In this document: in pieces, positions 1-64,000 of the stretch | Layout: every line of letters begins with the position of its first letter | How positions within the stretch are numbered: the first letter of the stretch is position 1 | NCBI GenBank assembly: GCA_963746465.1 | Contig: CAVVAY010000007.1 | Coordinates: forward strand, 508,937 to 572,936 | DNA length: 64,000 nucleotides | Direction of reading: 5' to 3' | From: an uncultured Actinomycetota bacterium | GTDB taxonomy: Bacteria; Actinomycetota; Actinomycetes; JACCUZ01 | Program-made: the position numbers and the translations under genes | The notes under the pieces: model-generated | What the model saw: the letters and a program-made list of their open reading frames with translations, nothing else | What the model was told of the DNA's origin: nothing | Databases searched by the model: none

Positions 1-981
<981 letters not shown>

Positions 982-1040
982 CAGGTGGTCCGGACGGTCC
1001 TGCACGTTCCCATGCTGCACCCGCCGCCGCAGATGACGAC

Positions 1041-1067
1041 GGCCGGCCACCTGGCAGGTGGCCGGCC
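1041..1067. terminator. perfect 11-bp inverted repeat GGCCGGCCACC-tggca-GGTGGCCGGCC, putative terminator downstream of tRNA-Pro
   Basis: Read directly from the sequence. It lies 9 nt from the 3' end of the minus-strand tRNA. There is no U-tract on the tRNA strand, which is usual for actinobacterial I-shaped terminators. Confidence 0.4.
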
Positions 1068-1075
1068 GTCTTCTG

Positions 1076-1151
<76 letters not shown>

Positions 1152-1199
1152 CGAGCCCGGCAAGTCTAGCGGAGGCAGCCGGACTGCCGGACCAGGGAT

Positions 1200-2123
1200 T
1201 CAGCCCGGGCGGGCGACCAGCGTGAGCAGCGTCGCCTCGGGACGGCAGGCGAACCGCACCGGCGCGTACGGCGAGGTGCCCAGGCCGGCGGAGACGTGCA
1301 GCCAGCCCTGCCGACCGCCTGACGACCAGGTCGACAGGCCGCGCGCCTGCCGCCGCGGCAGGTCGCAGTTGGTCACGAGCGCCCCGAAGCCCGGCACCCT
1401 GAGCTGCCCGCCGTGGGTGTGACCGGCCATCACCAGGCCGAAGCCGTCGGCGACCATCGGGTCGAGGATCCGGCGGTACGGGGCGTGGGTGACGCCCAGC
1501 GACAGGGTCGCGGACGGGTCGGCCGGCCCGGCGACCTCGGCGTACCGGTCGGCCCGGATGTGCCCGTCGTCGGTGCCGACCAGCTCGATCTCGCGATGGT
1601 CGACCTTGAGCCGCGCCCTGGCGTTGTCCAGGTCGACCCAGCCGGCGGCAAGCAGGCCGTCGCGCAGGTCCTCGGTGGGCAGCCGGGCCTTGCCGAGTCG
1701 CACCTGCCGGGCCGGCAACAGGTAGCGCGCCGGGTTCTTGAACATCGGCGCGTAGTAGTCGTTGGACCCCATCACGAACGCACCCGGCCGCTCGAGCAGC
1801 GGACCGAGCGCGTCGAGCACCGCGGGCACGGCCTCCAGGTGGCCCAGGTTGTCGCCGGTGTCCACGACGAGATCCGGCTCCAGCCCGGCCAAGGAACGCA
1901 CCCAGTCGCGCTTGCGGCGCTGGTCGGGCACCAGGTGCAGGTCGGACAGGTGCAGCACCCGCAGCGGGCGCTGCCCGGCCGCCAGCACCGGCACCTCGGC
2001 CCGCCGCAGCGTGAAGGCGCGCACCTCGTAGCCGGCCGCCCACGCCAGGCAGGCCGCGCCGACGGCGGCACCGCCGGCGACCGCGGTCAGCGGCAGCCGC
2101 AGGGCGGAGGCAGGTCGTGTCAC
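1200..2123 (-). CDS. metallophosphoesterase (calcineurin-like phosphoesterase) with an N-terminal transmembrane segment
   Basis: Motifs [21 protein letters not shown] and AGHTHGG are present. The GTG start at 2123 was chosen over the ATG at 2180, which would overlap the divergent YqeY start. It is syntenic with Mtb Rv3683. Confidence 0.8.
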
Positions 2124-2178
2124 CCCACGATGCTGGCACACTGCGCCGCGCGGTCGCAGCGCTGACAGGATGGGCGCC

Positions 2179-2634
2179 ATGACCGGTCTCAAGGATCGAC
2201 TCCAGGCTGACCTCACCACCGCGATGAAGGCGCGCGACGAGCTGCGCTCGGCGACGCTGCGGATGGTGCTCACCGCGGTGAAGAACGAAGAGGTGTCCGG
2301 CAAGACCGCCCGCGAGCTCGACGACGCCGAGGTGGTCACCGTGCTCGGCCGCGAGGCGAAGAAGCGGCGCGAGGCGGCCGAGGCCTTCGCCGACGGCGGC
2401 CGCCCGGAGCGGGCCGAGCGCGAGAAGGCCGAGGAGGAGGTCATCGCGACCTACCTGCCGGCCCAGCTGTCGGACGACGAGCTGCGCGACCTGGTCACCG
2501 CGGCCATCGCCGACACGGGTGCGGTCGGACCGCAGGCGATGGGTCAGGTGATGAAGTCGGTGACGCCGAAGACCACCGGACGGGCCGACGGGGGCCGGGT
2601 CGCGGCCGAGGTACGCCGACAGCTCGCCGGCTGA
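2179..2634 (+). CDS. GatB/YqeY domain-containing protein
   Basis: Translation MTGLKDRLQADLTTAMKARDELRSATLRMVLTAVKNEEV... is typical of the YqeY family. The ATG at 2179 was preferred to the one at 2170. Confidence 0.85.
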   Translation: MTGLKDRLQADLTTAMKARDELRSATLRMVLTAVKNEEVSGKTARELDDAEVVTVLGREAKKRREAAEAFADGGRPERAEREKAEEEVIATYLPAQLSDDELRDLVTAAIADTGAVGPQAMGQVMKSVTPKTTGRADGGRVAAEVRRQLAG

Positions 2635-2655
2635 CGACGCGTCCCAGGCGGGTGC

Positions 2656-5085
2656 TCAGCCGCCGTCAGGGTTTCGGCAGCCGGGCCGGTTGGAGTTGCC
2701 GCAGGTGTCCTCCGGGCTCGGCTGACCCAGGTCCGGCTGGCCCGGGTCGGTCGGTCCCGGGCCGGGTCCGGTCGTGAGAGACGGTTGTGGCGCCGGGGGT
2801 CCGGCGCTGACGTAGATGACGACCCGCTGGCCCGGGTAGACCGACGCGCCGTTGCCCGGGTAGGAGTAGGCCACGGTCCCGGCGGGTGCGTAGTCGACGT
2901 AGACCGGGTCCTGGCTCACCACCGGGTCGAGCTGGGCCCCGCGCAGCAGCTCCTTGGCCTGCTCGACGGACTTGCCGGTGACCGACGGCACGGACAGGTC
3001 GTCGCCGCGGCGGACGTCGTCGTTGGCGTCGGTGAAGGAGGACACGGGTGTGCCGGACACGGTGCGGCTCATCATCTGCTGCCAGATCGGCCCGGGCAGG
3101 CAGCCGCCGCACACGTCGCCGTAGTAGACGCCACCGATCAGCCGGTTCTGCAGCGGATAGCCACCGGCCGGCGGGCTCGGGTTGCCGGCCCACACCGCGG
3201 TGGCCAGGTCGGGGGTGTAGCCGACGAACCAGACCGACACCCGCCGGTTGGTGGTGCCGGTCTTTCCTGCCGCCGGGCGGCCGATCGCGGCCCGGGTACC
3301 GGTGCCGCGCTGGATGACGCCTTGGAGCAGCTCGTTGATGCCGTCCGCGATGTCCTGGTCGAGGACCTGCTTGCATCCCGCCTGGGGCACCGGCAGCCGG
3401 TTGCCGGACGGGTCGGTCACCTCGAGGATCGCGATCGAGGTGCAGTGCACGCCGCGGGCGGCGAACGACGCGTAGGCCTCGGCCATCGACAGTGGCGACA
3501 CCTCGTCCACCCCGAGGGTGAAGCTCTTGAACGGTCCGCTCAGGGGCTCGCCGTCGGCACGGTTCATGCCGAGCGCCTGGGCGATCTGCCACGGCCGGCA
3601 CACCCCTACCCGCTCCTCGAGCTGGGCGAAGTAGGTGTTGATCGAGCCCTCGATGCCCGTCTGCAGGGTGTAGGTGCCGTTCTCGCTGCTCGTCTCGTTG
3701 AACGGGTCCCACGGGTCGGTCAGGACCTCGTTGCAGCCCTGCACGTCCCCGATGTGCGCCTGGTACGGCGCGTAGATCGGGTAGCTGAACGGGTAGCCCT
3801 TCTCCAGGGCCGCGGCCGCGACGAACGGCTTGAACGTCGACCCGGCCTGGAAGCCGCTGCTGCCGCCGTACGCCCGGTCGGTCGCGGGGTTGAACTTGAT
3901 CTCGCCCTTCTTGTTCCTGTCGCCGTAGTCCCGGCTCACGGCCATCGCCCGGATGTGGCCGGTGCCGGGCTGCACCGAGACCAGGGCCGAGGCGACCTCG
4001 TCGGTGGGTTCCACGTGGTCGGCCAGCGACTCCTGCGCGTTGCGCTGCGCCTCCGGGTCGAGGGTGGTGGTGATCGTGAGCCCGCCGCGCAGCAAGAGCT
4101 TGGTGCGGTCGGACCGCTCCGCCCCGAAGGCCTTGTCGTTGAGGATGGTCTTGAGCACGAAGTCGCAGAAGAACGCGACCTTGGAGTCGTTGCAGCCGTT
4201 CTGGCGGAACCGTCGTGCCGGGTTGAGGGCCAGCTCGGTCGCGCGCGCCTCAGCCACCGCCTGCGGGTCGGCCAGGCCGACCTGGGCCATCCGGTCCAGC
4301 ACGATGTTGCGTCGGGCCAGCGACCGCTCGGGGTTGCGCGTCGGGTCGAACGCCGTCGGCTGCTGCACGATGCCCGCGAGCAGCGCGGCCTGCGCCAGCG
4401 TCAGGTCGCGGGCGTGGGTGTTGAAGTAGCGCTTGGCCGCCGCCTCGACACCGAACGCGCCGCCGCCGAAGTAGGCGATGTTCAGGTAGCGCTCGAGGAT
4501 CTGCTGCTTGGTGTACTTCTCCTCGACCGCCACCGCGTAGCGCAGCTCGCGCAGCTTGCGGGTGTACGACTGGGCCGTCGCGGCCTTCATCGCCTCGGCG
4601 CGCTCCTTGTCGTCCTTGATGTTCGACGCCGACTCGAGCAGCACCTGCTTGACGTACTGCTGGGTCAGCGTCGAGCCGCCCTGCACGTCCTCGCCCGCCT
4701 GGTTGTTGACGAACGCCCGCAGCGTTCCGCGGAGGTCGATGCCGCCGTGCTGGTAGAACCGCGAGTCCTCGATCGCGATGACCGCCTTGCGCATCACGGG
4801 GGCGACCTCGGAGATCGGGACTGAGACCCGGTTCTCCTCGTAGAAGCTGGCGATCAGCGAGCCGTCGGCGGCCAGGATCCGGGACCGCTCGGGAAGCGGG
4901 GGGATCTCCAGCTCGGCCGGCAGCGAGTCGAACCCGTCGGCGCTGTCCCGGGCCGCCAGGCCCAGCCCACCGACGACCGGGAGGGTGACGCCGGCGACCA
5001 GCAGGCCGCACAGCACGCTGACGCACAGGAAGAGCATCAGCCGGGAGATGAACCCGCCGGCAGCGCGCGGGCGCAATCCGTCCAT
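2656..5085 (-). CDS. ponA: penicillin-binding protein 1A family (bifunctional transglycosylase/transpeptidase) with a Pro/Gly-rich C-terminal tail
   Basis: It has an N-terminal membrane anchor, GT51 motifs (EDSRFYQHGGID, TLTQQ) and the transpeptidase motifs STFKP and KTGTT. It is an 809-aa ORF with strong GC3 bias, syntenic with Mtb ponA2. Confidence 0.9.
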   Translation of the reverse strand: MDGLRPRAAGGFISRLMLFLCVSVLCGLLVAGVTLPVVGGLGLAARDSADGFDSLPAELEIPPLPERSRILAADGSLIASFYEENRVSVPISEVAPVMRKAVIAIEDSRFYQHGGIDLRGTLRAFVNNQAGEDVQGGSTLTQQYVKQVLLESASNIKDDKERAEAMKAATAQSYTRKLRELRYAVAVEEKYTKQQILERYLNIAYFGGGAFGVEAAAKRYFNTHARDLTLAQAALLAGIVQQPTAFDPTRNPERSLARRNIVLDRMAQVGLADPQAVAEARATELALNPARRFRQNGCNDSKVAFFCDFVLKTILNDKAFGAERSDRTKLLLRGGLTITTTLDPEAQRNAQESLADHVEPTDEVASALVSVQPGTGHIRAMAVSRDYGDRNKKGEIKFNPATDRAYGGSSGFQAGSTFKPFVAAAALEKGYPFSYPIYAPYQAHIGDVQGCNEVLTDPWDPFNETSSENGTYTLQTGIEGSINTYFAQLEERVGVCRPWQIAQALGMNRADGEPLSGPFKSFTLGVDEVSPLSMAEAYASFAARGVHCTSIAILEVTDPSGNRLPVPQAGCKQVLDQDIADGINELLQGVIQRGTGTRAAIGRPAAGKTGTTNRRVSVWFVGYTPDLATAVWAGNPSPPAGGYPLQNRLIGGVYYGDVCGGCLPGPIWQQMMSRTVSGTPVSSFTDANDDVRRGDDLSVPSVTGKSVEQAKELLRGAQLDPVVSQDPVYVDYAPAGTVAYSYPGNGASVYPGQRVVIYVSAGPPAPQPSLTTGPGPGPTDPGQPDLGQPSPEDTCGNSNRPGCRNPDGG

Positions 5086-5242
5086 GGTGGACAGGGTACG
5101 GGTCGAGCGTGCCGGGTCGCGACGACGGCGTGGCCGGTCGGCTCGGCACGCAGCGTGACGGACCTGTCACCGCAACCTCGGCCTGCGCGCCGGTGCTGGA
5201 CGTATGGGGGGCGTCCGTAGTCCGTACTGACTAGGTCAATTT

Positions 5243-5256
5243 GGACCGAACGGTCC
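5243..5256. promoter_or_regulatory. perfect palindrome GGACCG-AA-CGGTCC in the whiB leader / divergent ponA-whiB promoter region
   Basis: Read from the sequence. It sits in the relatively AT-rich 155-bp divergent intergenic region, just upstream of the preferred whiB ATG at 5331. Confidence 0.3.
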
Positions 5257-5330
5257 TGTCGTCCGACGTGTCCGGGTCCGTACCGTCCGACGGAGAAGAT
5301 CCAGCACCAGAGCACAAAGGACGGTCCAGG

Positions 5331-5642
5331 ATGACGTGGGCAGACGACTGGGCGTCGCGGGGGGCATGTCGGACCAGCGACCCGGACACGCTTTTCGTGC
5401 AGGGGGCAGCGCAGAACCGGGCCAAGGCCGTGTGCATGGGGTGCCCTGTGCGCACCGAGTGCCTCTCCGACTCGCTGGACAACCGGGTCGAGTTCGGGGT
5501 GTGGGGCGGGATGACCGAGCGTGAGCGCCGAGCGCTGCTCCGCCGCCGGCCGAACGTCACCTCGTGGCGGGCGCTCCTCGAGACGGCTCGCGACGAGTAC
5601 CAGCGCGGCCTGAGCAGCTCGTCGCTCCCGGTGGCCATGTAG
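5331..5642 (+). CDS. whiB: WhiB family transcriptional regulator (Fe-S cluster, Wbl)
   Basis: Translation MTWADDWASRGACRTSDPDTLF...AKAVCMGCPVRTECLSDSL...GVWGGMTERERRALLRRR contains the four Wbl cysteines and the GVWGG turn. The ATG at 5331 is preferred. A TTG at 5241 would add a 30-aa extension. It is divergent from ponA, as whiB4 is from ponA2 in mycobacteria. Confidence 0.8.
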   Translation: MTWADDWASRGACRTSDPDTLFVQGAAQNRAKAVCMGCPVRTECLSDSLDNRVEFGVWGGMTERERRALLRRRPNVTSWRALLETARDEYQRGLSSSSLPVAM

Positions 5643-5732
5643 TCAGCTGACGTGCAGGGGCCTCCGGCACGACGGGAGGCTGGTTCGGGGCGGTCCTGGA
5701 GGGGAGGACCGCCCCGATCTGCTGTCCGGTCC

Positions 5733-6857
5733 TCAGCCGCCCGCGAGGGCGCGCCCGATCGTCCGCAGCCCGGCGAGGTCGTGCACGTCGCCCGGCTGGG
5801 CCGGTACGTCGACCACCGGCACCCGCGGGTGCGCGGCGGTGAACCGGCGGCGCAGCGACTGCTCGCGCTCGATCATCCGCATCCGCTCGGCGTGCAGCCG
5901 CAGCACGGTGGCCGCCAACCGGTGCTCGCCCGCCTCGTCCAGGGTCTCGGCACCGGCCGCCGCCCGGGCCGCCGACAGCGTCCCCGCTCCGGTGACGTGC
6001 ACCCGGTTCAGCACCAGTCCGGACAACGGCATGCCCTCGGTCCCGAGCCGCTCGACGAAGTACGACGCCTCGCGCAGCGCGTCCCGCTCCGGGGCGGCGA
6101 CCACGACGAAGGAGGTGCCGGAGGCCTGCAGCAGCCGGAACGTCGACTCGGCCCGCTCCCGGAAGCCGCCGAACATCGTGTCCAGGGCGGCGACGAAGGT
6201 CTGCATGTCCTTGAGCACCTGCGCGCCGAGGATCTTGGTGAGCAGCCCGGTCACCGCGCCGAACCCGGCGCCGAGGACCTTGAGGTAGGCCCGGCCGCCG
6301 GTCCGCGCGCCGCCCATCAGGATCCGGATGAACCTGCCGTCCAGGAACGACCCGAGCCGCTTGGGGGCGTCCAGGAAGTCCAGCGCCGACCGGCTCGGCG
6401 GGGTGTCGACGACGATCAGGTCCCAGCGGTTCTCGGCCCGCAGCTGGCCGAGCTTCTCCATCGCCATGTACTCCTGCGTGCCCGAGAAGCTGGACGACAG
6501 CGACTGGTAGAAGGGGTTGTCCAGGATGGCCTGGGCCCGCGACGGCGTCGAGTGCGCGAGCACGACCTCGTCGAAGGTCCGCTTCATGTCCAGCATCATC
6601 GCGTCGAGCGTCCCCCCGGCCGACTCGTCGACCCCGGTCACGCGTCGTGGGATGTTGTCCAGCGCCTTGAGCCCCATGGACTGCGCGAGCCGCCGGGCCG
6701 GGTCGATGGTGAGGACCACGACCGCACGGCCCTGCTCGGCGGCCCGCAGCGCCAGCGCGGCGGCCGTCGTCGTCTTCCCGACGCCACCCGAGCCGCAGCA
6801 CACCACGATCCGCGTCCCCCCGTCGCCGATGACCGTGTCCAGGTCCAGCGTCCTCAT
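5733..6857 (-). CDS. ArsA-family anion-transporting ATPase-like protein
   Basis: It has the P-loop GSGGVGKTT and the ArsA-like architecture. It is 374 aa and syntenic with Mtb Rv3680. Confidence 0.85.
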   Translation of the reverse strand: MRTLDLDTVIGDGGTRIVVCCGSGGVGKTTTAAALALRAAEQGRAVVVLTIDPARRLAQSMGLKALDNIPRRVTGVDESAGGTLDAMMLDMKRTFDEVVLAHSTPSRAQAILDNPFYQSLSSSFSGTQEYMAMEKLGQLRAENRWDLIVVDTPPSRSALDFLDAPKRLGSFLDGRFIRILMGGARTGGRAYLKVLGAGFGAVTGLLTKILGAQVLKDMQTFVAALDTMFGGFRERAESTFRLLQASGTSFVVVAAPERDALREASYFVERLGTEGMPLSGLVLNRVHVTGAGTLSAARAAAGAETLDEAGEHRLAATVLRLHAERMRMIEREQSLRRRFTAAHPRVPVVDVPAQPGDVHDLAGLRTIGRALAGG

Positions 6858-7843
6858 GCGGCGCCCTGGGCGCAGAGTCGCTCGGCCAGGCCGTAGAGGC
6901 CACCGAGGTCGACGCCCTCGGAAAGCAGCGGAAGCTCGTACGTCGGCCGGCCCAGCGCCTTCAAGGTGCGCCGCTCGGCCTTCTCCAGGGCGACCCGCTC
7001 GGCATGCTCGGCCACCTCGCCCAGCAGCGCGTCCACGGCCCCGGCGCGGACGCCGACACCGGCCGCCTCGAGCCCGGCGGCCACCTCCTCGCGGGGCAGC
7101 CGGCCCTTGGCCGCAGCCGTGAGGTCGGCCACCTTGAACAGCGGTTCGCGGACGCCGTTGACCACGATCCCGCCGACCGGAAGCCCGGCGGCGGCCAGCT
7201 CCGCGACCGCATCCACGGTCTCCTGCACCGGCATCTCCTCGAGCAAGGTCACGACGTGCACCGCGGTCTGCGGGGAGGTGAGCAAGGCCATGATCGCGTC
7301 GGCCTGACCGCGGATCGGGCCGACCTTGGCCAGCCCGGCGACCTCGGCGTTGACCCCGAGGAAGCGCGTGATGCGACCGGTGGGCGGCGCATCCAGCACG
7401 ACCGCGTCGTACACCGGCTTGCCGGCCTTCTTCCGGCGTACGGCCTCGTAGACCTTCCCGGTGAGCAGCACGTCGCGCATCCCCGGAGCGATCGTGGTAG
7501 CGAAGTCGATGGCGCCGATCTTGCGCAGCCCGCGGCCGGCCCGCCCCAGCTTGTAGAACATGTCGAGGTACTCGAGCAGGGCCCCCTCGGGGTCGACCGG
7601 GAGGGCCAGCACGTCGCCGCCGCCGGGGCCGACCGCGACCTTGCGCTCCTCGTAGGGCAGCGGAGGGGCATCGAAGAGCTGCGCGATGCCCTGCCGGTTC
7701 TCGACCTCGACCAGCAGCGTCCGACGTCCCTCACCCGCCAGGGCGAGCGCGAGAGCGGCGGCCACCGTGGTCTTGCCGGTGCCGCCCTTCCCGGTCACGA
7801 CGTGCAGTCGCACGCCTTCCCAGTCGGACTCGCGGCTGGCCAT
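6854..7843 (-). CDS. ArsA-family ATPase-like protein (paralogue, upstream partner)
   Basis: The P-loop is VTGKGGTGKTT. The ATG at 7843 (MASRESDWEG) is preferred to the track's upstream extension. Its stop overlaps the downstream start as ATGA at 6854-6857. It is syntenic with Mtb Rv3679. Confidence 0.85.
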   Translation of the reverse strand: MASRESDWEGVRLHVVTGKGGTGKTTVAAALALALAGEGRRTLLVEVENRQGIAQLFDAPPLPYEERKVAVGPGGGDVLALPVDPEGALLEYLDMFYKLGRAGRGLRKIGAIDFATTIAPGMRDVLLTGKVYEAVRRKKAGKPVYDAVVLDAPPTGRITRFLGVNAEVAGLAKVGPIRGQADAIMALLTSPQTAVHVVTLLEEMPVQETVDAVAELAAAGLPVGGIVVNGVREPLFKVADLTAAAKGRLPREEVAAGLEAAGVGVRAGAVDALLGEVAEHAERVALEKAERRTLKALGRPTYELPLLSEGVDLGGLYGLAERLCAQGAA

Positions 7844-7877
7844 GCGGGGAGCGTAATCGCACCTAGGATGCGCCCTC

Positions 7878-8360
7878 GTGACCGGCCGCCCCCGACTGAC
7901 CACCGCACGGACGGTGCTCGTGCCGCAGACCCTCGACGCGGCTCGCGCCATGCTGGCCGGGCAGGACCCGGGGCTGCCGCTCGCGGAGGGCTACCCGCAC
8001 GCCGACAGCCTCGACGCGATGCGGATGTACGTCGAGCACGGTGGGCCGGACGACGGCGGATGGTTCGTGACGCTGGCGGAGGACGGCCGTGTCATAGGGG
8101 ACTGCGGCACGTTCGGGCCGCCGGACGACCAGGGCCGGGTCGAGATCGGCTACGGGCTCGCGGCGCCGTTCCGCGGCCGGGGTCTGGGCACCGAGGCGGT
8201 CCGCGCACTGGTCGACTGGCTGGTTGCCCAGCCCGAGGTCCGCACCGTGACCGCCTCGGTCGAGGTCGGCAACGAGCCGTCCCGCCGCCTGCTCGTGGCG
8301 CTCGGCTTCACCCTCGTCGCCGAGGCCGACGGCGAGTGGCACCTCGAGCGCCCCGCCTGA
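7878..8360 (+). CDS. GNAT family N-acetyltransferase
   Basis: The acetyl-CoA binding motif RGRGLGTEAV is present and the protein is 160 aa. Confidence 0.8.
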   Translation: MTGRPRLTTARTVLVPQTLDAARAMLAGQDPGLPLAEGYPHADSLDAMRMYVEHGGPDDGGWFVTLAEDGRVIGDCGTFGPPDDQGRVEIGYGLAAPFRGRGLGTEAVRALVDWLVAQPEVRTVTASVEVGNEPSRRLLVALGFTLVAEADGEWHLERPA

Positions 8361-8429
8361 CGTTCCCCGGGCGCGTTTTCTCATGATCGGAGCAATTCCG
8401 TCGTCCGCGTTGGCGCCGAGGCACTCCGA

Positions 8430-9230
8430 TCATGCGTTTCCGGGCGTGAGGGCCTGCGCGACGGCGGCGAGCACACTGGCCCAGGCGTCCGACCCAGGGT
8501 CGATGAGCGACATGTGGTCGACGTCGACGAGCTCGTGCAGCGCGACGTCCTCCCCCACAGCGGCGGCTGCAGCGCGAAAGCTGCGACTGACCTCCACCGG
8601 CACGTCCTCGTCCCGGGTGCCGTGCACGAGCACGGTCGGTACGCCGGTCGGCAGCAGCCGGGCCGGGTCGGCAACGGCGTACCGCTCCGGCTGCTCGTCC
8701 GGTGCCCCGCCCAGCAGCCCCTCGGTGGCCCGGTTCCCCAGGCCGAGTCGCTGCGCCAGACCGAGGTCGAGGACACCGGCCAGGGCCACCACCCCGACGC
8801 GCAGCGCCGTGGGGCGATGCCAGGGCGAGCCGGCCGGGAGCCGGTGCCGGGCGGCCGACCAGGCCACCAGGTGGCCACCGGCCGAGTGCCCGACCAGGGC
8901 GGTCCGTCCCGGGTCGACGCGCGCACCGACCTCGCCCGCGACCAGGCCGGGCACCGTGTCGCCGATCAGCGCCAGGTCGTCCAGCGTCCCCGGCCAGCCA
9001 CCGCCCGGCATGCCGACCCGGCGGTACTCGACGGTCGCGACCAGGTGGCCGGCCGCGGCCAGTCCCGCGCTCTGCTCCGCGACGTGCTCGCGGTCCCACT
9101 CGGCCTTCCAGAAGCCGCCGTGGACCACCACGACCAGCGGCGCGGGCTGCCCGGTCCCGGCCGGCAGCCGCACGTCGACCAGGTGCTCGGGCAGCGGCCC
9201 GTAGGACAACGTCAGGTCCGGTGCGCTCAC
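8430..9230 (-). CDS. alpha/beta hydrolase (esterase/lipase-like)
   Basis: It has the HGGFW oxyanion region and the GHSAGG nucleophile elbow. The GTG start at 9230 overlaps the stop of the upstream SDR gene as GTGA. The 417-aa track ORF is over-extended. Confidence 0.75.
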   Translation of the reverse strand: MSAPDLTLSYGPLPEHLVDVRLPAGTGQPAPLVVVVHGGFWKAEWDREHVAEQSAGLAAAGHLVATVEYRRVGMPGGGWPGTLDDLALIGDTVPGLVAGEVGARVDPGRTALVGHSAGGHLVAWSAARHRLPAGSPWHRPTALRVGVVALAGVLDLGLAQRLGLGNRATEGLLGGAPDEQPERYAVADPARLLPTGVPTVLVHGTRDEDVPVEVSRSFRAAAAAVGEDVALHELVDVDHMSLIDPGSDAWASVLAAVAQALTPGNA

Positions 9231-10006
9231 CCCTGCACGGCCCCGCCGTCGACGTTGATGCCCTGTCCGGTGAAGCCACCATTGGCCACGCAGAACCACA
9301 CCGACTCGGCGACCTCGTCCACCGTGATCAGCCGGCCGATCGGCTGCTTGCGCTCCAGGATCTGCCGCGCCTCCGCCGCACTGCGGCCGGTCTGCTCGAC
9401 GATGGTGGCCACCGTCCCGTCGGTCATGGCGGTGTCGACGTACGCCGGGCAGACCGCGTTGGCCGTCACGCCCGTCGTGGCCAGCTCCGCCGCCACCGAC
9501 CGCACCAGACCGAGTACCCCGTGCTTGGCCGCGGTGTACCCGGCGATGTACGGCTCGCCGCGCTTGGCGGCCATCGAGGCGACCACCACGATGCGACCCC
9601 AGCCGGCCGAGACCATGCCTGGCACCACCCGGCGCACGCACCGGAACGGCGCGGTCAGGTTGAGCTCGAGCTGGCGGGCCCACATCTCGTCGGGGTAGCG
9701 CGCGATCGGCGCGGACAGCCCGTGGCCGGCGTTCGCGACGAGCACCGAGACCGGGCCCCAGGCCTGCTCGACCGCACCTGTCACGGTGTCTGCCGCGGTC
9801 GGGTCGAGCATGTCGGCGGGCAGCACCAGCGACTCGGTCGCGAGCAGCCCGGCCGTCTCGCTCAGCTCGTCCTCGCTGCGCGCGGTCAGCGCGACCCGGT
9901 AGCCCTCGGTCGCGAACCGCACCGCCACGGCCCGCCCGATGCCGCGACCAGCACCGGTGACGAGTGCGATCCGGGCGTCGTCGGACTGCGGTCTGGGGCT
10001 CGGCAC
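9227..10006 (-). CDS. SDR family oxidoreductase
   Basis: Motifs TGAGRGIG, NAG and YxxxK are present. GTG start at 10006 (VPSPRPQSDDARIALVTGAG). Confidence 0.85.
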   Translation of the reverse strand: MPSPRPQSDDARIALVTGAGRGIGRAVAVRFATEGYRVALTARSEDELSETAGLLATESLVLPADMLDPTAADTVTGAVEQAWGPVSVLVANAGHGLSAPIARYPDEMWARQLELNLTAPFRCVRRVVPGMVSAGWGRIVVVASMAAKRGEPYIAGYTAAKHGVLGLVRSVAAELATTGVTANAVCPAYVDTAMTDGTVATIVEQTGRSAAEARQILERKQPIGRLITVDEVAESVWFCVANGGFTGQGINVDGGAVQG

Positions 10007-10027
10007 CCGCGCAGTATGGTCGCTGCC

Positions 10028-10183
10028 ATGACGAAGTGGGAGTACGCCACCGTGCCCTTGCTGGTGCACGCCACCAAGCAGATCCTCGACACCTGGGGTG
10101 AGGACGGCTGGGAGCTCGTGCAGGTCGTGCCCGGTCCCGGCGGCGGTGACCAGGTCGTCGCCTACCTCAAGCGAGCCAAGTGA
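10028..10183 (+). CDS. small DUF4177-like protein
   Basis: Translation MTKWEYATVPLLVHATKQILDTWGEDGWELVQVVPG...AYLKRAK is 51 aa. An alternative ATG lies at 10016. Its stop overlaps the ridA start as GTGA. Confidence 0.55.
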   Translation: MTKWEYATVPLLVHATKQILDTWGEDGWELVQVVPGPGGGDQVVAYLKRAK

Positions 10184-10647
10184 GCACCGCCGAGGAGCGC
10201 CTGGCCGAGCTCGGCCTGACGCTGCCCTCCGACACCGCACCGCTCGCGAGCTACGTGCCGGCGGTGCGCACCGGCAACCTGGTCTTCACCTCCGGCCAGC
10301 TGCCGCGGGTCGACGGCGAGCTGACCCACGTCGGCAAGGTCGGCGCCGAGGTCACCGCGGAGCAGGCCAAGGAGGCCGCGCAGGCCTGTGCCCTCAACGC
10401 CATCGCCGCGGTCAAGGGCGAGATCGGCGACCTGGAGAAGGTACGCCGGGTGGTGAAGGTCGTCGGCTTCGTGGCCAGCACACCGGACTTCACCGGCCAG
10501 CCCGGCGTCGTCAACGGCGCCAGTGAGCTGCTGGGCAAGGTCTTCGGGGACGCCGGAGTGCACGCTCGCAGCGCCGTCGGTGTCGCCGCGCTGCCGTTGG
10601 ACGTGCCGGTCGAGGTCGAGATGATCGTCGAGGTCGACCCGGCCTAG
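10180..10647 (+). CDS. RidA family protein (YjgF/TdcF-like)
   Basis: Translation ...LVFTSGQLP...AKEAAQACALNAIAAVKGEIG...VGVAALPLDVPVEVEMIVEV is 155 aa. GTG start at 10180. Confidence 0.85.
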   Translation: MSTAEERLAELGLTLPSDTAPLASYVPAVRTGNLVFTSGQLPRVDGELTHVGKVGAEVTAEQAKEAAQACALNAIAAVKGEIGDLEKVRRVVKVVGFVASTPDFTGQPGVVNGASELLGKVFGDAGVHARSAVGVAALPLDVPVEVEMIVEVDPA

Positions 10648-11291
10648 TCGCCGTCAGGGGCGCCGGGCTCACGGTCGGTGGCCGCGTCGAGGAACGCGAT
10701 CTCGAAGGCGGTCGCGCTCAGCTGCACCGCCACCCTGGCGAGGTCGTCGTGCCGGCTGTCGTCGTCGACGTGCTGGCGCAGGCGGTCGCGCAGGAACGCC
10801 CCCAGCTCGCGGGCCGCCTTCGCCGCGTCGAGCTGCAACGCCGAGACCACCTCGAGCGGCACGCCCTGCTGGGACAGCATCCGGCCGATGCCGACGAGCA
10901 GCGTGTGGCTGATCAGCTGGCCGTCGTCGTCCCGCCAGGCGAGGCCGGTCTCGGTCAGGTCCTCGGGCAGGTCCGGCAGCAGGCTGCGGATGCGGTCCTC
11001 GGGGATCGGCACGGTCCGGGAGATGTCCGAGCTGCCGTCGCGGAACCGCCGGCGGCGGTCGGCGACGATCGCGGAGTAGCTGCCCGGCGTCGCGATCAGC
11101 CGCTTGATCGCGGCCAGCGTGAACCCCTCGCGCTGGAGTGACGCGATCAGCTGGAGCCGGGCCAGGTGCGCGCCGTTGTACAGGGCCACCCGACCACTGA
11201 TCGAGGGCGGGAAGAGCAGGCCCTTGGACTGGTACGCCCGGATGTTCCGCGGCGTCATGCCCACGGCGTCGCCGAGCTCGGTGACGGTCAT
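10644..11291 (-). CDS. MerR family transcriptional regulator
   Basis: It has an N-terminal HTH (MTVTELGDAVGMTPRNIRAYQSKGLL). The ATG at 11291 is preferred to the one at 11303. Confidence 0.8.
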   Translation of the reverse strand: MTVTELGDAVGMTPRNIRAYQSKGLLFPPSISGRVALYNGAHLARLQLIASLQREGFTLAAIKRLIATPGSYSAIVADRRRRFRDGSSDISRTVPIPEDRIRSLLPDLPEDLTETGLAWRDDDGQLISHTLLVGIGRMLSQQGVPLEVVSALQLDAAKAARELGAFLRDRLRQHVDDDSRHDDLARVAVQLSATAFEIAFLDAATDREPGAPDGD

Positions 11292-11373
11292 GCCTTCGGC
11301 CAAGGAACTGCCCCCATGCGTCGGTACGGGTCCGACCGTACCGGTGCCTGACGCCTGCTCCTACGATGCGCGG

Positions 11374-12192
11374 ATGGTCGAGGTCCCCCCGCAGCTCCTG
11401 GAGCGGGCTCGGGCCTTTCTCGCGGCCGGCGCCGCGGCGGAGGTGGCACCGCCCCGGCACGCGGCCACGGTGGTGCTGCTCCGCGACGCCACCGACGGTC
11501 CCGAGGTCTACCTCCTGCGGCGGGCCGGCACGATGGCCTTCGCCGCGGGGATGCACGTCTTCCCTGGCGGGTCGGTGGACCCTCGGGACGGCGGGACCGC
11601 CACGGCATGGGCCGGCCCGCCTGCCGACCAGTGGGCGGGCTGGCTCGGCTGCGACGAGGCGCTGGCCCGGGCGCTGGTGTGCGCGGCGATCCGGGAGACC
11701 TTCGAGGAGTCCGGCGTCCTGCTGGCCGGGCCGGACCCCACCAGCGTGGTCCAGGACACGACCGGTGACGACCTGGAGCGCGACCGGCTGGCCCTGCTCG
11801 ACCGCAGCACCTCGATGGCGGAGGTGCTGTCCGGCCGCGGGCTGGTGCTGCGCAGCGACCTGCTGCGGCCGTGGGCGCACTGGATCACCCCGGAGTTCGA
11901 GCCCAAGCGGTTCGACACCCGGTTCTTCGTCGCCGCCGTCCCGACCGGCCAGCGTCCGAGGGACGTGAGCGGCGAGGCGGACGACACGGTGTGGCTCCCG
12001 GTGGCCGCCGCGGTCGCGCAGCACGAGGCCGACGCCCTGGCGATGCTGCCGCCGACGATCCAGGCGCTGCGCGAGCTGTCGGCGTACCGCTCGGTCGCCG
12101 AGGCACTGGCTGTCTCCCGCGAGGTCACGCCGGTGCTGCCGCGTCTTGTGGCGGACGGCGAGCGGCTGCGGCTGGTGGTGGACGGCGGATGA
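11374..12192 (+). CDS. NUDIX hydrolase
   Basis: The Nudix box GGSVDPRDGGTATAWAGPPADQWAGWLGCDEALARALVCAAIRETFEESGV is present. The start is at MVEVPPQLL, 11374. The track ORF starting at 11104 is over-extended. Confidence 0.8.
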   Translation: MVEVPPQLLERARAFLAAGAAAEVAPPRHAATVVLLRDATDGPEVYLLRRAGTMAFAAGMHVFPGGSVDPRDGGTATAWAGPPADQWAGWLGCDEALARALVCAAIRETFEESGVLLAGPDPTSVVQDTTGDDLERDRLALLDRSTSMAEVLSGRGLVLRSDLLRPWAHWITPEFEPKRFDTRFFVAAVPTGQRPRDVSGEADDTVWLPVAAAVAQHEADALAMLPPTIQALRELSAYRSVAEALAVSREVTPVLPRLVADGERLRLVVDGG

Positions 12193-12959
12193 CCGAGCTG
12201 CCGCGCTGGGCGGCCCTGGTCCGGGCCGACAACCCGTCACCGATGACCCTCGAGGGCACCAACACCTACCTGCTGCGCGGCGACGACAGCGGCCCGGCCG
12301 TGGTGGTCGACCCCGGGCCGCTGGACGAGCTGCACCTCGCCGCCGTCGTCGCGCGGGCCGGCGGTGAGGTCGCCCTGGTGCTGCTCACCCACGGCCACGC
12401 CGACCACTCCGAGGGCGCCCGGCTGCTGCAGGAGATGACCGGGGCGCCGATGGCGGCCGTCGACCCACGGTTCTGCGTGGACTCCGAGCCGCTGGTGGCA
12501 GGAGCAGTCTTCGACGGCGTCGCCGGGCTGGACATCCGGGTGCTCGCGACGCCGGGCCACACCGGCGACTCCGTGAGCTTCGTCGTCGCAGCCGACGAGC
12601 CGGGACTGCTCACCGGCGACACCATCCTGGGCCGCGGCACGACCGTCGTCGCCCATCCAGACGGTCGGCTGGCTGACTACCTGCGCTCGCTGGAGGAGAT
12701 CCGCGACCTGGACGGCCCGCTGACCCTGCTGCCCGGCCACGGCCCCGCCGGTGGCGACGCGGGGCAGCGGGCGGCCGCCTACCTCGCGCACCGGGCCCAG
12801 CGGCTGGACCAGGTCCGCGCTGCGCTGGCGGCCGGCGACACGACGCCGCAGCAGGTGGTGCGCCGGGTCTACGCCGACGTCGACGAGAGCCTCTGGCCGG
12901 CCGCCGAGCTGTCGGTGCTGGCCCAGCTCGACTACCTGGCCGAGACCGGCGGCAGCTAG
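12189..12959 (+). CDS. MBL-fold metallo-hydrolase
   Basis: The THGHADH motif is present. The ATG overlaps the NUDIX stop as ATGA. It is syntenic with Mtb Rv3677c. Confidence 0.85.
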
Positions 12960-13654
12960 CCCGCGCGGCGGCTGAGGCGGTCGAGGTCGAGGATGACGAC
13001 CGCGCGGCCCTCGAGCCGCAGGAAGCCGCGGCCGGCGAAGTCGGCGAGCGCCTTGTTCACGGTCTCGCGGGAGGCGCCCACCAGCTGGGCAAGCTCCTCC
13101 TGGGTGAGGTCGTGGGTGACCCGGACGCCGTCCTCGGAGGGCACGCCGAACCGCCGCGCCAGGTCGAGCAGCGCCTTGGCGACCCGGCCCGGCACGTCGC
13201 TGAAGACCAGGTCGGCCATCGCCTCGTTGGTGCGCCGGAGCCGTCTTGCCAGCGCCGCGAGCAGCTGGGTCGCGACCTCGGGGTGAGCGGTGAGCCACGG
13301 CTGGAGGTCGGCGTTGCCGAGCCCGATCAGGGTGGTGTCGGTGACGGCGGTCGCGGTGGCCGTCCGCGGACCGGGGTCGAACAGCGACAGCTCGCCGAAC
13401 ATCTCGCCCGGCCCCATGACGGCCAGCAGGTTCTCGCGGCCGTCGGCGGCGGTGCGACCCAGCTTCACCTTGCCGGTCGTGACGACGTACAGCCGGTCAC
13501 CGGGCTCGCCCTCGCTGAAGAGCACGTGTCCCCGGGGCAGCCGCACCTCCAGCATCTGGGCGCGCAGCTCTTCCTGCGCCTGCGGGTCGAGAGCCGAGAA
13601 CAGCGGTGAGCCGCCCAAGCCGCCGACCGGCTCGTCCACGCTCGTCTGTTCCAT
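12956..13654 (-). CDS. crp: Crp/Fnr family transcriptional regulator (cAMP receptor protein)
   Basis: It aligns along nearly its whole length, by eye, with mycobacterial Crp: [28 protein letters not shown], and the [31 protein letters not shown]. Confidence 0.9.
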
Positions 13655-13729
13655 CCTGTGCAGCCTCCTCCACCGGGGTCCCCGACGCAGGGCCAGTCTG
13701 CCGCACCGGCATCCTGCGGGGCGGGAGGG

Positions 13730-14179
13730 TCAGGCGACGTCGCTGCTGCCGGGCAGCGGCAGTGCGCGCAGCGCGAGCGCAGGCTCCTCGCGGTAGCGGG
13801 CGATCAGCTCGCTGGTGGCGTCGTCCAGGCGCTCGTGCAGGCTGCGCCGGTACGACGACAGCTCCACCTCGGCTGCGGCCAGCCGGGGCAGCAGGCCCTC
13901 GCCGGAGTCGAGGTCGGACCCGGCCTCCCACAGCACCGCCAGGTCCGGCAGCGGCGGGACCGACACGGCGTCGTGCACCGGCAGCACCGCGAGACGCCGG
14001 CTGGACTCCTGGTGCTGGGTCAGCACCGACTGCAGCCGGGCGACCGGGGTGCGCTCACCGTTCTCGCCGAGAGCGGTGTCCAGCCGGGCCTGCAGGATCC
14101 GGCGCCAGTACGAGACGCGGGACTCCTCGACGACCAGCTCCTGCCGGTAGCTGCGCAACGCGTCCAGGTCCAGGGGCAT
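13730..14179 (-). CDS. hypothetical protein, predicted coiled coil, occupying the conserved crp-nth intergenic slot
   Basis: It is a 150-aa ORF starting at MPLDLDALRSYRQELVVEESRVSYWRRILQARLD. No family was recognised. The upstream 27 aa of the track ORF were dropped. Confidence 0.45.
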   Translation of the reverse strand: MPLDLDALRSYRQELVVEESRVSYWRRILQARLDTALGENGERTPVARLQSVLTQHQESSRRLAVLPVHDAVSVPPLPDLAVLWEAGSDLDSGEGLLPRLAAAEVELSSYRRSLHERLDDATSELIARYREEPALALRALPLPGSSDVA

Positions 14180-14322
14180 CAGGTGCGGGACGCGCTGCGC
14201 CGGGCGCCGGGCTGCCGGCCGACGGCCGTTGCCCGTGCTCCGCGCAGGAGTGCTGGTGATCACACCAGACGTGTCGTCGGGCCTCCCACCGGCCTTGAGA
14301 GCAGGTCACCCGTACGGCTGAG

Positions 14323-15090
14323 GTGTCGCCGACGGACCGTAGGCTCTGCGCTGTGACCAGGAGCCGCACGACCACCCGAGTGGCCGAGTCCCCGCTGGCT
14401 CGCACCCGCCGCGCGCGGCGCATCCACAAGATCCTGGCCGACACCTACCCGGACGCTCACTGCGAGCTCGACTTCAGCACCCCGCTGGAGCTCGTGGTGG
14501 CTACGATCCTGTCCGCGCAGTCCACCGACGCGGGGGTCAACAAAGTCACGCCGGCGCTCTTCGCCAGGTACCCCGCGGCCGCCGACTACGCCGCCGCCGA
14601 CCGCGAAGAGCTCGAGGCGATGATCCACTCGACCGGCTTCTTCCGGGCGAAGACGAACTCGCTGATCAACCTCGGCCAGGCCCTCGTCGAGCGGTACGGC
14701 GGGGAGGTGCCAGGCCGGCTCGACGACCTGGTGACCTTGCCGGGGATCGGGCGCAAGACCGCCAACGTGGTCCTCGGCAACGCGTTCGACGTGCCCGGCA
14801 TCACCGTCGACACCCACTTCGGCCGGCTCTCGCGGCGGTTCGGCTGGACCGAGCTGGACGATCCGGTCAAGGTGGAGCACGAGGTCGGCGCGCTGTTCCC
14901 CAAGCGGGACTGGACGATGCTCAGCCACCGGGTCATCTTCCATGGCCGCCGCGTGTGCCACGCCCGTCGGCCGGCCTGCGGGGCCTGCCCGGTGGCCCGC
15001 CTCTGCCCGGCGTACGGCGAGGGCGAGCTGGACCCGGTCAAGGCCGCGAAGCTCGTGAAGTCGCCCGCCCAGGTGGCGGCGTCGGCGTGA
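14323..15090 (+). CDS. nth: endonuclease III
   Basis: It has the HhH-GPD motifs [13 protein letters not shown] and the C-terminal 4Fe-4S cluster CxxxxxxCxxC...C. It aligns with Mtb Nth. The start may be the GTG at 14353. Confidence 0.9.
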
Positions 15091-15680
15091 CGGCGCCGGG
15101 CCGGGCCGTGCGGGTCGCCGCCACGATGACGGTGACGGCCGGCCTGCTGGCCGGCTGCACCGCGGGGGCCGCGAAGGACCCCGCGCCGGTCGCGTCGGCC
15201 AGTGCCGCCTACTCGCTGCCGAGCTGCCCGTCCCTCGAGCCGGCCGAGCCGGTCGACGACGGCCTGCCCGACCTCGAGCTGCCCTGCCTCGGCGGCGGGC
15301 CGTCGGTGAACCTCGCCGACCTGCGCGGCACACCTATGGTGCTCAACGTCTGGGCCGCGTGGTGCGTCAACTGCGACCGCGAGATGCCGTTGTTCGCCGC
15401 AGCGATGGCCGAGGCCGGCGAGCGGGTGCGGTTCTTCGGCGTCCACTACAAGGCCGCCGAGAAGTACGGCGAGCGCTCGGCGGCCGACTTCGGCGTCCCC
15501 TTCCCGTCGGTGCACGACGAGGACGGCGACAAGACCGCGCTCCAGCTGCGCGCCACGGCGCCGCCGCAGACCCTGTTCGTCACCGCCGAGGGGCGGGTCG
15601 TCGGTCACCAGGTCGGCGAGATCAAGACGCGGGAAGAGCTGGACGGCCTGGTGCAGCGTTACCTCGGCGTACGGCTGTGA
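15087..15680 (+). CDS. TlpA-family thiol-disulfide oxidoreductase (redoxin) lipoprotein
   Basis: The GTG start overlaps the nth stop as GTGA. It has an N-terminal LAGC lipobox and the thioredoxin motif WAAWCVNC. The 14955 track start is over-extended. Confidence 0.8.
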
Positions 15681-16354
15681 CGCTGCCCGAGTGGCTGCGG
15701 CCGCTCGCCGAGGCCGCCGTGCACGTCCGTCCCGAGCAGCTCAGCAGGTTCCTGCCGCCGGACGAGGGCGGCCGGGAGTCGGCGGTGCTCATGCTTTTCG
15801 GCGAGTCCCGGCCCGGCTGGGAGGGGGCCGACGTGCTGCTGATCGAACGGGCCCACGACATGCGCAGCCACGCCGGGCAGGTCGCCTTCCCGGGCGGCGC
15901 GGTCGACCCCGCGGACGAGGACGTGGTCGCCGCCGCGCTGCGCGAGTCGGTGGAGGAGACCGGGCTCGATCCCGCGGGTGTGGACGTCATCGGCACGCTG
16001 CCGGCGTTGTTCCTGCCACCCAGCGGTTTCGTGGTCACCCCGGTGCTCGGCTGGTGGCGCGAGCCGTCGCCGGTGTCCGTGGTGGACACGCGAGAGGTGG
16101 CGTCGGTGCACCGGGTGCCGCTGGCCGAGCTGCTGGACCCCGCCAACCGCTACCAGGTGAGCCACCCCAGCGGCTACGTGGGCGCCGCGTTCGACGCCGC
16201 CGGACTGCTGGTGTGGGGCTTCACCGCCGGCCTGCTCGACCGGATGCTCCGCCTCGGCGGGTGGGAGCTGCCGTGGGACCGTAGCGACGTGCGTGACCTG
16301 CCGGCCGAGCACCTGGCCCGGACGATGCCGGCCGACGAGGTGGGTCGCGCGTGA
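15677..16354 (+). CDS. NUDIX hydrolase, CoA pyrophosphatase-like
   Basis: The GTG start overlaps the TlpA stop as GTGA. The Nudix box is GGAVDPADEDVVAAALRESVEETGL. Confidence 0.8.
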   Translation: MTLPEWLRPLAEAAVHVRPEQLSRFLPPDEGGRESAVLMLFGESRPGWEGADVLLIERAHDMRSHAGQVAFPGGAVDPADEDVVAAALRESVEETGLDPAGVDVIGTLPALFLPPSGFVVTPVLGWWREPSPVSVVDTREVASVHRVPLAELLDPANRYQVSHPSGYVGAAFDAAGLLVWGFTAGLLDRMLRLGGWELPWDRSDVRDLPAEHLARTMPADEVGRA

Positions 16355-17532
16355 ACTGGCTGGACCTCGTGCTGCTGGTCTCGGCGCTGTCGTTCGCCTT
16401 CTCGGGCTACCGGCAGGGCTTCGTGGTGGGCGTACTGGCGTTCGCCGGGTTCCTCACCGGTGGAGTGGTGGGGCTGCTGCTTGCGCCGCGGATGGTCTCG
16501 CGGGTCGAACCCGGCCTCGGGCAGTCGCTGCTCGCGGTGGCCGTGGTGCTGCTGGCCGCGACCATCGGGCAGGTCGCCCTCGGTTGGCTCGGGTCGTTGG
16601 TGCGCAACCGCATCACCTGGCGGCCGGCGCGAGTGCTCGACGCCGGGCTCGGGGCGGCGGTGAGCGTCGTCGCGATGCTCGTGATCGCCTGGTTCCTGGC
16701 ATCCTCGCTGCGTCCCGGGCCGCTGCCGTCGCTGTCGCGCCAGATCAGCGACTCGCAGGTGGTCACCACCGTCGACCAGGTGATGCCGGAGCGCGCCCGG
16801 ACGCTGTTCTCCTCGTTCCGGCAGGTGCTCGACGACAACGAGCTGCCGACGGTGTTCGGCGGTCTGTCCCCGGAGCGGATCAGGCCGGTCCCGCCGCCGG
16901 ACGGCGCGATCACCGGCACCGCAGCGGTCCGTCGGGCCTCGGCCAGCGTGGTGAAGGTCAGCGGCACCGCTGACGACTGCAGCCGGAGCCTCGACGGCAG
17001 CGGCTTCGTCTACGCCCGCCAGCACGTGCTGACCAACGCGCACGTCGTCGCGGGCGTGGACGACCCGCAGGTCCGGGTCAACGGCACCGACCAGCGGCTG
17101 GACGCGGAAGTGGTCCTCTTCGACCCGGACCGTGACCTCGCGGTGCTGTACGTGCCCGACCTCACCGCGACCCCGCTCGACCTGGACGACTCCGGTCACC
17201 GCGGCGACCAGTCCGTGGTCGCCGGCTACCCGGGTGGCGGCCCGTACCGGCTGGTCGCAGCCCGCATCCGCGACACCATCAACGCCCGCGGCCCGGACAT
17301 CTACCACCGCAAGCAGATCACCCGCGAGGTGTTCTCGCTGTACGCCGACGTCGAGCCGGGCAACTCCGGTGGTCCGCTGCTCACCCCGGACGGCGACGTG
17401 TACGGCGTGGTCTTCGCCAAGTCGCTGGACGACGCGGACACCGGCTATGCGCTGACCGTCGACGAGGCCCGCAGCGTCGCGCGCGCCGGCCGGAAGGCGA
17501 CCCGCGCGGTCGACACCGACACCTGCGCCTGA
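16351..17532 (+). CDS. MarP-family membrane-anchored serine protease (S1 chymotrypsin-like)
   Basis: It has multiple N-terminal TM helices and a C-terminal trypsin-like domain (TNAHVV, DLAVL, GNSGGP). The GTG start overlaps the previous stop as GTGA. It is syntenic with Mtb Rv3671c. Confidence 0.85.
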   Translation: MNWLDLVLLVSALSFAFSGYRQGFVVGVLAFAGFLTGGVVGLLLAPRMVSRVEPGLGQSLLAVAVVLLAATIGQVALGWLGSLVRNRITWRPARVLDAGLGAAVSVVAMLVIAWFLASSLRPGPLPSLSRQISDSQVVTTVDQVMPERARTLFSSFRQVLDDNELPTVFGGLSPERIRPVPPPDGAITGTAAVRRASASVVKVSGTADDCSRSLDGSGFVYARQHVLTNAHVVAGVDDPQVRVNGTDQRLDAEVVLFDPDRDLAVLYVPDLTATPLDLDDSGHRGDQSVVAGYPGGGPYRLVAARIRDTINARGPDIYHRKQITREVFSLYADVEPGNSGGPLLTPDGDVYGVVFAKSLDDADTGYALTVDEARSVARAGRKATRAVDTDTCA

Positions 17533-17539
17533 CGAGCAG

Positions 17540-18181
17540 CTAGTACGACGTGATGCTGTCGCCGTCGACCACGATGACCTGGCCGTCGCGGAGCGTGCGG
17601 TGCGGGACACCGGCTGCGCGGTACCGTTCGACGACCGCGTCCATCGCCTCGCTCTCGGGGTGGTCCGGTGACGCGACGTGCGGCACGAAGGCGAAGTCGA
17701 GCACGCCCAGACCGTCCCAGATCGGCTGCTCGCCGTAGACCCGGGTCACCGCGTCCGCGTCGTCCACGAGCTCCAGGCCGCGCAGGCTGGGTGCGAGCAC
17801 GCACGGCCCCGCGCTGTAGCCGGCGTACACGTACGCATCCCGGCCGAGACCGGCGACGATCGCCTGGTCGGCACCGCTGTGGCGCATCGCGTGCCGGAGC
17901 ATGAAGACGTTGCCGCCCCGCAGCCACAGCACGTCATGGCTCTCCAGCACGGCCGCCAGGTCGCTGTCGTCGCCGACGTGGTCACGCAGGTCGACCTCGG
18001 TGGGGCGCAGCCCGAGCGCGGCCAGCGCGACCAGCTCGCGTTCCACGGCTTCCCGGCGGTAGTCCGGCGCGGCGTCGTCCATCGAGTTGGCGATCACGGC
18101 CGCGCGGGCACCCGGCCCGGCCATCGCGACGAGCAGGTCGCTGCGGTCGCCGAGCCGGAACGACGAGAGATAGAGCCGCAT
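17540..18181 (-). CDS. peptidase S51 / class I glutamine amidotransferase-like (peptidase E-like)
   Basis: It is 213 aa from MRLYLSSFRLGD and has the GGNVFML motif. The start overlaps the upstream stop as ATGA at 18181. Confidence 0.7.
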   Translation of the reverse strand: MRLYLSSFRLGDRSDLLVAMAGPGARAAVIANSMDDAAPDYRREAVERELVALAALGLRPTEVDLRDHVGDDSDLAAVLESHDVLWLRGGNVFMLRHAMRHSGADQAIVAGLGRDAYVYAGYSAGPCVLAPSLRGLELVDDADAVTRVYGEQPIWDGLGVLDFAFVPHVASPDHPESEAMDAVVERYRAAGVPHRTLRDGQVIVVDGDSITSY

Positions 18182-18645
18182 CAGCTGCGGAGCCGGACGG
18201 TGCGAGGTGGCTCGCCGTCGACCGGCGGCTCGGCGGCCAGGGCACGCGCGGTGGCGACCAGACCGGCCACGTCGATGCCGTACGGCGGTGCGCCGGCGTA
18301 CGGCTCGATCCGGGCGGCACCGCGGTGCAGCAGGGTGCTCGCTCCGGCGAGGTTGCCGCGGGCCCGGTGGGTGAGGCCGACAGCGAGCTGGGCCAGCCCC
18401 TGCCACAGGTCGCGCTCGACCTCGGGGGCGGCCTTCCAGGTGCCCTCGAGCACTTCGTGGGCGTGGAACGGCCGGCCGGCGTCGATCAGCCGCTGGGCCT
18501 CGACGAGCGACTCCTCGGGCGCCAGCACCAGGTCGTCAGGCACCCGTTCGACACCCTCGGCGTCGTGCTGCAGCGGGCGGCCGAGGCCGTCCCGTGGCCG
18601 GTTGTTGCGCGCCCGGCCGGCCGGGTCGCGATCGCGCTCGGTCAT
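18181..18645 (-). CDS. DUF309 domain-containing protein
   Basis: Translation ...GRPFHAHEVLEGTWK..ERDLWQGLAQLAVGLTHRARGN is 154 aa. Its start overlaps the upstream stop as ATGA at 18642-18645. Confidence 0.7.
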   Translation of the reverse strand: MTERDRDPAGRARNNRPRDGLGRPLQHDAEGVERVPDDLVLAPEESLVEAQRLIDAGRPFHAHEVLEGTWKAAPEVERDLWQGLAQLAVGLTHRARGNLAGASTLLHRGAARIEPYAGAPPYGIDVAGLVATARALAAEPPVDGEPPRTVRLRS

Positions 18646-19511
18646 CCGTGCTCCGGGGAGGGGTCGTCGAGCCAGTCGCGCAGCACGGTGGTGAACGCGG
18701 ACGGGTCCTCCTCCTGCGGGAAGTGGCCGACGCCGGGCATCAGGTGCCACCGGTAGGGCGCCTCGACGTACTTGCCGGAGCCCTGGGCGCTGCCCGGCAG
18801 CACGCAGCGGTCCAGCGCACCGTGCACCTGCAGGGTCGGCACGGTGACGGGGCTCGACATCCGCCGGGCGTACCGGACGCCGTCGGTGCGCGGGATGGAG
18901 CGGACCGCCCAGCGGTAGGACTCCAGGGCGCAGTGCGCGACACCGGGGATCTGCGCGGCCTGCCGGTAGCGCGCCTCGGTCTCGGCGTCCGGGAAGCCGG
19001 GCCCGGCCCACTGCCGGAGCAGGGTGGCCACCGCCTCGGCGTCGTCGGCGACCAACCGGCGCTCCGGCACCATCGGCGCCTGGTAGCCGAGCACGTGGCG
19101 GCTGGCCCGGACCTGCCGGACCTGGGTGAGGTGGGCGCGGCGCAGGCGGCGCGGGTGCGGCATCGAGACGGCCACCAGCCGGCGTACCTGACGGGGGTGC
19201 ACGACCGACAGCGTCCAGGCGACCAGGCCGCCGAGGCCCTGCCCGACCACGGCGGCGTCCCGGTCACCCAGCGACCTGATCACGCCGGACGCGTCCTCGG
19301 CGAGGGTCCGCGGGTCGTAGCCGCGCGGCGGCTTGTCGCTGGCGCCGAAGCCGCGCAGGTCCATCGCGGCGACCCGGTACCCCGCAGCGGCCAGCGCCGG
19401 CAGCTGGTGCCGCCAGGTCCACCAGAACTGCGGGAACCCGTGCAGCAGCAGGACGAGCGGCCCGCTGCCGGCGACCGCGACATGGAACCGGGCACCGTTC
19501 GCCGCGACCAT
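18642..19511 (-). CDS. alpha/beta hydrolase, epoxide hydrolase-like
   Basis: It has the HGFPQFWWTWRHQ motif and nucleophile GQGLGG. The ATG at 19511 (MVAANGARFHV) is preferred. The track start at 19586 would overlap the holin gene. It is syntenic with Mtb ephE. Confidence 0.8.
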   Translation of the reverse strand: MVAANGARFHVAVAGSGPLVLLLHGFPQFWWTWRHQLPALAAAGYRVAAMDLRGFGASDKPPRGYDPRTLAEDASGVIRSLGDRDAAVVGQGLGGLVAWTLSVVHPRQVRRLVAVSMPHPRRLRRAHLTQVRQVRASRHVLGYQAPMVPERRLVADDAEAVATLLRQWAGPGFPDAETEARYRQAAQIPGVAHCALESYRWAVRSIPRTDGVRYARRMSSPVTVPTLQVHGALDRCVLPGSAQGSGKYVEAPYRWHLMPGVGHFPQEEDPSAFTTVLRDWLDDPSPEHG

Positions 19512-19563
19512 GTGGTGCTCCCACGGGCCGGCGACCCGGGCGACGGAGGCGTCCGGAGGCTGG

Positions 19564-19995
19564 TCAGCTGGTCGGCGCGTTGCCATCGGTGGACCGCGGG
19601 CTCTTGAGGAACGCCGCGGTCTCCTTGCTGGTGCGGATGGTCCGCGCCGGCGGGCCCATCTTCGACAGCGTCTTCTTGCCGACCAGGACGAGCAGGCCGG
19701 CGATCAGGAGGTACAGCACGGCCACGATCAGGAACGCGAGCCACGACACCACCCCGGCGCGGACCAGGCCCTGGGCGAGAGCGATCGAGAGCAGGATCGT
19801 GGCGAGCAGGCCGAGGAACGCCGCGGCGCCGAACATCGCGCCGCCCTTCGCGCCGTTCTTGGCCTCCTGGCGGAGCTCGGCCTTGGCGAGCTCGACCTCG
19901 CTGCGCACCAGCGTCGACAGGTCGCGGCTGGCGGTGGCGAAGAGCGCGCCGAGGGTCTCCTCGGGCTGGGTTCCTGGTCCCGTCATCTGCGTCAT
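19564..19995 (-). CDS. phage-holin-family membrane protein (actinobacterial holin-X / DUF1469 type)
   Basis: It is 143 aa, with an amphipathic N-terminal region (LGALFATASRDLSTLVRSEVELAKAELR) followed by two TM helices. Confidence 0.65.
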   Translation of the reverse strand: MTQMTGPGTQPEETLGALFATASRDLSTLVRSEVELAKAELRQEAKNGAKGGAMFGAAAFLGLLATILLSIALAQGLVRAGVVSWLAFLIVAVLYLLIAGLLVLVGKKTLSKMGPPARTIRTSKETAAFLKSPRSTDGNAPTS

Positions 19996-20000
19996 GGCGC

Positions 20001-20912
20001 TCAGTCTGCCCCGCGGCCGGTGTTCGACGCATTCTCGAGCTCAGGAAGCACCTCGGCGGCGGCTTGTTCCAGCACGCCGACGTCACCGGCGTACACGCCT
20101 TCCGGCCGTGGCCAGTGCACCACCACCTCGTGGAAGCCGAGCGCCGCCGCCCGGCCGAGGACGTCGCGCAGGTGCTCGACCGACGACGGCCCGAAGGCAC
20201 CGGAGGCGTCCACGCTGAGGAAGCGCTGGAGGTCGGTGGGGTCGCGGCCCTCGGCGGCCAGCGCCGCGTCGAGCCACTCGCAGGCGGCAGGCAGTGCCGC
20301 CCACCACCGCGTCTCGCCGTCCTCCGGGGGAGTGACGCCGGTCGTCACCCAGGCCTGCCCGTGGCGGGCCGCGACCCGCATCGCCCGCGGTCCGTTGGCG
20401 GCCACGACGAACGGCAGTCGGGGCTGCTGCACGCAGCCGGGGTGCATCCGGGCGTCCCGGGCGGTGAACCACTCGCCGTCGTACGTCGTGGTCGGTGACG
20501 TCAGCAACCGGTCGAGCAGCTCGACGAACTCGGCGAACCGCTCCACCCGCTGTCGCGGTGCCAGGTCCGGATCGCCGAGCACCGTGGCGTCGAACCCGGG
20601 ACCACCGGCTCCTACGCCGAGCTGGAAGCGACCCTGCGACACGTCGTCGAGGGTCATCAGCTCCTTGGCGAACGGAACCGGGTGGCGGAAGTTGGGCGAC
20701 GCCACGAACGTGCCGAGGCGGATCCTTGTCGTGACGAGCGCTGCCGCGGTCAGGGTCGGGACGGTGCCGAACCACGGACCGTCGGCCAGCGAGCGCCAGG
20801 CGAGATGGTCGTAGGTCCAGGCGGAGTGGTAACCCCACGCGTCCAGCTGCTGCCACTGCCGCCGGGCGTGCTCCCAGCGCAGCTCCGGTAGGACGACGAC
20901 ACCGAGGCGCAT
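20001..20912 (-). CDS. LLM-class (luciferase-like) flavin/F420-dependent oxidoreductase
   Basis: The 303-aa TIM-barrel LLM sequence includes GVGAGG and the conserved N-terminal MRLGVVVLPE. Confidence 0.85.
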   Translation of the reverse strand: MRLGVVVLPELRWEHARRQWQQLDAWGYHSAWTYDHLAWRSLADGPWFGTVPTLTAAALVTTRIRLGTFVASPNFRHPVPFAKELMTLDDVSQGRFQLGVGAGGPGFDATVLGDPDLAPRQRVERFAEFVELLDRLLTSPTTTYDGEWFTARDARMHPGCVQQPRLPFVVAANGPRAMRVAARHGQAWVTTGVTPPEDGETRWWAALPAACEWLDAALAAEGRDPTDLQRFLSVDASGAFGPSSVEHLRDVLGRAAALGFHEVVVHWPRPEGVYAGDVGVLEQAAAEVLPELENASNTGRGAD

Positions 20913-20987
20913 CCCGCGAGACTAGGCGGGCGCCGATGAGTTCTGCGGTGCCGACCGGTCTGACAAGGCGGGAGAGAGGACCCGGAC

Positions 20988-21581
20988 ATGACTGTGAACG
21001 CGACCATCACCCAGTCCGTCGACGGCTACATCGCCGGCCCGGACGACGGCCCCTCCGCGGGACTCGGGATCGGCGGCGAGCGGCTGCACTACTGGGTCTT
21101 CGGCGGGCCGTGGTCCTACGACGAGCACCCGGACACCGAGGCGACCGGCGAGGACAAGGCCTTCCTGGACGACGCGATGTCGAGGGGCGGCGCCAGCGTC
21201 TGCGGCCGGTGGATGTACGAAGCAGCCGGCCACTGGGGTGACAAGAACCCGTGGGGCATGCCGGTCTTCGTCGTGACCCATCGGCCCGAGGAGCAGCCCG
21301 AGGGCGGCGAGTTCGCCTTCGTCGACGGCGTGGAGAAGGCCGTCGCGATGGCGGTCGAGGCGGCCGGCGACAAGGACGTCAGCATCGCGGGCGGCGCCGA
21401 CGTCATCCGGCAGGCGCTCGCGGCCGGCCTGGTCGACGAGCTCACGATCATCACCGCACCTCTGGTGCTCGGAGGGGGCAAGCGGCTCTTCGACGGCTTC
21501 ACCCAGGACGTCGAGCTCGAGCACGTCGGCCTCCGCCAGTCGCCGTACGCGACCTTCGTCACCTACCGCGTGAAGCGCTGA
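20988..21581 (+). CDS. dihydrofolate reductase family protein (RibD C-terminal domain-like)
   Basis: The sequence (MTVNATITQSVDGYIAG...DELTIITAPLVLGGGKRLF) is 197 aa. Confidence 0.8.
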   Translation: MTVNATITQSVDGYIAGPDDGPSAGLGIGGERLHYWVFGGPWSYDEHPDTEATGEDKAFLDDAMSRGGASVCGRWMYEAAGHWGDKNPWGMPVFVVTHRPEEQPEGGEFAFVDGVEKAVAMAVEAAGDKDVSIAGGADVIRQALAAGLVDELTIITAPLVLGGGKRLFDGFTQDVELEHVGLRQSPYATFVTYRVKR

Positions 21582-21663
21582 CCGCCGGATCACATGATCC
21601 ACACCGGATCGGTACGCCGTTGTGTGACCGATCCGGTGTGGATCACGAAGTTGGCAGGCGGGG

Positions 21664-23649
<1,986 letters not shown>

Positions 23650-23796
23650 GGGTGCTCCTCGGCTCGTACGTCGGCTCGCTCTACCGCCTACCCCACCAGG
23701 CTCGCGCCCGGGCGGCAAGGGCGGGTCGTGCGGACACCGGGGCGGTCCGGCCGCGCGCCATGGGGGAGCGCGCGGACGGTCCGCCCGGCCGGTGGA

Positions 23797-25494
23797 TCAG
23801 TGCGAGCCGGCCTTCTCCATGCCGATCCCGGTCAGCGACCGCACCTCGAGCTCGGCCGCCTTGCGCTCGTTGTGCTCCTTGGACAGCACGGTCCCGAGCC
23901 AGCCGCAGAGGAAGCCGATCGGGATCGAGACCAGGCCCGGGTTGTCCAGCGGGAACCAGTGGAAGTCCACGCCCGGGTCGGTGAACAATGACGGGCTCTT
24001 GCCCTCGACGGCCGGCTTCCCCGACACCACCGGCGAGAAGATGACCAGGACCAGCGCCGAGATCAGGCCGCCATAGATCGCCGATACCGCGCCGGTCGTG
24101 TTGAACCGTTTCCAGAACAGCGAGTAGAGGATCGCCGGCAGGTTGCCCGATGCGGCGACCGCGAAGGCCAGCGCCACGAGGAAGGCGACGTTGAGCTTCT
24201 GGGCGAAGATCGACAGCACGATCGCCACGGCGCCGATGACGAACGCGGACACCCGGGCGACCTTCACCTCCTGGCCCTCCGGTGCCTCACCGCGGTGCAC
24301 GTAGTTGGCGTAGATGTCGTGCGCCACCGAGGACGACGACGCAAGGGTCAGGCCGGCCACCACCGCCAGGATCGTCGCGAAGGCGACCGAGGCGATGAAT
24401 GCCAGCATGATCGTGCCGCCCGTGCTGCCGAACACGTCGGCGCCGATCTCGCGGGCGAGCTGTGGCGCGGCTGTGTTGCCGGCTGCGTCCTGGGCGATGA
24501 TCGCCTCCGGTCCCACCAGAGCCGCCGCACCGAACCCGAGGGCCAGCGTCATCAGGTAGAACGAGCCGATGATCCAGATGCCCCACACGACCGACTTCCG
24601 GGCTGCCCGCGCGGTCGGCACCGTGTAGAAGCGGATCAGGATGTGCGGCAGCCCGGCGGTGCCGAGGACCAGCGCGAGGCCCAGGCTGATCAGGTCCAGC
24701 TTGCTGTAGAGCGTCGCCTTCGCGTCCGCCTCGCCGGCCGCGTTGACAACGTCCTTGCCGTAGCGCAGACCGGGCTCGAGGAAGTCCTTGCCCTTCCCGC
24801 TCTTGTCCGCAGCGGTGCCCAGCAGGTCGCTGACGTTCCAGCCGAACTTGAACATCACCATCAGGGTCAGCAGGGTGGCGCCGGTCATCAGGAGGAGCGC
24901 CTTGATGATCTGGATGTACGTCGTGCCCTTCATCCCGCCGACCGTGACGTAGAAGATCATCAGGATGCCGACGGCGACGATGGTGAGGTTCTTCGCGGTC
25001 TGCGAGGAGACACCCAGCAGCAGCGACACCAGGGCGCCGGCGCCGACCATCTGGGCGAGCAGGTAGAAGATCGACACGACGACCGTCGACACGCCGGCCG
25101 CGGCGCGCACCGGGCGCTGCCGCATCCGGAAGGCGAGGACGTCACCCATCGTGTACTTGCCGGAGTTGCGCATCAGCTCGGCCACCAGGAGCAGAGCGAC
25201 CAGCCAGGCCACCAGGAAGCCGATGGAGTAGAGGAAGCCGTCGTACCCGTACAGGGCGATGATCCCGGCGATACCGAGGAACGACGCGGCCGACATGTAG
25301 TCGCCGCCGATCGCGACGCCGTTCTGCACGGCCGAGAACGAGCGACCGCCGGCATAGAAGTCCGCCGCGGTCTTGGTCTGGCGCGACGCCCACACCGTGA
25401 TGGCCAGGGTGACACCGACGAAGGCGAGGAACAGCACGCTGGTCAGGGCCTGCTGGCCGCCCGAGACCTCGGCTGCGAGAACGGTCCCGGTCAT
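23797..25494 (-). CDS. actP: cation/acetate symporter ActP (sodium:solute symporter family)
   Basis: It is a 565-aa multi-TM SSF protein. It lies between the DUF485 gene and acs in the canonical arrangement. Confidence 0.9.
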   Translation of the reverse strand: MTGTVLAAEVSGGQQALTSVLFLAFVGVTLAITVWASRQTKTAADFYAGGRSFSAVQNGVAIGGDYMSAASFLGIAGIIALYGYDGFLYSIGFLVAWLVALLLVAELMRNSGKYTMGDVLAFRMRQRPVRAAAGVSTVVVSIFYLLAQMVGAGALVSLLLGVSSQTAKNLTIVAVGILMIFYVTVGGMKGTTYIQIIKALLLMTGATLLTLMVMFKFGWNVSDLLGTAADKSGKGKDFLEPGLRYGKDVVNAAGEADAKATLYSKLDLISLGLALVLGTAGLPHILIRFYTVPTARAARKSVVWGIWIIGSFYLMTLALGFGAAALVGPEAIIAQDAAGNTAAPQLAREIGADVFGSTGGTIMLAFIASVAFATILAVVAGLTLASSSSVAHDIYANYVHRGEAPEGQEVKVARVSAFVIGAVAIVLSIFAQKLNVAFLVALAFAVAASGNLPAILYSLFWKRFNTTGAVSAIYGGLISALVLVIFSPVVSGKPAVEGKSPSLFTDPGVDFHWFPLDNPGLVSIPIGFLCGWLGTVLSKEHNERKAAELEVRSLTGIGMEKAGSH

Positions 25495-25838
25495 GGCCGC
25501 ACCTCTCCCTCGAACGTGCCCCGGATCCCCTCGGCGAGGGGGTCGACCTTGTTGTCCATGTGCCGCTCGTAGAGCCAGGCGATCAGGAAGGTGGAGACGA
25601 ACTGCAGGAGGCCGAAGACATAGGCCACGTTGATGTTGCCGAGCAGCTCGTGGCCCATGAAGTCACGGGCGTAACCCGAGGCCAGCACGTAGAGCAGGTA
25701 CCAGCTGAGGAAGACGATCGTCATGGGGAAGGCGAAGGCGCGGAACCTCTTGCGCAGCTCGATGAACTCGGCGCTGCGCTGGAGGGCAACGAGTCGGTCG
25801 GCTTCCTCGTCGGTTCTGCTACTGCCGCTGCTGCTCAC
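25491..25838 (-). CDS. DUF485 domain membrane protein (YjcH-like ActP partner)
   Basis: The GTG start at 25838 is preceded by the AAGGAGG Shine-Dalgarno and the stop overlaps the actP start as ATGA. It has two TM helices. Confidence 0.8.
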   Translation of the reverse strand: MSSSGSSRTDEEADRLVALQRSAEFIELRKRFRAFAFPMTIVFLSWYLLYVLASGYARDFMGHELLGNINVAYVFGLLQFVSTFLIAWLYERHMDNKVDPLAEGIRGTFEGEVRP

Positions 25839-25913
25839 CGGGCCTCCTTGAGGGGCGTGGGCGCGCTCCCGCCTGCTGCGGGAGTGGTGATCGCTCACTC
25901 GGGGGGCTGCCCG

Positions 25914-26852
25914 ATGTTTAGAACGGGTAAACGCGTGGATGATCGCCCGGTGTCGCCCGCCGTCGCCCGCTGCGGGGGCGGCGACCTATCGTCGAGCCCC
26001 GTGACCTCCTCGCCGGCCGGTACCGATCCCGCCGCCCACCTCGCGACCCTGCCCGGCGTGGCCGAGGCCGTGGACCGGGCCCGCCGCGCGGTCGACGACC
26101 TGCGCGGCCACCGGGTGCTCCGGCGCTCTGCCGACCGGGTAGCAGCCGAGTCCGCGCTGCGCGGCGCCCGGGCCTCGGCGGCGCTGGCCGGCGCAGATGT
26201 GCCGCTCGACGTCCTCCGCACGGCTCTGACCCCGTCCGCAGAATCCGGTGATCATGAAGCTTCCACCCCTCAAGTGGGGGGCCAAACCTTCATGATCACC
26301 GACGGTGAGCAGCTGGCTGACGCCGACCCGGGCGTGGTGCAGGGTGCGCTGCGGGTCGCGGCCGAGATCGGTCCGCTGCGGGCCACCTGGGCGCAGGCGC
26401 CGCTGCAGGTGGTGGCCAGGTTGCACACGCTGGCCGCCGCAGGCTCGGTGCCGGACGACGAGCTCGGCCGGCCGGCTGCCGGCGCTGCCACCCGGCTGGC
26501 CGGCCTCGGCCAGCTGCTGACCGCGTCGAGCAGCGCACCGGCCCTCGTGGTCGCCGCCGTGGTGCACGGCGAGCTGGCGACGATGGGTGCCTTCGCGGTC
26601 GGCGCCGGGATCGTCGGGCGGGCTGCCGGTCGGCTCACGATGGTCGGGCGGGGGCTGGATCCGACGGCGGTGTCGGTGCCCGAGGTGGGACACGTCGAGC
26701 TGGGCCGCGAGACATACCTGCAGGCGTTGGCCGGCTACCTGCAGGGCGGCCCCGACGGCATCGCGGCCTGGGTGGTGCACTGCGCCGAGGCGGTGGTCCT
26801 CGGAGCACGCGAGGGCGTCGCGATCTGCGAGTCGATCCAGCGCGGCGGCTGA
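25914..26852 (+). CDS. conserved hypothetical protein (occupies the position of Mtb Rv3662c), start uncertain
   Basis: The long ORF has high GC3. The first ATG, at 25914, sits in AT-rich sequence. Alternative GTG starts are available up to 26001. An AT-rich palindromic segment lies in frame (see findings). Confidence 0.45.
   Translation: MFRTGKRVDDRPVSPAVARCGGGDLSSSPVTSSPAGTDPAAHLATLPGVAEAVDRARRAVDDLRGHRVLRRSADRVAAESALRGARASAALAGADVPLDVLRTALTPSAESGDHEASTPQVGGQTFMITDGEQLADADPGVVQGALRVAAEIGPLRATWAQAPLQVVARLHTLAAAGSVPDDELGRPAAGAATRLAGLGQLLTASSSAPALVVAAVVHGELATMGAFAVGAGIVGRAAGRLTMVGRGLDPTAVSVPEVGHVELGRETYLQALAGYLQGGPDGIAAWVVHCAEAVVLGAREGVAICESIQRGG
26247..26301. repeat. nested palindrome: GGTGATCATGAAG-N29-CTTCATGATCACC enclosing CCCC-tcaagt-GGGG
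   Basis: Read from the sequence. Its GC content is markedly lower than the flanks. It lies inside the 25914-26852 ORF and preserves the reading frame. Confidence 0.6.
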
Positions 26853-26885
26853 CGGCGTACCAGCCGACGGGACCGAACGACAAAG

Positions 26886-26910
26886 AGCGGCGCCCCCGAG
26901 AGGGCGCCGC
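26886..26910. terminator. GC-rich hairpin GCGGCGCCC-ccgagag-GGCGCCGC between convergent genes
   Basis: Read from the sequence. It sits in the 230-bp gap between the convergent 25914-26852 and HAD genes. No U-tract follows. Confidence 0.35.
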
Positions 26911-27083
26911 CTTGGGGCACGTCAGACCGGGTTACCAGGCGTGCACCATTCGTCGGGAGACCAGGACTAGCCTGGCTCGCCGGCCCGTACATGGGCAGGT
27001 CGCCGCGTGGGTACTCAGCTGCCGTGCTTCACCCTCAGGTGTAACGCACCAACGGTGTCGGGGGAAGGGCCCGCGGCCCTTCT

Positions 27084-27977
27084 TTACCTGCCTCGCAGGC
27101 CAGCGCGGCGTGTCGCGCGACCGACACGCGGCAGCCGTTGGCGGGCCGCACCTCTGCGCCGCGCCGCGAACCAGACGACCCCCGCCGTCGCCGCACCCGC
27201 GCTCATCGCGACCGCCGCCAACGTGCTCGGCTGCGGAAGGGTGACGCCGGCGAACCGGTCGCGCAGCCGAACCGGACGGGTGAACACGAGCATCGGCCAG
27301 TCCCGCGCCGCAGCCTCCTTGCGCAGACCGCGGTCCGGGTTCACGGCGTACGGGTGCCCGACGGCCTCGAGCATCGGCAGGTCGGTCGACGAGTCGCTGT
27401 AGGCGTAGCTGCGCGACAGGTCGTAGCCCTCGGTCTCGGCCAGCTCGCGGATCGCGGCCGCCTTGGTCTCGGCGTACGCGTAGTACTCGATCGCCCCGGA
27501 GTACTTGCCGTCCTCGACCACCATCCGGGTGGCGATCACGTGGTCGGCGCCGAGCATCTGCCCGATCGGCTCGACGACCTCGGCGCCCGAGGTGCTGACG
27601 ATCACCACGTCCCGGCCGGCGAGATGGTGCTCCTCGATCAGCGTCGCGGCCTCTTCGTAGATCAGCGGGTCGATCAGCTGGTGCAGGGTCTCGGCGACGA
27701 TCACCTTGACCTGCTCGACGTCCCAGCCGGTCGCCATCGACGACAGGTAGGCCCGCATCCGCTCCATCTGGTCGTGGTCGGCGCCGCCGACCAGGTAGAC
27801 GAACTGGGCGTAGGCGCTGCGCAGAACGGTCCGCCGGTTGATCAACCCGCCCTGGTAGAACGACCGGCTGAACGCCAGCGTGCTCGACTTCGCGATGATC
27901 GTCTTGTCGAGGTCGAAGAACGCGGCGGTCCGGGTGGGAACAGCTGCAGGCGTCCGGGGCTGGGCGGGGTCGGCCAC
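27084..27977 (-). CDS. HAD-IB family hydrolase (phosphoserine phosphatase-like)
   Basis: It has the FFDLDKTII motif I. GTG start at 27977 (VADPAQP...). GC3 falls upstream of that point. The 367-aa track ORF is over-extended. It is syntenic with Mtb Rv3661. Confidence 0.7.
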   Translation of the reverse strand: MADPAQPRTPAAVPTRTAAFFDLDKTIIAKSSTLAFSRSFYQGGLINRRTVLRSAYAQFVYLVGGADHDQMERMRAYLSSMATGWDVEQVKVIVAETLHQLIDPLIYEEAATLIEEHHLAGRDVVIVSTSGAEVVEPIGQMLGADHVIATRMVVEDGKYSGAIEYYAYAETKAAAIRELAETEGYDLSRSYAYSDSSTDLPMLEAVGHPYAVNPDRGLRKEAAARDWPMLVFTRPVRLRDRFAGVTLPQPSTLAAVAMSAGAATAGVVWFAARRRGAARQRLPRVGRATRRAGLRGR

Positions 27978-28121
27978 GTATCGAGCATAGGGACGGCAAA
28001 ATCCGCCCTGTGCGGGGGCGCAACGTTTGCGTGTCGGGCCGAGACGGGTACATCCTGGACCTGGAGCTTCGCTGCGACGAAGCACCCAGTGTCCGGCCCA
28101 TCCCCCCCGGGTCGGACCGCA

Positions 28122-28155
28122 GACGGCCCCCGCTCTCCCCCCGGCGGGGGCCGTC
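28122..28155. promoter_or_regulatory. 10-bp perfect inverted repeat GACGGCCCCC-N14-GGGGGCCGTC in the Tad-locus leader
   Basis: Read from the sequence. It lies about 110 bp upstream of the ssd/cpaE-like start, in the 290-bp divergent intergenic region. Confidence 0.3.
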
Positions 28156-28267
28156 GCATGTCCGTCCCCAGGTCGACCGCCGCTCACCGTCTTCCCCAGA
28201 TGCCTCCGCGGGTCCGTCGGCGGCCGTCGTCCCGGGCCACCGTGGTCACCCGACCTCGGAGGTTGCC

Positions 28268-29329
28268 GTGCCCGCTCGACCGCTGCTGCTCACCGGCGAC
28301 CCGGCCCTGCTCGACGACCTGCTGCGGCTGGCCGCGTCGGCCGGTGTCGAGACCGAGGTCGCCCACGACGTCGTCGCGGCCCGCGGTCCCTGGGCCGCCG
28401 CACCGCTGGTGCTGGTGGGCGTGGACGCCGTCGGCGAGCTGGCGCGGGCCGCACTGCCGCGTCGGCCCGGCGTGCTGGTGGTGCCGACGGACCTGGACGA
28501 CGACGGGGTCTGGGCACTCGCATCGGCCGCCGGTGCCGAGTCGGTGCAGCCGTTGCCCGGTGCCGAGGTGCTGCTCGCCGACCGGCTGGCAGCCTCGGCC
28601 GACGGTCCGGTGCGCGGGGCGACCGTCGCGGTCCTGGGGGGTCGCGGGGGTGCCGGTGCGTCGACCCTTGCGTGTGCCCTGTCCCGCGTCGCAAGGGACA
28701 GCCGCGCGGTGCTGCTCGTGGACGCCGACCCGTACGGCGGCGGGCTGGACCTGCTGATGGGCGCCGAGGACCTGCCGGGCCTGCGCTGGCCGGACCTGGC
28801 CACGGCCCGGGGACGCGCCAGCCCGGACGAGCTGCGGGCGGCGCTGCCCCGCGCCGACGGCGTGACCCTGCTGTCCTGGCACCGCGGCGAACCGGTCGAG
28901 CTGCCACCGGCGGCGATGGACCTCGTCCTCGGAGCCGGTCGGCGCGGTCACGACCTGGTCGTCGTCGATCTCCCGCGCAGCCTGGACCCGGCCGCCATGA
29001 CGGCGGTCTCCGCTGCCGACACCGTGCTGCTCGTCGTGCCGGCCGAGGTCCGATCGGTGGCGGCGGCCCGTCAGCTGGTGGCCCTGCTCGCCGGCCGGGT
29101 CGCCGACCTCCGGCTGGTCGTGCGCGGCCCGTCACCGGCCCGGTTGACCGACCGGCTGGTCGCTGCCGAGCTCGGCCTGCCCCTGGTCGGCTGGCTGGCC
29201 CCGGAGCCCGGGCTGGCCGGTGCGCAGGAACGTGGCGAGCCGCCGGGCCGCACCGGTCGCGGACCGCTGGCCCGGCTGTGTGCCGGGCTGCTCGCCGACC
29301 TCACCGGAGCCGCGGGCCGGGTGGCGTGA
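28268..29329 (+). CDS. septum-site-determining / CpaE-like (TadZ-like) ParA-superfamily protein of the Tad locus
   Basis: The GTG start has a GGAGG Shine-Dalgarno 5 nt upstream. The ParA/MinD-like fold has a lysine-less P-loop, GGRGGAGAST. It is syntenic with Mtb Rv3660c. Confidence 0.75.
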   Translation: MPARPLLLTGDPALLDDLLRLAASAGVETEVAHDVVAARGPWAAAPLVLVGVDAVGELARAALPRRPGVLVVPTDLDDDGVWALASAAGAESVQPLPGAEVLLADRLAASADGPVRGATVAVLGGRGGAGASTLACALSRVARDSRAVLLVDADPYGGGLDLLMGAEDLPGLRWPDLATARGRASPDELRAALPRADGVTLLSWHRGEPVELPPAAMDLVLGAGRRGHDLVVVDLPRSLDPAAMTAVSAADTVLLVVPAEVRSVAAARQLVALLAGRVADLRLVVRGPSPARLTDRLVAAELGLPLVGWLAPEPGLAGAQERGEPPGRTGRGPLARLCAGLLADLTGAAGRVA

Positions 29330-30483
29330 GCACCCACCCGGCGCTGGTGACCCGGGTCGCCGAACGGCTCGCGCTCGCCGGGCAGGCACCGACCGCAGCC
29401 GCCGTGACGACGGCCGTGCGGCACGAGGGTGCGGTGCTGGGCGGCCCGGGGCTGCTCGCGTTGGTGGCCGAGGTCCGCTCCGAGCTGACCGGCTTCGGGC
29501 CGTTGGAGCCGTTGCTCGCCGACGACGAGGTGAGCGACGTCCTCGTCAACGGTCCCGGCGAGGTGTGGGTCGACCGCGGGACCGGGCTGACCCGGGCCGA
29601 CGTCCGGTTCCGCGACGAAGCAGCGGTTCGCCGGCTGGCGCAACGGCTGGCGGCATCGGCCGGGCGGCGCCTCGACGTCGCGCGGCCGACGGTGGACGCG
29701 CGGTTGGCCGGCGGTGTGCGGCTGCACGCCGTCCTGCCGCCGGTGTCACCGGCCGGCACCCTGGTCAGCCTCCGGGTGGCCCGGCGGCGCACCTTCACGC
29801 TGGCCGAGCTGGTGGCTCGCGGCACGGTGCCTCTCGGCCTCGACCACGTCCTGGACGACCTGGTGCTGGCCCGGGTGTCGTTCCTGGTCACCGGCGGCAC
29901 CGGAAGCGGCAAGACGACGTTGCTCGCCACCCTGCTGTCGCGGGTGCCCCTCGCCGAGCGGATCGTGCTGGTGGAGGACTCCGGCGAGCTGGCCCCGAGT
30001 CATCCGCACGTGCTGCGGCTCGAGGCGCGCACCGCGAACGTCGAGGGTGCGGGTGCCGTCGACCTGCGCGCGCTCGTCCGCGAGGCGCTGCGGATGCGCC
30101 CGGACCGGATCGTCGTCGGCGAGGTCCGCGGCGGTGAGGTGGTCGAGCTGCTGGCTGCTCTGAACACCGGCCACGACGGCGGTGCGGGCACCGTGCATGC
30201 GTCGACCGTCGCCGCGGTCCCGGCCCGGCTCGAGGCACTCGCCCTGGCCGCCGGGATGCCGCGTGAAGCGCTGCACAGCCAGCTCGCCGCGGGGGTCCAG
30301 GCCGTCGTGCACCTGGTCCGGACGCCGGCAGGTGAGCGCCGGGTGCGCGAGATCGGGTGCGTGCTGCGCGAGCGAGACGGCTTGACCCGGGTGGCTACGG
30401 CGCTACGGGTCGACGACGCCGGACGGCTCGTCCCCGGCGAGGCGGCGGGCACGTTGACGTCGCTGCTGGCGAGCGGTCCGTGA
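29326..30483 (+). CDS. tadA: CpaF/TadA family type II/IV secretion ATPase
   Basis: It has Walker [10 protein letters not shown], a Walker B/Asp box and a His box. The GTG start overlaps the previous stop as GTGA. Confidence 0.9.
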
Positions 30484-31271
30484 CCCCCGCCGCCGCGTTG
30501 GCCATCGGGTTGGCGGCGGCTGCCGGGGCCGTCCAGCCCGGCGACCGGGGGTCGGTCCTGCAGCGTTTGTCGACGGCTCGCCCCGCTCGTCGACGGCGTC
30601 CCTCGGCGGACCTTGCCTGGTGGGCTCCGGTGCCGGTCGTGGCCGTCCTCGCGGGCTGGTCCGGTCGATCGGTTCTGCTCGGTGCCGCCGCCGGGCTGGC
30701 CGCACTGGCCGGCGCCAGAGCGGTCTCGGCCCGAGCGGCCCGACGTCGCGCGGCCGGCAGACGGGCTGCCGCCGTCGACCTGCTCGGCTCGTTGGCGGCC
30801 GAGCTCCGCGGTGGTGCCCCGCCGCGAGCCGCACTCGCGGAGGCATCGGCTGCACGCCACCCGGCACTTGCCGCGGCGGCCTGTAGCCCGGCCGCCGACG
30901 TCGTGCACGCACTGGCCGCAGCCGACGACGGCGTCGGCCTGCTCGCCGACCTTGCCGTGGCCTGGCGACTCGTCGAGGTCACCGGAGCCCGGCTGGCCGG
31001 ACCGGCGGCCCGGCTGGCCGAGTCGTCGCGGGCCGACGAGGCCGTCCGGCGCGAGGTCGCGGCTCAGTTGGCCGGTCCGCGGGCCACAGCCCTGCTCCTC
31101 GCGCTGCTGCCGTGCGCCGGCATCCTGCTCGGCGTCGGGCTCGGCGCCGACCCAGGCGGTTTCCTGCTCTCGACCGAGCCGGGTCGGCTGTGCCTGCTCG
31201 TCGGTTCGTCGTTGGTTGCGGCCGGCGTCACCTGGACCGAGGCGATCGTCGCCAGGGCCGAGTGTCCGTGA
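30480..31271 (+). CDS. tadB: TadB-like (type II secretion system F-domain) membrane protein
   Basis: The GTG start overlaps the tadA stop. It has multiple TM segments and a length (263 aa) and position typical of TadB. Confidence 0.7.
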
Positions 31272-31490
31272 CGGCTGCCTCAGCCGCGGTGCTGCTCGCG
31301 GCGCTGGCCGGGTTGGTCGCCGGCCGCGGCCGGTCCGGCGCCACGCGGCTGCGCCGGCTGCGGCGGCTGCGGCGGCGAGTGCCGAGGTCGGGCCGGGCAG
31401 CTGAGCCGGTCTCTCTGCGGCGCCGGACGGTGGCGGGGTCGGAGCCGGCTGCCTGGGTCGCCCGAGCGGTGGTCGGCCGTCGCGGCCGCG

Positions 31491-32042
31491 ATGCTGGTCA
31501 CCGGTCACGGCGCGGGCGCTGTCGTGCTGGTCGTCCTTGCACTGGCCGTGGGCATGCCCCACGCCCGTCGTCGCCGGCAGGCCGCCCTCGCGCAGCGCGT
31601 CGTGGACCGGGACCTCCCCCGGGCCGCGGACCTCACCGCCACCTGCCTGGAGGCGGGGGCTGCGCCGGCGGACGCCCTGATCGCGGTGGGGGACGCGCTC
31701 GGCGGGCCGGTGGGGACGCGCCTACGTTCGGTGTCGCTCGCCGTACGGGCGGGTTCCGACCTTCCCGACCTCGCGCGCCCTGACGACACGGACCCGCTCG
31801 CGGCCCTGCTCCGCGCGGTCGCCCGGGCGACAGCCACCGGGGCGCCGCTCGCGGACTCGGTGCGCGACGTCGCGGCCGACCAGCGGGAGCGTGCCCGTTG
31901 GCTGGCGCTCGAGCGCGCCCGCCGGGCCGGGGTATACGCCGTCGGCCCGCTCGCCGTGTGCTTCCTCCCGGCGTTCGTCGTGGTCGGCGTCGTGCCGGTC
32001 GTCGTCGGCGTCGCCCGGACGCTCCTTGCCGGCTGGTCGTGA
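31491..32042 (+). CDS. tadC: TadC-like (T2SS F-domain) membrane protein
   Basis: The 183-aa product has N- and C-terminal TM helices and a size matching mycobacterial TadC. A 220-bp gap to tadB contains an alternative frame (see findings). Confidence 0.55.
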
Positions 32043-32195
32043 CCCGTCCACAGCCGGCCGAAGGTGGCGGTCCGTCCACATCTCCGGTCGGCGTCGGCTG
32101 GAAGGCACCGTCGCCGCCCACCGTGGAGGTGGGCCGGGCGACACCGGTCACCGATGGCGCCGCCGGTCGTGGCGCGGCACGAGCTGAGGTGAGAC

Positions 32196-32387
32196 ATGGC
32201 GAGACCTGGAGTTGGCGAGCGGGTCGCGGGCGCTGGTCGCGAGCGGGGCATGACGACGGCGGAGTACGCCGTGGGGACTGTGGCCGCCTGCGGCTTCGGC
32301 GGCATCCTGTACAAGGTCCTCACCAGCCCAGACGTCGCGCGGATGCTCAAGGACCTCGTCGAGCGCGCGCTCAGCACTGCGTTCTGA
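32196..32387 (+). CDS. flp: Flp-family type IVb pilin
   Basis: The 63-aa product has the Flp prepilin processing motif G/MTTAEYAVGTVAA followed by a hydrophobic helix. Confidence 0.7.
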   Translation: MARPGVGERVAGAGRERGMTTAEYAVGTVAACGFGGILYKVLTSPDVARMLKDLVERALSTAF

Positions 32388-32408
32388 CGTGCTGCGTTCT
32401 GACGTGCT
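32379..32408. repeat. perfect 15-bp tandem duplication (GCGTTCTGACGTGCT x2) spanning the flp stop and the tadE start
   Basis: Read directly from the sequence. It creates two in-frame GTG candidate starts for tadE-like, at 32389 and 32404. Confidence 0.7.
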
Positions 32409-32781
32409 GCCACGACGCGCCGACGGCCCCCGGGACCGCGGGTCGGCGACCGCCGAGCTGGCTGTGGTGCTGCCGGCCGTCGTGCTGCTCGCGGTGCTCG
32501 GGGTCTGGGCGGTCGCGGTCGTGGCGGCGCACCTACGCTGTGTCGACGCCGCCGGCGCAGGCGCTCGCGCCCTGGCGCGGGGGGAGCCGGCCGGGGTGGT
32601 CGAGGGAGTCGTCGCGCAGGTCGCTCCCCGGGGAGCGGTCGTCCGGCTGGGTCGCGACGGCGACCTCGTGGTCGTCGAGGTGCGGACGACGGTCCGGCTG
32701 CCGGGCCCGTGGTCGCGGGACGGGCCGGGGGTGACCGTCGGGGACCGCGCGGTCGCCGTCGCCGAGGACACCGACCCGTGA
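32389..32781 (+). CDS. TadE/TadG-family pilus assembly (pseudopilin-like) protein
   Basis: It has the TadE N-terminal motif DRGSATAELAVVLPAVVLL. The GTG start overlaps the duplicated 15-mer. Confidence 0.7.
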   Translation: MLRSDVLPRRADGPRDRGSATAELAVVLPAVVLLAVLGVWAVAVVAAHLRCVDAAGAGARALARGEPAGVVEGVVAQVAPRGAVVRLGRDGDLVVVEVRTTVRLPGPWSRDGPGVTVGDRAVAVAEDTDP

Positions 32782-33158
32782 GGCGACGCCGACCGGTGAC
32801 GCGCTCCGCTGCCGACCGCGGGTCGGCCGGGTTGCTGATGGTGTGGGTCGCCGCGGTCGTGCTGGCGGCTACGACCGCGGCGGTGGTCTGGGGCGCAGCC
32901 GTGGTGGCCCGGCACCGCGCATCCCGGACCGCCGACCTCGCGGCACTGGCGGCGGCTCGCGAGGTGGTCTCCGGCGCCGGTCAGCCGTGCACCGCCGCAG
33001 CCCGGATCGCCGATTCGGTCGGCGCCGACGTCGCGAGCTGCCGGCTCCTGCCGGACGGCTCGGTGCTGGTGGTCGTCGAGCTACCGGTGCCGGTCGCCGT
33101 GGCGGGCCTGGACATGCCACCGGCCCGGGCGAGGGCCCGGGCCGGTGCGTCGTCCTGA
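32778..33158 (+). CDS. TadE-like protein (second pseudopilin-like gene)
   Basis: The GTG at 32778 overlaps the previous stop as GTGA. It has the motif RGSAGLLMVWVAAVVLAATTAAVV. The 149-aa track ORF starts further upstream, inside tadE-like. Confidence 0.55.
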   Translation: MRRRRPVTRSAADRGSAGLLMVWVAAVVLAATTAAVVWGAAVVARHRASRTADLAALAAAREVVSGAGQPCTAAARIADSVGADVASCRLLPDGSVLVVVELPVPVAVAGLDMPPARARARAGASS

Positions 33159-33172
33159 AACGAGGCCGGTCG

Positions 33173-33711
33173 TCAGACCTCGTCGCGGTGCCGGCCGGAG
33201 GTGGAGGTGGAGGTGCTGGCCGCCTCGTCGTGCGTGGTGAGGTCGGTGTGCTGGTGCTCCACCCGGCCGTCGCTGCCGACCGTGTCCGGTCGCATCGCGG
33301 TCGAGCCGGGGCGCTCGGCCACGGTCTCGTCGTTGACCGCGGCGGTCTCGCCGGTGGTGGTGGTGCGGGGTCGGGCCGACGGTCGCGGGCGAGCTTCTCC
33401 TGCAGCTGCTCGTTCTCGGCCCGCAGCTGGGCGCGCTCCTCCTCGATCTTCGAGACCGACTCGCGCTGGCGCGACCTGGTCTCCTTGCGCTCGAGGCGCT
33501 TGCGACGCGACCTGGCGAGCGACTTCATCAGCAGGTACACACCGAGGAAGAACAGCAGCATCGTCGCGATACCGGCGACGAAGACGCCGCTGACGGTGGT
33601 GCCGATCGTCTGGCCGAAGACCTCGAACTCAGCGTCCTCACCGCCGTCGTAGATGGCACCGGCGGTCACAGCGGCAGCAACGATCATGAACAGAAGGCCG
33701 AGAGCCAACAT
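33173..33711 (-). CDS. membrane protein with two TM helices plus a coiled coil, apparently frameshifted at a (CCA)4 run
   Basis: The N-terminal 110 aa are in the frame of the 33711 start. Beyond about 33365 GC3 collapses in that frame. GC3 is very high in the -1 frame, which terminates at 33173 with ...DEAASTSTSTSGRHRDEV*. The 280-aa track ORF ending at 32869 is rejected as an artefact. Confidence 0.45.
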
Positions 33712-33757
33712 GGATTACCCCTTTCGCTGCCGACCCCTTGCCCCGGGGACGCGGGCT

Positions 33758-36112
33758 TCATGCACCTGCCGGCCGGCTGTCGCCGAGCACCACCGCGAGC
33801 AGCTGCAAGGCGCCAGCCTTGTCCAGCGGCTCGTTGCCGTTGCCGCACTTGGGCGACTGCACACAGGACGGACACCCCTCGAGGCACTCGCAGGCTGCGA
33901 TCGCGTCGTAGGTCGCGGTGAGCCACTCGACGGCCGCCCCGTGCCCGCGCTCGGCGAACCCCGCCCCGCCTGGGTGCCCGTCGTACACGAAGACCGTCAT
34001 CCGGCCGGTGTCGGCGTGGTGCGCGGTCGACACCCCGCCGATGTCCCACCGGTCGCAGGTCGCGAACAGCGGCAGCAGCCCGATCGACGCGTGCTCGGCG
34101 GCGTGCGCGGCGCCCGGTACGTCGAGCGCGCCAAGGCCGGCCCGCTCCAGCCCGGCATCGTCGACCGTCCACCAGACCGCCCGGGTCCGCAGGTGCCGGG
34201 GCGGCAGGTCCAGCGGCTCCTCGCCGAGCACCTCACCGGTGATCATCCGGCGGCGCAGGAAGGACACCACCTGGTTGGTCACCTGCACGGTGCCGAACGA
34301 GAGCGTGACGTGCTCCCACTCCCGTGAGCGGGCGGTCTCGACGATCTCGATCTCGGTGACGTCACGGGCCACCGTCGACCAGTCCGGCGCCGCCCGGGCC
34401 ATCCGGGCGACCTGGTCGGCGAGGTCCAGCTCGGACACCAGGTACGTCTCGCCCTGGTGCACGTAGACCGCGCCGGCGTGCACCGTCACGTGCGAGGCCG
34501 CCCCGTCGACGGTGCCCAGCAGCCGCCCGGTGCCCTCCTCGACCAGGCCCACCGGCCCGGACCCGACGCCGCGGATGTCGGCCAGGTCGCTGGCCCGCTC
34601 CGCCCGGGTCCAGTACAGACCGGGTGCCCGGCGGCGCAGCATCCCGCGGGAGACCAGGTGGTCGGCCACCTGGTCGGCGTCCGGCGCGAAGGCCGTCAGC
34701 TCGTCGTCCCGCAGCGGTGGCAGCTCGGCGGCGGCCGCGCACAGGTGCGGCGCCAGCACGTGCGGGTTGCCCGGGTCGAGCACCGTCGCCTCGACGGGGC
34801 GCCCGAACAGCGTCTCGGGGTGGTGGGTGAGGTAGGTGTCCAGCGGGTCGTCCCGGGCGACCATGACCGCGAGGGCGCCCTGGCCGGCGCGACCGGCCCG
34901 CCCGGCCTGCTGCCACAGCGAGGCCCGGGTGCCCGGCCACCCGGCGAGCAGCACGGCGTCCAGCCCGGCCACGTCGACCCCGAGCTCCAACGCGGTCGTC
35001 GACGCCACCCCGAGCAGCCGGCCGGACTGCAGGTCGGCCTCCAGCGCGCGCCGCTCCTCGGGCAGGTAGCCGGCGCGGTAGGCCGCCACCCGCGCGGCCA
35101 GGTCGGGGTCGACCTCCGCCAGCAGCCGCCGGGTGGTGGACGACACGGTCTCGGCCGCGCGCCGGGAGCGGACGAAGGCCACCGTGCGCACACCGTCGGC
35201 GACCAGGTCGGCCAGCAGGTCGGCCACCTCGGCGGTGGCGCTCCGGCGTACCGGCGCCTGGTTCTCACCCGCCAGCTCGGTCAGTGGCGGCTCCCACAGC
35301 GCGAACAACAGCTCGCCCCGCGGGGACCCGTCCTCGGTGACCGGCACCACCTCGCGGCCGACCAGCCGGGCGCCGGACACCTCCGGGTCGGTGACCGTCG
35401 CCGACGCCAGGACGAACACCGGGTCGGCGCCGTAGTGGGCGCAGACCCGCTGCAGCCGCCGGAGCACCGCCGCTACGTGCGACCCGAACACCCCGCGGTA
35501 TCGGTGGCACTCGTCGACCACGACGTACTGCAGGTCGCGGAAGAACCGGGCCCACCGGGGGTGCCCCGGCAGCATCGACCGGTGCAGCATGTCGGGGTTG
35601 GTCAGCACGTACGACGCGTGCCGGCGCACCCAGTCGCGGGACTCGGTCGGCGTGTCACCGTCGTAGGTCGCGGCACGCACCGCCTCCAGACCGAGCCCGC
35701 CCAGGGCGCGCAGCTGGTCGGCTGCCAGTGCCTTGGTGGGGGAGAGGTAGAGCGTGGTCGGAGGCGTCGCGACCCCGCCCGCCTCGGCCGACTCGAGCAC
35801 GGCCGACAGCGCGGGCAGCAGGTAGCAGAGCGACTTGCCGGACGCCGTGCCGGTTGCCACCACGGTCGACCGCCCGGCGCGGGCCAGCTCGGCCGCCTGC
35901 ACCTGGTGCGACCAGGGGGCAGTGACGCCGCTCGTGACCAGCGCCTCGACGACCGCCGGATGGGTCCAGGTCGGCCAGTCGACCGGCCGTCCGGGCCGCC
36001 CCGGCACCCGCTCGACGTGGGTGAGCCGGTCGCGCCGGCCGGTCGGCGCGACCAACCGGGCCAGCCGCTCGTCCGCCAGGCTCGCGGCCGGGAGCGGGTG
36101 GGGCTGCGGCAC
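33758..36112 (-). CDS. DEAD/DEAH-box helicase with C-terminal DUF1998 (MrfA/YprA-like)
   Basis: It has Walker [10 protein letters not shown], a DECH box, SAT, motif [10 protein letters not shown] and a C-terminal cysteine cluster [25 protein letters not shown]. The GTG at 36112 is preferred. GC3 drops upstream of it. It is syntenic with Mtb Rv3649. Confidence 0.85.
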
Positions 36113-36242
36113 CTCGGCAGTGTGCCACCCGCGTACGACATGGCCGGGGATGGTTGAATGCGACCGGTCACGGGGCACACCCGGGGCAGCAGACACCCGG
36201 CAGAACGTGCCCGACCGGACCCCGACGACAGCAGGAGGACTT

Positions 36243-36584
36243 GTGGACCTCTCCCTCTCGACCCGTACCGAGGGCGACCGCACCATCGTCGAGGTGGGTG
36301 GCGAGATCGACGTCTACACCGCCCCGCGGCTCCGCGAGCAGCTGGTCGACCTGGTCGCCGACGGCAAGTACCACCTCGTCGTCGACATGGAGCGGGTCGA
36401 CTTCCTCGACTCCACCGGGCTCGGCGTCCTGGTCGGCGGCCTCAAGCGGGTCCGCGCCCACGACGGCTCCCTGCGCCTGGTCTGCACCCAGGAGCGCATC
36501 CTGAAGATCTTCCGGATCACCGGGCTCACCAAGGTCTTCCCGATCCACGCGTCGGTCGAGGAAGCGGTCGCAGCCACCGAGTGA
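36243..36584 (+). CDS. anti-sigma factor antagonist (STAS domain, SpoIIAA-like)
   Basis: The GTG start has an AGGAGG Shine-Dalgarno 4-5 nt upstream. It has the [14 protein letters not shown] motif with the phosphorylatable Ser/Thr. Confidence 0.85.
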
Positions 36585-36630
36585 CCGCGTCGCCCTCAGC
36601 GTTCTCCGACCCAGTGCAGGAAGGTCCCGT

Positions 36631-37062
36631 GTGGCCACGGTAGAGCTCCGGTTCAGCGCGCTGCCGGCGCACGTCCGCACCGCCCGGCTGGTGGCCGCAG
36701 CCGTCGCCCGCCGCTCCGGGGTCGACGAGGCAGTCCTGGACGAGGTGCGCCTCGCGGTGGGCGAGGCCTGCTCGAGAGCCGTGCACCTGCACCGCCGGCA
36801 CTGCCCGCACCGCCCCGTCCTGGTCACCCTGGTCGACGACATCGACGCCTTCCGGGTCGCGGTGACCGACGAGGCACCGACCCAGCTCGACGGCGGCGAG
36901 GGGTTCGGGGCGCTGACCGACGTCGCCGACCTGGTCGACGCCGAGGCGGTCCCGCCGGGCGTGGGCCTGGCCGTGATCTCCGGCCTGGTCGACGACGTGG
37001 TCGTCGAGCCGGGCCGGGACACCGGTGCTGTCATCCGGATGACCTGGCCCACCGCGGGCTAG
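36631..37062 (+). CDS. anti-sigma regulatory factor (RsbW-like HATPase_c serine kinase)
   Basis: The 143-aa product has N-terminal ARLVAAAVARRSG and a later GEACSRAV, the N-box of a GHKL fold. It lies immediately downstream of the STAS gene. Confidence 0.65.
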   Translation: MATVELRFSALPAHVRTARLVAAAVARRSGVDEAVLDEVRLAVGEACSRAVHLHRRHCPHRPVLVTLVDDIDAFRVAVTDEAPTQLDGGEGFGALTDVADLVDAEAVPPGVGLAVISGLVDDVVVEPGRDTGAVIRMTWPTAG

Positions 37063-37176
37063 CCCGGCCCTCTCGCCGACCCGGTTTGGGTCCGGCGGCG
37101 GCGGCTGCGTAGACTCCGGCGGCGCTGGGTCCACCTCCGCCCGTGAAACAGCCGTCGGGCTGCCGGGGTCGGGCCC

Positions 37177-37195
37177 CGAGGGGTGTGTCCCCTCG
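37177..37195. promoter_or_regulatory. hairpin CGAGGGG-tgtgt-CCCCTCG in the hppA 5' region, followed by a second hairpin CCACCGC-ggtg-CGGTGG at about 37217-37238
   Basis: Read from the sequence in the 190-bp intergenic region upstream of hppA. Confidence 0.3.
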
Positions 37196-37254
37196 CGCGC
37201 TACTCGGTCCGGGTTACCACCGCGGTGCGGTGGCGCCCACGTCTAGGAGGACGC

Positions 37255-39594
37255 ATGTCGGGGCTCACCCGTGCCGCCAGCGGTGACACGCTCGATCTGA
37301 GCGGCGCCAACCTCAGCTACGTCGTGGTGGTCGCGGCCATCGCGCTCGTCGCGCTCGGCTTCGCCGTGTCCCTGCGCCGCAGCGTGCTCGCCGCCGGCCA
37401 GGGCACCGAGAAGATGCAGAGCATCGCGGCCGCCGTGCAGGAGGGCGCCTCGGCGTTCCTCACCCGGCAGTTCAAGACCCTGGCCGCCTTCGCCGTCCTC
37501 GCGCTGGTGCTGCTGAGCCTGCTGCCGGCCGACACCGCCGGCATCAGGATCGGCCGGTCGGCCTTCTTCGTCGTCGGCGCGGGCTTCTCGGCCTTCATCG
37601 CGTACGCCGGCATGGGGCTGGCCACCCGTGCCAACCTCCGGGTCGCGGCCGCCGCGCGTGAGGCGGACGGCGCGGCCACGGCCATGCGCATCGCGTTCCG
37701 CACCGGTGGCGTCGTGGGCTTCCTCACGGTCGGCCTCGGCCTGCTGGGCGCCGCCTCGGTCGTCTTCATCTTCGAGGGCGACGCCCCGACCGTGCTCGAG
37801 GGCTTCGGCTTCGGCGCCGCCCTGCTGGCCATGTTCATCCGGGTCGGCGGCGGCATCTTCACCAAGGCCGCCGACGTCGGCGCGGACCTGGTCGGCAAGG
37901 TCGAGCAGGGCATCCCCGAGGACGACCCGCGCAACGCCGCCACGATCGCCGACAACGTCGGGGACAACGTCGGCGACTGCGCCGGCATGGCCGCGGACCT
38001 CTTCGAGTCGTACGCCGTGATGCTGGTCGCCGCGCTGATCCTCGGCAAGGCCGCCTTCGGCGAGGAGGGCCTGGTCTTCCCCCTGATCGTCCCGGCCATC
38101 GGTGCCGTCACCGCGATCATCGGCGTCTTCCTCACCAAGCTGCGTCCCACCGACCGCAACGGCATGCAGGCCATCAACCGCGCCTTCTTCACCTCGGCCG
38201 CGATCTCGGCGGTGCTGTGCGCGATCGCCGCGTTCATCTACCTGCCGGGCAACCTGTCCGAGCTGGCCGACGTCCCGAAGGACATCGTCGCCGACGCCGG
38301 CGACCGCGACCCGCGGCTGCTCGCCATCGGCGCCGTGGTCATCGGCATCGTCCTGGCGTCCGTGATCCAGCTGCTCACCGGCTACTTCACCGAGTCGAGC
38401 AAGCGCCCGGTGCAGGACATCGTCCGCACCTCGCTCACCGGTCCGGCCACCGTCATCCTGTCCGGCTTCACCGTCGGTCTCGAGTCAGCTGTCTACACGG
38501 CGCTGCTGATCGGCTCGGCCGTGTTCGGCGCCTACCTGCTCGGCGGCGGCTCGGTCATTCTCGGCCTGTTCTGCGTCGCGCTCGCCGGTACCGGCCTGCT
38601 CACCACGGTCGGCGTCATCGTCGCGATGGACACCTTCGGCCCGATCTCGGACAACGCCCAGGGCATCGCCGAGATGTCCGGCGACATCGACGAGGCCGGC
38701 GCCCGGGTGCTCACCGACCTCGACGCGGTCGGCAACACGACCAAGGCGATCACCAAGGGCATCGCGATCTCGACCGCGGTCCTCGCGGCCACCGCGCTGT
38801 TCGGGTCGTTCACCGACTCGGTCAAGACCGCGGTCACCGACACCGGTGCCCAGCTCGACGACAACGTCCGCAACCTGCAGTACACCGGCGTGCTCAACGT
38901 CTCGGACCCGAAGAACCTGGTCGGCCTGATCATCGGCGCGTCCGTGGTCTTCATGTTCTCCTCGCTGGCCATCAACGCGGTGACCCGCGCGGCCGGCGCG
39001 ATCGTCTTCGAGGTGCGCCGCCAGTTCCGCGAGATCCCCGGGATCATGGAGGGCACCGCCAAGCCGGAGTACGGCAAGGTCGTCGACATCTGCACCCGCG
39101 ACTCGCTGCGCGAGCTGGCCACCCCGGGTCTGCTCGCCGTCCTGGCCCCGATCGCCGTGGGCTTCGGCCTCGGGGTCGGCGCGCTGGGCTCCTACCTGGC
39201 GGGCGCCATCGCCACCGGCACCCTGATGGCGATCCTGCTGGCGAACTCCGGCGGTGCGTGGGACAACGCCAAGAAGCTGGTCGAGGACGGCGCCAACGGG
39301 GGCAAGGGCTCGCCGGCGCACGAGGCCACCGTCATCGGTGACACCGTCGGCGACCCGTTCAAGGACACCGCCGGACCGGCCATCAACCCGCTGATCAAGG
39401 TGATGAACCTGGTGTCCCTGCTGATCGCACCGGCCGTCGTGTCGCTGTCGGTCGGCGACGACGCCAACACCGGTCTGCGGATCCTGGTCGCGCTGGCCGC
39501 GGCGGCGATCATCGTCGGAGCCGTGGTGTTCTCCAAGCGCAAGAGCATCGCGGTCGCCGAGGAGAAGGACGAGGCCGGCCTCGCCCAGGTCTGA
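37255..39594 (+). CDS. hppA: membrane-bound proton-translocating pyrophosphatase (H+-PPase)
   Basis: The ATG has an AGGAGG Shine-Dalgarno 4 nt upstream. The product is 779 aa with the conserved motifs GGIFTKAADVGADLVGKVE and DNVGDNVGDCAGMAADLFES. Confidence 0.9.
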   Translation: MSGLTRAASGDTLDLSGANLSYVVVVAAIALVALGFAVSLRRSVLAAGQGTEKMQSIAAAVQEGASAFLTRQFKTLAAFAVLALVLLSLLPADTAGIRIGRSAFFVVGAGFSAFIAYAGMGLATRANLRVAAAAREADGAATAMRIAFRTGGVVGFLTVGLGLLGAASVVFIFEGDAPTVLEGFGFGAALLAMFIRVGGGIFTKAADVGADLVGKVEQGIPEDDPRNAATIADNVGDNVGDCAGMAADLFESYAVMLVAALILGKAAFGEEGLVFPLIVPAIGAVTAIIGVFLTKLRPTDRNGMQAINRAFFTSAAISAVLCAIAAFIYLPGNLSELADVPKDIVADAGDRDPRLLAIGAVVIGIVLASVIQLLTGYFTESSKRPVQDIVRTSLTGPATVILSGFTVGLESAVYTALLIGSAVFGAYLLGGGSVILGLFCVALAGTGLLTTVGVIVAMDTFGPISDNAQGIAEMSGDIDEAGARVLTDLDAVGNTTKAITKGIAISTAVLAATALFGSFTDSVKTAVTDTGAQLDDNVRNLQYTGVLNVSDPKNLVGLIIGASVVFMFSSLAINAVTRAAGAIVFEVRRQFREIPGIMEGTAKPEYGKVVDICTRDSLRELATPGLLAVLAPIAVGFGLGVGALGSYLAGAIATGTLMAILLANSGGAWDNAKKLVEDGANGGKGSPAHEATVIGDTVGDPFKDTAGPAINPLIKVMNLVSLLIAPAVVSLSVGDDANTGLRILVALAAAAIIVGAVVFSKRKSIAVAEEKDEAGLAQV

Positions 39595-39640
39595 TCTCCT
39601 CCGGGACGCCTTCGTCGCGGCCGGCTACACCGTTGACGGT

Positions 39641-41110
39641 GTGGCCGGCCGCCTCGGTCCGGTCGCTTCCGACGCGCTGGCGCGGCTGGAGACGGTCCCG
39701 GCTCGTCGGGCCTCTACCGGTGGCGATGCCCTCGACACCCTGATCCGGCTGTTCCTGCTGCAGCTGCCGGTGCCGCAGGAGGCCGCGAGCCGGGCCCTGC
39801 CGCTGAAGGCGGCCGTCGACCTCGGCGTGCTCTACGCCGACGGAGACGAGGTGCACGCCCGTCTCGATGTCCGACCGCACAGTCCAAAGGGCGATCACGC
39901 TGGCTACCGCGGCCGGCGCGACGCTGCGGAGGCTGGCGGTGACGACCTCTGGTGGGTGGTCTCCGACCTCGGCACCGGGCTGGACGGCGCCGGCGACCCG
40001 CTGCCGGCCGAGCACGTCCTCGGTGTCGGCGGTGCCTCGACCACCCTCGCCCAGCTCACCCCGCGGGCCACGGTGGGGCGCGTCCTGGACGTCGGCACCG
40101 GCTCGGGGGTGCAGGCGCTGCACGCGTCGCGGCACTCCCGCGAGGTCGTCGCGACCGACGTCTCGGCCCGCGCCCTTCAGCTCGCCGGCCTCACGGCCGC
40201 GCTGTCCGGCGTACAGGTGGACCTCCGGCTCGGGGACCTGCTCGAGCCGGTCCGCGGCGAGACCTTCGACCTGGTCGTGAGCAACCCGCCGTTCGTCATC
40301 GGTGCGCCGCCCGGCAACACCCGGCACACCTACCGGGACAGCGGGCTGCCCCTGGACACCGTCGGCGCGCGGCTCGCCGGCGAGGCGCCGGGCCTGCTCG
40401 CCGACGGCGGCACGTTGGTGATGCTCGCCAACTGGGTGCTGCGCGACGGCGAGCCGTGGGACGAGCGGGTGGCCGGCTGGTTGCCCGAGCACGGCGTCGA
40501 CGCGCTGGTGGTGCAGCGCGAGACCCTGGACCCGGCGGCGTACGTCGGCACCTGGCTGCGTGACGCGGGCGAGCGCGGCTCCCCGGGCTACCTCTCGCGG
40601 TACGACGGGTGGCTGGCCGCGCTCGACCACGACCGCGTGGCGGGCATCGGGTTCGGCTTCCTGGTCGTGCGCCGCACCGCCGCCGACCGCCGGGTGACCA
40701 CGCTGGACTGGCCGCACCCGGTGGAGCAGCCGCTCGGCCCGCACCTGGCCGCCTGGCTGGACCGGCAGCGCTGGCTGGCCGCCCGCGAGGACGACGCGGC
40801 CCTGGCAGCAGCGACCGTCACGGTGGCCCCGGACGTCGTGCAGGAGCAGGTCGGGCAGCCCGGGGCGGAAGACCCGGAGCACGTCGTGCTGCGCCAGCAG
40901 ACCGGGCTGCGCCGCGCCTTCAGCAGCGACACGGCAACCGCTGCGCTGGTCGGTGCGTGCGACGGGACGCTGCCCGTGTGCACACTGATCGCCGCCGTCC
41001 AGCAGGTGCTCGGCGATGACGACGGCACCGGGGCCGTACCCGCTTCCGGGGAGCTGCTGCGCCAGGTGCGCCTGCTGGTCGAGGCAGGCGTGCTGGCACC
41101 ATCGGTTTGA
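39641..41110 (+). CDS. class I SAM-dependent methyltransferase (HemK/PrmC-like, NPPF motif) with an N-terminal accessory domain
   Basis: It has the GTGSGVQAL SAM motif and the VSNPPF catalytic motif. The first available start is the GTG at 39641, but the in-frame upstream sequence still looks protein-like (see findings). Confidence 0.7.
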   Translation: MAGRLGPVASDALARLETVPARRASTGGDALDTLIRLFLLQLPVPQEAASRALPLKAAVDLGVLYADGDEVHARLDVRPHSPKGDHAGYRGRRDAAEAGGDDLWWVVSDLGTGLDGAGDPLPAEHVLGVGGASTTLAQLTPRATVGRVLDVGTGSGVQALHASRHSREVVATDVSARALQLAGLTAALSGVQVDLRLGDLLEPVRGETFDLVVSNPPFVIGAPPGNTRHTYRDSGLPLDTVGARLAGEAPGLLADGGTLVMLANWVLRDGEPWDERVAGWLPEHGVDALVVQRETLDPAAYVGTWLRDAGERGSPGYLSRYDGWLAALDHDRVAGIGFGFLVVRRTAADRRVTTLDWPHPVEQPLGPHLAAWLDRQRWLAAREDDAALAAATVTVAPDVVQEQVGQPGAEDPEHVVLRQQTGLRRAFSSDTATAALVGACDGTLPVCTLIAAVQQVLGDDDGTGAVPASGELLRQVRLLVEAGVLAPSV

Positions 41111-41184
41111 CAGCGGTTGTCATCCTTAGCGCGCAACCGCCGTACGGCAAGACGTAGACGGACGACGACAGGACAGGCAGGGAC

Positions 41185-43902
41185 GTGGCCGCGAAGGACC
41201 AGACGCAAGCCGGCAACCGCCGGCTGGTGATCGTCGAGTCGCAGACCAAGGCGAAGACGATCGAGGGCTACCTCGGCGCGGGCTACGACGTCCAGGCCAG
41301 CGTCGGTCACATCCGCGACCTGCCGACCCCCTCGGAGCTTCCGGCGGCGGAGAAGAAGGGCCGGTTCGGCAAGTTCGCCGTGGACGTGGACGCCGACTTC
41401 GAGCCGTTCTACGTCGTCGACGCGGACAAGAAGCGGAAGGTCGCCGAGCTCAAGCGGGCCCTCAAGGACGCCGACGAGCTGTTCCTCGCGACCGACGAGG
41501 ACCGCGAGGGCGAGGCCATCGCCTGGCACCTGCTGCAGGTCCTGGACCCCAAGGTGCCCGTCCGCCGGATGGTGTTCCACGAGATCACCCGGGACGCGAT
41601 CCGAGCGGCCGTCGAGCAGACCCGCGACCTCGACCTGCACCTGGTGGACGCGCAGGAGACCCGGCGCATCCTGGACCGGCTCTACGGCTACGAGGTCTCC
41701 CCGGTGCTGTGGCGCAAGGTCCGCCAGGGGTTGTCCGCCGGCCGGGTGCAGTCGGTCGCGACCCGGCTCGTCGTCGAGCGCGAGCGGGAGCGCATCGCGT
41801 TCCGCGCCGCGGAGTACTGGGACATCGAGGCCACCCTCGACAAGGCTGAGGGCGAGTCGAACCGCTTTGATGCGCGGCTGGTGGCCGTCGACGGCCGACG
41901 CGTCGCGACCGGTCGCGACTTCGGCAGGGACGGCCGGCCGGTCGCCCGCTTCGACGGCGTGCAGCTCGACCAGTCGACAGCGGTCGCCCTCGCCGATGCG
42001 CTTCGCGAGTCGGACTTCGCGGTCCGGTCGGTCGAGGACAAGCCGTACGTACGCCGGCCGTCGGCACCGTTCATGACCTCGACCCTGCAGCAGGAGGCCA
42101 GCCGCAAGCTGCGGATGACCGCGCAGACCGCGATGCGGGTCGCGCAGCGGCTGTACGAGAACGGCTACATCACCTACATGCGTACCGACTCGACGACGCT
42201 GTCCGAGTCAGGGCTGAACGCGGCACGCAGCCAGGCGCGGGACATCTACGGGCCGGAGTACGTGCCCGACGTGCCCCGCCGCTACGAGCGCAAGGTGAAG
42301 AACGCCCAGGAGGCGCACGAGGCGATCCGGCCTTCCGGCGACTCGTTCCGTACGCCGGGCCAGGTGGCGGGAGAGCTCAGCCGCGACGAGCTGGCGCTCT
42401 ACGACCTGATCTGGAAGCGCACCGTCGCCTCGCAGATGGCCGACGCCCGCGGGCAGACCGTGACGGTGCGGCTCGGCGCGACGAGCTCCGACGGGCGGGA
42501 CGCCGAGTTCTCGACGTCCGGCACCGTGATCACCTTCCGCGGTTTCCTGGCTGCCTACGAGGAGGGCCGGGACGACGATGAGAGTGCTTCGGCGCGCGAG
42601 GGCGAGGAGCGCGAGCGGCGCCTTCCCCAGATGCGTGAGGGAGACCGGCTCACGGTCCTGGACCTGCAACCGGACGGGCACTCCACCTCGCCCCCCGCGC
42701 GCTACACCGAGCCGACGTTGGTGCGAGCGCTGGAGGAGCGCGGCATCGGCCGCCCGTCGACGTACGCCTCGATCCTCGGGACGATCATCGACCGCGGCTA
42801 CGTCTTCAAGCGCGGGTCGGCCCTGGTGCCGGCCTGGCTGGCGTTCGCCACCATCGGTCTGCTGGAGAAGCACTTCGGCTCGCTGGTCGACTACGACTTC
42901 ACCGCCGCGATGGAGGAGGACCTCGACCGGATCGCCAACGGCGAGCAGAACCGGGTCGACTGGCTGCGCGCCTTCTACTTCGGTGGCGGCCAGGACGGGG
43001 ACCCCGGCCTGCACGAGCTGGTGTCCGGCTTCGGCGACATCGACGCCCGCGAGGTCAACTCGATCCCGATCGGCAGCGACATCATCCTGCGGGTCGGCCG
43101 GTATGGGCCGTACGTGCAGCGCGGGCCGGACGGCGACGAGTCGTCGCAGCGAGCATCGGTGCCCGAGGACATGGCGCCGGACGAGCTCACCGTCGAGAAG
43201 GCGGAGGAGCTGCTGGCAGCGCCCAGCGGTGACCGCGACCTCGGCACCCACCCGGAGAGCGGGCTGCCGGTCGTGGCGAAAGCAGGGCGGTACGGGCCGT
43301 ACGTGACCGAGGTGCTGCCCGACGATGCCGCCAAGAACGCGAAGCCGCGCACGGGCTCCTTGCTGGCGACGATGTCGCTGGACACGGTGACCCTCGACGA
43401 CGCGTTGCGGCTGCTCAGCCTGCCGCGGGTGGTCGGCGTCGACCCGGCCGACGGCGTCGAGATCACCGCGCAGAACGGTAGGTACGGGCCGTACCTCAAG
43501 AAGGGCACCGACTCGCGGTCGCTGGACAACGAGGAGCAGATGTTCGACATCACCCTCGACCAGGCGCTGGCGATCTACGCGCAGCCCAAGCAGCGCGGCC
43601 GCCGGGCCGCCGCGGCCCCGCTCAAGGAGCTGGGCAACGACCCGACCACCGGGCTGCCGGTCGTGGTGAAGGAGGGACGGTTCGGGGCCTACGTGACCGA
43701 CGGCGAGAGCAATGCGACGCTGCGCAAGGCCGACTCGGTCGAGTCTGTGACCATCGAGCGGGCCGCCGAGCTGCTGGCCGAGAAGCGCGCCAAGGGCCCG
43801 GCCCCGAAGAAGCGCGCGGCCAAGAAGGCCACGGCAAAGAAGACGACGGCGAAGAAGGCAGCGAAGAAGACGACCAAGAAGGCCGCCGCCAAGAAGTCCT
43901 AG
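41185..43902 (+). CDS. topA: DNA topoisomerase I with a lysine-rich C-terminal tail
   Basis: It has the TOPRIM start (LVIVESQTKAKTIEGYLG), the active-site region and repeated C-terminal GRYGPYV motifs, ending in a KKAAKK tail. The product is 905 aa. Confidence 0.9.
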   Translation: MAAKDQTQAGNRRLVIVESQTKAKTIEGYLGAGYDVQASVGHIRDLPTPSELPAAEKKGRFGKFAVDVDADFEPFYVVDADKKRKVAELKRALKDADELFLATDEDREGEAIAWHLLQVLDPKVPVRRMVFHEITRDAIRAAVEQTRDLDLHLVDAQETRRILDRLYGYEVSPVLWRKVRQGLSAGRVQSVATRLVVERERERIAFRAAEYWDIEATLDKAEGESNRFDARLVAVDGRRVATGRDFGRDGRPVARFDGVQLDQSTAVALADALRESDFAVRSVEDKPYVRRPSAPFMTSTLQQEASRKLRMTAQTAMRVAQRLYENGYITYMRTDSTTLSESGLNAARSQARDIYGPEYVPDVPRRYERKVKNAQEAHEAIRPSGDSFRTPGQVAGELSRDELALYDLIWKRTVASQMADARGQTVTVRLGATSSDGRDAEFSTSGTVITFRGFLAAYEEGRDDDESASAREGEERERRLPQMREGDRLTVLDLQPDGHSTSPPARYTEPTLVRALEERGIGRPSTYASILGTIIDRGYVFKRGSALVPAWLAFATIGLLEKHFGSLVDYDFTAAMEEDLDRIANGEQNRVDWLRAFYFGGGQDGDPGLHELVSGFGDIDAREVNSIPIGSDIILRVGRYGPYVQRGPDGDESSQRASVPEDMAPDELTVEKAEELLAAPSGDRDLGTHPESGLPVVAKAGRYGPYVTEVLPDDAAKNAKPRTGSLLATMSLDTVTLDDALRLLSLPRVVGVDPADGVEITAQNGRYGPYLKKGTDSRSLDNEEQMFDITLDQALAIYAQPKQRGRRAAAAPLKELGNDPTTGLPVVVKEGRFGAYVTDGESNATLRKADSVESVTIERAAELLAEKRAKGPAPKKRAAKKATAKKTTAKKAAKKTTKKAAAKKS

Positions 43903-43953
43903 CGCGCCCCAAGGTCCTCTGGACGCCGACGCACCACTCCGACGGCGTGTCTG

Positions 43954-46575
43954 GTGCGGACGCGTCCACTCGGGGATGTCGGGCGGATGGATACCCTGGG
44001 CGCCGTGAGCACCTCGAGCGCCCAGCCGGTCGTGATCCCCGACCACGACCTGCGCGGGGTGCTGCGCATCCCGGCGTTCCGTCAGCTGTGGACCGCCCTG
44101 TCGCTGTCCAGCATGGGTGACTGGCTGGGCCTGCTGGCTCTCACCGCGCTGGCCCCCCTGCTGGCCGACCGGGGCTACGCCGCCGCGAACCTCGCCATCG
44201 CGGGTGTCTTCATCCTCCGGCTCGCCCCGGCGATCGTCATCGGCCCGCTCGCCGGGGTCGTCGCCGACCGGCTCGACCGCCGCCTCACCATGGTTGTCTG
44301 CGACCTCGCCCGGTTCGCGCTCTTCCTGTCGATCCCCTTGATCGGCACCCTGTGGTGGCTGTTCGTCGCGACCTTCCTCATCGAGGTCGCCAGCCTGGTC
44401 TGGATCCCGGCGAAGGAAGCCACGGTCCCCAACCTGGTCCCTCGCGAGCGGCTCGAGACGGCCAACCAGCTCAGCCTGTTCACGACGTACGGCTCGGCCC
44501 CGGTCGCCGCCGCCATCTTCGCCGGGCTGGCGCTGCTCACCGGCATGCTCGACAACGCGGTGCCCGAGCTCGCGGCGGTCGACCTCGCCCTGTACGTCAA
44601 CGCCGCCACCTTCCTGGTCAGCGCCGTCACGATCCTGCGACTGCGGGCCATCCCCGCGCGCCAGCGGCTGGCCGAGGGGGAGCGGCACCCCAGCGTGTGG
44701 CGCACCCTGGTCGAGGGGTGGACCTATGTCGGTCGCACCCGCCTGATCCGCGGCCTCGTCGTGGGCATGCTCGGTGCCTTCGCGGCCGGCGGTGCCGTCA
44801 TCGGCCTGGCTCGCACCTTCGTCACCGACCTGGGAGGTGGCGACCCGGGCTACGGCCTGCTGTTCGGCACCGTGTTCCTCGGCCTGGCGGGCGGCATGCT
44901 CCTCGGCCCCCGGCTGCTGCCCGACTTCAGCCGACGGCGGATGTTCGGGCTGGCCATCGGCGGTGCGGGGCTGTCCTTGGCACTGCTCGGCCTGATCCCC
45001 AACCTGGTGCTGGCCGTGCTGATCACCCTGGTGATCGGCGCGTTCGCCGGCGTCGCGTGGGTCACCGGCTACACGTTGCTCGGTCTCGAGGTGGCCGACG
45101 AGCTGCGCGGCCGGACGTTCGCCTTCGTACAGACCATGGTCCGTGTCGTCCTGGTGGCGGTGCTGGCAGTGTCCCCGCTGCTCGCGGCTGCGTTCGGGCA
45201 GCACGAGGTCGAGGTCACCGACGCGCTCGCCCTCACCTACAACGGGGCGGCCTTCGTCTTCCTGCTCGCGGGTCTGCTCGCCGCGGCGCTGGGCATCGCG
45301 TCGTACCGCCACATGGACGACCGGCGTGGAGTGCCGTTGTCCGCCGACCTCGCTGCCGCCTTCCACAGCGAGCCGGTCGGCCTGCACGGGAGCGGTCCCC
45401 GGAAGGGGTACTTCATCGCGCTGGAAGGAGGCGAGGGTGCCGGGAAGTCGACCCAGGCCCGTGCCTTGGCCCGCTGGCTCGAGTCGCTGGGGCACGACGT
45501 CCTGGTGACCTTCGAGCCGGGCGCCACCGAGGTCGGCCGCCGGCTCCGCTCGGTGCTGCTCGACCATCCCGAGCCGGCCGCAGACGCCGCCGCCGTCGCG
45601 CCACCCGCCCTGTCCGCCCGGACCGAGGCGCTGCTGTTCGCGGCCGACCGGGCCGAGCACGTCGCGACCGTGGTGCGGCCCGCGCTGGCACTGGGTCACG
45701 TCGTGGTCTGCGACCGCTACACCGACTCCTCGGTGGCCTACCAGGGTGCCGGCCGCGAGCTGGCAGGTGCCGAGGTCGGCCGGCTGTCGCGGTGGGCGAC
45801 CGACGGTCTGCTGCCACAGCTGACCGTGGTCCTGGACGTCCCCGCAGCCGACGGCCTGTCCCGGGTCGAGGCCCCGGACCGGTTGGAGTCGGAGCCGCTG
45901 GCCTTCCACGAGCGGGTCCGCGAGCGGTTCCTCGAGCTGGCCCGTCGCGGCGGCTCCCGCTACCTCGTCGTCGACGGGACCCTGCCGCCCGAGGAGATCA
46001 CCGCGGCGATCCGGGCCCGGCTGGAGCCGGCGCTGCCGCTCAGCGCGCAGCAGATCCGGGAGGCCGAGGAGGCCCGGGCTGCCGAGGAGAAGCGGCGACA
46101 GCTCGCCGAGGCGGCCCGTCAGCTCGAGGAGGCCCGGGCCCGGGCCGAGGCCGAGGAGCAGGCCCGGCGGGCGGCGCTGGACGCCGAGGCCCGGGTGGCG
46201 CAGGCCGCCGCCGAGGCAGCCGCACTGGCCGAGCAGCGCAGGCTGCAGGAGCAGGCCGAGGCCGCCGAGCGAGCCCGGCTGGCGGCGATCGCAGCCGCGG
46301 AGGCCGCCAAGGTGCGCGAGGAGCATGCCCGGCAGCGCGCGCTGCAGGCCGAGCAGCGACGCCGGCAGAAGGAGGCCCACCGGCCGCCCCGGGCCCAGCC
46401 CACCCGGCGTTCGGTGGGCGACGAGACCACGGTCCCGACGGCGGTGCCTGCCGCCGAGCCACCCACCCGTCCGCTCAGCCTCAGCGACGAGCTGTTCGGC
46501 ATCGGCACCGACGACGAGACGGACGACAGCACGTTGCAGCTGCCCCGCGTCGACAACCGGCGCGACGACCGGTGA
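43954..46575 (+). CDS. tmk: bifunctional MFS transporter / dTMP kinase fusion with a long Ala/Glu/Arg-rich coiled-coil and disordered C-terminus
   Basis: The N-terminal ~480 aa are multi-TM MFS. They are followed by a thymidylate kinase domain (ALEGGEGAGKSTQ P-loop, DRY, lid region), then about 190 aa of AEEARA-type repeats. It is one continuous 873-aa ORF. Confidence 0.8.
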   Translation: MRTRPLGDVGRMDTLGAVSTSSAQPVVIPDHDLRGVLRIPAFRQLWTALSLSSMGDWLGLLALTALAPLLADRGYAAANLAIAGVFILRLAPAIVIGPLAGVVADRLDRRLTMVVCDLARFALFLSIPLIGTLWWLFVATFLIEVASLVWIPAKEATVPNLVPRERLETANQLSLFTTYGSAPVAAAIFAGLALLTGMLDNAVPELAAVDLALYVNAATFLVSAVTILRLRAIPARQRLAEGERHPSVWRTLVEGWTYVGRTRLIRGLVVGMLGAFAAGGAVIGLARTFVTDLGGGDPGYGLLFGTVFLGLAGGMLLGPRLLPDFSRRRMFGLAIGGAGLSLALLGLIPNLVLAVLITLVIGAFAGVAWVTGYTLLGLEVADELRGRTFAFVQTMVRVVLVAVLAVSPLLAAAFGQHEVEVTDALALTYNGAAFVFLLAGLLAAALGIASYRHMDDRRGVPLSADLAAAFHSEPVGLHGSGPRKGYFIALEGGEGAGKSTQARALARWLESLGHDVLVTFEPGATEVGRRLRSVLLDHPEPAADAAAVAPPALSARTEALLFAADRAEHVATVVRPALALGHVVVCDRYTDSSVAYQGAGRELAGAEVGRLSRWATDGLLPQLTVVLDVPAADGLSRVEAPDRLESEPLAFHERVRERFLELARRGGSRYLVVDGTLPPEEITAAIRARLEPALPLSAQQIREAEEARAAEEKRRQLAEAARQLEEARARAEAEEQARRAALDAEARVAQAAAEAAALAEQRRLQEQAEAAERARLAAIAAAEAAKVREEHARQRALQAEQRRRQKEAHRPPRAQPTRRSVGDETTVPTAVPAAEPPTRPLSLSDELFGIGTDDETDDSTLQLPRVDNRRDDR

Positions 46576-47747
46576 GCCAGCCGGGCGCGGGGATCTGGTC
46601 CGACCTGGTCGGCCAGCAGCCGACGGTCGCCGTGCTGCAGCGCGCCGTGGCTGGGGCCGCAGCCACCCGTCGCGGGGAGCCGGGCTCCGGCATGACGCAT
46701 GCCTGGCTGTTCACCGGTCCACCCGGGTCGGGCCGGTCCACCGCGGCCCGAGCGTTCGCCGCTGCGCTGCAGTGCCCCGACGAGGGCTGCAGCGAGTGCG
46801 CGGCCTGCCGCAGCGTGCTCGGCGGCGGTCACCCCGATGTCGAGGTCGTCAACACCCGCAAGCTGTCCATCGGCGTCGACGATGCCCGGGCCCTGGTCTC
46901 TCGCGCCGGTCGGCATCCAGCGCTCGGTCGGTGGCAGGTGATGGTGGTCGAGGACGCCGACCGGCTCACCGACCAGGCCGGAAACGCGCTGCTCAAGGCC
47001 ATCGAGGAACCGACACCGCACACCGTGTGGCTGCTCTGCGCGCCGGCCGTCGACGACGTCCTGCCCACGGTCCGCTCCCGCTGCCGGCACCTGTCGTTGC
47101 GCACCCCACCGACCGACGCGGTCGCCGACGTGCTGGTCCGTCGCGACGGGGTCGACCCGGCGATGGCGTCGTTCGCCGCCAGGGCGGCGCAGGGCCACAT
47201 CGGCCGGGCCCGCCGGCTGGCCACCGACGAGGAGGCCCGGCTGCGCCGGCACGCCGTACTACGGCTGCCGCTCTCGCTGGGCGAGCTCAGCGCCGCGTTG
47301 CGGGCCGCCGGCGACCTGGTCGACGCAGCCACCGCGGAGGCCAACGAGCAGGCCGCCACGCTGGCTGCGTCCGAGGCCGACGAGATGCGCCGTGGTCTGG
47401 GCGTCGGGCCGGGCGCCCGGCAGCCCGCCGGCGCGGCGGCCCAGCTCAAGGAGCTGGAGGGCGAGCAGAAGAAGCGCGCCACCCGCACCAGGCGGGACGC
47501 CATCGACCGCGCGCTGATCGACCTGGCCGGCTTCTACCGCGACGTCCTCGCCCTCCAGGCGCAGGCAGACGTCGAACTCGTGAACGACGAGATGCGTGAC
47601 GCGGTCAGCGGGGTGGCCCGGTCGTCGAGCCCCGAGTCGACGCTGCGCCGGATCGACGCGATCCTCGCCGCCCGGACGGCGATCGATGCGAACGTCGCCC
47701 CGCTGCTCGCGGTCGAGGCGATGACCGTCGCGCTGCGCCGCGGCTGA
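46572..47747 (+). CDS. holB: DNA polymerase III subunit delta-prime
   Basis: It has the AAA+ P-loop GPPGSGRST, a zinc module CPDEGCSECAAC and the sensor motif SRC. The GTG overlaps the upstream stop. Confidence 0.85.
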   Translation: MSQPGAGIWSDLVGQQPTVAVLQRAVAGAAATRRGEPGSGMTHAWLFTGPPGSGRSTAARAFAAALQCPDEGCSECAACRSVLGGGHPDVEVVNTRKLSIGVDDARALVSRAGRHPALGRWQVMVVEDADRLTDQAGNALLKAIEEPTPHTVWLLCAPAVDDVLPTVRSRCRHLSLRTPPTDAVADVLVRRDGVDPAMASFAARAAQGHIGRARRLATDEEARLRRHAVLRLPLSLGELSAALRAAGDLVDAATAEANEQAATLAASEADEMRRGLGVGPGARQPAGAAAQLKELEGEQKKRATRTRRDAIDRALIDLAGFYRDVLALQAQADVELVNDEMRDAVSGVARSSSPESTLRRIDAILAARTAIDANVAPLLAVEAMTVALRRG

Positions 47748-47750
47748 CGC

Positions 47751-49490
47751 TCAGGCCAGCGGCACGATCTCCGGCGCCCCGAGGCGGGCCGTGTCGGCGG
47801 TCTGGTCGTCCGGCTGCTCCTGGGAGAGCCGCTCGGCCTTGACCCGGGCGAGGTAGTGCTCGACCTCCCGCTCGGTCTGCGCCGCACTCCAGCCGAGCAC
47901 CGGCGCCATCAGCGCGGCGGCGACCGGGGCCGCGGTCACGCCGCGGTCGAAGGTCTCGATCGAGATCCGGGTACGCCGGGTGAGCACGTCGTCCAGGTGG
48001 CGAGCGCCCTCGTGGCTGGCCGCGTAGACCAGCTCGGCGCGCAGGTAGTCGTCGGCGCCCTCGACGGCGTCGCCCAGCGAGGGGTCCCGGTCGACGAGCG
48101 CCAGCACCTCGTGCACGAGTGAGCCGTGGCGGTGCAGCAGGTGCTCCACCCGGGCGACGTGCAGACCGTGCTTGGTCGCCAGCCGCTGCCGCCCGTTCCA
48201 CAGCGCGGCATAGCCCTCGGCTCCGACCAGCGGGATGCGGTCGGTGACGCAGTCCGGCACCTTGTCGTCGAGGCCGTGGCTCACGGCGTCGACCGCGTCC
48301 TTCGCCATCACGCGGTACGTCGTGTACTTGCCACCGGCCACGACGACCAGTCCGGGCACCGGGTGGGCGACCGTGTGCTCCCGTGACAGCTTCGAGGTCG
48401 ACTCGGACTCGCCGGACAGCAGCGGGCGCAGCCCGGCGTACACGCCCTCGACGTCCTCACGGGTCAGCGGTGTCACCAGCACCCGGTTGACGTGCTCGAG
48501 CAGGTAGTCGATGTCGGTGCTGGACGCCGCCGGATGAGCCTTGCCGAGGTCCCAGTCGGTGTCGGTCGTCCCGATGATCCAGTGCCGGCCCCAGGGGATG
48601 ACGAACAGCACGCTGGTCTCGGTGCGCAGGATCAGGCCGGTGGCCGACTGGATGCGGTCCCGCGGGACGACCAGGTGAACGCCTTTGGACGCGCGCACGT
48701 GGAACTGGCCGCGCTCACCTGCCATCGCCTGGGTCAGGTCGGTCCAGACGCCGGTCGCATTCACCACCTGACGCGCGCGGACCTCGAGCTCGGTGTCGGA
48801 CTCGAAGTCGCGGACCCGCACGCCGGTCACCCGCTCGCCCTCACGGAGGAACCCGATCACCCGTGCCCGGTTGGCAACCAGTGCGCCATAGGCCGCCGCG
48901 GTGCGGACCACGGCGGCGGTGTGCCGGGCGTCGTCGACCTGCGCGTCGTAGTACTGGATGGCGCCGACCAGTGCGTCCTTGCGCAGCGACGGCGACTGCC
49001 GCAGGGCGGCCTTGCGAGACAGGTGCCGGTGGTGCGGCAGACCGCGGGCGTTGCCGGACGAGACACCCATCGTGTCGTAGAGCGCGACACCGGCACCGGC
49101 GTACAACCGCTCCCACCCCCGGTGCTTGAGCGGGTAGAGGAACGGCACGGGGCGCACCAGGTGCGGTGCGAGCCGCTGGGTCAGCAGGCCGCGCTCGCGC
49201 AAGGCCTCCCGGACCAGGCCGAAGTCGAGCATCTCCAGGTAGCGCAGGCCGCCGTGGATCAGCTTGCTCGACCGGCTCGACGTACCTGCCGCCCAGTCGC
49301 GACCCTCGAACAATCCCACCGTCAGGCCGCGGGTCACCGCGTCCAGGGCCACGCCCGCGCCCACCACGCCGCCGCCGATGACGACGACGTCGAGCTCGTC
49401 GACCTGCGCCGCGTCCAGCGCATCGTGACGTTCGTCCGGGCCGAGCCGGCTGGTGGGGGAGAACGGCCGGGAGGCCGGGTCCTGCCGCAT
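47751..49490 (-). CDS. glpD: FAD-dependent glycerol-3-phosphate dehydrogenase
   Basis: The FAD fingerprint DVVVIGGGVVGAGVALDA and conserved GlpD core are present. The ATG at 49490 gives 579 aa. The track ORF adds a further 79 aa. Confidence 0.85.
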   Translation of the reverse strand: MRQDPASRPFSPTSRLGPDERHDALDAAQVDELDVVVIGGGVVGAGVALDAVTRGLTVGLFEGRDWAAGTSSRSSKLIHGGLRYLEMLDFGLVREALRERGLLTQRLAPHLVRPVPFLYPLKHRGWERLYAGAGVALYDTMGVSSGNARGLPHHRHLSRKAALRQSPSLRKDALVGAIQYYDAQVDDARHTAAVVRTAAAYGALVANRARVIGFLREGERVTGVRVRDFESDTELEVRARQVVNATGVWTDLTQAMAGERGQFHVRASKGVHLVVPRDRIQSATGLILRTETSVLFVIPWGRHWIIGTTDTDWDLGKAHPAASSTDIDYLLEHVNRVLVTPLTREDVEGVYAGLRPLLSGESESTSKLSREHTVAHPVPGLVVVAGGKYTTYRVMAKDAVDAVSHGLDDKVPDCVTDRIPLVGAEGYAALWNGRQRLATKHGLHVARVEHLLHRHGSLVHEVLALVDRDPSLGDAVEGADDYLRAELVYAASHEGARHLDDVLTRRTRISIETFDRGVTAAPVAAALMAPVLGWSAAQTEREVEHYLARVKAERLSQEQPDDQTADTARLGAPEIVPLA

Positions 49491-49599
49491 CTGCGTCCTC
49501 ACTGCAGTCCGGCGACCTATCGTAGGGCTGGAAGAGCCGGCGTCAGCAGCCGCATACCCTCGGCCCTGCTGTGGCGGAGCAGATCTCGAGGGAGTCCAG

Positions 49600-51129
49600 A
49601 TGACGGGCTGGTTGCGCGTATCGGCGCCGCTGCTTGCGCTGTCGGTGCTCGCCGCTTGCTTTGCAGGAGGTGACGAGCCGGCTGGCGACCGCCGCCCTTC
49701 GCCGACGGCGCCGGCCAGGACCACCACGGCGCCCAGCGCGGGCCTGGACCGGTTCTACGCCCAGCAGCTGGACTGGCGCGGCTGCAAAGGCGGTTTCGAG
49801 TGCACTGATGTCCTCGTGCCCGTGGACTACGCCGACCCCGGTCGCGGGACGCTGCCGCTGGCCGTGAACCGGTTGCCAGCCGCCGGTGACCGGATCGGTT
49901 CGCTGCTCATCAATCCCGGAGGCCCAGGGGCCTCCGGACTCGCGTATGCGCGTCGTGCCAGATCGATCGTGAGCAAGCGGGTCCGCGAGCGTTACGACAT
50001 CGTCGGTTTCGACCCACGCGGTGTGGGCGCGAGCGCCGGGCTGAACTGCCTGACGGACAGGCAGCTCGACGGATTCCTCTCCGAGGACGGCACGCCGGAC
50101 GACGCGACCGAGGAGCAAGGGCTCGTCCACGAGGCCGAGCTGCTCGCTGCCGGCTGCCAGCGCGACGATGCCCTGCTGCTGCCGCACCTCAGCACTCGTT
50201 CCGCTGCTCGGGACCTCGACGTCCTGCGGGCTGTTCTCGGCGATGGTCAGCTGACCTATCTGGGCAAGAGCTACGGAACCTACCTCGGTGCGGTCTACGC
50301 CGACCTGTTCCCGAAGCGGGTCGGCCGACTGGTGCTGGACGGCCCGATCGACCCGGCCGCTAGCAGCTCCGAGATGGCCAGGCTCCAAGCCGTCGGCTTC
50401 CAGCGCGCCTTGGCAGCCTTCCTCGACGACTGCCTGCAGCGGAAGTCCTGCCCGTTCCCGGGGGGCCGGGCCGCGGCAGGGACGCAGCTCGCCGACTTCC
50501 TCGGGGCGGTGGACAGAGATCCGCTCCCGGGTGTCGGCAAGCGGCAGCTGACCGAGGCGCTGGCGACGCTGGGTATCATCGCCGCGCTCTATGACGAGGG
50601 CAGCTGGTCCTTCCTTCGACAGGCTCTTGGCCAGGCATTCCAGGGTGACGGTGAGTGGCTGATGCTGCTGGCCGACTTCTACGCTGACCGCGGGCCGGGC
50701 GGGCGCTACACGACTAACGCCGTCGAGGCCATGTACGCGGTCAACTGCCTCGACCGCCCGGAGGAGTCCGACCTCGACAAGGTGCGTGCCGACGCTGAGT
50801 CGGCTGCCGAGGCCGCCCCGTTGTTCGGCGCCTACATCGTGTGGAGCAATTTGCCGTGCAGCAGCTGGCCGGCGCCGACGGAGAGCGAGCCGGCTCCCCT
50901 CGCAGCCGCAGGGTCACAGCCCATCCTGGTCGTCGGGACGACCCGCGACCCGGCGACGCCGTACGAGTGGGCGCAGTCGCTGGCCGACGAGCTGGACGCC
51001 GGCCACCTGCTGACTTACGTCGGCGACGGCCACACGGCGTACCGCCGGGGGAGCGAGTGCGTCGACGACGCGGTGGACGCCTACCTGCTGGACGGCACCA
51101 CCCCCGGTGTGGGCGCCCGGTGCCGCTGA
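49600..51129 (+). CDS. secreted lipoprotein, alpha/beta-hydrolase (S33 tripeptidyl-aminopeptidase-like)
   Basis: It has a signal sequence with an LAAC lipobox, and the active-site nucleophile motif GKSYGT. The product is 509 aa from MTGWLRVSAP. Confidence 0.75.
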   Translation: MTGWLRVSAPLLALSVLAACFAGGDEPAGDRRPSPTAPARTTTAPSAGLDRFYAQQLDWRGCKGGFECTDVLVPVDYADPGRGTLPLAVNRLPAAGDRIGSLLINPGGPGASGLAYARRARSIVSKRVRERYDIVGFDPRGVGASAGLNCLTDRQLDGFLSEDGTPDDATEEQGLVHEAELLAAGCQRDDALLLPHLSTRSAARDLDVLRAVLGDGQLTYLGKSYGTYLGAVYADLFPKRVGRLVLDGPIDPAASSSEMARLQAVGFQRALAAFLDDCLQRKSCPFPGGRAAAGTQLADFLGAVDRDPLPGVGKRQLTEALATLGIIAALYDEGSWSFLRQALGQAFQGDGEWLMLLADFYADRGPGGRYTTNAVEAMYAVNCLDRPEESDLDKVRADAESAAEAAPLFGAYIVWSNLPCSSWPAPTESEPAPLAAAGSQPILVVGTTRDPATPYEWAQSLADELDAGHLLTYVGDGHTAYRRGSECVDDAVDAYLLDGTTPGVGARCR

Positions 51130-51189
51130 GCCGGACCCACCGGATGCCGTAGACTTTCCCGCCGTGCCGCGGCTCAGGTCGCGGCGCAT

Positions 51190-51263
51190 GCCGCCTTAGC
51201 TCAGTCGGCTAGAGCGACGCACTCGTAATGCGTAGGTCATCGGTTCGACTCCGATAGGCGGCT
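51190..51263 (+). tRNA. tRNA-Thr (anticodon CGT)
   Basis: The sequence GCCGCCTTAGCTCAGTCGGCTAGAGCGACGCACTCGTAATGCGTAGGTCATCGGTTCGACTCCGATAGGCGGCT folds by hand into a cloverleaf with anticodon loop CTCGTAA. CCA is not encoded. Confidence 0.9.
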
Positions 51264-51266
51264 CTA

Positions 51267-51312
51267 CGACGAGGCCTCTGACCTGGCGGTCCCAGGTCGG
51301 AGGCCTCGTTCG
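51267..51312. terminator. long near-perfect inverted repeat CGACGAGGCCTCTGACCTGG-cggt-CCCAGGTCGGAGGCCTCGTTCG immediately 3' of tRNA-Thr
   Basis: Read from the sequence. It is a stem of about 20 bp with two mismatches. It is either a tRNA terminator or a structured boundary element. Confidence 0.45.
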
Positions 51313-51358
51313 ATCTCAGGGACGCAGAACGTCCGGAACCCGCCCTACCGTCATCCAC

Positions 51359-51895
51359 ATGGCAAACAACCACGTGACGTTGACGGAGCCGCCTCGGAAC
51401 GGGTCCGAGATCGACACGCTCGTCGGGTCGCTCGAGCGGGGGCGGCGCTACCTGCGCTGGAAGTGCGCCGGGCTCGATGCGACCGGCCTGAGGGCGACCC
51501 TCGGACCGTCCACCGTCACTCTCGGCGGGCTGCTCAAGCACCTGGCCTACATGGAGGATGCGAACTTCTCCCTCGCTCTGCACGGCAACGAGCGGGCCGC
51601 GCCCTGGCGAGGCGTCGAGCAGCCCGGTGAGTGGGCCTTCACATCGGCCGTGCACGACAGCCCGGAGGAGCTGTTCGCCTTGTGGGAGAGCTCGGTCGCG
51701 GCGGCCAGGGCGAATATCGTCAAGGCCGACCGCCTCGGCGGCCCGGGCTTCACCGCGAGCTATGCCGGGCAGACCTACAGCCTTCGGCGGATCCTCGCGG
51801 ACATGGTCGAGGAGTACCTGCGGCATGTCGGTCACGCGGATCTGATTCGCGAGTCCATCGACGGACTGGTCGGCGAGGACCCGGACGACGACTGA
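51359..51895 (+). CDS. DinB-family / DUF664 protein (mycothiol-dependent maleylpyruvate isomerase N-terminal-like fold)
   Basis: The product is 178 aa with the conserved LRWKCAGL..., HLAYMEDANF and EEYLRHVGHADLIRE features. Confidence 0.7.
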   Translation: MANNHVTLTEPPRNGSEIDTLVGSLERGRRYLRWKCAGLDATGLRATLGPSTVTLGGLLKHLAYMEDANFSLALHGNERAAPWRGVEQPGEWAFTSAVHDSPEELFALWESSVAAARANIVKADRLGGPGFTASYAGQTYSLRRILADMVEEYLRHVGHADLIRESIDGLVGEDPDDD

Positions 51896-51907
51896 CGCAC
51901 CCTGGCG

Positions 51908-52885
51908 ATGTCCGCGGGATGGGACCATGGTGGGGTGCCCGACGAGGAACGGTCCGGCGTGCGGCTGACCAACCTGGACCAGCCGTTGTTCGCCGACGCC
52001 GGCGCCACCAAGCGCGACCTGGTCGACTACCTGGATGCCGTTGCCGACCGGTTCGTGCCCGTGCTCGCCGGGCGCGCGTTGAGCGTCGTCCGGGTGCTCC
52101 GCGGACAGAAACCGTTCATGCAGAAGAACCTGCCCGCCTACGCTCCTGGGTCGATCGCGACTGTTGACATTCCGACCCAGGACGGGAAGCGGGTCGTCCA
52201 CTACCCGGTCTGCGACGACCGCGAGAGCCTGCTGTGGTTCGCCAACCAGCGGGCGGTCGAGTACCACCCCACGCTGTTCCAGGGTCTGGCTTCCGACCTG
52301 CCCACGCACCTGGTGGTGGACATCGACCCACCTGCCGGGACCGACGCATTCGCGCGCGCAGTGCAGGCCGCCCTTCTCGTACGCACTGTTCTCGGCGATG
52401 CCGGGATGACCGCGCTGCCCAAGACCAGCGGCGCGAAGGGGGTGCACGTCGTGGTCCCCCTGGCCTCGGGCCAGTCGGCCATGGACGCCGCGGCCGCCAC
52501 CCGCGCGATCGCCGCCCGCGCGGAGCGACTGGACCCGGGGCTCACGACGACCGCCTTCGTCGTGGAGGAGCGGGGCGACAAGGTCTTCCTCGACTCGACG
52601 CGAGCGGGTGGCGCGACCGTGGTGGCGACGTACAGCCCCCGGGTCCGCCCCGGCGTCCCGGTGTCGTTCCCGGTGGCCTGGGACGACCTCGCCGGCGCAT
52701 CGCCGGCCGACTTCACCCTGGCGAGCGTCCCCCGGCTGCTCGCCGACTCCGACCCGTGGGCCGCACTGCCGCCGCCACAGGTCATCGATCCCGGTCTGGT
52801 CGAAGAGGGACACACCATCCCGGTCGCGCGGGTGGCGGCGATGCACGAAGGCAAGCGCCGCGCGCGAGCCCGCCGGGAGAGCTGA
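51908..52885 (+). CDS. stand-alone NHEJ polymerase/primase domain protein (LigD Pol domain)
   Basis: The 325-aa product has conserved LigD-Pol motifs (PLFADAGATKRDL, LVVDIDP, TSGAKGVHVVVPL). Confidence 0.85.
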   Translation: MSAGWDHGGVPDEERSGVRLTNLDQPLFADAGATKRDLVDYLDAVADRFVPVLAGRALSVVRVLRGQKPFMQKNLPAYAPGSIATVDIPTQDGKRVVHYPVCDDRESLLWFANQRAVEYHPTLFQGLASDLPTHLVVDIDPPAGTDAFARAVQAALLVRTVLGDAGMTALPKTSGAKGVHVVVPLASGQSAMDAAAATRAIAARAERLDPGLTTTAFVVEERGDKVFLDSTRAGGATVVATYSPRVRPGVPVSFPVAWDDLAGASPADFTLASVPRLLADSDPWAALPPPQVIDPGLVEEGHTIPVARVAAMHEGKRRARARRES

Positions 52886-52906
52886 CGCGCGCCTAGACTC
52901 CGCCAC

Positions 52907-55712
52907 GTGACGCGCTCGGAACAGGGGACGAGGGTGCCGGCGCTCCTGCTCGAGACGAAGCTCTACGTTCCGCAGTCACCGCGTCGGTTGGTGCAGCGCT
53001 CTCGACTGAGCGAGCGGTTGGACGGCGCCTCCGGGTCGAAGCTGATCCTCGTCTCCGCGCCCGCCGGCTTCGGCAAGTCGACGCTGCTGGCCGAGTGGCT
53101 GGCGAACGGACAGGCCGGGCAGGGCACCGCTGGCGATCGGCGTTCTGTCGCCTGGGTGTCTCTCGACCCTGCAGACAACCAGCCCGCAACCTTCTGGACG
53201 TACGTCGTCGCGGCGCTCCGCACGGTGATACCCGGCGTCGGTGCGGACGCACTCGCGCTCCTCCAGGCGCCGCAACCGGCGCCGATCACCACCGTGCTCA
53301 CGACACTGCTCAACGACCTCGGCGGTGTGGACCGCGACATCGTGCTGGTCCTCGACGACTACCACGTCGTCGACGCGGCCGAGGTGCAGGACGGGATGGC
53401 CTTCCTGCTCGACCATCTTCCTCCGCAGCTGCACCTGGTGATCGCGAGCCGGGCCGACCCGGGACTGCCGCTGGCAAGGCTGCGGGCGCGCGGCGAGCTC
53501 GCCGAGATCCGCGCCGCCGACCTGCGGTTCAGCGCGGAGGAGGCGGTGGCGTACCTCAACGGGGTGATGGGACTGCGGCTCACGGCTGCCGACGTGGCAA
53601 CCCTGGAGGGCCGCACCGAGGGTTGGATCGCCGCCCTGCAGCTGGCAGCGCTGTCGATGCAGGGCCGGGATGACGCCGCCGACTTCATCGCCGGCTTCGC
53701 GGGCGACGCCCGGTACGTCGTGGACTACCTCGTCGAGGAGGTGCTGGCCCGGCAGCCCGACGGGGTCCACGACTTCCTGCTGCAGACCTCCGTCCTGGAC
53801 CGGCTCAGCGGCGCGCTGTGCGACGCCGTCACCGGCGGCACCGGTGGCACTGGTGGCACTGGTGGCACTGGTGGCAAGGCAATGCTGGAGTCGCTGGACC
53901 GGGCCAACCTGTTCCTGGTGCCGCTGGACGACCGGCGCCGGTGGTACCGCTACCACCACCTGTTCGCCGACGTGCTGCGAGCCCGCCTGCACGACGAGCG
54001 GCCCGACGTCGTCCCCGCGCTGCACCGGCGCGCGAGCGACTGGTACGAGGCGAACGGTGAGCGGGCCGTCGCCGTCGAGCACGCTCTGGCCGCCGCGGAC
54101 TTCGACCGCGCGGCGGACCTGGTCGAGCTGGCGGCGCCGGCTCTGCAGCGGGCCCGGCAGGAGGGCACATTGCGTCGGTGGATGGAGGCCATCCCCGAGG
54201 CGCACTTCCGGGTCAGGCCGGTTCTCAGCAACTCGTACGTCGGATCCCTCATGTCCACCGGTCAGATCGAGGGAGTCGAGCCGTACCTGCTCAACGCCGA
54301 GCGGTGGCTGGATGCCATGTCGGCCGAAGGTCACGGACCTCCTGACCGGCCGCCGGAGATGGTGGTCGTGGACGAGGAGGCGTTCCGGAGGCTGCCCACG
54401 TGGGTCGCCGTGCACCGCGCCGGGCAGGCACTGGTGCTCGGCGACCGGGCCGGTTGCCTCACCCACGCCGGTCGGGCGCGAGACCTGGCCGGTCCCGACG
54501 ACCACGTCGGGCGAGGAGCAGCGTCGGCACTCATCGGGTTGGCGTCATGGGGCGACGGGGACGTCAAGGCTGCTCAGGCGGGCTACTCGGAGTCGTGGAA
54601 GCACATGCATGCCGCCGGCCACATCGCCGACATCCTCGGTCTGGCGATCACGCTCGGGGACCTTCACGTCGTCCAGGGACGGCTCGGTGACGCCATGCGC
54701 ACTTACGAGGAGGCGCTGCGACTCGCCGCCGAGCAGGACGGGCCGGTCCTCCGGGGGACCGCCGACATGTACGTCGGAATGGCCGCACTCCAGCGGGAGC
54801 GAGGCGATCTCGGGACCGCGAACGAGCTCCTTGTCCGCAGCCAGGAGCTCGGCCCGCACCTGGCCCTGCCGCAGAACCCTCACCGCTGGCGGATCGCGAA
54901 GGCTCGGGTCCTGGAGGCCGAAGGAGACCTCGAGGGCGCGGTCCAGCTGCTCGACGAGGCGGAGCAGGTGTACGCCGGCGACTTCTCCCCCGACGTGCGG
55001 CCGATCGCAGCGACGAGAGCGCGGGTGCTGATCGCGCAGGGGAGATGGGCCGACGCTCTGAGCTGGGCGCGCGACCGAGAGCTGTCCGTGGACGACGACC
55101 TCAGCTATCTGCGCGAGTACGAGCACGTCACCCTGGCCAGAGCCCTGCTGGCCCGGTGCAGGACCGAGCGTGCCGAGCCAGCCCTGCGACGGGGCACTCG
55201 GGCTGCTGCGGCGGCTGCTCCAGGCAGCCGAGGCCGGCGGCCGGACCGGAACCGTGATCGAGGTCCTGGTGCTGCAGGCGCTCGCGCAGCAGGTGCGCGG
55301 CGACAACTCGGCGGCACTGGTGCCACTGGTGCAGGCCCTGACCTTGGCCGAGCCGGAAGGCTACGTCCGGCTCTTCGTCGACGAGGGCGCGCCCATGGCC
55401 GTGCTCGTGGAGGCAGCCGCCGAACGCGGGATCGCGCCGACGCTACGCCAGACGACTGCTCACGGCCTTCGACGACGCAGACCGAGACCGCCGCTCCGAC
55501 GCAACCAGGGCCTGGTCGAGCCGTTGAGCGGGCGAGAGCTCGACGTGCTGCGGCTGCTGCGAACCGACCTCGGCGGTCCGGACATCGCCCGCGAGCTCGT
55601 GGTGTCGCTGAACACCGTGCGCACCCACACGAAGAACATCTACGCCAAGCTCGGCGTGAACAACCGCCGGGCAGCGGTCCGCCGGGCCGAGGAGCTCGAC
55701 CTGCTGCGGTGA
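52907..55712 (+). pseudogene. LuxR/MalT-family ATP-dependent transcriptional regulator interrupted by a +1 frameshift at a G4 run near 55191-55194
   Basis: The N-terminal P-loop NTPase (SAPAGFGKSTLL) and TPR region are in the frame starting at 52907 up to ...RTERAEPALRR. The C-terminal part, including the LuxR HTH (LSGRELDVLRLLRTDLGGPDIARELVVSLNTVRTHTKNIYAKLGV), is in the +1 frame and ends at 55712. Removing one G restores ...EPALRRALGLLRRLLQAAEAGG.... A sequencing error cannot be excluded. Confidence 0.6.
53834..53875. repeat. 9-bp tandem repeat (GGTGGCACT, about 4.7 copies) encoding a (GGT)n linker inside the LuxR regulator
   Basis: Read from the sequence. It encodes TGGTGGTGGTGGTGGK in frame. 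Confidence 0.7.
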
Positions 55713-55721
55713 TGCCGGTGC

Positions 55722-56965
55722 TCAGCGGACGCGCTTCACCGGCAGGATGGCGGCGGCGCCGAGGAGGGCGCTGACGCCGGCGACGGCGTACAGCACGCCG
55801 TAGCTGCCGTCCGCGACCGCCAGGATGGCCGGCGCCATCGCAGGGGCCAGGGAGAACGGCAGCGCTCCGGCGATGTTGAACACGCCCAGGTCCTTGGCGG
55901 CGCTGCCCTTGTCCGGCAGCACGTCGGCGGCCAGCGCGAGGTCGACGGCCACGTACACGCCGAACCCCAGGCCGCCGATGGCCATGCCGACCAGGAACCC
56001 GTTGACGTCGGTGGCGAGGGCGATGACGAACAACGCCAGGCCGTACACGGTCGACGCGGCGAGGACGAAGAGCTTCCGGCGGCCGGTCCGGTCGGAGAGC
56101 CTGCCCCCGAGCAGCGAGGCAGCGACCACCACCGTGGACTGGACCAGGGTGCCGAGGAACACCTGGCCCGGCACGTCGTCCTCGGCGGTGCCGATCTTCT
56201 CCAGCAGGTAGTACGTCTGGTAGGTCGCCAGGAACGCGTAGGCCAGCACGAACAGGAAGCGGCTGGCGAAGGCCCAGGCGAAGTCCGGAGCCTTGCGCGG
56301 GTTGAAGTAGAACGTGCTGGCGAGCTCTCGCAGCGACCAGGCCGGCTTCTCCGCAGCGGGCCAGACCGCGGTCGTCCAGGGTCGCGGCGAAGAGCAGGAT
56401 GAAGAACCCGCCGACGGCGCACGGGACCATGAACATGGCGAGCTGGTTGCCGGTGAACAGCTTCACCAGGAAGGTGCCGGTCACCGACGCGATCGGCACG
56501 CACACGCCGAGGACGCCGGAGACCGAGCCCCGCTGCGCCGGCGGGACCTGGTCGGGCAGGACCGCGACGAGCGCTGCGAGCAGCGCGTTGAGGAACACCT
56601 GGGCGATGCACCAGCCGACGAGGACCACGGGGATCGTGGGCGCCAGGGCCACGATGAGGATGCCGAGCGAGCCGCCGAGCAGTCCGACGACGATCCACGG
56701 CCGCCGCATGCCCCACCGGGACGAGGTCCGGTCGCTCAGCCTGCCGAAGAACGGGTTGGCGAACATCGCCAGCAGGGCGCGCGACCCCGGCCACCAGCGA
56801 CAGGCTGTTCGGTGCCTGCTCGGTCCCGACCAGGGACTTGACCTTCAGGGCCAGGGTGACCAGCAGCGGCGCGAGGAACAGCAGGCTGGTGCTGATGTAG
56901 GCCAGCGTGTAGCGGGCGATGAAGCCCGGTCCGACCCGGGGTACGGCGGGCGACTCAGGCTCCAC
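55722..56965 (-). pseudogene. MFS transporter gene interrupted by two frameshifts
   Basis: Three successive frames each carry clean MFS-like segments with high GC3. They switch near 56765-56800 and near 56335-56365. The first runs 56965 to about 56780 (MEPESPAVPR...SLSLVAGV). The second runs 56766 to about 56370 (MFANPFFGRLSDR...LFAATLDDR). The third runs from about 56360 to 55722 (...WSLRELASTFYFNPRKAPDFAW...ILPVKRVR). Confidence 0.6.
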
Positions 56966-57015
56966 CGCGGCGAGTCTGCCAGCCGGGCGGCCGCGCGTCG
57001 GAGTTCACCAGCTGA

Positions 57016-57033
57016 ATCACCAGGTGTGGTGAT
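57016..57033. promoter_or_regulatory. perfect palindrome ATCACCA-ggtg-TGGTGAT in the divergent MFS / small-ORF-MMPL promoter region
   Basis: Read from the sequence. It is a candidate operator. Confidence 0.35.
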
Positions 57034-57067
57034 CCCCGCTCACCACATCCGCTCCTACCTTCCGGTC

Positions 57068-57331
57068 ATGAACCAGGCACCAGCCGCGACCGGCGGCCCG
57101 TCCCAGGCCGGGCAGTACGAGATCCGGATCGAGGGCCACCTCGACACCCGGTGGACCGCCTGGTTCGACGGGCTGGCCCTCACCCACGAGACCGATGGCA
57201 CAACGGTCCTGCACGGCCCGGTCGTCGACCAGGCCGCGCTGCACGGCCTGCTCCAGAAGGTCCGCGACCTCGGCCTGCCCCTGGTCTCGGTCATCCACGT
57301 TGCACCCGACTCTCACAGGAGCACACCATGA
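57068..57331 (+). CDS. hypothetical small protein (87 aa) translationally coupled to the MMPL gene
   Basis: The ORF MNQAPAATGG...YEIRIEGHLDTRWTAWFDGLALTHETDGTTVLHGPVVDQAALHGLLQKVRDLGLPLVSV has good GC3. Its stop overlaps the MMPL ATG as ATGA at 57328-57331. Confidence 0.45.
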   Translation: MNQAPAATGGPSQAGQYEIRIEGHLDTRWTAWFDGLALTHETDGTTVLHGPVVDQAALHGLLQKVRDLGLPLVSVIHVAPDSHRSTP

Positions 57332-59533
57332 ACCGCTTCATCCGCCGGATCGGCGACTTCAGCGCACGCAGGCCATGGACGACGATCGGCGCGTGGGCGG
57401 TCCTCGCCGCGCTCGTGGCGGTGCTCTCCGGCGCCGTCGGTGGCGCGTTCGCCGACGACTTCAGCGCACCGGGCAGCGAGAGCGCCGAGGCCATGGAGCT
57501 GCTCGAGGAACGCTTCCCGGCGGAGGCGGGCGGCACTGCGATCGCCGTGTTCGCGGCTCCCGAGGGCGCAGCAGGTGGCCGGCTTCCGGGTCGGCATCGA
57601 GTCGGCCCTGGCGCAGGTCGCGACGATCGACCACGTCGCCGCCGTGAGCGACCCGTTCGAGTCGGGCCGGGTGTCGGCCGACGGGCGGGTCGCGTTCGCG
57701 GAGATCGCGCTGGACGTGCCGTCGACCGAGTTCGGTCGTGACACCGCCACCGAGGTCGTGGCCGCCCTCGAGCCAGCCCGTTCCGGCGGTGTGCAGGCCG
57801 AGTTCGGCGGGGACGCCGCGTTCCTCAACGCCGAGAAGAAGTCCTCTCCGGCGGAGGCGGTCGGCCTTCTCGCCGCGCTCGTCATCCTTCTCGTCGCCTT
57901 CGGCACCGTCGTGGCCGCGCTGGTGCCGATCGTTCTCGCCCTGGTCGCCGTCGGCGTCGGTCTCGCTGGCATCGTGGTCCTGGCCGGCGGCCTGACGATC
58001 TCCACCGCCGCACCGAGCATCGGCGCCCTGGTCGGACTGGGCGTGGGCATCGACTACGCGTTGTTCATCGTCGCCAGGTACCGCGAGAACCGCACCGCGG
58101 GACAGGTCAACTCGCAGGCGCTGTCCGCGGCGATGGGCTCCTCCGGCACTGCGGTCTTCTTCGCCGGCGGCACCGTGGTCCTTGCGATGGCTGCCCTCGC
58201 GCTCACCGGCGTGGGCTTCCTCGCCTCCATCGGGCTCAGCACCTCGATCGTGGTGCTGTTCGCGGTGGCCACCGCCATCACGCTTCTCCCGGCACTTCTG
58301 ACGTTGCTGGGCAACCGCATCGACGCGGGCCGGATCGTCGGCCGGCGTCGGGTCGCCAAAGCCGCCGAGGCCACCGCGTGGTGGCGGCTGGCGCACCGGA
58401 TCTCGGCCCGGCCCTGGCCGTACCTGGTGGCGGGCACGCTCCTGCTCCTGACGCTTGCTGCCCCGGCGCTGTCGCTGGACACCGGTTTCCCGGACGCTGG
58501 TGACAACCCGAAGAGCCAGACCGAGCGGACGGCGTACGACATGCTCGCCGACGGCTTCGGCCCCGGCTTCAACGCGCCCCTGTCCGTCGTCCTCGACCTG
58601 CAGGACACCGGAGTCGGCGCCGACGACGTTCCCGAGCTGGCGGCGCAGATCGCGGCCGACCCGGGCGTCGCGGAGGTCGGCGAGCCGCGGGTCAGCGCCG
58701 ACGGTGACACCGTGGTGCTCCCCACGCTCCCCACCACCGAGCCGTCCGACCCCGCCACCGTGCAGACGCTCGAGCGGATCCGCGCCATCACCCCCGCCGG
58801 TGTCTACGTGACCGGGGCGACTGCGCTGACCCTCGACCTGGACAAGCAGCTCACCGACACGCTGCCGCTGTTCATCGGCGCGATCCTGGCCACCTCGATC
58901 CTGCTGCTGATGATCGTGTTCCGGTCGGTCACCGTCCCGCTGAAGGCGGCGGTGATGAACTTGCTGTCCATCGGCGGCGCCTACGGAGTCGTGGTCGCGG
59001 TCTTCCAGTGGGGCTGGCTGGGTGGGGTGTTCGGCCTCGACGGCACCTACCGGATCGCCTCGCCGCTGCCGGTGATCTTCTTCGCCGTCCTGTTCGGGCT
59101 CTCGATGGACTACGAGGTGTTCCTCGTCTCCCGCATCCGCGAGGCCTACCAGCAGACCGGTGACAACGCCGAGTCCGTCGCCCGCGGGCTGGCGTCCAGC
59201 GGACGGGTCATCACCTCCGGCGCGCTGATCATGGTCGTGGTGTTCCTCTCGTTCGTCACCGACCCCTCGCCGTTCGTGCAGATGATCGGGCTGGGGCTGT
59301 CCACCGCCATCGCGATCGACGCCACCGTCGTCCGCATGGTCCTGGTGCCGGCGACCATGGCGCTGATGGGCCGGGCCAACTGGTGGCTGCCCGGTTGGCT
59401 CGACCGGCTGCTTCCACACCTGAGCCTCGAGGCCGAGGAGCCCGTGCGCGAGGCCACCCCGGTGCCGGTGCCGGCCCAGGGCCAGGCACCGAGCTCACCG
59501 GTCCAGGAGGTGGAGGTCAGCAGCGCATCCTGA
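57328..59533 (+). pseudogene. MMPL-family RND-type transporter with a frameshift near 57565-57575
   Basis: The true N-terminus (MNRFIRRIGDFSARRPWTTIGAWAVLAALVAVLSG...AIAVFAAPEG) is in the frame of the 57151 track ORF. The rest (QQVAGFRVGIESALAQVATIDHVAAVSDPF... to 59533) is in the frame of the 57440 ORF. A 1-nt insertion or 2-nt deletion in gagggcgcagcag explains it. A sequencing error cannot be excluded. Confidence 0.6.
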
Positions 59534-59617
59534 CCGGTGACACGAGGCGGCCCCTGCTGTGCAGCGATGCACGGCAGGGGCCCTCGCCGGTGTCGAGAAG
59601 ATCCTGCCGTACGCCGG

Positions 59618-61195
59618 TCAGCGCAGGTCGCGGCGACGAAGCGCGACCATGCCTGCCGTGACGAGGACGGCGGCCACGGCGAGCTGCCCCAGCACCGGAT
59701 CCCACGCGAACGACTCGGCGGGCACCGGCGCCAGGTGCGTGAACGGCGACAGGGCGACCAGCCAGCCAGGGAGCTGGAGCAGCTCGCCGAAGAAGAGCAC
59801 GACCACGCAGAAGGTCAGCGCTGACCAGCCGATGCCGGCCCATCGTGCCGACAGCCCGTAGGCGAGCCAGGTCAGCGCGACCAGGACGAGCACCGGTGCG
59901 GCGTACGGCAATGTCGCCCCGAGCAGTCGACCGACGGCGGATCCGTCCCCGGTGACCATCTGGTACCCGAGCCCGAGCCCGAGTCCGGCAGCGCCGACGA
60001 CCACGACGGTGCCGCTCACGGTCACGGCCAGGTACGCCAGCCCCCAGCGCTGACGTGACAGTCCGGTCGCGAGCACCGACTCGACCCGTCCGTCCGTCTC
60101 CTCGCCCCGAGCCCGCAGCGCCGAGGAGATCGCGAAGCCGGCGGCGATCAGCGCGAGCATGGCCGCGGCGACGGCGTAGAAGGAGTCGACCAGCGACCCA
60201 CCGCCCTGCTCGAACACGTCGTGCGAGAACTGCGAGTCACCCAGCAGGTCCTTCACGTCGTCACCGATGGCGCCGTAGCCGATGCCGGTGAGGAACAGGG
60301 CGGCCGCCCAGCCTCCGACGCTCGCGCGTTGCTGCCGCCAGGCCAGGCCGAGCGAGCCCTGCAGCCGGTGCCCGGCGCGCGCCGGCCCGGGTCGCGACGC
60401 GACGATGCCGGAACCGATGTCGCGGAGCGCGAACAACCTCAGCGCCACGCCCATCAGGACCACGACGGCGGCGACCGAGATCAGCGCCGGCCACCAGCGT
60501 TCGCCGGAGAAGGCGCGCATCGCCTGGCCCCAGCCGATCGGCGACGCCCATGACAGCGCACCGTTCCCGACGTCGCCGAGGGCGCGCAGGACGTAGGACG
60601 CGCCGATCACGACTCCGGTGATGCCGTACATCGCCCTGGTGCCTTCGGTGAGCTGCGCGGCGACGAGCGCGACGGCTCCGAAGACGAGCCCAGCGAGGGC
60701 GGCTGCCAGCCCGAGGTTCACCGACCCGGCCACGGCCAGGCCATGGCCGATGAGACTCGCGGCCACGAGGCCGCCGAGCAGGGCGTTGGCGACGAGGACC
60801 GTGAGTGCGGCGGCGACGATCGGCTCGGTGCGTCCGACCGCGCCGGCGCGGACCAGCTCGTCGCGGCCGCTCTCCTCCTCGGCGCGGGTGTGCCGTCCGA
60901 CGAGGAACATGCTGAGCAACCCGGCGACGATCGCACCGAACGCCGAGGCCTGCCACGCCACCTGGCCGCCGACTGTGTTCAGTGCGCGCGCCGGGCCGGC
61001 CATCGCGATGAACGCCGCGTTGTCCGCCATGCTCGCCGCCGCCTTGTCGAACTCCGCCTGGGTCGGGTACAGGCCCTCGACGCTGACGGCCTGCGACCAG
61101 TAGAGAAGGGCCGCACCCGCGATCCACCACAGCAGCATCAGCCGATCGCGGCGCAGGTGGAAGCGCAGCAGCCGCGATGTGGCCCCCGACGTCAT
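59618..61195 (-). CDS. ABC-2 type transporter permease (exporter)
   Basis: The 525-aa multi-TM protein starts at [14 protein letters not shown]. Its start overlaps the upstream ATPase stop as ATGA. The 932-aa track ORF is an over-extension into the ATPase gene. Confidence 0.8.
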
Positions 61196-62097
61196 GACGC
61201 TGCTTCGTCGACCAGCTGGTCGCCGTAGTGCCGCAGGAAGAGCGCCTCCAGGGTCGGCGGCTGGCTGGTCAGGCTGCCGATGCCGAACCGCCCCAGTGCC
61301 TCGAGAGCCGCGCCGAGCGTCTCGGTGTCGACCTCGAAGACCGCTCGGTTTCCCTCGACGACCAGGTCGTGCACGCCGACGAGCCGGTCGAGCCCGGTCG
61401 GGGGCGTCGCCAGATCGGCCGACACCGACGTACGAGTGAGGTGGCGGAGCTCCGACAGCGTGCCGCGCTCCACGGTGCGGCCGGCCCGGATGATGCTCAC
61501 CCGGTCGCACAGCCGCTCGACCTCGGCCAGGATGTGGCTGGACAGCAGGACCGAGCGACCCTCGTCCCTGAACTCGTCGATGCACTCCTGGAACACCGAC
61601 TCCATCAACGGATCGAGCCCGGACGTCGGCTCGTCGAGCAGCAGCAGCTCGACGTCGGCCGCCAGGGCCGCCACCAGCGCGACCTTCTGCCGGTTGCCCT
61701 TGGAGTACGAACGACCCCTCTTGGTGGGGTCGAGCTCGAAGCGCTCGATGAGCTGCGTCCGGCGCTTGTCGTCCAGCCCGCCACGGAGCGCACCGAGCAG
61801 GTCGATGATCTCGCCACCGGACAGGTTGGGCCACAGGTTCACGTCGCCCGGGACGTAGGCCAGCCGGCGGTGGAGCTCGGTGGCCTGCCGCCAGGGATCC
61901 CCGCCCAGCAGCCGCGCGCTGCCGCCGTCGGCGCGCAGCAGACCCAGCAGCACCCTGATCGTGGTGGACTTGCCGGCTCCGTTGGGACCGAGGAACCCGT
62001 GCACCTCGCCACGGGCGACGGTCAGGTCCAGCCCGTCGAGCGCTGTCGTGCTGCCGAACCGCTTCACCAGCCCGGCGATGTCGATCACCGTGTCCAT
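61192..62097 (-). CDS. ABC transporter ATP-binding protein
   Basis: It has Walker [10 protein letters not shown], the signature LSGGE, Walker [13 protein letters not shown] and an H-loop. Confidence 0.9.
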
Positions 62098-62118
62098 AGC
62101 CGTTCACGGTAGCAGATA

Positions 62119-62136
62119 TTTCACAACTTCGTGAAA
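62119..62136. promoter_or_regulatory. palindrome TTTCAC-aacttc-GTGAAA in the AT-rich divergent promoter between the ABC exporter operon and the regulator gene
   Basis: Read from the sequence. The 76-bp intergenic region is unusually AT-rich for this genome. It is a candidate operator. Confidence 0.4.
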
Positions 62137-62173
62137 CACTGAAAGTTCGTGTAGCAACCTCTAGGATCAGGTC

Positions 62174-62671
62174 ATGGCGGACGAGGTCGCGGAGTTCATC
62201 GAGGGCTTCGCGCTGATGCTGAACCAGGCCGGGATGCAACGGATGGCGGCCCGGGTCTTCGGCGCTCTGCTGGCAGCCGAGAGCGACGGCCTGACCGCGA
62301 AGGAGATCAGCGAGACGCTCCAGGTCAGCCCGGCCGCGGTGAGCGGCGCAGTCGGCTACCTCACCCGGACCGGGCTCGCGAAGCGGGTGCGGGCGCCGGG
62401 CGGCCGGGTCGACCACTTCGCCGTCGACGGCACCACCTGGGCGGAAGCCGTCGCCATCGAGACCGACCGCCTGACCGAGATGGCCGGCTGGCTGGGCAAG
62501 GGCGCCGCGTCAGTGCCGTCTGACAGCCCCGCGCAGGCCCGGCTGGCGGAGACCCGCGACTTCTTCGAGTTCATCGCTGCCGAGATGCCCAAGCTCATCG
62601 ACCGCTGGCGCGAGGCACAGGAGCGGGCTTCCACTCACCGCTCGTCGCCCGGGCCGCCGGTCCACACGTAG
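62174..62671 (+). CDS. winged-helix transcriptional regulator (MarR/GbsR-like), divergent from the ABC exporter operon
   Basis: The 165-aa product has an HTH region (LTAKEISETLQVSPAAVSGAVGYLTRTGLAKR). The family assignment is tentative. Confidence 0.55.
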   Translation: MADEVAEFIEGFALMLNQAGMQRMAARVFGALLAAESDGLTAKEISETLQVSPAAVSGAVGYLTRTGLAKRVRAPGGRVDHFAVDGTTWAEAVAIETDRLTEMAGWLGKGAASVPSDSPAQARLAETRDFFEFIAAEMPKLIDRWREAQERASTHRSSPGPPVHT

Positions 62672-63366
62672 CCGTTCTCCGGGCGGCCGGCCGTGCCGTA
62701 CCTGGGCCGGACCTCGGCCAGCCCCATGACGGTCAGCTGCTCGAGGTACCGGCGCGAGCTGACCCGGGACAGCCCACAGTGCATCGCAGCCTCGCCGGCA
62801 GACAAGTCCCCCTCGGCGTCCTGGAGGGCCTCGGCGACGATCGAGAGCGTGTGCCGGGACAGCCCCTTCGGCAGGCTCTCGGCGGAGCCGACAAGCCGCG
62901 GGGCCGAGAGCAGGCGGTCCACGTCACCCTGGTCGCGCACGGTTCCCTGCTGCGCCGATCGTCGACGAAGCTCGTACCGCTGCGCCGCGTAGCCGTGCAG
63001 CCGTTCCCGGAAGACCTGCAGGCTGAACGGCTTGATCAGGTAGTGCGCGACGCCGCCCGCCATCGCGGCGCGCACGGTGTCGACCTCCCGGGCGGCGGTG
63101 ATGGCGATCACGTCGAGGTCATCTCCGCCCGGTCTCGCGCGCAACCGCCGCAGAACCTCGATACCTGACATGTCCGGCAGGTGGATGTCCAGAAGGACGA
63201 GGTCGGGCCTGAGCTCTTCCACGGCGCGCAACGCCTGCCGGGCACTGTGCGCCTCCGCCACGACCGAGAACTCCGGCATCGACTCGAGGTAGGCACGGTG
63301 CACCGAGGCGACCGCGAAGTCGTCGTCGACCACGAGCACCCGCAGCGGACTCCCCACGGTGGTCAC
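62635..63366 (-). CDS. response regulator, CitB/DcuR-like family (receiver plus C-terminal HTH)
   Basis: The receiver motifs are VLVVDDD with the phospho-accepting D in VLLDIHLPDMSG. GTG at 63366 overlaps the kinase stop as GTGA. The longer 337-aa track ORF is rejected. Confidence 0.8.
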   Translation of the reverse strand: MTTVGSPLRVLVVDDDFAVASVHRAYLESMPEFSVVAEAHSARQALRAVEELRPDLVLLDIHLPDMSGIEVLRRLRARPGGDDLDVIAITAAREVDTVRAAMAGGVAHYLIKPFSLQVFRERLHGYAAQRYELRRRSAQQGTVRDQGDVDRLLSAPRLVGSAESLPKGLSRHTLSIVAEALQDAEGDLSAGEAAMHCGLSRVSSRRYLEQLTVMGLAEVRPRYGTAGRPENGYVWTGGPGDER

Positions 63367-64000
63367 CGGGTCGCCGCTCGACCGGCAGTCTCGCCGGGTG
63401 CAGGCGACACCGGCGGCAGCATGACAGTGAACACCGCGCCGCCGCCGGGGCGTTCCGTGACGGTGATGGTCCCTCCGCGGCGGGTGACGATGCGCGAGAC
63501 CAGGGCAAGGCCGATGCCGCGACCGTGGTGGTCCGAGGTCGGCACCTTGGTGGTGACGCCGGTGTCGAAGATGCGGTCGTCCAGCTCCGGTGGCACGCCG
63601 GGACCGTCGTCGGCGACCCGGATCTCCACGCCCTCCGCATCGGTGCACCGCACGAGCACGTCCACGGTGCCTCCCGTCCCGGTCGCGTCGATGGCGTTGT
63701 CCACCAGGTTCCCGATGATGGTGATCACGTCGTCGGCGGTGCCATCGACGACCTCGGACTCCGGGTCGAGCCGGAAGGCCACGCCCCGCTCCCGCGCGGT
63801 GGCGGACTTGGTGACCAGGGCTGCTGCGACCGCCACGTCCTCCACCTCGCGCAGCGAGGAGCCGTAGGTGGTGCCGCTGCCGCCCCCGACGCGTTCGATG
63901 AACTGCACGGCCTCGTCATACCTCTCGAGGTCGATCAACCCGGAGACGACGTGCAGGTTGTTGGAGAACTCGTGGGCCTGGGCCCGGAGCGCATCGGTGA
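63363..64000 (-). CDS. sensor histidine kinase, CitA/DcuS-like (3' part; the N-terminus lies beyond the window end)
   Basis: It has the HATPase_c motifs IIGNLVDNAID, DDGPGV and GRGIGLALV. The frame stays open through to the window end (...RAQAHEFSNNLHVVSGLIDLERY = HisKA H-box). Confidence 0.8.
   Translation of the reverse strand, partial: TDALRAQAHEFSNNLHVVSGLIDLERYDEAVQFIERVGGGSGTTYGSSLREVEDVAVAAALVTKSATARERGVAFRLDPESEVVDGTADDVITIIGNLVDNAIDATGTGGTVDVLVRCTDAEGVEIRVADDGPGVPPELDDRIFDTGVTTKVPTSDHHGRGIGLALVSRIVTRRGGTITVTERPGGGAVFTVMLPPVSPAPGETAGRAATR

Follow-up and report, generated by a model that had tools for sequence, protein, structure and literature searches.

The window analysed here, a stretch of 64,000 nucleotides from an uncultured Actinomycetota bacterium, contains an open reading frame (the host ORF; Table 1) for a conserved actinobacterial protein with thousands of homologues; translation may in fact begin downstream of position 25914. 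The host gene is followed by genes for a HAD hydrolase, then a protein with an Rv3660c_N domain and then a T2SSE ATPase, and it is with this gene order only that an earlier guess of an 'Rv3662c-like' protein fits. A conventional terminator-like site is present at 26886–26911 on the minus strand. Neither Pfam (its Fic family included) nor NCBIfam returned a match for the host protein. An AlphaFold2 model built from 116 sequences is all-helical (mean pLDDT 89, pTM 0.83), and a Foldseek search against the PDB retrieved 7cb8, 3zcn, 3eqx and FICD with probability 1.0, TM of 0.5–0.6 and E values down to 2e-4. The canonical Fic motif is HxFx(D/E)GNGRxxR. The host protein shares the predicted fold of Fic-domain proteins, but differs from them both in having no Pfam Fic match and in its non-canonical catalytic loop: the segment that aligns with the Fic catalytic loop reads HGELATMGAFAVGAGIVGR, which does not match the canonical motif, and the motif looks degenerate on the basis of these residues. 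In the model, residues ~106–130 form a coil (pLDDT ~60) that is flanked by confident helices.

Within the host ORF, and in frame with it, lies a perfect 14-bp inverted repeat with a total span of 56 nt. A first-pass annotation of this DNA had described arms of 13 bp (GGTGATCATGAAG, 26247–26259; CTTCATGATCACC, 26288–26300); these are present as described, and one further pair on each side extends them to 14 bp. The length that it gave, 55 bp, has to be corrected: the actual span is 56 nt and the indel relative to the closest orthologue (see below) is 57 nt. The nested inner hairpin that it claimed was found at 26266–26281 (CCCCTC at 26266–26271, loop AAGT at 26272–26275, GGGGGG at 26276–26281), and its observations that the segment is in frame and that there is an internal ATG hold as well, the ATG being at 26292–26294, in frame and within the right arm. 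Its description of the segment as AT-rich stands only in a relative sense: the GC content of the element (57%; arms 42%, interior 64%) is lower than that of the rest of the host ORF (76%) and of the window (73%). Folding of the segment as RNA, a check that the first-pass annotation had proposed, gave –36.1 kcal/mol with z = –4.95, a value that none of 200 shuffled sequences equalled; folding as DNA gave z = –3.9. In the host frame the left arm reads ..G D H E.., and the translation of the segment includes ESGDHEASTPQVGGQTFMITDGEQ. The hexamer CGGTGA occurs on either side of the insert (Table 1). This direct repeat is not common to other carriers of the element; it may be a trace of the target, or else offer slippage a means of deleting the insert precisely.

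Table 1. Coordinates of the palindromic element and of its host gene in the 64-kb window.
Feature	Position	Strand	Remarks
Host ORF	25914..26852	+	Conserved actinobacterial protein, predicted Fic-like all-helical fold
Left arm CGGTGATCATGAAG	26246..26259	.	Family-conserved core GTGATCATGAAG = 26248–26259
19-codon block GGT...GAC, 57 nt	26247..26303	+	Encodes GDHEASTPQVGGQTFMITD, residues 112–130; missing from L001 and L002
Variable interior, 28 nt	26260..26287	.	Holds the inner hairpin; partly decayed here
Right arm CTTCATGATCACCG	26288..26301	.	Host frame reading ..T F M I T..
Hexamer CGGTGA, second copy	26303..26308	+	First copy at 26246–26251, exactly 57 nt upstream

Comparison with orthologues shows that the segment is an insertion. 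In an alignment of 121 sequences approximately 10 have the insert, whole or as a remnant: the segment is present in the window and in P0006, P0046, P0094, P0002, P0007 and P0009, and is found in decayed form in P0003, P0004 and P0005. Both the closest full-length orthologue (P0001, locus L001; 89% identity overall and 95% over the C-terminal part) and the closest partial orthologue (P0034, locus L002) are without it. According to the alignment the ancestral linker at the insertion site comprised ~15 aa (RTVSAGGRLPxxxEP). Relative to L001 the DNA indel is exactly 57 nt, that is, 19 codons, and the frame is thus kept; once positions 26247–26303 are removed, the window reads PSAESGEQLAD where L001 reads PPLELAERLAD, the two being equal in length codon by codon. 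The insert adds 19 residues (GDHE...FMITD) to a surface loop of low confidence in the model, and the protein stays intact. Approximately 8 of 18 positions of the element-encoded peptide are conserved. Of the readings put forward in the first-pass annotation, that of a miniature element that was inserted into a linker and is tolerated there is therefore the one that survives: most orthologues – the closest full-length one included – are without the residues, the indel is a clean 57 nt, the loop is of low confidence, and copies exist elsewhere.

The frame in which the element is read is a particular one. Two of the three frames contain a TGA from the arms, and for a span of 52 nt each strand is left with a single frame that no stop from the arms interrupts; it is in this frame that the window copy is read. 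Owing to the symmetry of the palindrome, xDHE...FMIT would be encoded in both orientations.

Copies of the element are widespread. The pattern GTGATCATGAAG-N18-40-CTTCATGATCAC, scanned against a set with a single genome for each bacterial species, matched at least 119 stretches in ~50 Actinomycetota assemblies, and the 12-nt left-arm core of the window copy is identical in at least 119 copies elsewhere. Among the matches listed are 35 Micromonospora species, Planosporangium, Actinopolymorpha, metagenome-assembled genomes (MAGs) of the Jiangellaceae and Streptosporangiales, and 11 unclassified Actinomycetota MAGs; the family spans at least four orders. Individual genomes hold multiple copies (at least 20 loci in one MAG and at least 7 in one Micromonospora genome). 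Since the same arms recur at no fewer than 119 other sites and in other genomes, a chance origin of the palindrome is ruled out. The matches show the palindrome, as judged by its arms and interior, to belong to a family of short hairpin repeats that is dispersed in many copies among Actinomycetota.

Members of the family share a common anatomy: invariant 12-nt arms in inverted orientation (GTGATCATGAAG ... CTTCATGATCAC) enclose interiors of 18–37 nt that are lineage-specific and self-complementary, with total element lengths of 42–61 nt. Three main subtypes can be described. The 59-nt subtype (Micromonospora) has a second 8-bp stem (TTATTGCC/GGCAATAA, plus covarying variants) and an asymmetric centre with CGACACGCCG; the 51-nt subtype has doubled arms (GTGATCATGATC-GTGATCATGAAG); the 52-nt subtype, with the consensus GTTCC.CCCCGCAAGTGCGGGG.GGAAC, is the one to which the interior of the window copy belongs. 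For the 52-nt type, pairing was assessed on 30 copies: 84.4% of cells form pairs, compared to 75.0 ± 0.9% when shuffled and 31–47% for slid partners. Changes on both sides were found in 96 cells (47 ± 5 in shuffles), and 15 pairs show compensatory types.

The surroundings of the copies are also distinctive. Flanks are C-rich on the 5' side and G-rich on the 3' side, the outward G-richness extending for at least 24 nt, and the two flanks of a copy are more complementary to each other than to shuffled partners: inverted complementarity is 0.66 at position 1 and 0.41–0.57 farther out (control 0.29–0.49). Gene context, determined by GC3 periodicity for the matches listed, places 22 copies between convergent genes, 34 at the 3' end of a gene and 7 at the 5' end; among these matches no copy was divergent intergenic, and none (0/119) was intragenic and in frame. 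Orientation of the asymmetric centre in Micromonospora bears no relation to gene direction (11 forward and 11 reverse between convergent genes). One locus considered as a possible orthologous copy (L116) was rejected: the copy there is intergenic, located downstream of an MFS gene, and independent.

The family appears to be undescribed. Neither the window nor four family loci matched Rfam at gathering thresholds, and the permissive mode of Rfam 15 returned noise only (E > 1); in the searchable literature we found no such element family, and the arm sequence occurs there only in unrelated primers. No copies were present in PLSDB plasmids (blastn) or in IMG/VR viral contigs (pattern scan). Integron attC sites are recognised by GTTRRRY core sites and by their arrangement in cassette arrays. 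An assignment to attC was rejected: the elements are without GTTRRRY core sites, and their context is that of convergent genes, not cassette arrays.

A covariance model built on the 52-nt type gives the window copy 61 bits on both strands, the next best score in the 64 kb being 12.7 bits; neither this model nor relaxed arm searches revealed further copies in the window. A weak match to the model at 21590–21650 was discarded: the hairpin there is another one, which is retained at the orthologous site and is not repeated. A second copy is found, however, in a close relative whose DNA is 87–92% identical to the window. There, contig_1921 holds both an intragenic copy (L005) and, ~130 kb from it, a copy located 12 nt past the stop codon of a 760-aa ORF (L124). 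The interior of L124, GTTCCCACCCGCAAGTGCGGGGAGGAAC, is nearly the same as the interiors of the intragenic copies, and the lineage therefore has its own subfamily, of which the copy in the gene is a member. By its arms, interior and score the window copy is thus a member of the family, but one of a rare kind, in frame inside a gene, whereas sampled copies are almost always intergenic and reside at the 3' ends of genes. The first-pass annotation had named a lack of other genomic copies as part of what would refute it; this refutation fails, since copies occur at the 119 or more sites of the scan and at this second site in the close relative.

The same data bear on the possibility that the segment is native to the gene – for example, a quasi-palindrome perfected by template switching and kept for its peptide – with its likeness to other sequences being coincidental. 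The peptide motif DHE...FMIT does recur in several orthologues, and the length of the linker varies anyway. Nonetheless, the segment is absent from most orthologues, GC-poor codons persist in a gene of 76% GC, and identical arms with similar interiors recur at the 119 or more unrelated and mostly non-coding sites. A native origin is effectively refuted, and we give it next to no credence.

The first-pass annotation had also suggested that the hairpin might be an internal terminator or attenuator that splits the ORF in two. The RNA hairpin is certainly very stable (–36 kcal/mol), family copies at the 3' ends of genes may act on transcripts, and conservation of the arms exceeds the neutral expectation. 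As the arms hold a TGA and an ATG in different frames, a change of frame would, moreover, give an N-terminal ORF plus a C-terminal ORF restarting at ATG ATC ACC, and two loci have this appearance: in L005 the element is one base shorter and the upstream frame stops at a TGA that overlaps the restart ATG (ATGA), and in L126, which differs by 2 nt upstream, the TGA of the left arm closes the N-terminal ORF and the ATG of the right arm opens the C-terminal one. The remark of the first-pass annotation on an internal ATG thus has some basis. Both loci, however, belong to metagenomes assembled from long reads, and the genes around them are fragmented too; for this reason the splits are likelier to be indel sequencing errors. 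In the window the ORF is intact and in frame, no T/U tract is present 3' of the hairpin, and a consensus terminator scan does not call the element; of 232 flanks from the matches listed, only one has TTTT within 24 nt. Close relatives, for their part, do well without the element. With no U-tract, an intact window ORF and splits that are probably sequencing errors, the suggestion gains no positive support, and we consider a terminating or gene-splitting role very unlikely.

The history of the intragenic copy was traced with an NJ tree based on the conserved C-terminal part of the protein. In this tree, which is without support values, the window clade consists mostly of carriers, but nested in it, next to the window, are the non-carriers P0001 and P0034, with P0008 close by. 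Nesting of this kind implies secondary loss or allele replacement; we infer that absence in the nearest relatives reflects either a secondary, palindrome-promoted deletion or replacement of the allele. Copies in the window clade are mutual best matches in both interior (20–25/28) and flanks, in the manner expected of vertical inheritance. Decay of the element is evident in several lineages. In L127 (the lineage of P0003, P0004 and P0005) the left arm is partly deleted, the right arm is mutated and the codons are GC-richer, and by these marks the locus shows the element decaying into ordinary coding sequence; decay is also apparent in L004 and L006. Several of the relatives are known from error-prone metagenome assemblies.

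Two carriers stand alone in neighbouring clades: P0007 (L003) and P0009 (L004), whose sisters have linkers of 21–22 aa with the same anchors. The position of the element in L003 is 13 residues into a linker of 15 residues, compared to ~10 residues into a linker of 19–21 residues in the window. In addition, the interior of L003 is nearer to unrelated loci elsewhere (L108, 23/28; L049, 22/28) than to the copies of the window clade (14–18/28). Judged from position and interior, L003 probably reflects a separate event in which the linker received the element in frame for a second time; the alternative is a single old insertion combined with many losses and with conversion from other copies. L004 is too decayed to be assigned as either an independent or a shared insertion.

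The arms, when compared among orthologous carriers, are identical at 24 of 24 positions despite an identity of 65–78% in flanking coding sequence and of 14/28 in the interior. The arm codons GAT, CAT and GAA are disfavoured in this genome. Constraint at the level of DNA or RNA, homogenisation by gene conversion from other copies, or recent or repeated independent insertion would each account for the identity of the arms; a simple passive passenger would not, since it would be expected to decay, as in L004, L006 and L127.

Several known systems resemble the family. Repetitive extragenic palindromes (REPs), and the inverted REP doublets termed REPINs, are thought to be mobilised by RAYT tyrosine transposases. 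The family shares with REP/REPIN sequences its short length, multiple copies, intergenic location and bias toward the 3' ends of genes and convergent pairs; both have two conserved inverted units around a variable spacer, which together form one long hairpin, and both are without target-site duplication. Some REP families lie inside small GC-rich palindromes, intragenic REP copies are known, and a terminal tag, GTAG or CGTC, defines two REP superfamilies (PMC3733652). The present elements differ in that neither end carries a conserved GTAG or CGTC (the flanks being CCG/CGG), and in that a single 12-nt arm is not itself a stem-loop. In anatomy the family comes nearest to REP doublets, which it also resembles in its location in GC-rich inverted structures at gene ends. 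The absence of the tag is the reason that we describe the element as REP/REPIN-like and do not file it as a member. The survey of REPs makes no mention of Actinomycetota (PMC3733652).

An element inside a gene has a counterpart in the palindromic elements (RPEs) of Rickettsia (Ogata et al. 2000, cited in PMC3184786 and PMC3733652), repeats that lie in frame within genes and also in non-coding DNA. As with RPEs, a palindrome is inserted in frame and adds a peptide, the protein is not destroyed, and the family also occurs in non-coding DNA. RPEs, however, are ~105–146 bp in length and belong to an AT-rich alphaproteobacterium (here 56 nt, in an actinomycete), and in-frame insertion, common there, is here the exception (0/119 among the matches listed): the likeness is one of analogy only. 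Bacterial MITEs are non-autonomous derivatives of DDE insertion sequences. They are small, hairpin-forming and multi-copy, have terminal inverted repeats and leave filled and empty sites among relatives (PMC3184786). Perfect terminal inverted repeats of 12–14 nt, small size, multiple copies, a hairpin and the occurrence of both filled and empty sites in relatives are shared with the present family, which differs in having no direct target-site duplication, no full-length element with the same ends in ~1 Mb of loci, and a length (42–61 nt) at or below the usual size of MITEs. In-frame palindromic insertions are also known from some REP, BOX and BRE elements (PMC3184786, PMC3733652); with RPEs, these make the phenomenon well known, and it is not new.

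The best explanation for the palindrome, and one that we hold with considerable confidence, is that a copy of a mobile-type repeat family inserted in frame into the linker of a gene for a Fic-fold protein, where it is a tolerated passenger. According to this proposal a member of the family, normally found just downstream of genes, would have entered the DNA for a variable, disordered linker in the lineage of the window. It would have survived within the gene only through use of the single frame free of stops in the arms together with a net gain of 57 nt, so that reading continues. By analogy, the element would be – or would once have been – non-autonomous, moving as a hairpin in the manner of REPs and REPINs, and within the host gene it would act as a tolerated passenger, not as a regulator.

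Traces of the machinery of movement were sought in several places. Target-site duplications were not found at the flanks of the family, which tend to be inverted complements and not direct repeats. In ~1 Mb of sampled loci no pairs of arms occurred at the spacing expected of an IS-like parent. A tblastn search with the E. coli RayT returned nothing at E < 1 in the ~1.1 Mb of loci sampled, a test of little power given that a RAYT would be a single-copy gene. An ORF bracketed by two copies in L113 was considered as a transposase and rejected, its translation being AraC/GyrI-like. Among 80 relatives in metagenomes that were searched for the empty site of L124, none had the element; the downstream DNA is non-homologous and the boundaries cannot be read.

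That no target-site duplication, transposase or parent element was found in the sampled loci is also what would be expected if the family consisted of non-mobile paired recognition sites for a conserved host factor, arising and persisting by selection in the manner of the uptake-sequence pairs that double as terminators, with the copy in the gene as one such site. Such sites would fit 12-nt arms that are invariant over at least four orders (everything between them varies) and intact even in a coding region, and would fit the strong bias to the 3' ends of genes. They fit poorly with presence and absence at the same site among close relatives, with clean boundaries of 57 nt, and with lineage-specific interiors, which point to amplification within genomes. 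Recognition, moreover, has no need of a self-complementary interior with compensatory changes, and it is very unlikely that a 12-mer pair would have originated de novo within the linker on at least one occasion, probably on two. Stationary host-factor sites are accordingly a reading that we regard as very improbable.

The insertion of a mobile-type repeat remains our preferred reading, and an extended form of it can be formulated. It would comprise an undescribed mobile family distributed across the class Actinomycetes, with a dedicated putative enzyme that reads the arms, targets at the apex of C-rich/G-rich inverted structures at gene ends, the Fic-like linker as a recurrent target or favoured site that took up the element in frame on at least two independent occasions, and arms kept by constraint on DNA or RNA. 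We offer this extended form tentatively, as a possibility that we would at present doubt more readily than accept.

For the host gene the finding explains a 19-residue stretch of low GC content in a conserved actinobacterial protein as derived from a repeat. It is also of consequence for annotation: in some assemblies the TGA and ATG of the element lead gene callers to divide the gene or to cut it short. Beyond the gene, it brings to light a repeat family that is widespread in Micromonospora and further actinomycetes. To our knowledge, REP-like elements have been little studied in high-GC Gram-positive bacteria; with its invariant arms, compensatory interiors and bias toward the 3' ends of genes, the family provides a tractable system for the movement and function of REP-like elements in these organisms. 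Finally, the probable repeated capture of the element by the same linker would, if true, constitute a small natural experiment in the conversion of selfish DNA into coding sequence.

The Fic-like gene that hosts the palindromic family element in the window is, in two relatives that also carry the element there, called as a pair of ORFs, with the break falling precisely at the element (L005, 9958-10008; L126, 5957-6008). In both loci the upstream ORF stops at the TGA of an arm and the downstream ORF restarts at an arm ATG, with the stop and restart codons overlapping as ATGA in L005. The two-ORF arrangement is probably an assembly error in either relative; the splits nonetheless show that ready-made stop and start codons are contained within the element's arms.

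Outside the 52-nt type to which the window copy belongs, two subtypes differ in organization. The 59-nt subtype of Micromonospora (e.g. L061 67-125, L033 4937-4995, L036 3466-3524) has an asymmetric centre, in which approximately 8 nt that are wholly different between copies adjoin a conserved sequence, either CGACACGCCG or, on the opposite side, its complement; a few copies (L011, L036) retain both apex halves, which form a perfect apical stem. One half of the apex seems to have been replaced rather than gradually mutated. The arms of the 51-nt subtype are doubled in tandem (GTGATCATGATC-GTGATCATGAAG ... CTTCATGATCAC-GATCATGATCAC; e.g. L041 7108-7182 and L072 3131-3205, from the MAG CAVXLQ01). 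Its density in this MAG is very high (no fewer than 20 sampled loci), and as many as three copies are found within 8 kb (L056, from a sister MAG).

The window contains a second long hairpin, distinct from the family element. Its 19-bp inverted repeat (TGATCCACACCGGATCGGT / ACCGATCCGGTGTGGATCA) is perfect and encloses a loop of 13 nt; the GC content is 57%. This hairpin is kept at the orthologous site of L001, the closest full-length orthologue locus (5665-5713), and was found in no other sampled locus. One of its ends, GTGGATCACGAAG, is similar to the family arm. The terminator-like hairpin separates the Fic-like gene from a convergent HAD-hydrolase gene; the family element is not located at this conventional terminator. 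The 6C RNA lies upstream of an Rv3660c_N-domain gene, the first gene of a Tad/Flp-pilus-like cluster that, as seen in orthologous loci, includes T2SSE, T2SSF, DUF4244 and TadE-like genes.

Structural RNAs and additional hairpins in the window
Feature	Position	Strand	Remarks
tRNA gene	1076-1149	-	Rfam scan
Long hairpin	21583-21660		immediately 3' of a stop codon
Terminator-like hairpin	26886-26911	-	canonical; T-rich tail
6C RNA (RF01066)	28088-28159	+	Rfam, 55 bits, above gathering score
tRNA gene	51190-51263	+	Rfam scan

A final observation concerns the target. In two filled sites, the window (26303-26308) and L003 (10384-10400), a carrier that probably represents a separate insertion into the same linker, CGGTG is found just 3' of the right arm. 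The linker of L211, the empty sister site of L003, reads ACG GGG CCG GTG, placing CCGGTG at the corresponding position. There is a match between this motif and the left end of the element itself, CCGGTGATC, a sequence likeness which may hint that the element is targeted through resemblance of its terminus to the target.

Follow-up and report, generated by a model that had tools for sequence, protein, structure and literature searches.

A close described counterpart of the locus considered here is the TIGRFAMs helicase/secretion neighborhood (M. tuberculosis Rv3649 and Rv3654c-Rv3660c), whose marker families TIGR03817, TIGR03816, TIGR03819 and TIGR03815 all occur here, placed as expected relative to the gene that concerns us. 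In the window, by which we mean the whole 64-kb stretch of DNA that was analysed, the upstream gene encodes a helicase with DEAD and Helicase_C domains and an MrfA Zn-binding domain; the sequence-only reading, made earlier from the letters of this DNA without database searches, had called it Rv3649-like, and the TIGR03817 score bears this out (Table 1). A TIGR03819 ATPase (480 bits) and a TIGR03815 Ssd/CpaE-like protein (352 bits) both score above the curated cut-offs. The window differs in one respect: the gene flanked by those for the helicase and the TadE-like protein, which encodes a protein with two transmembrane (TM) segments and a coiled coil, matches neither a Pfam nor an NCBIfam model.

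The reading frame of this gene changes part-way through, which brings described systems of other kinds into the comparison. With the residual indels of Nanopore-only metagenome-assembled genomes (MAGs; Flye + Medaka) the window shares a single-base indel that splits a conserved gene while leaving the downstream frame undecayed, as well as a density of several breaks per tens of kb; loci from Microflora Danica (MFD) are alike in this and short-read contigs are not (PMC12313526). With programmed -1 frameshifting, as in dnaX and the IS3-family transposases, it shares a -1 change that joins two well-conserved coding segments, and with the SSR contingency loci of Neisseria and Haemophilus, which have homopolymer or tetranucleotide tracts, a tandem repeat at the break, here next to a Tad pilus operon. 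We consider it probable that the frame break is a consensus indel error of sequencing or assembly and not a matter of biology, and the gene is then best explained as an unremarkable orthologue, intact in the organism, within a conserved but uncharacterised family of actinobacterial membrane proteins of ~180 aa.

Reading frames and lesion at the (ACC)4 run

The gene starts with an ATG at 33711 on the minus strand, 47 nt past the helicase stop and with a purine-rich AAAGGGG a little before it. Because the window is 72.8% G+C, the G+C fraction at third codon positions (GC3) is a sensitive indicator of frame. From the start down to 33367, GC3 in frame 0 is 103/115 = 0.90, with sliding windows at 0.9-1.0 down to ~33400. 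From 33364 to 33176 it is 62/63 = 0.98 in the -1 frame (binomial P = 5e-9 against a background of 0.70) versus 41/63 = 0.65 if the same stretch is read in frame 0. The frame switches where the (ACC)4 run lies, 33364-33353. The sequence-only reading had placed a -1 discontinuity at this run, written there as (CCA)4/(GGT)4, and its coordinates prove to be exact; its statement that the N-terminal two-TM and coiled-coil part lies in one frame is borne out by GC3 and by the orthologues alike.

The -1 frame ends in ...TSGRHRDEV* with a TGA stop at 33175-33173. No start codon was found for it in the open stretch up to 15 codons beyond the GC3 rise, and its coding stretch holds a single GTG. This downstream frame is undecayed, with GC3 at 62/63, the C-terminal motif whole and no extra stops, and a change of 1 nt explains the break with codon bias, motif and stop all kept. 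Read without correction, frame 0 instead runs on to 32869 as a 280-aa ORF, the 165-aa tail of which is 53% Pro + Arg at a GC3 of 0.65, with 290 bp of it lying across the TadE-like gene (32709-33158, +). These values agree with the verdict of the sequence-only reading that the tail, running antisense into the Tad genes, is an artefact. The correct annotation should be a protein of 179-180 aa ending at 33173, and not the 280-aa ORF laid over the tad operon.

Table 1. Positions in the window of the membrane-protein gene and its parts, of the flanking features and of the other genes with frame breaks
Feature	Position	Strand	Evidence or remark
N-terminal part, 115 codons, frame 0	33367..33711	-	GC3 103/115; ~90-96% identity to orthologues
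Frame-break site, Ala codon cut to GC_	33364..33366	-	DNA alignment against intact orthologues L012, L001, L013
(ACC)4 run, plus-strand GGTGGTGGTGGT	33353..33364	-	Thr4 in the -1 frame
C-terminal part, 63 codons + stop, -1 frame	33173..33364	-	GC3 62/63; colinear with P0001, P0004, P0005
C-terminal motif TDLTTHDEAASTSTSTSGRHRDEV	33176..33247	-	matches family consensus TDLTxxxxxAxSTSGRHRDxI
Spurious frame-0 extension, Pro/Arg-rich	32869..33363	-	GC3 0.65; antisense into TadE-like gene
DEAH-box helicase, upstream gene	33758..36286	-	TIGR03817 1208 bits (cutoff 874); Pfam DEAD, Helicase_C, MZB
Rv3654c-family TadE-like, convergent downstream, last tad/flp operon gene	32709..33158	+	TIGR03816 77 bits (cutoff 51); Pfam Tad
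Perfect 13-bp G+C hairpin CACCGGCCCGGGC / GCCCGGGCCGGTG	33118..33147	-	begins 26 nt past the corrected stop
TadC (T2SSF), tad operon, frameshifted	31268-32042	+	1-nt T insertion at 31473 against L017
MalT/LuxR regulator (AAA_16 + TPR_MalT + GerE), +1 frame change	52886-55712	+	break ~55186-55194
MFS transporter, broken twice	55722-57004	-	breaks ~56781 and ~56365; stitched protein = MFS_1 at 3e-27

Against the DNA of intact orthologues (L012, L001 and L013), the window carries +2 nt at the site, that is, one additional ACC, in frame, minus 1 nt. L012 reads GAC CCG GCT ACC ACC AGC GGC GAG ACC and L001, which is intact in this part, reads GAC ACG GCC ACC ACC ACC GGC, where the window has GAC CCC GC. 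ACC ACC ACC ACC GGC GAG ACC. By this alignment the lesion is taken to be a net loss of 1 nt between 33365 and 33364, at the third base of an Ala codon, although the gain of an ACC unit together with a 1-nt loss, and a gain of 2 nt, are formally equivalent at the frame-break site. The lesion directly abuts (ACC)4 on its 5' side and leaves the register of the repeat unchanged; the missing base is outside any long homopolymer and adjoins CCCC and a CC dinucleotide. At the position of the run the orthologues encode TTT, TTS or ATT, with 2-3 ACC-type codons. ACC preserves the G/C third base found in 62/63 codons of the -1 frame, whereas the wrong frame reads the run as the Pro codons CCA CCA CCA CCG, CCA ending in A.

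The stitched protein, with frame 0 joined to the -1 frame, retrieved 208 homologues as a query, mostly of 159-205 aa and at 99-100% query coverage, and more than 100 of the orthologues are single-frame proteins colinear with the corrected reading. The closest of them, P0001, runs straight across the break (...RRPDPATTTGETA... / ...EKLARDRRPDPATTTGETA...), and the -1 frame of the window encodes the C-terminal motif of the family exactly (...HQHTDLTTHDEAASTSTSTSGRHRDEV*). Two of the checks that the sequence-only reading had proposed, an alignment with orthologues and a GC3 analysis of the frames, come out in favour of its continuation in the -1 frame to 33173. Among what would speak against it, it had also named orthologues with a long Pro-rich C-terminus in the uncorrected frame; no colinear Pro/Arg-rich C-terminus occurs in accurately assembled orthologues among the 208 matches, and a similar tail is seen only in other frame-broken contigs such as P0023.

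Frame breaks elsewhere in the window and in related loci

Further breaks were sought across the window with an ORF-level table of GC3 segments, followed by translation, Pfam and tblastn; this procedure replaced a phase/GC3 hidden Markov segmentation, which discriminated strands poorly and merged neighbours of the same phase. Four further frame breaks were found, spread over three genes of the contig that have nothing to do with the membrane protein (TadC, MalT/LuxR and MFS), which brings the 64 kb to at least five breaks in four genes. The sequence-only reading, exact as it was for the membrane-protein gene, had missed these four. In TadC, the frame that encodes residues 1-66 (31268-31471) gives way to the next one for residues 67-258; the GTG start at 31268 overlaps the TadB stop, as it does in relatives, and the ORF list gives the gene only as a shortened 183-aa ORF from ATG 31491. 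The TadC break (31466-31474) is located in GGTGGTCGG, with the inserted T in non-homopolymer, mixed sequence. In the MalT/LuxR regulator, positions 3-265 of the TPR_MalT model fall in the 52886-55774 frame, and positions 257-335 together with GerE in the 55062-55712 frame. All three segments of the MFS transporter retain high GC3, and two breaks in a single gene with undecayed GC3 in every segment are typical of random consensus errors. Because GC3 stays high in each segment of each of them, none of the broken genes resembles an old pseudogene. The four additional breaks point to a property of the assembly rather than to a gene-specific event.

As to the sequence around the breaks, three of the five are near G4/C4 runs, a suggestive though post hoc count that uses positions good only to ~+/-10 nt for two of the genes. 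The heptamer GGGGTCG stands at two of the five (33367, +, and 56782, -) and occurs 34 times in the window over both strands; noticed post hoc, it may indicate a motif-linked basecalling error, perhaps through methylation.

We note two matters that arose from the same search. TadB (30357-31271, +) has an ambiguous GC3, with a competing frame scoring higher over 30670-31158. It is intact by homology to the TadB of L017 (81% identity, one frame), the ambiguity coming from an Ala-rich composition, and the case is a caution against calling frames from GC3 alone. In-frame stops suspected where neighbouring ORFs share a frame (51895, 52885 and 13730) were rejected as ordinary gene boundaries, the genes there being a 219-aa ORF, a LigD polymerase domain-like gene (by eye), the MalT-like regulator and a Crp/FNR-like gene (by eye).

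Among related loci, breaks follow assembly type and not lineage or gene. Six of the eight loci of long-read type have breaks in one gene or another (the MFD Nanopore MAGs L001, L002, L005, L007 and L009, and the Flye-style contig L016), with a possible but uncertain further break in L008, versus none of the eight of short-read type (L003, L004, L006, L010, L011, L013, L014 and L015), the type labels of several loci being read from how their contigs are named (k141_, metabat, scaffold_, contig_N). For the MFD MAGs, assembly used Nanopore reads only, with one round of Medaka polishing (PMC12313526). The same membrane-protein gene is broken in L001 (at another position), L002 (twice), L009 (once) and L016, where GAGACC has become GAGAACC at a non-repeat position; because these breaks differ in position and direction, no break site is conserved. 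Other genes are affected as well: L002, L005, L007 and L016 have a split helicase, L007 also a broken STAS gene, and L001 a broken TadE-like gene. Within one clade, L014 and L015 are intact and P0014, P0034, P0061 and P0092 are broken, and the 1.58-Mb contig L017 is fully intact. By approximate counts, ~7/15 homologues on contigs >10 kb are disrupted versus ~3/105 on short contigs (Fisher P ~1e-5). The clustering of breaks in the linker of the protein in long-read assemblies may reflect either a systematic consensus problem of triplet-repeat, low-complexity DNA or a real indel hotspot.

A separate observation concerns L012 (152-470), from JGI 3300066008, in which a STAS gene 100% identical to that of the window lies in two mutually out-of-frame pieces. 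Six residues are missing between the pieces and the called product has 126 aa instead of 113, so that an indel is present in a JGI contig too.

What the break may represent

In the explanation that we favour, one base would have been dropped from the consensus at 33365/33364, 5' of (ACC)4, and its loss would have shifted the final 63 codons to the -1 frame; the source of the loss would be an error of long-read (Nanopore-type) metagenome assembly and not a mutation in the organism. A sequencing error was one of three options that the sequence-only reading had offered side by side, and the four additional breaks in the window, together with the pattern among relatives, make it the best of them. 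By analogy with its relatives, the window itself may come from a long-read assembly, in which case the missing base would be an error rather than a mutation. Not everything sits easily with a consensus error, however. The classic Nanopore indel error affects homopolymers of 6 or more bases, and the break in the window differs from it in having only a C4 run and a triplet repeat next to it; the T insertion in TadC is likewise outside a homopolymer. Moreover, the sequence would look identical in a strain in which several genes had recently lost their function by mutation.

Such a strain, or its population, would bear a genuine recent frameshift, and the gene would be a young pseudogene or an allele of truncated function, which we regard as rather unlikely. 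The sequence as given does say so: taken at its word, the two-TM and coiled-coil part would be fused to an unnatural Pro/Arg-rich tail of ~165 aa, and the conserved C-terminal motif would be lost. The linker is of low complexity and rich in indels, with orthologue lengths of 159-205 aa; since its length varies among orthologues, real indels do occur there, and the position of the break outside long homopolymers also speaks for a mutation. Yet the downstream frame is without any decay (GC3 62/63, motif intact), the four other breaks in 64 kb, of which the MFS gene has two and the tad operon one, would need an unusual burst of recent inactivation, and the breaks of the relatives track assembly type and not lineage. 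We think it very improbable that the Thr/Gly/Asp-rich linker is a genuine indel hotspot giving rise to natural alleles without the cytoplasmic TDLT...SGRHRDE[IV] tail. If it were, the breaks in the window and in L001, L002, L009, L016, P0034, P0061, P0092 and P0113 would be partly real, and an interaction that depends on the tail would be switched on and off stochastically in a protein strictly syntenic with the helicase/Tad-pilus neighbourhood.

Phase variation, in which slipped-strand mispairing in (CCA)4/(GGT)4 would toggle the C-terminal tail, was another of the options left by the sequence-only reading, on the grounds that short trinucleotide runs are prone to slippage. A short tandem repeat does lie exactly at the break, the number of ACC-type codons does vary among orthologues, and the gene adjoins a pilus operon, surroundings that are a typical setting for contingency loci. 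But the proposed mechanism fails on the repeat itself and is hardly tenable, because slippage by a unit of 3 nt keeps the frame and the tract differences among the orthologues that are intact at the site (L001 included) are all in frame. A phase-variable tract would be a homopolymer or have a unit that is not a multiple of 3, as in the SSR contingency loci, whereas the lesion here is the loss of a single base beside the run, 1 nt outside the register of the unit, with copy number uninvolved. Four copies, moreover, make a shorter tract than contingency loci usually need for frequent slippage, and relatives break at unrelated, non-repeat positions, as in L016. ON and OFF tract lengths at the same locus were not seen among the contigs compared. 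Nor is there ON/OFF polymorphism in accurate assemblies, with no OFF allele in the directly examined short-read contigs or the JGI-sourced homologues (all at 99-100% coverage).

Programmed -1 ribosomal frameshifting or transcriptional slippage that joins the two frames, and so makes the break functional, can be given scarcely any credence. The shift needed would be -1 and the downstream frame is perfectly kept, but the junction, C CCC GCA CCA CCA, contains no X_XXY_YYZ slippery heptamer and bars tandem re-pairing, a tRNA-Pro on CCA being unable to re-pair on ACC after a -1 slip; for transcriptional slippage there is no A/T homopolymer at the junction. An Rfam search of the region returned no frameshift element, only sub-threshold miRNA/IRES noise, and, unlike dnaX and the IS3-family transposases, the locus has no conserved stimulatory structure. 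The two-frame layout is not conserved, the orthologues being single ORFs, and because every accurately assembled orthologue is single-frame, recoding would be unique to this contig. That the cell really makes the 280-aa product of the uncorrected ORF, which is the longest ORF with an ATG, and that the GC3 of the -1 frame is the shadow of something else, has a next to negligible chance of being right: the ORF is spurious in view of the GC3, the Pro + Arg content and the 290-bp antisense overlap of its tail, it crosses the 13-bp GC hairpin, its tail is absent from homologues while the -1 frame carries the invariant C-terminal motif of the family, and no plus-strand gene accounts for the GC3 at 33176-33364, where the plus-strand ORFs are junk-like.

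The membrane protein and its neighbourhood

With the break read as a consensus error, the protein opens with TM1 (residues 2-21), which a short loop of acidic character joins to TM2; this helix runs on as a basic coiled coil (residues 40-111). A disordered Thr/Gly/Asp-rich linker, its start (...ARDRRPDP) still in the N-terminal part, then leads into the tail, the C-terminal portion having 63 codons. An AlphaFold2 model of P0001, built with 29 homologues, has a helix at 2-21, a small beta-hairpin at 26-39, a long helix at 40-111 and disorder from 114; its mean pLDDT is 60, and it therefore supports the topology only. From the acidic loop and from RSRRKRLERK after TM2, the positive-inside rule would put both coiled coil and tail on the cytoplasmic side. 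Across the family the N-terminal part is nearly invariant and the Thr/Gly/Asp/Ala-rich linker variable, and within the motif TDLTxxxxxAxSTSGRHRDx[IV] the residues numbered T146, D147, L148 and R163 in P0001 do not vary among 29 intact homologues, the most distant of which have 58% identity.

Searches of Pfam and NCBIfam with the protein family gave no significant matches, and the automatic names RcnA, YlxW, RodZ and FtsB given to members by JGI were set aside as spurious low-complexity or TM matches. In the contig searches made here, family members were found only in uncultured Actinomycetota/Sporichthyaceae-like MAGs. Scans of genome contigs and metagenome contigs gave no sequence of the same species, relatives reaching at most ~92-94% DNA identity in the conserved N-terminal part. 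One short homologue stands apart: in P0120 (ENA, a 553-bp contig) the N-terminal 110 aa of the family run into a stretch (DGSVLVVVEVP...ARGRARAGAP) that looks like the end of the TadE-like protein, whose gene normally lies on the other strand; a small misassembly or inversion is the probable cause.

The TadE-like gene and the membrane-protein gene, as corrected, have their stops 14 nt apart, and the hairpin of Table 1 falls within the 3'-terminal part of the former, as the codons for PPARARARAG. It folds at -54.4 kcal/mol for 86 nt (z = -4.5), none of 200 shuffles being as stable, and L001, L012, L013 and L016 have largely the same sequence, differing at 1-2 positions within the loop or adjoining it. 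Because no U-tract follows the hairpin, a simple terminator scan does not report it. It may be a factor-independent, bidirectional terminator for the convergent genes, or merely a codon-constrained palindrome. Its position 26 nt past the stop at 33173 fits a transcript end there, whereas the uncorrected ORF would read through it.

The order STAS, helicase, membrane-protein gene and convergent TadE-like/TadE/DUF4244 genes is kept wherever flanks are present, that is, in the 12 of 17 related loci that have genes on both sides, and on the side present in the five cut at a contig end.

What follows from the break is in the first place a matter of how this DNA is to be read. The window is indel-prone and, given at least five breaks in four genes, other findings of a 'pseudogene', 'truncated gene' or 'overlapping ORF' in it need equal scepticism. 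As a by-product, the analysis defines an unnamed accessory gene with a conserved C-terminal motif, which is a conserved member of the actinobacterial helicase/secretion neighbourhood.

Follow-up and report, generated by a model that had tools for sequence, protein, structure and literature searches.

Ordinary chromosomal genes, among them a solitary LigD-type primase-polymerase, at a synteny breakpoint behind tRNA-Thr in an actinomycete

The locus

The stretch of DNA analyzed here, called the window below, is 64 kb long. A tRNA-Thr gene in it is followed by a palindrome, by two genes on the same strand, and then by a regulator and transporters whose reading frames are interrupted. The features are these.

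51150-51155, plus strand: -10-like hexamer TAGACT, 34 nt upstream of tRNA-Thr, putative tRNA promoter
51190-51264, plus strand: tRNA-Thr, anticodon CGT (ARAGORN; Rfam tRNA, 69.8 bits)
51269-51309, plus strand: GC-rich 18-bp hairpin (one pair G-U; loop of 5 nt) lacking a U-tract
51310-52890, no strand: segment differing from the closest relative, L001 (nucleotide alignments)
51359-51895, plus strand: MST / DUF664 (DinB-fold) protein, 178 aa (PF04978), "MST" below
51935-52885, plus strand: single-domain LigD-type primase-polymerase (PolDom), open reading frame (ORF) open from ATG 51908, "Pol" below
52894-52899, plus strand: -10-like TAGACT, 7 nt before the GTG start of the regulator at 52907
52907-55712, plus strand: MalT-like LuxR-family regulator (AAA_16 and TPR_MalT, by Pfam), frame switch at approximately 55171-55227
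55725-56941, minus strand: MFS transporter, split over three frames (tblastn), with the interruptions at approximately 56350 and 56770
57068-57310: small ORF (s87)
57328-59533, plus strand: MMPL transporter (Pfam MMPL), frame switch at approximately 57560

The initial annotation read the tRNA, the hairpin, and the two genes behind them as a possible accessory islet, perhaps an ancient or degraded insertion, perhaps simply a variable region. Its tRNA-Thr is the gene that both ARAGORN and Rfam find at 51190-51264. Here, we ask how the parts belong together.

A conserved block that ends at tRNA-Thr

The tRNA-Thr(CGT) gene closes a conserved gene order, topA-tmk-holB-(glpD)-TAP-like hydrolase-tRNA-Thr, which is kept from the closest metagenome-assembled genomes (MAGs) out to Streptomyces, Embleya, Nonomuraea, and others. 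The part upstream of the tRNA is conserved in approximately 80 relatives, and the block ends at tRNA-Thr(CGT) wherever that tRNA is present. Judged by gene order, this block is conserved across the class Actinomycetes. The tRNA of the window has no encoded CCA; it has CTA at the position where its relatives have CCA. The window, L001, L003, L005, and L007 all have the hexamer TAGACT upstream of the gene, unchanged in a spacer that has otherwise diverged; it is presumably the tRNA promoter. A scan for sigma-70 consensus promoters returned zero sites.

The hairpin that follows had been described as 20 bp long. It is real, and RNAfold lengthens it to approximately 20 pairs with a bulge; the plain arms (51269-51286 and 51292-51309), however, give 18 bp, one of them G-U. 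Its folding energy is -40.2 kcal/mol (z = -4.8), and none of 200 shuffled sequences folds equally well. Among five close relatives, L003, L005, and L007 have the same hairpin as the window, with one compensatory pair. A strong hairpin stands at the same site in most of 48 actinomycete relatives, although its sequence differs from one to the next; the first 60 nt 3' of the tRNA in these 48 fold with a mean energy of -26.6 kcal/mol, against -21.8 kcal/mol in controls (P = 7e-5). CAGGTC or GACCTG occurs no more than 50 nt away at 22 of the 48 loci, against 6.6% of controls. The 16-mer of the hairpin was not found as a dispersed repeat in the window.

What does this structure do? No U-tract follows the stem, whose tail reads TTCGATCTC, and a scan for terminators with U-tracts gave zero sites. 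Because of these two results, it is position and conservation, and nothing in the tail, that suggest a role in termination. Hairpin terminators without a tail are described in high-GC Actinobacteria, so such a function stays plausible here. We infer that the hairpin is a terminator or a 3'-end structure of the tRNA-Thr gene. It had been counted as a feature of the islet; in the relatives it is a conserved part of the tRNA gene instead.

The DNA beyond the hairpin

In L001, the closest relative (holB 94% identical), tRNA-Thr is followed by a GNAT gene (182 aa, opposite strand) and then by the same regulator as in the window. Nucleotide alignments show that homology to L001 stops just past the 3' arm of the hairpin and restarts 5-8 nt after the stop codon of Pol. 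At the restart, CCTAGACTCCGCCACGTGACG is identical in the two genomes, at the TAGACT before the regulator; this second TAGACT would be the promoter of a leaderless regulator mRNA.

The flanks available from the relatives reach 10 kb, although that of L001 covers just 1.35 kb past the tRNA. Neither MST nor Pol follows tRNA-Thr in any of the approximately 48 relatives having the upstream block. The two genes thus show a presence/absence polymorphism, being missing from this position in all of the relatives sampled. The ORFs found within 4 kb downstream of tRNA-Thr in 32 relatives, 119 in number, fall into 94 Pfam families, each in three ORFs or fewer. They include one Mutator transposase and, among the families listed, no integrase; the genes after tRNA-Thr are ordinary ones, different in each of the 32. 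With so many unlike genes past tRNA-Thr in the relatives, synteny breaks at the tRNA. On this comparative evidence, what lies behind the hairpin is a breakpoint followed by lineage-specific ordinary genes.

When the downstream DNA of the relatives was compared with the window by tblastx, most of the matches were GC-driven noise, and the sole real one was the regulator of L001. A shared ancestral slot holding MST and a GNAT gene was also considered and rejected; the GNAT of L001 is just weakly and partially similar to the GNATs that lie beside MST genes in the locus L168.

Pol, the regulator, the MFS transporter, s87, and the MMPL transporter are collinear with their counterparts in BP_173, a MAG of a distant relative, at 65-86% amino acid identity. 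The Pol-regulator junction itself aligns, and the small ORF and MMPL form the end of the collinearity. In BP_173, this block sits behind copC and copD, not behind a tRNA. The alignment ties Pol by common descent to the genes behind it (regulator, MFS, and MMPL) rather than to MST or the tRNA; it is difficult, then, to regard Pol as an incoming gene.

The regulator and both transporters had been called frameshifted, and comparison with the orthologues of L086 confirms that all three are interrupted. In two frames, the regulator matches an intact orthologue of 926 aa, at identities of 71% and 65%. The 448-aa orthologue of the MFS transporter matches at 75-86% identity in frames -1, -2, and -3 (tblastn), and the MMPL transporter is 80-82% identical to its orthologue in two frames. 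These frameshifts could mean that the whole adjoining block, including Pol, is under relaxed selection.

They could also be assembly errors, which leads to the possibility that the locus itself is an artifact, its adjacency falsely created by a metagenome assembly mis-join at the tRNA or the hairpin. The closest relatives are metagenome-assembled genomes, and the window may come from one as well. This possibility is hardly credible, however, given that L001, assembled independently, joins tRNA-Thr to the same regulator gene within approximately 1 kb, and that composition is continuous across the junction.

A solitary primase-polymerase

The initial annotation called the second gene of the segment a stand-alone LigD polymerase-domain gene, and this identification is secure. 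Its ORF matches PF21686 (LigD_Prim-Pol) over the entire profile (1-254 of 254) at 241.2 bits (cut-off 27.4). The translation start is probably GTG 51935, giving a protein of 316 aa, since 40 homologues begin at the residue aligned to V10. At 316-325 aa, the protein is one domain, fused to neither a ligase nor a phosphoesterase. It scores below the NCBIfam models for multidomain LigD (214 versus 373 bits for TIGR02776, and 155 versus 989 bits for NF007210) and below the cut-off of the ligD_pol model (197.9 versus 214.7 bits).

Sequence matches in the PDB include Prim-PolC (5OP0, 1e-34) and the LigD-Pol of M. tuberculosis (2IRU, 6e-31). The aspartate triad (D138, D140, and D229) and the residues of the SGxxGxH motif (S174, G175, K177, and H180) align with the corresponding motifs of 5OP0, and all seven are invariant in 87 homologues. 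Of the positions that 97% or more of the homologues have in common, Pol deviates at just two, a normal number. The AlphaFold model is moderate (pLDDT 63.9, from a shallow alignment), and was used for fold assignment alone; with it, Foldseek matched 5OP0, 6SA0, 2IRU, 2FAO, and 5DMU with probability 1.00 and TM-scores of 0.59-0.70, that to 5OP0 being 0.67 over 313 columns. As far as its motifs and profile matches tell, the gene is undamaged, and its product is a solitary primase-polymerase of archaeo-eukaryotic type (AEP) in the LigD-Pol family.

Neither Ku nor an ATP-dependent ligase was found among the approximately 45 ORFs scanned in the window, as the initial annotation had said of the immediate neighborhood. 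It held the solitary state of the gene to be notable, and here it must be corrected, such genes being already documented. Mycobacterium smegmatis has four Prim-Pols in all, including the LigD domain, with stand-alone ones such as PolD2 (MSMEG_0597); Streptomyces ambofaciens has the stand-alone LigD-like PolDom genes polK, polR, and polO; and actinobacterial genomes usually have several PolDom copies (PMC5663958, PMC5124664). Neither polO nor PolD2 is described as lying beside a ku or ligase gene (PMC5663958, PMC5124664). Compared by description, these proteins are like Pol, AEPs of a single domain and approximately 320 aa encoded by separate genes. The multidomain LigD polymerases (M. tuberculosis Rv0938 and that of P. 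aeruginosa) share its Pfam family and its fold; Pol differs from them in being unfused to ligase or phosphoesterase, in falling under the NCBIfam cut-offs, and in having no ku nearby.

The best match in both sequence and fold is Prim-PolC of M. smegmatis (MSMEG_6301; 5OP0 and 6SA0). The two proteins share the aspartate triad, the SGxxGxH motif, and the asparagine and second lysine of the 5'-phosphate pocket, and both extend C-terminally past the LigD-Pol core. Identity, however, is only approximately 31%, and Prim-PolC is associated with ligC, whereas no ligC accompanies Pol in the scanned ORFs of the window or in the listed families of neighbors. The pocket differs as well. In Prim-PolC, it is formed by N20, K23, Y25, K35, and P65 (PMC7442782). 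Aligned with 5OP0, Pol keeps the asparagine (N22) and K35, but has Q25 in place of K23, L27 in place of Y25, and leucine in place of P65. Q25 is conserved in 78 of 87 members of the clade to which Pol belongs, and L27 in 85 of 87.

The clade of Pol

This clade is, to judge from its sequences, large and well conserved, and made of solitary genes. Its members, approximately 320 aa long, number in the thousands in soil Actinomycetes, Nocardia, and Nonomuraea; Pol is 63-66% identical to genes of Nocardia farcinica and Nonomuraea gerenzanensis, the N. farcinica orthologue lying at approximately 4992-5948 of L170. Homologues that reach 60% identity lie on chromosomes (Nocardia and Nonomuraea), and none of them was found on a true plasmid or phage. 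The genes keep no fixed company. The 150 neighbors collected form 141 clusters, of which 116 are singletons, and no Pfam family, among those listed, occurs in more than 5 of the 150. Ligase and Ku are absent among the listed families common to at least two of the 150 neighbors, which were drawn from 80 homologues of Pol.

What the clade does keep is its C-terminus. A basic motif, L-[IV]-E-E-G-x-x-I-P-x-A-R-V-x-A-M-H-E-G-K-R-R-A-R, with the core IPxARVxAMHEGKRRAR, is nearly invariant in the clade, which has it as a motif of its own. The HMMER alignment of Pol to 5OP0 and 6SA0 ends at residue 289, and the C-terminal tail has no match in the PDB. In Prim-PolC, Loop 3 comprises P316, Y317, Y321, P322, K323, and M324, with P320 and N321 as pins. 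None of these is present in the tail of Pol, whose 36 residues include no tyrosine and no asparagine. The structural model predicts an extension of Pol where Prim-PolC has its own, and an analogous role is possible.

The invariant motif and the altered pocket would, taken as sequence features, be mildly new, and it appears that nobody has solved or characterized them. One might go further and suggest that these solitary PolDoms, with no fixed neighbor, a Q/L pocket, and a basic tail, are a functionally distinct and uncharacterized branch of the bacterial Prim-Pols. We offer this tentatively, and consider it rather doubtful. If it were true, the tail might bring in Ku, a ligase, or a base excision repair enzyme as a partner, or might hold DNA in a way unlike Loop 3 of Prim-PolC.

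The gene beside Pol

The first gene of the segment had been called DinB/DUF664, and it does match PF04978 (MST, formerly DUF664) over the full profile (1-149 of 149), at 104.5 bits against 27 (E = 9e-30). No NCBIfam model matches the protein. The DinB name notwithstanding, this is not DNA polymerase IV, to which the protein is unrelated; its match is to the mycothiol S-transferase family, which suggests a mycothiol-dependent transferase-like enzyme of thiol-dependent detoxification. PF04978 is abundant and multi-copy in Actinomycetes, with 5381 matches, and two copies lie in tandem in L168. The gene has a GC3 of 0.89 and a codon-usage z of -1.1, and two loci with orthologues 85% identical to it have unrelated gene contexts.

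Could MST and Pol form a two-gene damage-response operon, coupling thiol detoxification with repair synthesis? The genes share a strand, the gap between them is 12-39 nt and contains no hairpin, and both families have been tied to stress or stationary-phase biology (PMC5663958, and the name of the DinB fold). Such a unit should, of course, be met with elsewhere. It is not: an MST homologue lies beside Pol in none of 87 other Pol loci, the neighbors of Pol are mostly singletons, neither of the two MST orthologues has a Pol nearby, and in BP_173 Pol comes after copD. We consider such an operon quite improbable. MST is an unrelated neighbor of Pol, and the initial grouping of the two does not stand.

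An integrated element?

tRNA genes are classic integration sites. Thus, one might suppose that the 3' end of tRNA-Thr was once the entry point of an integrative element, now ancient and degraded, which carried in MST and Pol, and with them perhaps the regulator and transporters, before losing its integrase and attR. The stretch is missing at the same position in all sampled relatives, and the adjoining genes are frameshifted, as those of decaying islands often are. As in tRNA-associated islands and actinomycete integrative elements, lineage-specific genes begin right after the tRNA gene.

The traces that such an element should leave are, however, not found. No integrase or recombinase was detected by a Pfam scan of the ORFs in 51-64 kb, and no integrase in the 64-kb window. 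The tRNA 3' 29-mer and 17-mer, allowed up to three mismatches, match the tRNA alone within the 64 kb. The initial annotation, too, had seen neither an integrase nor a direct copy of the tRNA 3' end; the search that it proposed for a partial duplicate, an attR, covered the entire window and came back empty. Its second proposal, a comparison of GC skew and codon usage, likewise gave no deviation: GC content at the segment is 0.69-0.72, like its surroundings, GC and GC skew are flat, and codon usage (z of -1.1 and -1.2, GC3 0.89) lies inside the spread of 20 reference genes.

A search of the segment and its surroundings for repeats, direct or inverted, gave a single boundary-like candidate, the 10-mer CCACGTGACG at 51370 and 52903. 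It was rejected as a junction repeat because roughly ten such 10-mers per 1.9 kb would be expected by chance at the GC content of the segment (an estimate), and because homology to L001 runs 12 nt past it.

Gene order points the same way. tRNA-targeting elements recombine inside the 3' half of the tRNA, whereas here a conserved hairpin separates the tRNA from the variable DNA. The Pol-to-MMPL block lies in BP_173 away from any tRNA, the 32 relatives have ordinary genes at the site, with no integrases among the families listed, and close homologues of Pol are found off plasmids and phages. A degraded element is therefore very improbable, and we take no part of the locus for a mobile element targeted to the tRNA. 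The fallback reading of a simply variable region is the correct one, L001 having a GNAT gene where approximately 48 relatives lack MST and Pol. Gene order past tRNA-Thr does differ among relatives, and codon usage is typical. By these comparisons, MST and Pol look native, two ordinary genes of the chromosome at a place prone to rearrangement.

How the locus may have arisen

The account we favor has tRNA-Thr(CGT), with its own TAGACT and a terminator-like hairpin, as the last element of a conserved block. The neighbor of the tRNA would be a chromosomal block of older date, made up of PolDom, the MalT-like regulator, MFS, the small ORF, and MMPL, which a rearrangement brought there in a recent ancestor common to the window genome and L001. 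A single DinB-fold MST gene lies between the hairpin and the Pol-MMPL block, and in L001 a GNAT gene would have replaced MST and Pol. The direction of this last difference, Pol deleted in L001 versus gained here, hangs on the single outgroup BP_173.

By analogy with the biochemistry of Prim-PolC and LigD-Pol (PMC5663958, PMC7442782), Pol may fill short gaps or extend the ends of breaks, preferring ribonucleotides. Its partners in trans, encoded elsewhere in the genome, would be an ATP-dependent ligase (LigC or LigD type) and possibly Ku. Taken whole, from the end of the conserved block through the breakpoint and the rearranged Pol-MMPL block to the gene functions and the absence of a mobile element, we consider this account likely.

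A tRNA, a long palindrome, and non-core genes together resembled an island, and the outcome is a clean negative; the palindrome and tRNA-Thr are not to be taken as island borders here. Instead, topA-tmk-holB-hydrolase-tRNA-Thr(CGT) with its hairpin is a useful and deeply conserved landmark of Actinomycetes chromosomes, and its downstream edge is a point of recurrent rearrangement. As for the solitary primase-polymerases, a cultivable species, Nocardia farcinica, could serve to test their motif and pocket.

A tRNA gene and hairpin at the edge of a conserved block

The initial annotation read a tRNA-Thr gene, a 20-bp hairpin, a DinB/DUF664 gene (here MST) and a stand-alone LigD polymerase-domain gene (here Pol) as a possible small accessory islet without an integrase. 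The four features are real (ARAGORN/Rfam, Pfam), with small corrections; the hairpin stays, and its length becomes 18 bp.

51190-51264, + strand: tRNA-Thr, anticodon CGT, called by both ARAGORN and Rfam
51269-51286 and 51292-51309: arms of an inverted repeat (18 bp, one G-U pair, 5-nt loop)
51359-51895: MST ORF, PF04978 (MST, formerly DUF664) over the whole profile, E = 9e-30
51908-52885: Pol ORF, PF21686 (LigD_Prim-Pol), 241 bits, profile positions 1-254 of 254

Synteny was anchored on holB (46572-47747), with window proteins and tRNAs mapped onto 80 holB loci from species-representative genomes. The nearest loci come from uncultured Actinomycetota and Sporichthyaceae MAGs (holB identity 68-94%). 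The order topA, tmk, holB, (glpD), TAP-like hydrolase, tRNA-Thr(CGT) extends from the closest MAGs to Streptomyces, Embleya, Streptacidiphilus, Nonomuraea and others. In gene content, window 1-47.7 kb, its genes identified by Pfam, also matches M. tuberculosis Rv3682 to Rv3644c. Rfam places a 6C RNA (a small RNA of Actinobacteria) at 28088-28159 (+; 55.4 bits), within a very GC-rich part (26-33.7 kb) whose ORFs are nearly without Pfam matches (weak T2SSF only). The holB-hydrolase interval is plastic too: the closest relative, L001, has a 5-kb insertion ahead of glpD (11173-16296), and L007 lacks glpD and carries about 7.7 kb of other DNA between holB and hydrolase (11134-18875).

Four bases separate the tRNA from the hairpin, whose predicted RNA fold (-40.2 kcal/mol, z = -4.8) was equalled by none of 200 shuffles. 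It is followed by no U-tract, a consensus scan reported neither a terminator nor a sigma-70 promoter, and the arm sequence has no second copy in the 64-kb window. A strong hairpin lies immediately 3' of tRNA-Thr in most holB-anchored loci. In L007, L003 and L005 its sequence is almost unchanged, and a single compensatory pair occurs among the five sequences; more distant genera have quite different ones. Mean folding energy of the 60 nt that follow the tRNA is -26.6 kcal/mol across 48 loci, versus -21.8 for 158 control 60-mers farther downstream; -25 kcal/mol is reached by 60% of loci versus 25% of controls (Mann-Whitney P = 7e-5). Because it is conserved after the tRNA across relatives, the hairpin is a component of the tRNA gene unit, not the border of inserted DNA. 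We infer a terminator lacking a tail, or a 3'-end structure.

The hexamer CAGGTC or its complement occurs within 50 nt of the tRNA in 22 of 48 loci versus 6.6% of controls, usually starting 8-12 nt past the tRNA end. CAGGTC(A) or its complement sits mostly within the hairpin arms, in the window (51279-51299) as in Streptomyces, Embleya, Streptacidiphilus and close MAGs. For its retention in a terminator stem over such distances, a processing signal is one possibility. Another hexamer, TAGACT, lies 34 nt 5' of the tRNA and is unchanged in five aligned relatives.

At 51262-51267 the window reads CTA where L001 and L007 have CCA. Since the gene does not encode CCA, the tRNA 3' end needs adding or repair by the CCA-adding enzyme. 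In L001 (19825-19870) the 5' arm of the hairpin is lost and a degenerate 3' arm retained; tblastn hits to its topA and tmk also look broken, suggesting that the L001 assembly contains frameshift errors. Nonomuraea guangzhouensis (L077) has two tRNA-Thr copies 1.5 kb apart (15964-16040 and 17521-17600), each followed by a similar hairpin, as if the tRNA had been duplicated locally at this landmark.

The DNA beyond the hairpin

Neither MST, Pol nor the downstream regulator follows tRNA-Thr in any relative except L001, which has the regulator. The first genes after the tRNA were different in each relative checked individually: DivIVA-like, NlpC/P60 and DD-carboxypeptidase in L002, a two-component system in L005, ThrE in L006, a Dyp peroxidase in L008. 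Across 32 relatives, 119 ORFs within 4 kb past the tRNA match 94 Pfam families, each found in at most three ORFs; the families listed for them include one Mutator transposase and no integrase. Synteny breaks at this point, and the genes that occupy the DNA are ordinary; the annotation's fallback, a variable region, describes it well.

The limits are sharpest against L001 (holB 94% identical). Homology at the nucleotide level extends over the tRNA and what is left of the hairpin 3' arm, stops there, and returns 5-8 nt past the Pol stop codon at CCTAGACTCCGCCACGTGACG, in which a TAGACT hexamer sits 7 nt ahead of the start codon (GTG) of a MalT-like regulator. The difference is thus confined to about 51310-52890; L001 holds in this slot a gene for a 182-aa GNAT acetyltransferase on the other strand. 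An exact 10-nt direct repeat, CCACGTGACG (51370-51379 and 52903-52912), was rejected as a junction: we estimate that chance alone would produce it at this GC, and it lies away from the homology breakpoints, one copy falling at the start of MST and the other at that of the regulator.

Other marks of insertion did not appear. The last 29 nt of the tRNA and its 17-nt T-arm core, searched for an attR with up to 3 mismatches, match only the tRNA itself. GC is 0.69-0.72 over 48 to 64 kb, the same as the flanks, and GC skew is flat. MST and Pol (GC3 0.89; codon-usage z -1.1 and -1.2) fall inside the spread of a reference of 20 confident window genes; the conserved hydrolase next door scores below both.

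Descent of Pol with its downstream neighbors

A look-up of close Pol homologues in public assemblies gave BP_173, a distant-relative MAG (the same as L011; holB 75% identical) with the order CopC, CopD, Pol, MalT-like regulator, MFS (minus strand), 87-aa ORF, MMPL, ABC. Its proteins are collinear with window 51935 to 59530, at 82% identity for Pol, 71% and 65% for the regulator (two frames), 75-86% for MFS, 73% for the small ORF and 80-82% for MMPL, and nucleotide alignment also spans the junction between the Pol stop and the regulator start. This collinearity and aligned junction therefore link Pol by descent to the regulator-transporter block rather than to MST or the tRNA. The proposed variable stretch after tRNA-Thr stands; the proposed insertion is not supported.

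As the annotation had noticed, regulator and transporters are frameshifted. Relative to intact BP_173 orthologues, 52907-59533 contains four frame switches: one in the regulator (~55171-55227), two in MFS (~56350 and ~56770) and one in MMPL (~57560). None was seen in ~47 kb of conserved upstream genes, and the sites are not long homopolymers. Here there is either a decaying gene block or a local assembly error.

MST belongs to the DinB/YfiT-like fold family and is not DNA polymerase IV. Only four of its 5381 homologues exceed 70% identity, and two 85%-identical orthologues lie in unrelated contexts with neither tRNA nor Pol. Conversely, no tRNA or MST homologue adjoins Pol at any of 87 Pol loci, 80 of them from a metagenome scan. 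MST and Pol do not form a unit, and neither appears mobile.

The islet interpretation is not supported. What the locus holds is a conserved tRNA gene and its probable terminator hairpin, which close a core block, and beyond them a rearrangement-prone run of native genes. In the simplest history, the block would have been put beside tRNA-Thr in the common ancestor of the window genome and L001, with MST lying between hairpin and block, and GNAT would have replaced MST and Pol in L001, the direction of this last step being one that we infer from one outgroup.

The solitary polymerase

Pol has at least 8000 homologues in the protein database; the 120 best are 80-91% identical and ~321 aa long. 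Forty close homologues start at the residue aligned to V10 of the ORF; therefore Pol probably starts at GTG 51935. Its neighbors are all different in L081, L082, L083 and a 2.4-kb JGI contig. Neighbors at Pol loci form 141 clusters, 116 of them singletons; among 150 neighbors every Pfam family occurs in at most five, and the families common to two or more include neither Ku nor ATP-dependent ligase. Of about 45 ORFs scanned across the 64-kb window, none is a Ku or ligase gene. Against plasmids and phages, tblastn gave at least 60% identity in only two records, both really chromosomes (Nonomuraea gerenzanensis, 66%; Nocardia farcinica, 64%); true plasmids gave only LigD genes at ~35%. In the metagenomic contigs L135 (79-876) and L147 (6123-6920), a second, 30%-identical PolDom paralogue lies within 7 kb of a clade member; in L147 the two are adjacent and divergent.

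A stand-alone PolDom gene, which the annotation thought notable in itself, is known biology: M. smegmatis has four Prim-Pols, several stand-alone (PMC5663958), and Streptomyces genomes encode PolDom as two or three separate single-domain genes, polK next to kuA, polR next to ligC, plus polO (PMC5124664).

Among solved structures, Pol is closest to M. smegmatis Prim-PolC (5OP0 and 6SA0, 1e-34), a Methanocella NHEJ polymerase and the LigD POL domains of M. tuberculosis and P. aeruginosa. Its AlphaFold model, of moderate quality (pLDDT 63.9), best matches Prim-PolC (TM-score 0.67 over 313 columns) and gives 0.59-0.70 over ~280 columns against LigD POL domains. Catalytic D138, D140 and D229, with S174, G175, K177 and H180, are unchanged in 87 homologues. 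Pol departs at two positions conserved at 97% or more (T107S, G224D), within the range of other members (0-4). Pol looks functional.

By NCBIfam cut-offs, Pol matches neither multidomain LigD nor the canonical LigD POL domain. It also departs from Prim-PolC, and no ligC is nearby in the window. Its alignment ends ahead of the Prim-PolC C-terminal extension, and the named Loop-3 residues are all missing from its tail. Two of the five residues named for the Prim-PolC 5'-phosphate pocket, K23 and Y25 (PMC7442782), are Q25 and L27 in Pol, as in 78 and 85, respectively, of 87 clade members. Conservation within this PolDom clade peaks in a C-terminal motif of its own, L-[IV]-E-E-G-x-x-I-P-x-A-R-V-x-A-M-H-E-G-K-R-R-A-R, with 11 invariant positions among 69 homologues at 55-70% overall identity. 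Written out as LVEEGHTIPVARVxAMHEGKRRARARR, the motif lies at window 52796-52885 (Pol residues 297-323) and in N. farcinica (L170, ~5850-5948), and has no counterpart among solved structures in the PDB.

By analogy with its relatives, Pol would fill short gaps or extend ends, with rNTPs preferred in stationary phase, and would pass nicks on to a ligase whose gene lies elsewhere. What is mildly novel here is confined to the clade-specific tail of Pol and its altered phosphate pocket.

Follow-up and report, generated by a model that had tools for sequence, protein, structure and literature searches.

In bacterial pseudogene clusters, as at the locus described here, several adjacent and functionally linked genes carry frameshifts. 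Leftover indels and frameshifts have also been documented for soil data and for Nanopore assemblies with less than about 40x coverage (PMC9262707, PMC13087279), and the Microflora Danica data were assembled with Flye and received one round of Medaka and no short-read polishing (PMC12313526). We analyzed a 64-kb stretch of DNA (the window) in which three neighboring genes, encoding a LuxR/MalT-type regulator, an MFS transporter, and an MMPL-family transporter, are broken in frame, in the window sequence and the public record alike. We consider it likely that these breaks are local insertion errors of the consensus or its polishing and not mutations of the organism.

A sequence-only reading of the window had placed frame changes in the LuxR, MFS (two), and MMPL genes, and a GC3 frame plot, the continuity of Pfam profiles, and tblastn with intact orthologues confirm all of them near the proposed positions. 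That reading counted four frameshifts, and over the 64 kb our frame-break detector likewise reports four that are uncompensated (one in LuxR, two in MFS, and one in MMPL). When the nucleotide sequence is aligned with those of its closest relatives, L085 and L084 (91 to 92% identity), the count rises to seven, with three more events inside LuxR; the frame-shifting indels lie at ∼55186, 55441, 55478, 55502, 56358, 56779, and 57568. The reading frame shifts by +1 at all seven. Six are single surplus G or C bases, and the seventh (55478) is readable as a single-base insertion too; the chance of such a uniform direction is ∼0.008. The events span ∼2.4 kb (55186 to 57568), with a density of ∼1 per 340 bp. 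The claim that the frames elsewhere are clean essentially holds: in the remaining 61 kb, the detector gave one further, weak candidate (33381, minus strand), and the probability that four breaks fall inside 2.4 of 64 kb is ∼2e-4. The coding signal ends before the stop codon near 1200, 2656, 27084, and 63363 as well, and we regard these cases as natural C-terminal tails, not breaks. Repeats and hairpins at the break sites do not exceed the chance level. The sequence CGCAG/CTGCG is found at 4/7 insertion sites, but it was spotted after the fact, and an error driven by a motif should not stop at 2.4 kb, so we do not claim it as a common insertion motif.

Four of the indels fall in the LuxR/MalT-type (LAL) regulator gene (52907 to 55712, plus strand), as traced by Pfam, tblastn to the L001 LuxR gene, and protein alignments. 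Once four bases are removed, this gene has 2,796 nt and encodes ∼931 aa, compared to 909 to 930 aa in orthologues. The product has the LAL/MalT-like domain set of AAA_16, TPR_MalT, and a GerE helix-turn-helix (HTH) domain in Pfam, and the L082 orthologue has AAA_16, WHD_MalT, TPR_MalT, and GerE. As read, the TPR_MalT profile is split over the break, with positions 3 to 265 matched in one frame and 257 to 335 in the next. The first, uncompensated break (+1) is a surplus G at 55186 on the plus strand (CCCT[G]CGAC), a base missing from L085, L082, L001, and L081. This lesion had been assigned to a G4 run at 55191 to 55194; intact L085 has the same GGGG, which rules out slippage in that run. The other three events are a surplus C at 55441 (GCCGA[C]GCTAC, plus strand, +1), also missing from L085, L082, L001, and L081; a length difference at 55470 to 55478 (plus strand) that is not a multiple of 3 (−8 versus L085 and −2 versus L001 and L081, frame +1) and equals a 9-nt deletion plus one surplus G in GACGAC[G]CAG; and a surplus C at 55502 (CCGACG[C]AACC, plus strand, +1), after which the HTH domain is in frame again. 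These linker breaks lie within 62 nt and cancel one another, scrambling ∼20 codons. In the frame as read, the conserved Y-x-RRLL-x-A motif is gone, and correction brings it back, with frame f1 giving YARRLLTAF past 55441, and the corrected protein agrees with its relatives across the 55470 to 55478 region.

The convergent MFS gene (MFS_1/MFS_2; 55722 to 56965, minus strand) was defined by Pfam, a homologue search, and alignment and is broken twice. In plus-strand letters, its breaks are one surplus G at 56358 to 56360 (AGC[G]GGCC), where L084, L085, and L081 are one base shorter, and a surplus G at 56779 (AGGGC[G]CGCGAC), seen in a three-frame view, as is the first, and in the alignment to relatives; both are +1 in the direction of the gene. 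The corrected product, of 413 aa, shares 93% identity with intact proteins from metagenomes. L081, L084, and L085 have the gene, and L001 and L082 lack it.

The MMPL-family RND transporter gene (57328 to 59533, plus strand; Pfam and NCBIfam) has one break, a surplus G at 57568 (GAGGGC[G]CAGCAG, plus strand, +1). Its GGC[G]CAG context is as first described, and when L082 and L083 are aligned over 2.3 to 2.4 kb, it is the sole gap. Directly after it begins the public gene call P0121. The corrected protein of 734 aa is 87 to 90% identical to intact 724-aa proteins and has both halves of the MMPL domain (PF03176 in two stretches; E = 5.5e-78, Pfam); in NCBIfam, TIGR00833 and MmpL3-type models match below their cutoffs, and no equivalog is assigned. 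Upstream, an intact 87-aa open reading frame (ORF) of no recognized family (57068 to 57331, plus strand) overlaps the MMPL start codon with its stop (ATGA), and the same 4-nt overlap is present in the called gene coordinates of L081 to L084. This ORF is kept in L081, L082, L084, and L085, and its 90% cluster has 96 members; searches of Pfam, NCBIfam, and PDB gave no match to it. The noncoding leader 5′ of the small ORF (57000 to 57067, plus strand) is conserved in L001, L082, L084, and L085 and contains the palindrome ATCACCAGGTGTGGTGAT (57016 to 57033), and it may serve the small-ORF/MMPL operon as its operator or promoter.

The broken genes had been described as adjoining a tRNA-Thr gene. 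This tRNA (anticodon CGT; 51190 to 51264, plus strand; ARAGORN and Rfam) is present and is the only RNA element that Rfam finds, but two intact genes stand between it and LuxR: an MST/DinB-like gene (51359 to 51895; Pfam MST, 1 to 149 of 149) and a stand-alone LigD primase-polymerase gene (51908 to 52885; Pfam LigD_Prim-Pol, 1 to 254 of 254). Both are read in the same frame as LuxR, but we rejected a split gene, since each is a complete, unrelated Pfam domain. An integrated element at the tRNA was rejected, as the region showed neither an integrase nor flanking repeats.

The frame-break detector was also run on 77 high-GC loci. Loci from Microflora Danica Nanopore metagenome-assembled genomes (MAGs) gave 16 candidate breaks per 160 kb, 14 of them +1, versus 35 per 1,188 kb, split 15:20, in the other loci (Fisher P = 0.005; rate P = 4e-5). 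Candidates are scarcer, and of both classes, in isolates and short-read assemblies. By Pfam continuity, L045 has real breaks in ribH, an essential gene (DMRL_synthase, 2 to 57 and 63 to 138), and in a Na/H exchanger gene (6 to 88 and 95 to 373). In L024, two ends of one profile are matched in different frames in NMO, and the Pfam evidence is weaker for Ndh and ABC. The affected comparison loci have ∼1 break per 3 to 4 kb; the window cluster, at 1 per 340 bp, is far denser. The public fragments P0121, P0258, and P0243 lie on one unannotated contig of 820,489 nt (NCBI and ENA), where MMPL and MFS pieces of 652 and 175 aa, respectively, are among the public gene calls. The nearest genome among the matches listed is a Microflora Danica Nanopore MAG, MFD01275.bin.c.22. 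Judging from the metadata pattern and this relatedness, the source contig probably belongs to a long-read (Nanopore-type) MAG of an uncultured high-GC actinobacterium. Apart from fragments of the contig itself, homologue searches with LuxR, MFS, and MMPL found no same-species sequence; the top remaining matches were 93% (MFS), 90% (MMPL), and 79 to 86% (LuxR C terminus) identical, and an exact look-up of the small ORF and P0121 in a contig index gave no match.

Without the surplus bases, all three genes reach full length, run collinear with their intact orthologues at six loci (L001 and L081 to L085), and contain no in-frame stop. Against its relatives, the window has dN/dS values of 0.17 to 0.25, equal to or below those that intact relatives show among themselves. 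Inside the cluster, the changes found in the window alone number 9 at codon positions 1 and 2 and 29 at position 3, which is not above the intact relatives. Bacterial mutation accumulation studies lead one to expect ∼10 substitutions per indel, so seven fixed indels under neutral decay should be accompanied by tens of substitutions. The indels come without the substitutions expected from neutral decay, and relaxed selection is not seen. The lesions here are small indels that hit otherwise conserved genes and bring no substitutions with them, as in long-read consensus artifacts; among the marks of decay, frame-disrupting lesions relative to intact orthologues are present, and relaxed purifying selection and a mixed lesion spectrum are absent.

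These observations bear on genuine, very recent pseudogenization, in which the module is dispensable and LuxR, MFS, and MMPL were each frameshifted in this strain. The breaks do exist in the public record, and loss of a dispensable module would affect three functionally linked neighbors together, as found. The module is accessory, with flanks that differ among relatives and an MFS gene that is present or absent; the small ORF and other neighbors are intact, so degradation would not be uniform. We nevertheless judge pseudogenization improbable. All seven events are +1, and the window lacks the relaxed selection, mixed lesions, deletions, and premature-stop substitutions of known pseudogene clusters, as well as larger lesions. 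The dN/dS and private-substitution pattern is indistinguishable from that of intact relatives; three LuxR events in 62 nt are hard to obtain by independent mutations; and the identical signature is found in other long-read MAGs, ribH included. The sequence-only reading had left two options, a locally decaying accessory block and a local assembly or consensus problem. The first is disfavored, as both an excess of substitutions and a rise in dN/dS are missing, and the second is supported by the +1-only events, the normal dN/dS, and the recurrence in long-read MAG loci.

Far less probable still is a real, local, insertion-only tract, e.g., from error-prone repair synthesis over a strain-variable segment of ∼2.4 kb, which would have inactivated the module in one step and left no substitution footprint. 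It would account for the tight clustering and uniform event type, and the stand-alone gene for a LigD primase-polymerase is found 2.3 kb upstream, though its location is just a coincidence. To our knowledge, no process yields pure +1 insertions over kilobases, which argues against such a tract, and the same signature is scattered over other long-read MAG loci, pointing to the method and not the locus. Programmed +1 frameshifting or other recoding that restores full-length products would explain why every shift has the same direction, but it can be set aside, because the orthologues in the six loci (the comparison that the sequence-only reading had proposed) are intact, shifts occur in 0/6 of these loci and in none of the database homologues listed, all of which are single ORFs, the sites share no slippery motif, and recoding gives no sensible account of three shifts within a 62-nt stretch of poorly conserved linker.

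If the breaks are consensus errors, as we favor, the consensus would be poorly supported over the ∼2.4 kb from 55186 to 57568 and would have gained single surplus G or C bases there. The cluster is far denser than the affected comparison loci, which counts against this reading, and a special local cause must be assumed, since the rest of the window is clean. Strain mixture or a local drop in coverage is plausible because the stretch brackets the MFS gene, which is variably present among related strains. The context of most break sites (GC/CG, not long runs) also counts against a Nanopore error, as the Nanopore indels documented so far lie mostly in homopolymers. The underlying biology would be an intact, ordinary module: a LAL-type LuxR regulator, a convergent MFS gene, and an operon of the small ORF and MMPL that follows a conserved leader with a palindrome.

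The value of these findings lies mainly in quality control, and their biological interest is low. Three genes liable to automatic pseudogene or fragment calls are most likely intact, and to report lost genes or a decaying accessory block in this genome would then be wrong. The +1-only signature recurs in other loci from long-read soil MAGs, among them an essential gene, and should serve as a practical caution when pseudogenes or pangenomes are inferred from such MAGs; we suggest a simple GC3-frame screen for high-GC genomes. Were the insertions real, they would indicate an unusual, insertion-only local mutational process.

With the breaks corrected, the locus resembles known neighborhoods of Actinomycetota in which LAL regulators stand beside MMPL/RND and MFS transporters: the genes share the full domain sets (AAA_16, TPR_MalT, and GerE; two MMPL halves; MFS_1), and the gene order of the window is conserved in relatives. 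It differs from them in its 87-aa partner, a protein that lies outside all described families and is not a membrane protein of the MmpS-like kind. The breaks themselves compare best with the residual indels of Nanopore-only metagenomes, in which single-base indels split conserved genes without substitutions in unpolished or lightly polished MAG contigs and their frequency follows coverage and strain diversity (PMC9262707, PMC13087279, PMC12313526). Published accounts stress homopolymer deletions along low-coverage genomes, whereas the events here are insertions in GC/CG contexts, crowded into 2.4 kb while the 64 kb are otherwise clean. The Microflora Danica MAG loci L024 and L045 carry the same +1 signature as the window.

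With a G+C content of 72%, the window is rich in spurious long ORFs, and reading frames were therefore judged by third-position GC (GC3), profile matches, and orthologues. By these measures, three adjacent genes are frame broken: a LuxR/MalT-type (LAL) regulator (52907-55712, +), an MFS transporter (56965-55722, -), and an MMPL transporter (57328-59533). In the GC3 plot, the coding frame shifts near 55.15, 56.3, 56.78, and 57.5 kb with no intervening stop codon; Pfam TPR_MalT matches the regulator at 3-265 in one frame and at 257-335 in the next; and in L001, the closest genome among the matches listed, LuxR (919 aa) and MMPL (740 aa) are intact, and each of the two proteins aligns to the window in two frames. 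The joined MFS pieces form a 412-aa protein, 93% identical to intact metagenome proteins of 413-431 aa. Over the 64 kb, a break detector, which looks for a coding core stopping short of its stop codon and then a core in another frame, returned exactly the four breaks noted in a sequence-only reading, plus one weak candidate at 33381(-). Thus, that observation stands, and the breaks are far from randomly placed: the chance of four falling inside 2.4 of 64 kb is about 2e-4.

Four proved to be an undercount, though. Base-by-base alignment to the orthologous loci of closer relatives, the metagenome contigs L081-L085 (86-92% nucleotide identity), whose genes are all intact, gives seven frame-disrupting differences, all in the +1 direction. 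Six are at 55186 (CCCT[G]CGAC, extra base in brackets), 55441 (GCCGA[C]GCTAC), 55502 (GACG[C]AACC), 56358-60 (AGC[G]GGCC), 56779 (GGGC[G]CGCG), and 57568 (GGGC[G]CAGC); the other, at 55478, appears as -8 against L085 and -2 against L001 and L081, equivalent to -9 plus an extra G (GACGAC[G]CAG). The three events at 55441-55502 are mutually compensating and therefore escaped the first reading. As read, the LuxR protein is missing a Y-x-RRLL-x-A motif present in every relative; corrected, it reads SYARRLLTAFDDETETAAPTNQGLVEPLS, in agreement with the relatives. The G4 run at 55191-55194, where the LuxR lesion had been placed, is not the lesion, because the intact L085 carries the identical GGGG. 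CGCAG or its complement CTGCG is found at 4/7 insertion sites (55186, 55470-55478, 56352-56360, and 57562-57571), with the extra base in or beside the motif, a post hoc pattern whose significance is not established.

Most likely, these frames were broken by insertion errors that arose locally in the consensus of a long-read MAG. Frameshifting lesions in nature are a mixture of deletions and insertions of varied sizes; here, six or seven of the seven events are single-base insertions, and the chance of all seven pointing in one direction is about 0.008. True recent pseudogenization, the strongest rival, is unlikely, and the decay signal is absent from the broken genes. With the extra bases removed, dN/dS between the window and its relatives is 0.17-0.24 for MFS, 0.19 for the LuxR C terminus, and 0.18-0.25 for MMPL, equal to or below the values between intact relatives; window-private changes in the cluster (9 at codon positions 1+2 versus 29 at position 3) are fewer than or similar to those of intact relatives. 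Since mutation-accumulation studies put bacterial spectra at roughly ten substitutions per indel, seven neutral indels should be accompanied by tens of substitutions over all codon positions, and these are not there among the window-private changes. An unusual but real insertion-only tract is much more doubtful still, and recoding is highly improbable. Confinement also bears on the choice between mutation and error: compared with the same close relatives, LuxR over the 2.3 kb before 55186 and MMPL over the 2.0 kb after 57568 show no such events, and 57568 is the only gap over 2.3-2.4 kb of MMPL alignment to L082 and L083. The frame-break cluster is most likely not a biological feature, and it merits a quality flag.

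The confinement of consensus error may be explained by the MFS gene, which the cluster (55186-57568) brackets with ~0.5 kb on each side. This gene is carried by L081, L084, and L085 and is precisely missing from L001 and L082; comparison of the window with the latter two places this presence/absence difference in the interval bounded by the LuxR stop codon and the leader of the small ORF. Window positions 55713-56987 (~1.27 kb) stand where L082 has ~20 nt (3005-3025), and no flanking repeats were seen at the site. A strain mixture or depth drop around the MFS gene may be the cause: co-occurring strains with and without it would create an assembly bubble, leaving few or conflicting reads for polishing, and a local drop in depth would affect the consensus in the same way.

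The breaks have also entered the public protein database, as fragments on one unannotated 820,489-nt contig (NCBI, ENA). A 652-aa MMPL fragment (P0121) begins directly after 57568, and P0258 is a 175-aa MFS C-terminal fragment; the 87-aa ORF and neighboring intact genes are likewise recorded on that contig. Homologue searches with MFS, MMPL, and the LuxR C terminus found no second assembly of the same species, the next best homologues being at 93%, 90%, and 79-86%, respectively.

Directly after tRNA-Thr(CGT) (51190-51264) lie an MST/DinB-like gene (51359-51895) and a stand-alone LigD primase-polymerase gene (51908-52885), both intact with complete Pfam domains; the reading frame they share with LuxR is a coincidence, and no integrase was found near 51359-52885. 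The LAL regulator combines AAA_16, TPR_MalT, and GerE domains. Within it, a 9-nt tandem repeat at 53837-53876 (GGCACTGGT x 4.4), encoding TGGTGGTGGTGG, adds 9 residues in frame relative to all relatives, which have one copy each. The MFS family is strongly conserved (~80% identity across actinomycete orders). An 87-aa soluble protein (57068-57331; QYEIRIEGHLD...DQAALHGLLQKVRDLGLPLVSV) is conserved and always directly 5' of the MMPL gene; in the window, the TGA of the small ORF overlaps the MMPL ATG (ATGA), and the called coordinates in L081-L084 share the same 4-nt overlap. This protein has no relative in Pfam, NCBIfam, or PDB, its 90% cluster counts 96 members, and it may be an uncharacterized partner of this MMPL subfamily. 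Its leader (57000-57067) is conserved at the nucleotide level in L001, L082, L084, and L085, and in L084 and L085, gene callers annotate a portion of it as extra N-terminal residues (VVIPAHHIRSYLPV). The leader palindrome ATCACCAGGTGTGGTGAT (57016-57033) is a candidate operator for the adjacent regulator; judging from conservation only, the operon of the small ORF and MMPL is probably under the control of this regulator. MMPL itself is an exporter of the RND type, and equivalog models match it far under their cutoffs; it is followed by a pair of ABC transporter genes and a MarR gene.

The candidate at 33381(-) is the sole other one in the window. It lies in a membrane and coiled-coil protein (32869-33711, -) with no Pfam matches, whose coding signal ends at ~33381; the next frame reads ...TTTTGETAAVNDETVAERP...HRDEV*, which might reflect either a break of the -1 type or a natural tail rich in Pro. 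The region ~28000-33700 has 77-79% G+C, a strongly negative AT skew, and weak codon-position signal. Inspected by eye, its ORF translations suggest a Tad/Flp-type secretion cluster, with putative CpaE/TadZ-like, CpaF/TadA ATPase, and TadB/C-like members, adjoined by a large DEAD/DEAH helicase gene (33758-36286, -).

As a control, the same detector was applied to 77 high-GC loci that had been collected for the MMPL family. Of the 16 candidates it returned from 160 kb of Microflora Danica Nanopore MAG loci, 14 were +1; the loci from isolate genomes and short-read MAGs, 1188 kb in all, contained 35, which divided 15:20 between the two classes (Fisher p=0.005, rate p=4e-5). Two loci account for 11 of the Microflora Danica candidates: L024 (MFD02416.bin.2.178) and L045 (MFD01916.bin.2.127) have 5 and 6, respectively, each within ~20 kb, and every one is +1. 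By Pfam continuity across the break, those in L045 ribH (9477-9969, -; Pfam DMRL_synthase 2-57 / 63-138) and Na/H exchanger (15717-17391; Pfam profile 6-88 / 95-373) genes are true breaks; in L024 NMO, two ends of one profile match in different frames, and the Ndh and ABC ATPase breaks have weaker evidence. Because a frameshifted lumazine synthase gene is biologically not credible, +1 breaks characterize assemblies of that kind, and part of the Microflora Danica data looks affected by a systematic insertion-type consensus error. According to its authors, that set was produced with Flye and one Medaka round and received no short-read polishing (PMC12313526), and Nanopore assemblies are documented to retain frameshifts below ~40x coverage and in soil data (PMC9262707, PMC13087279).
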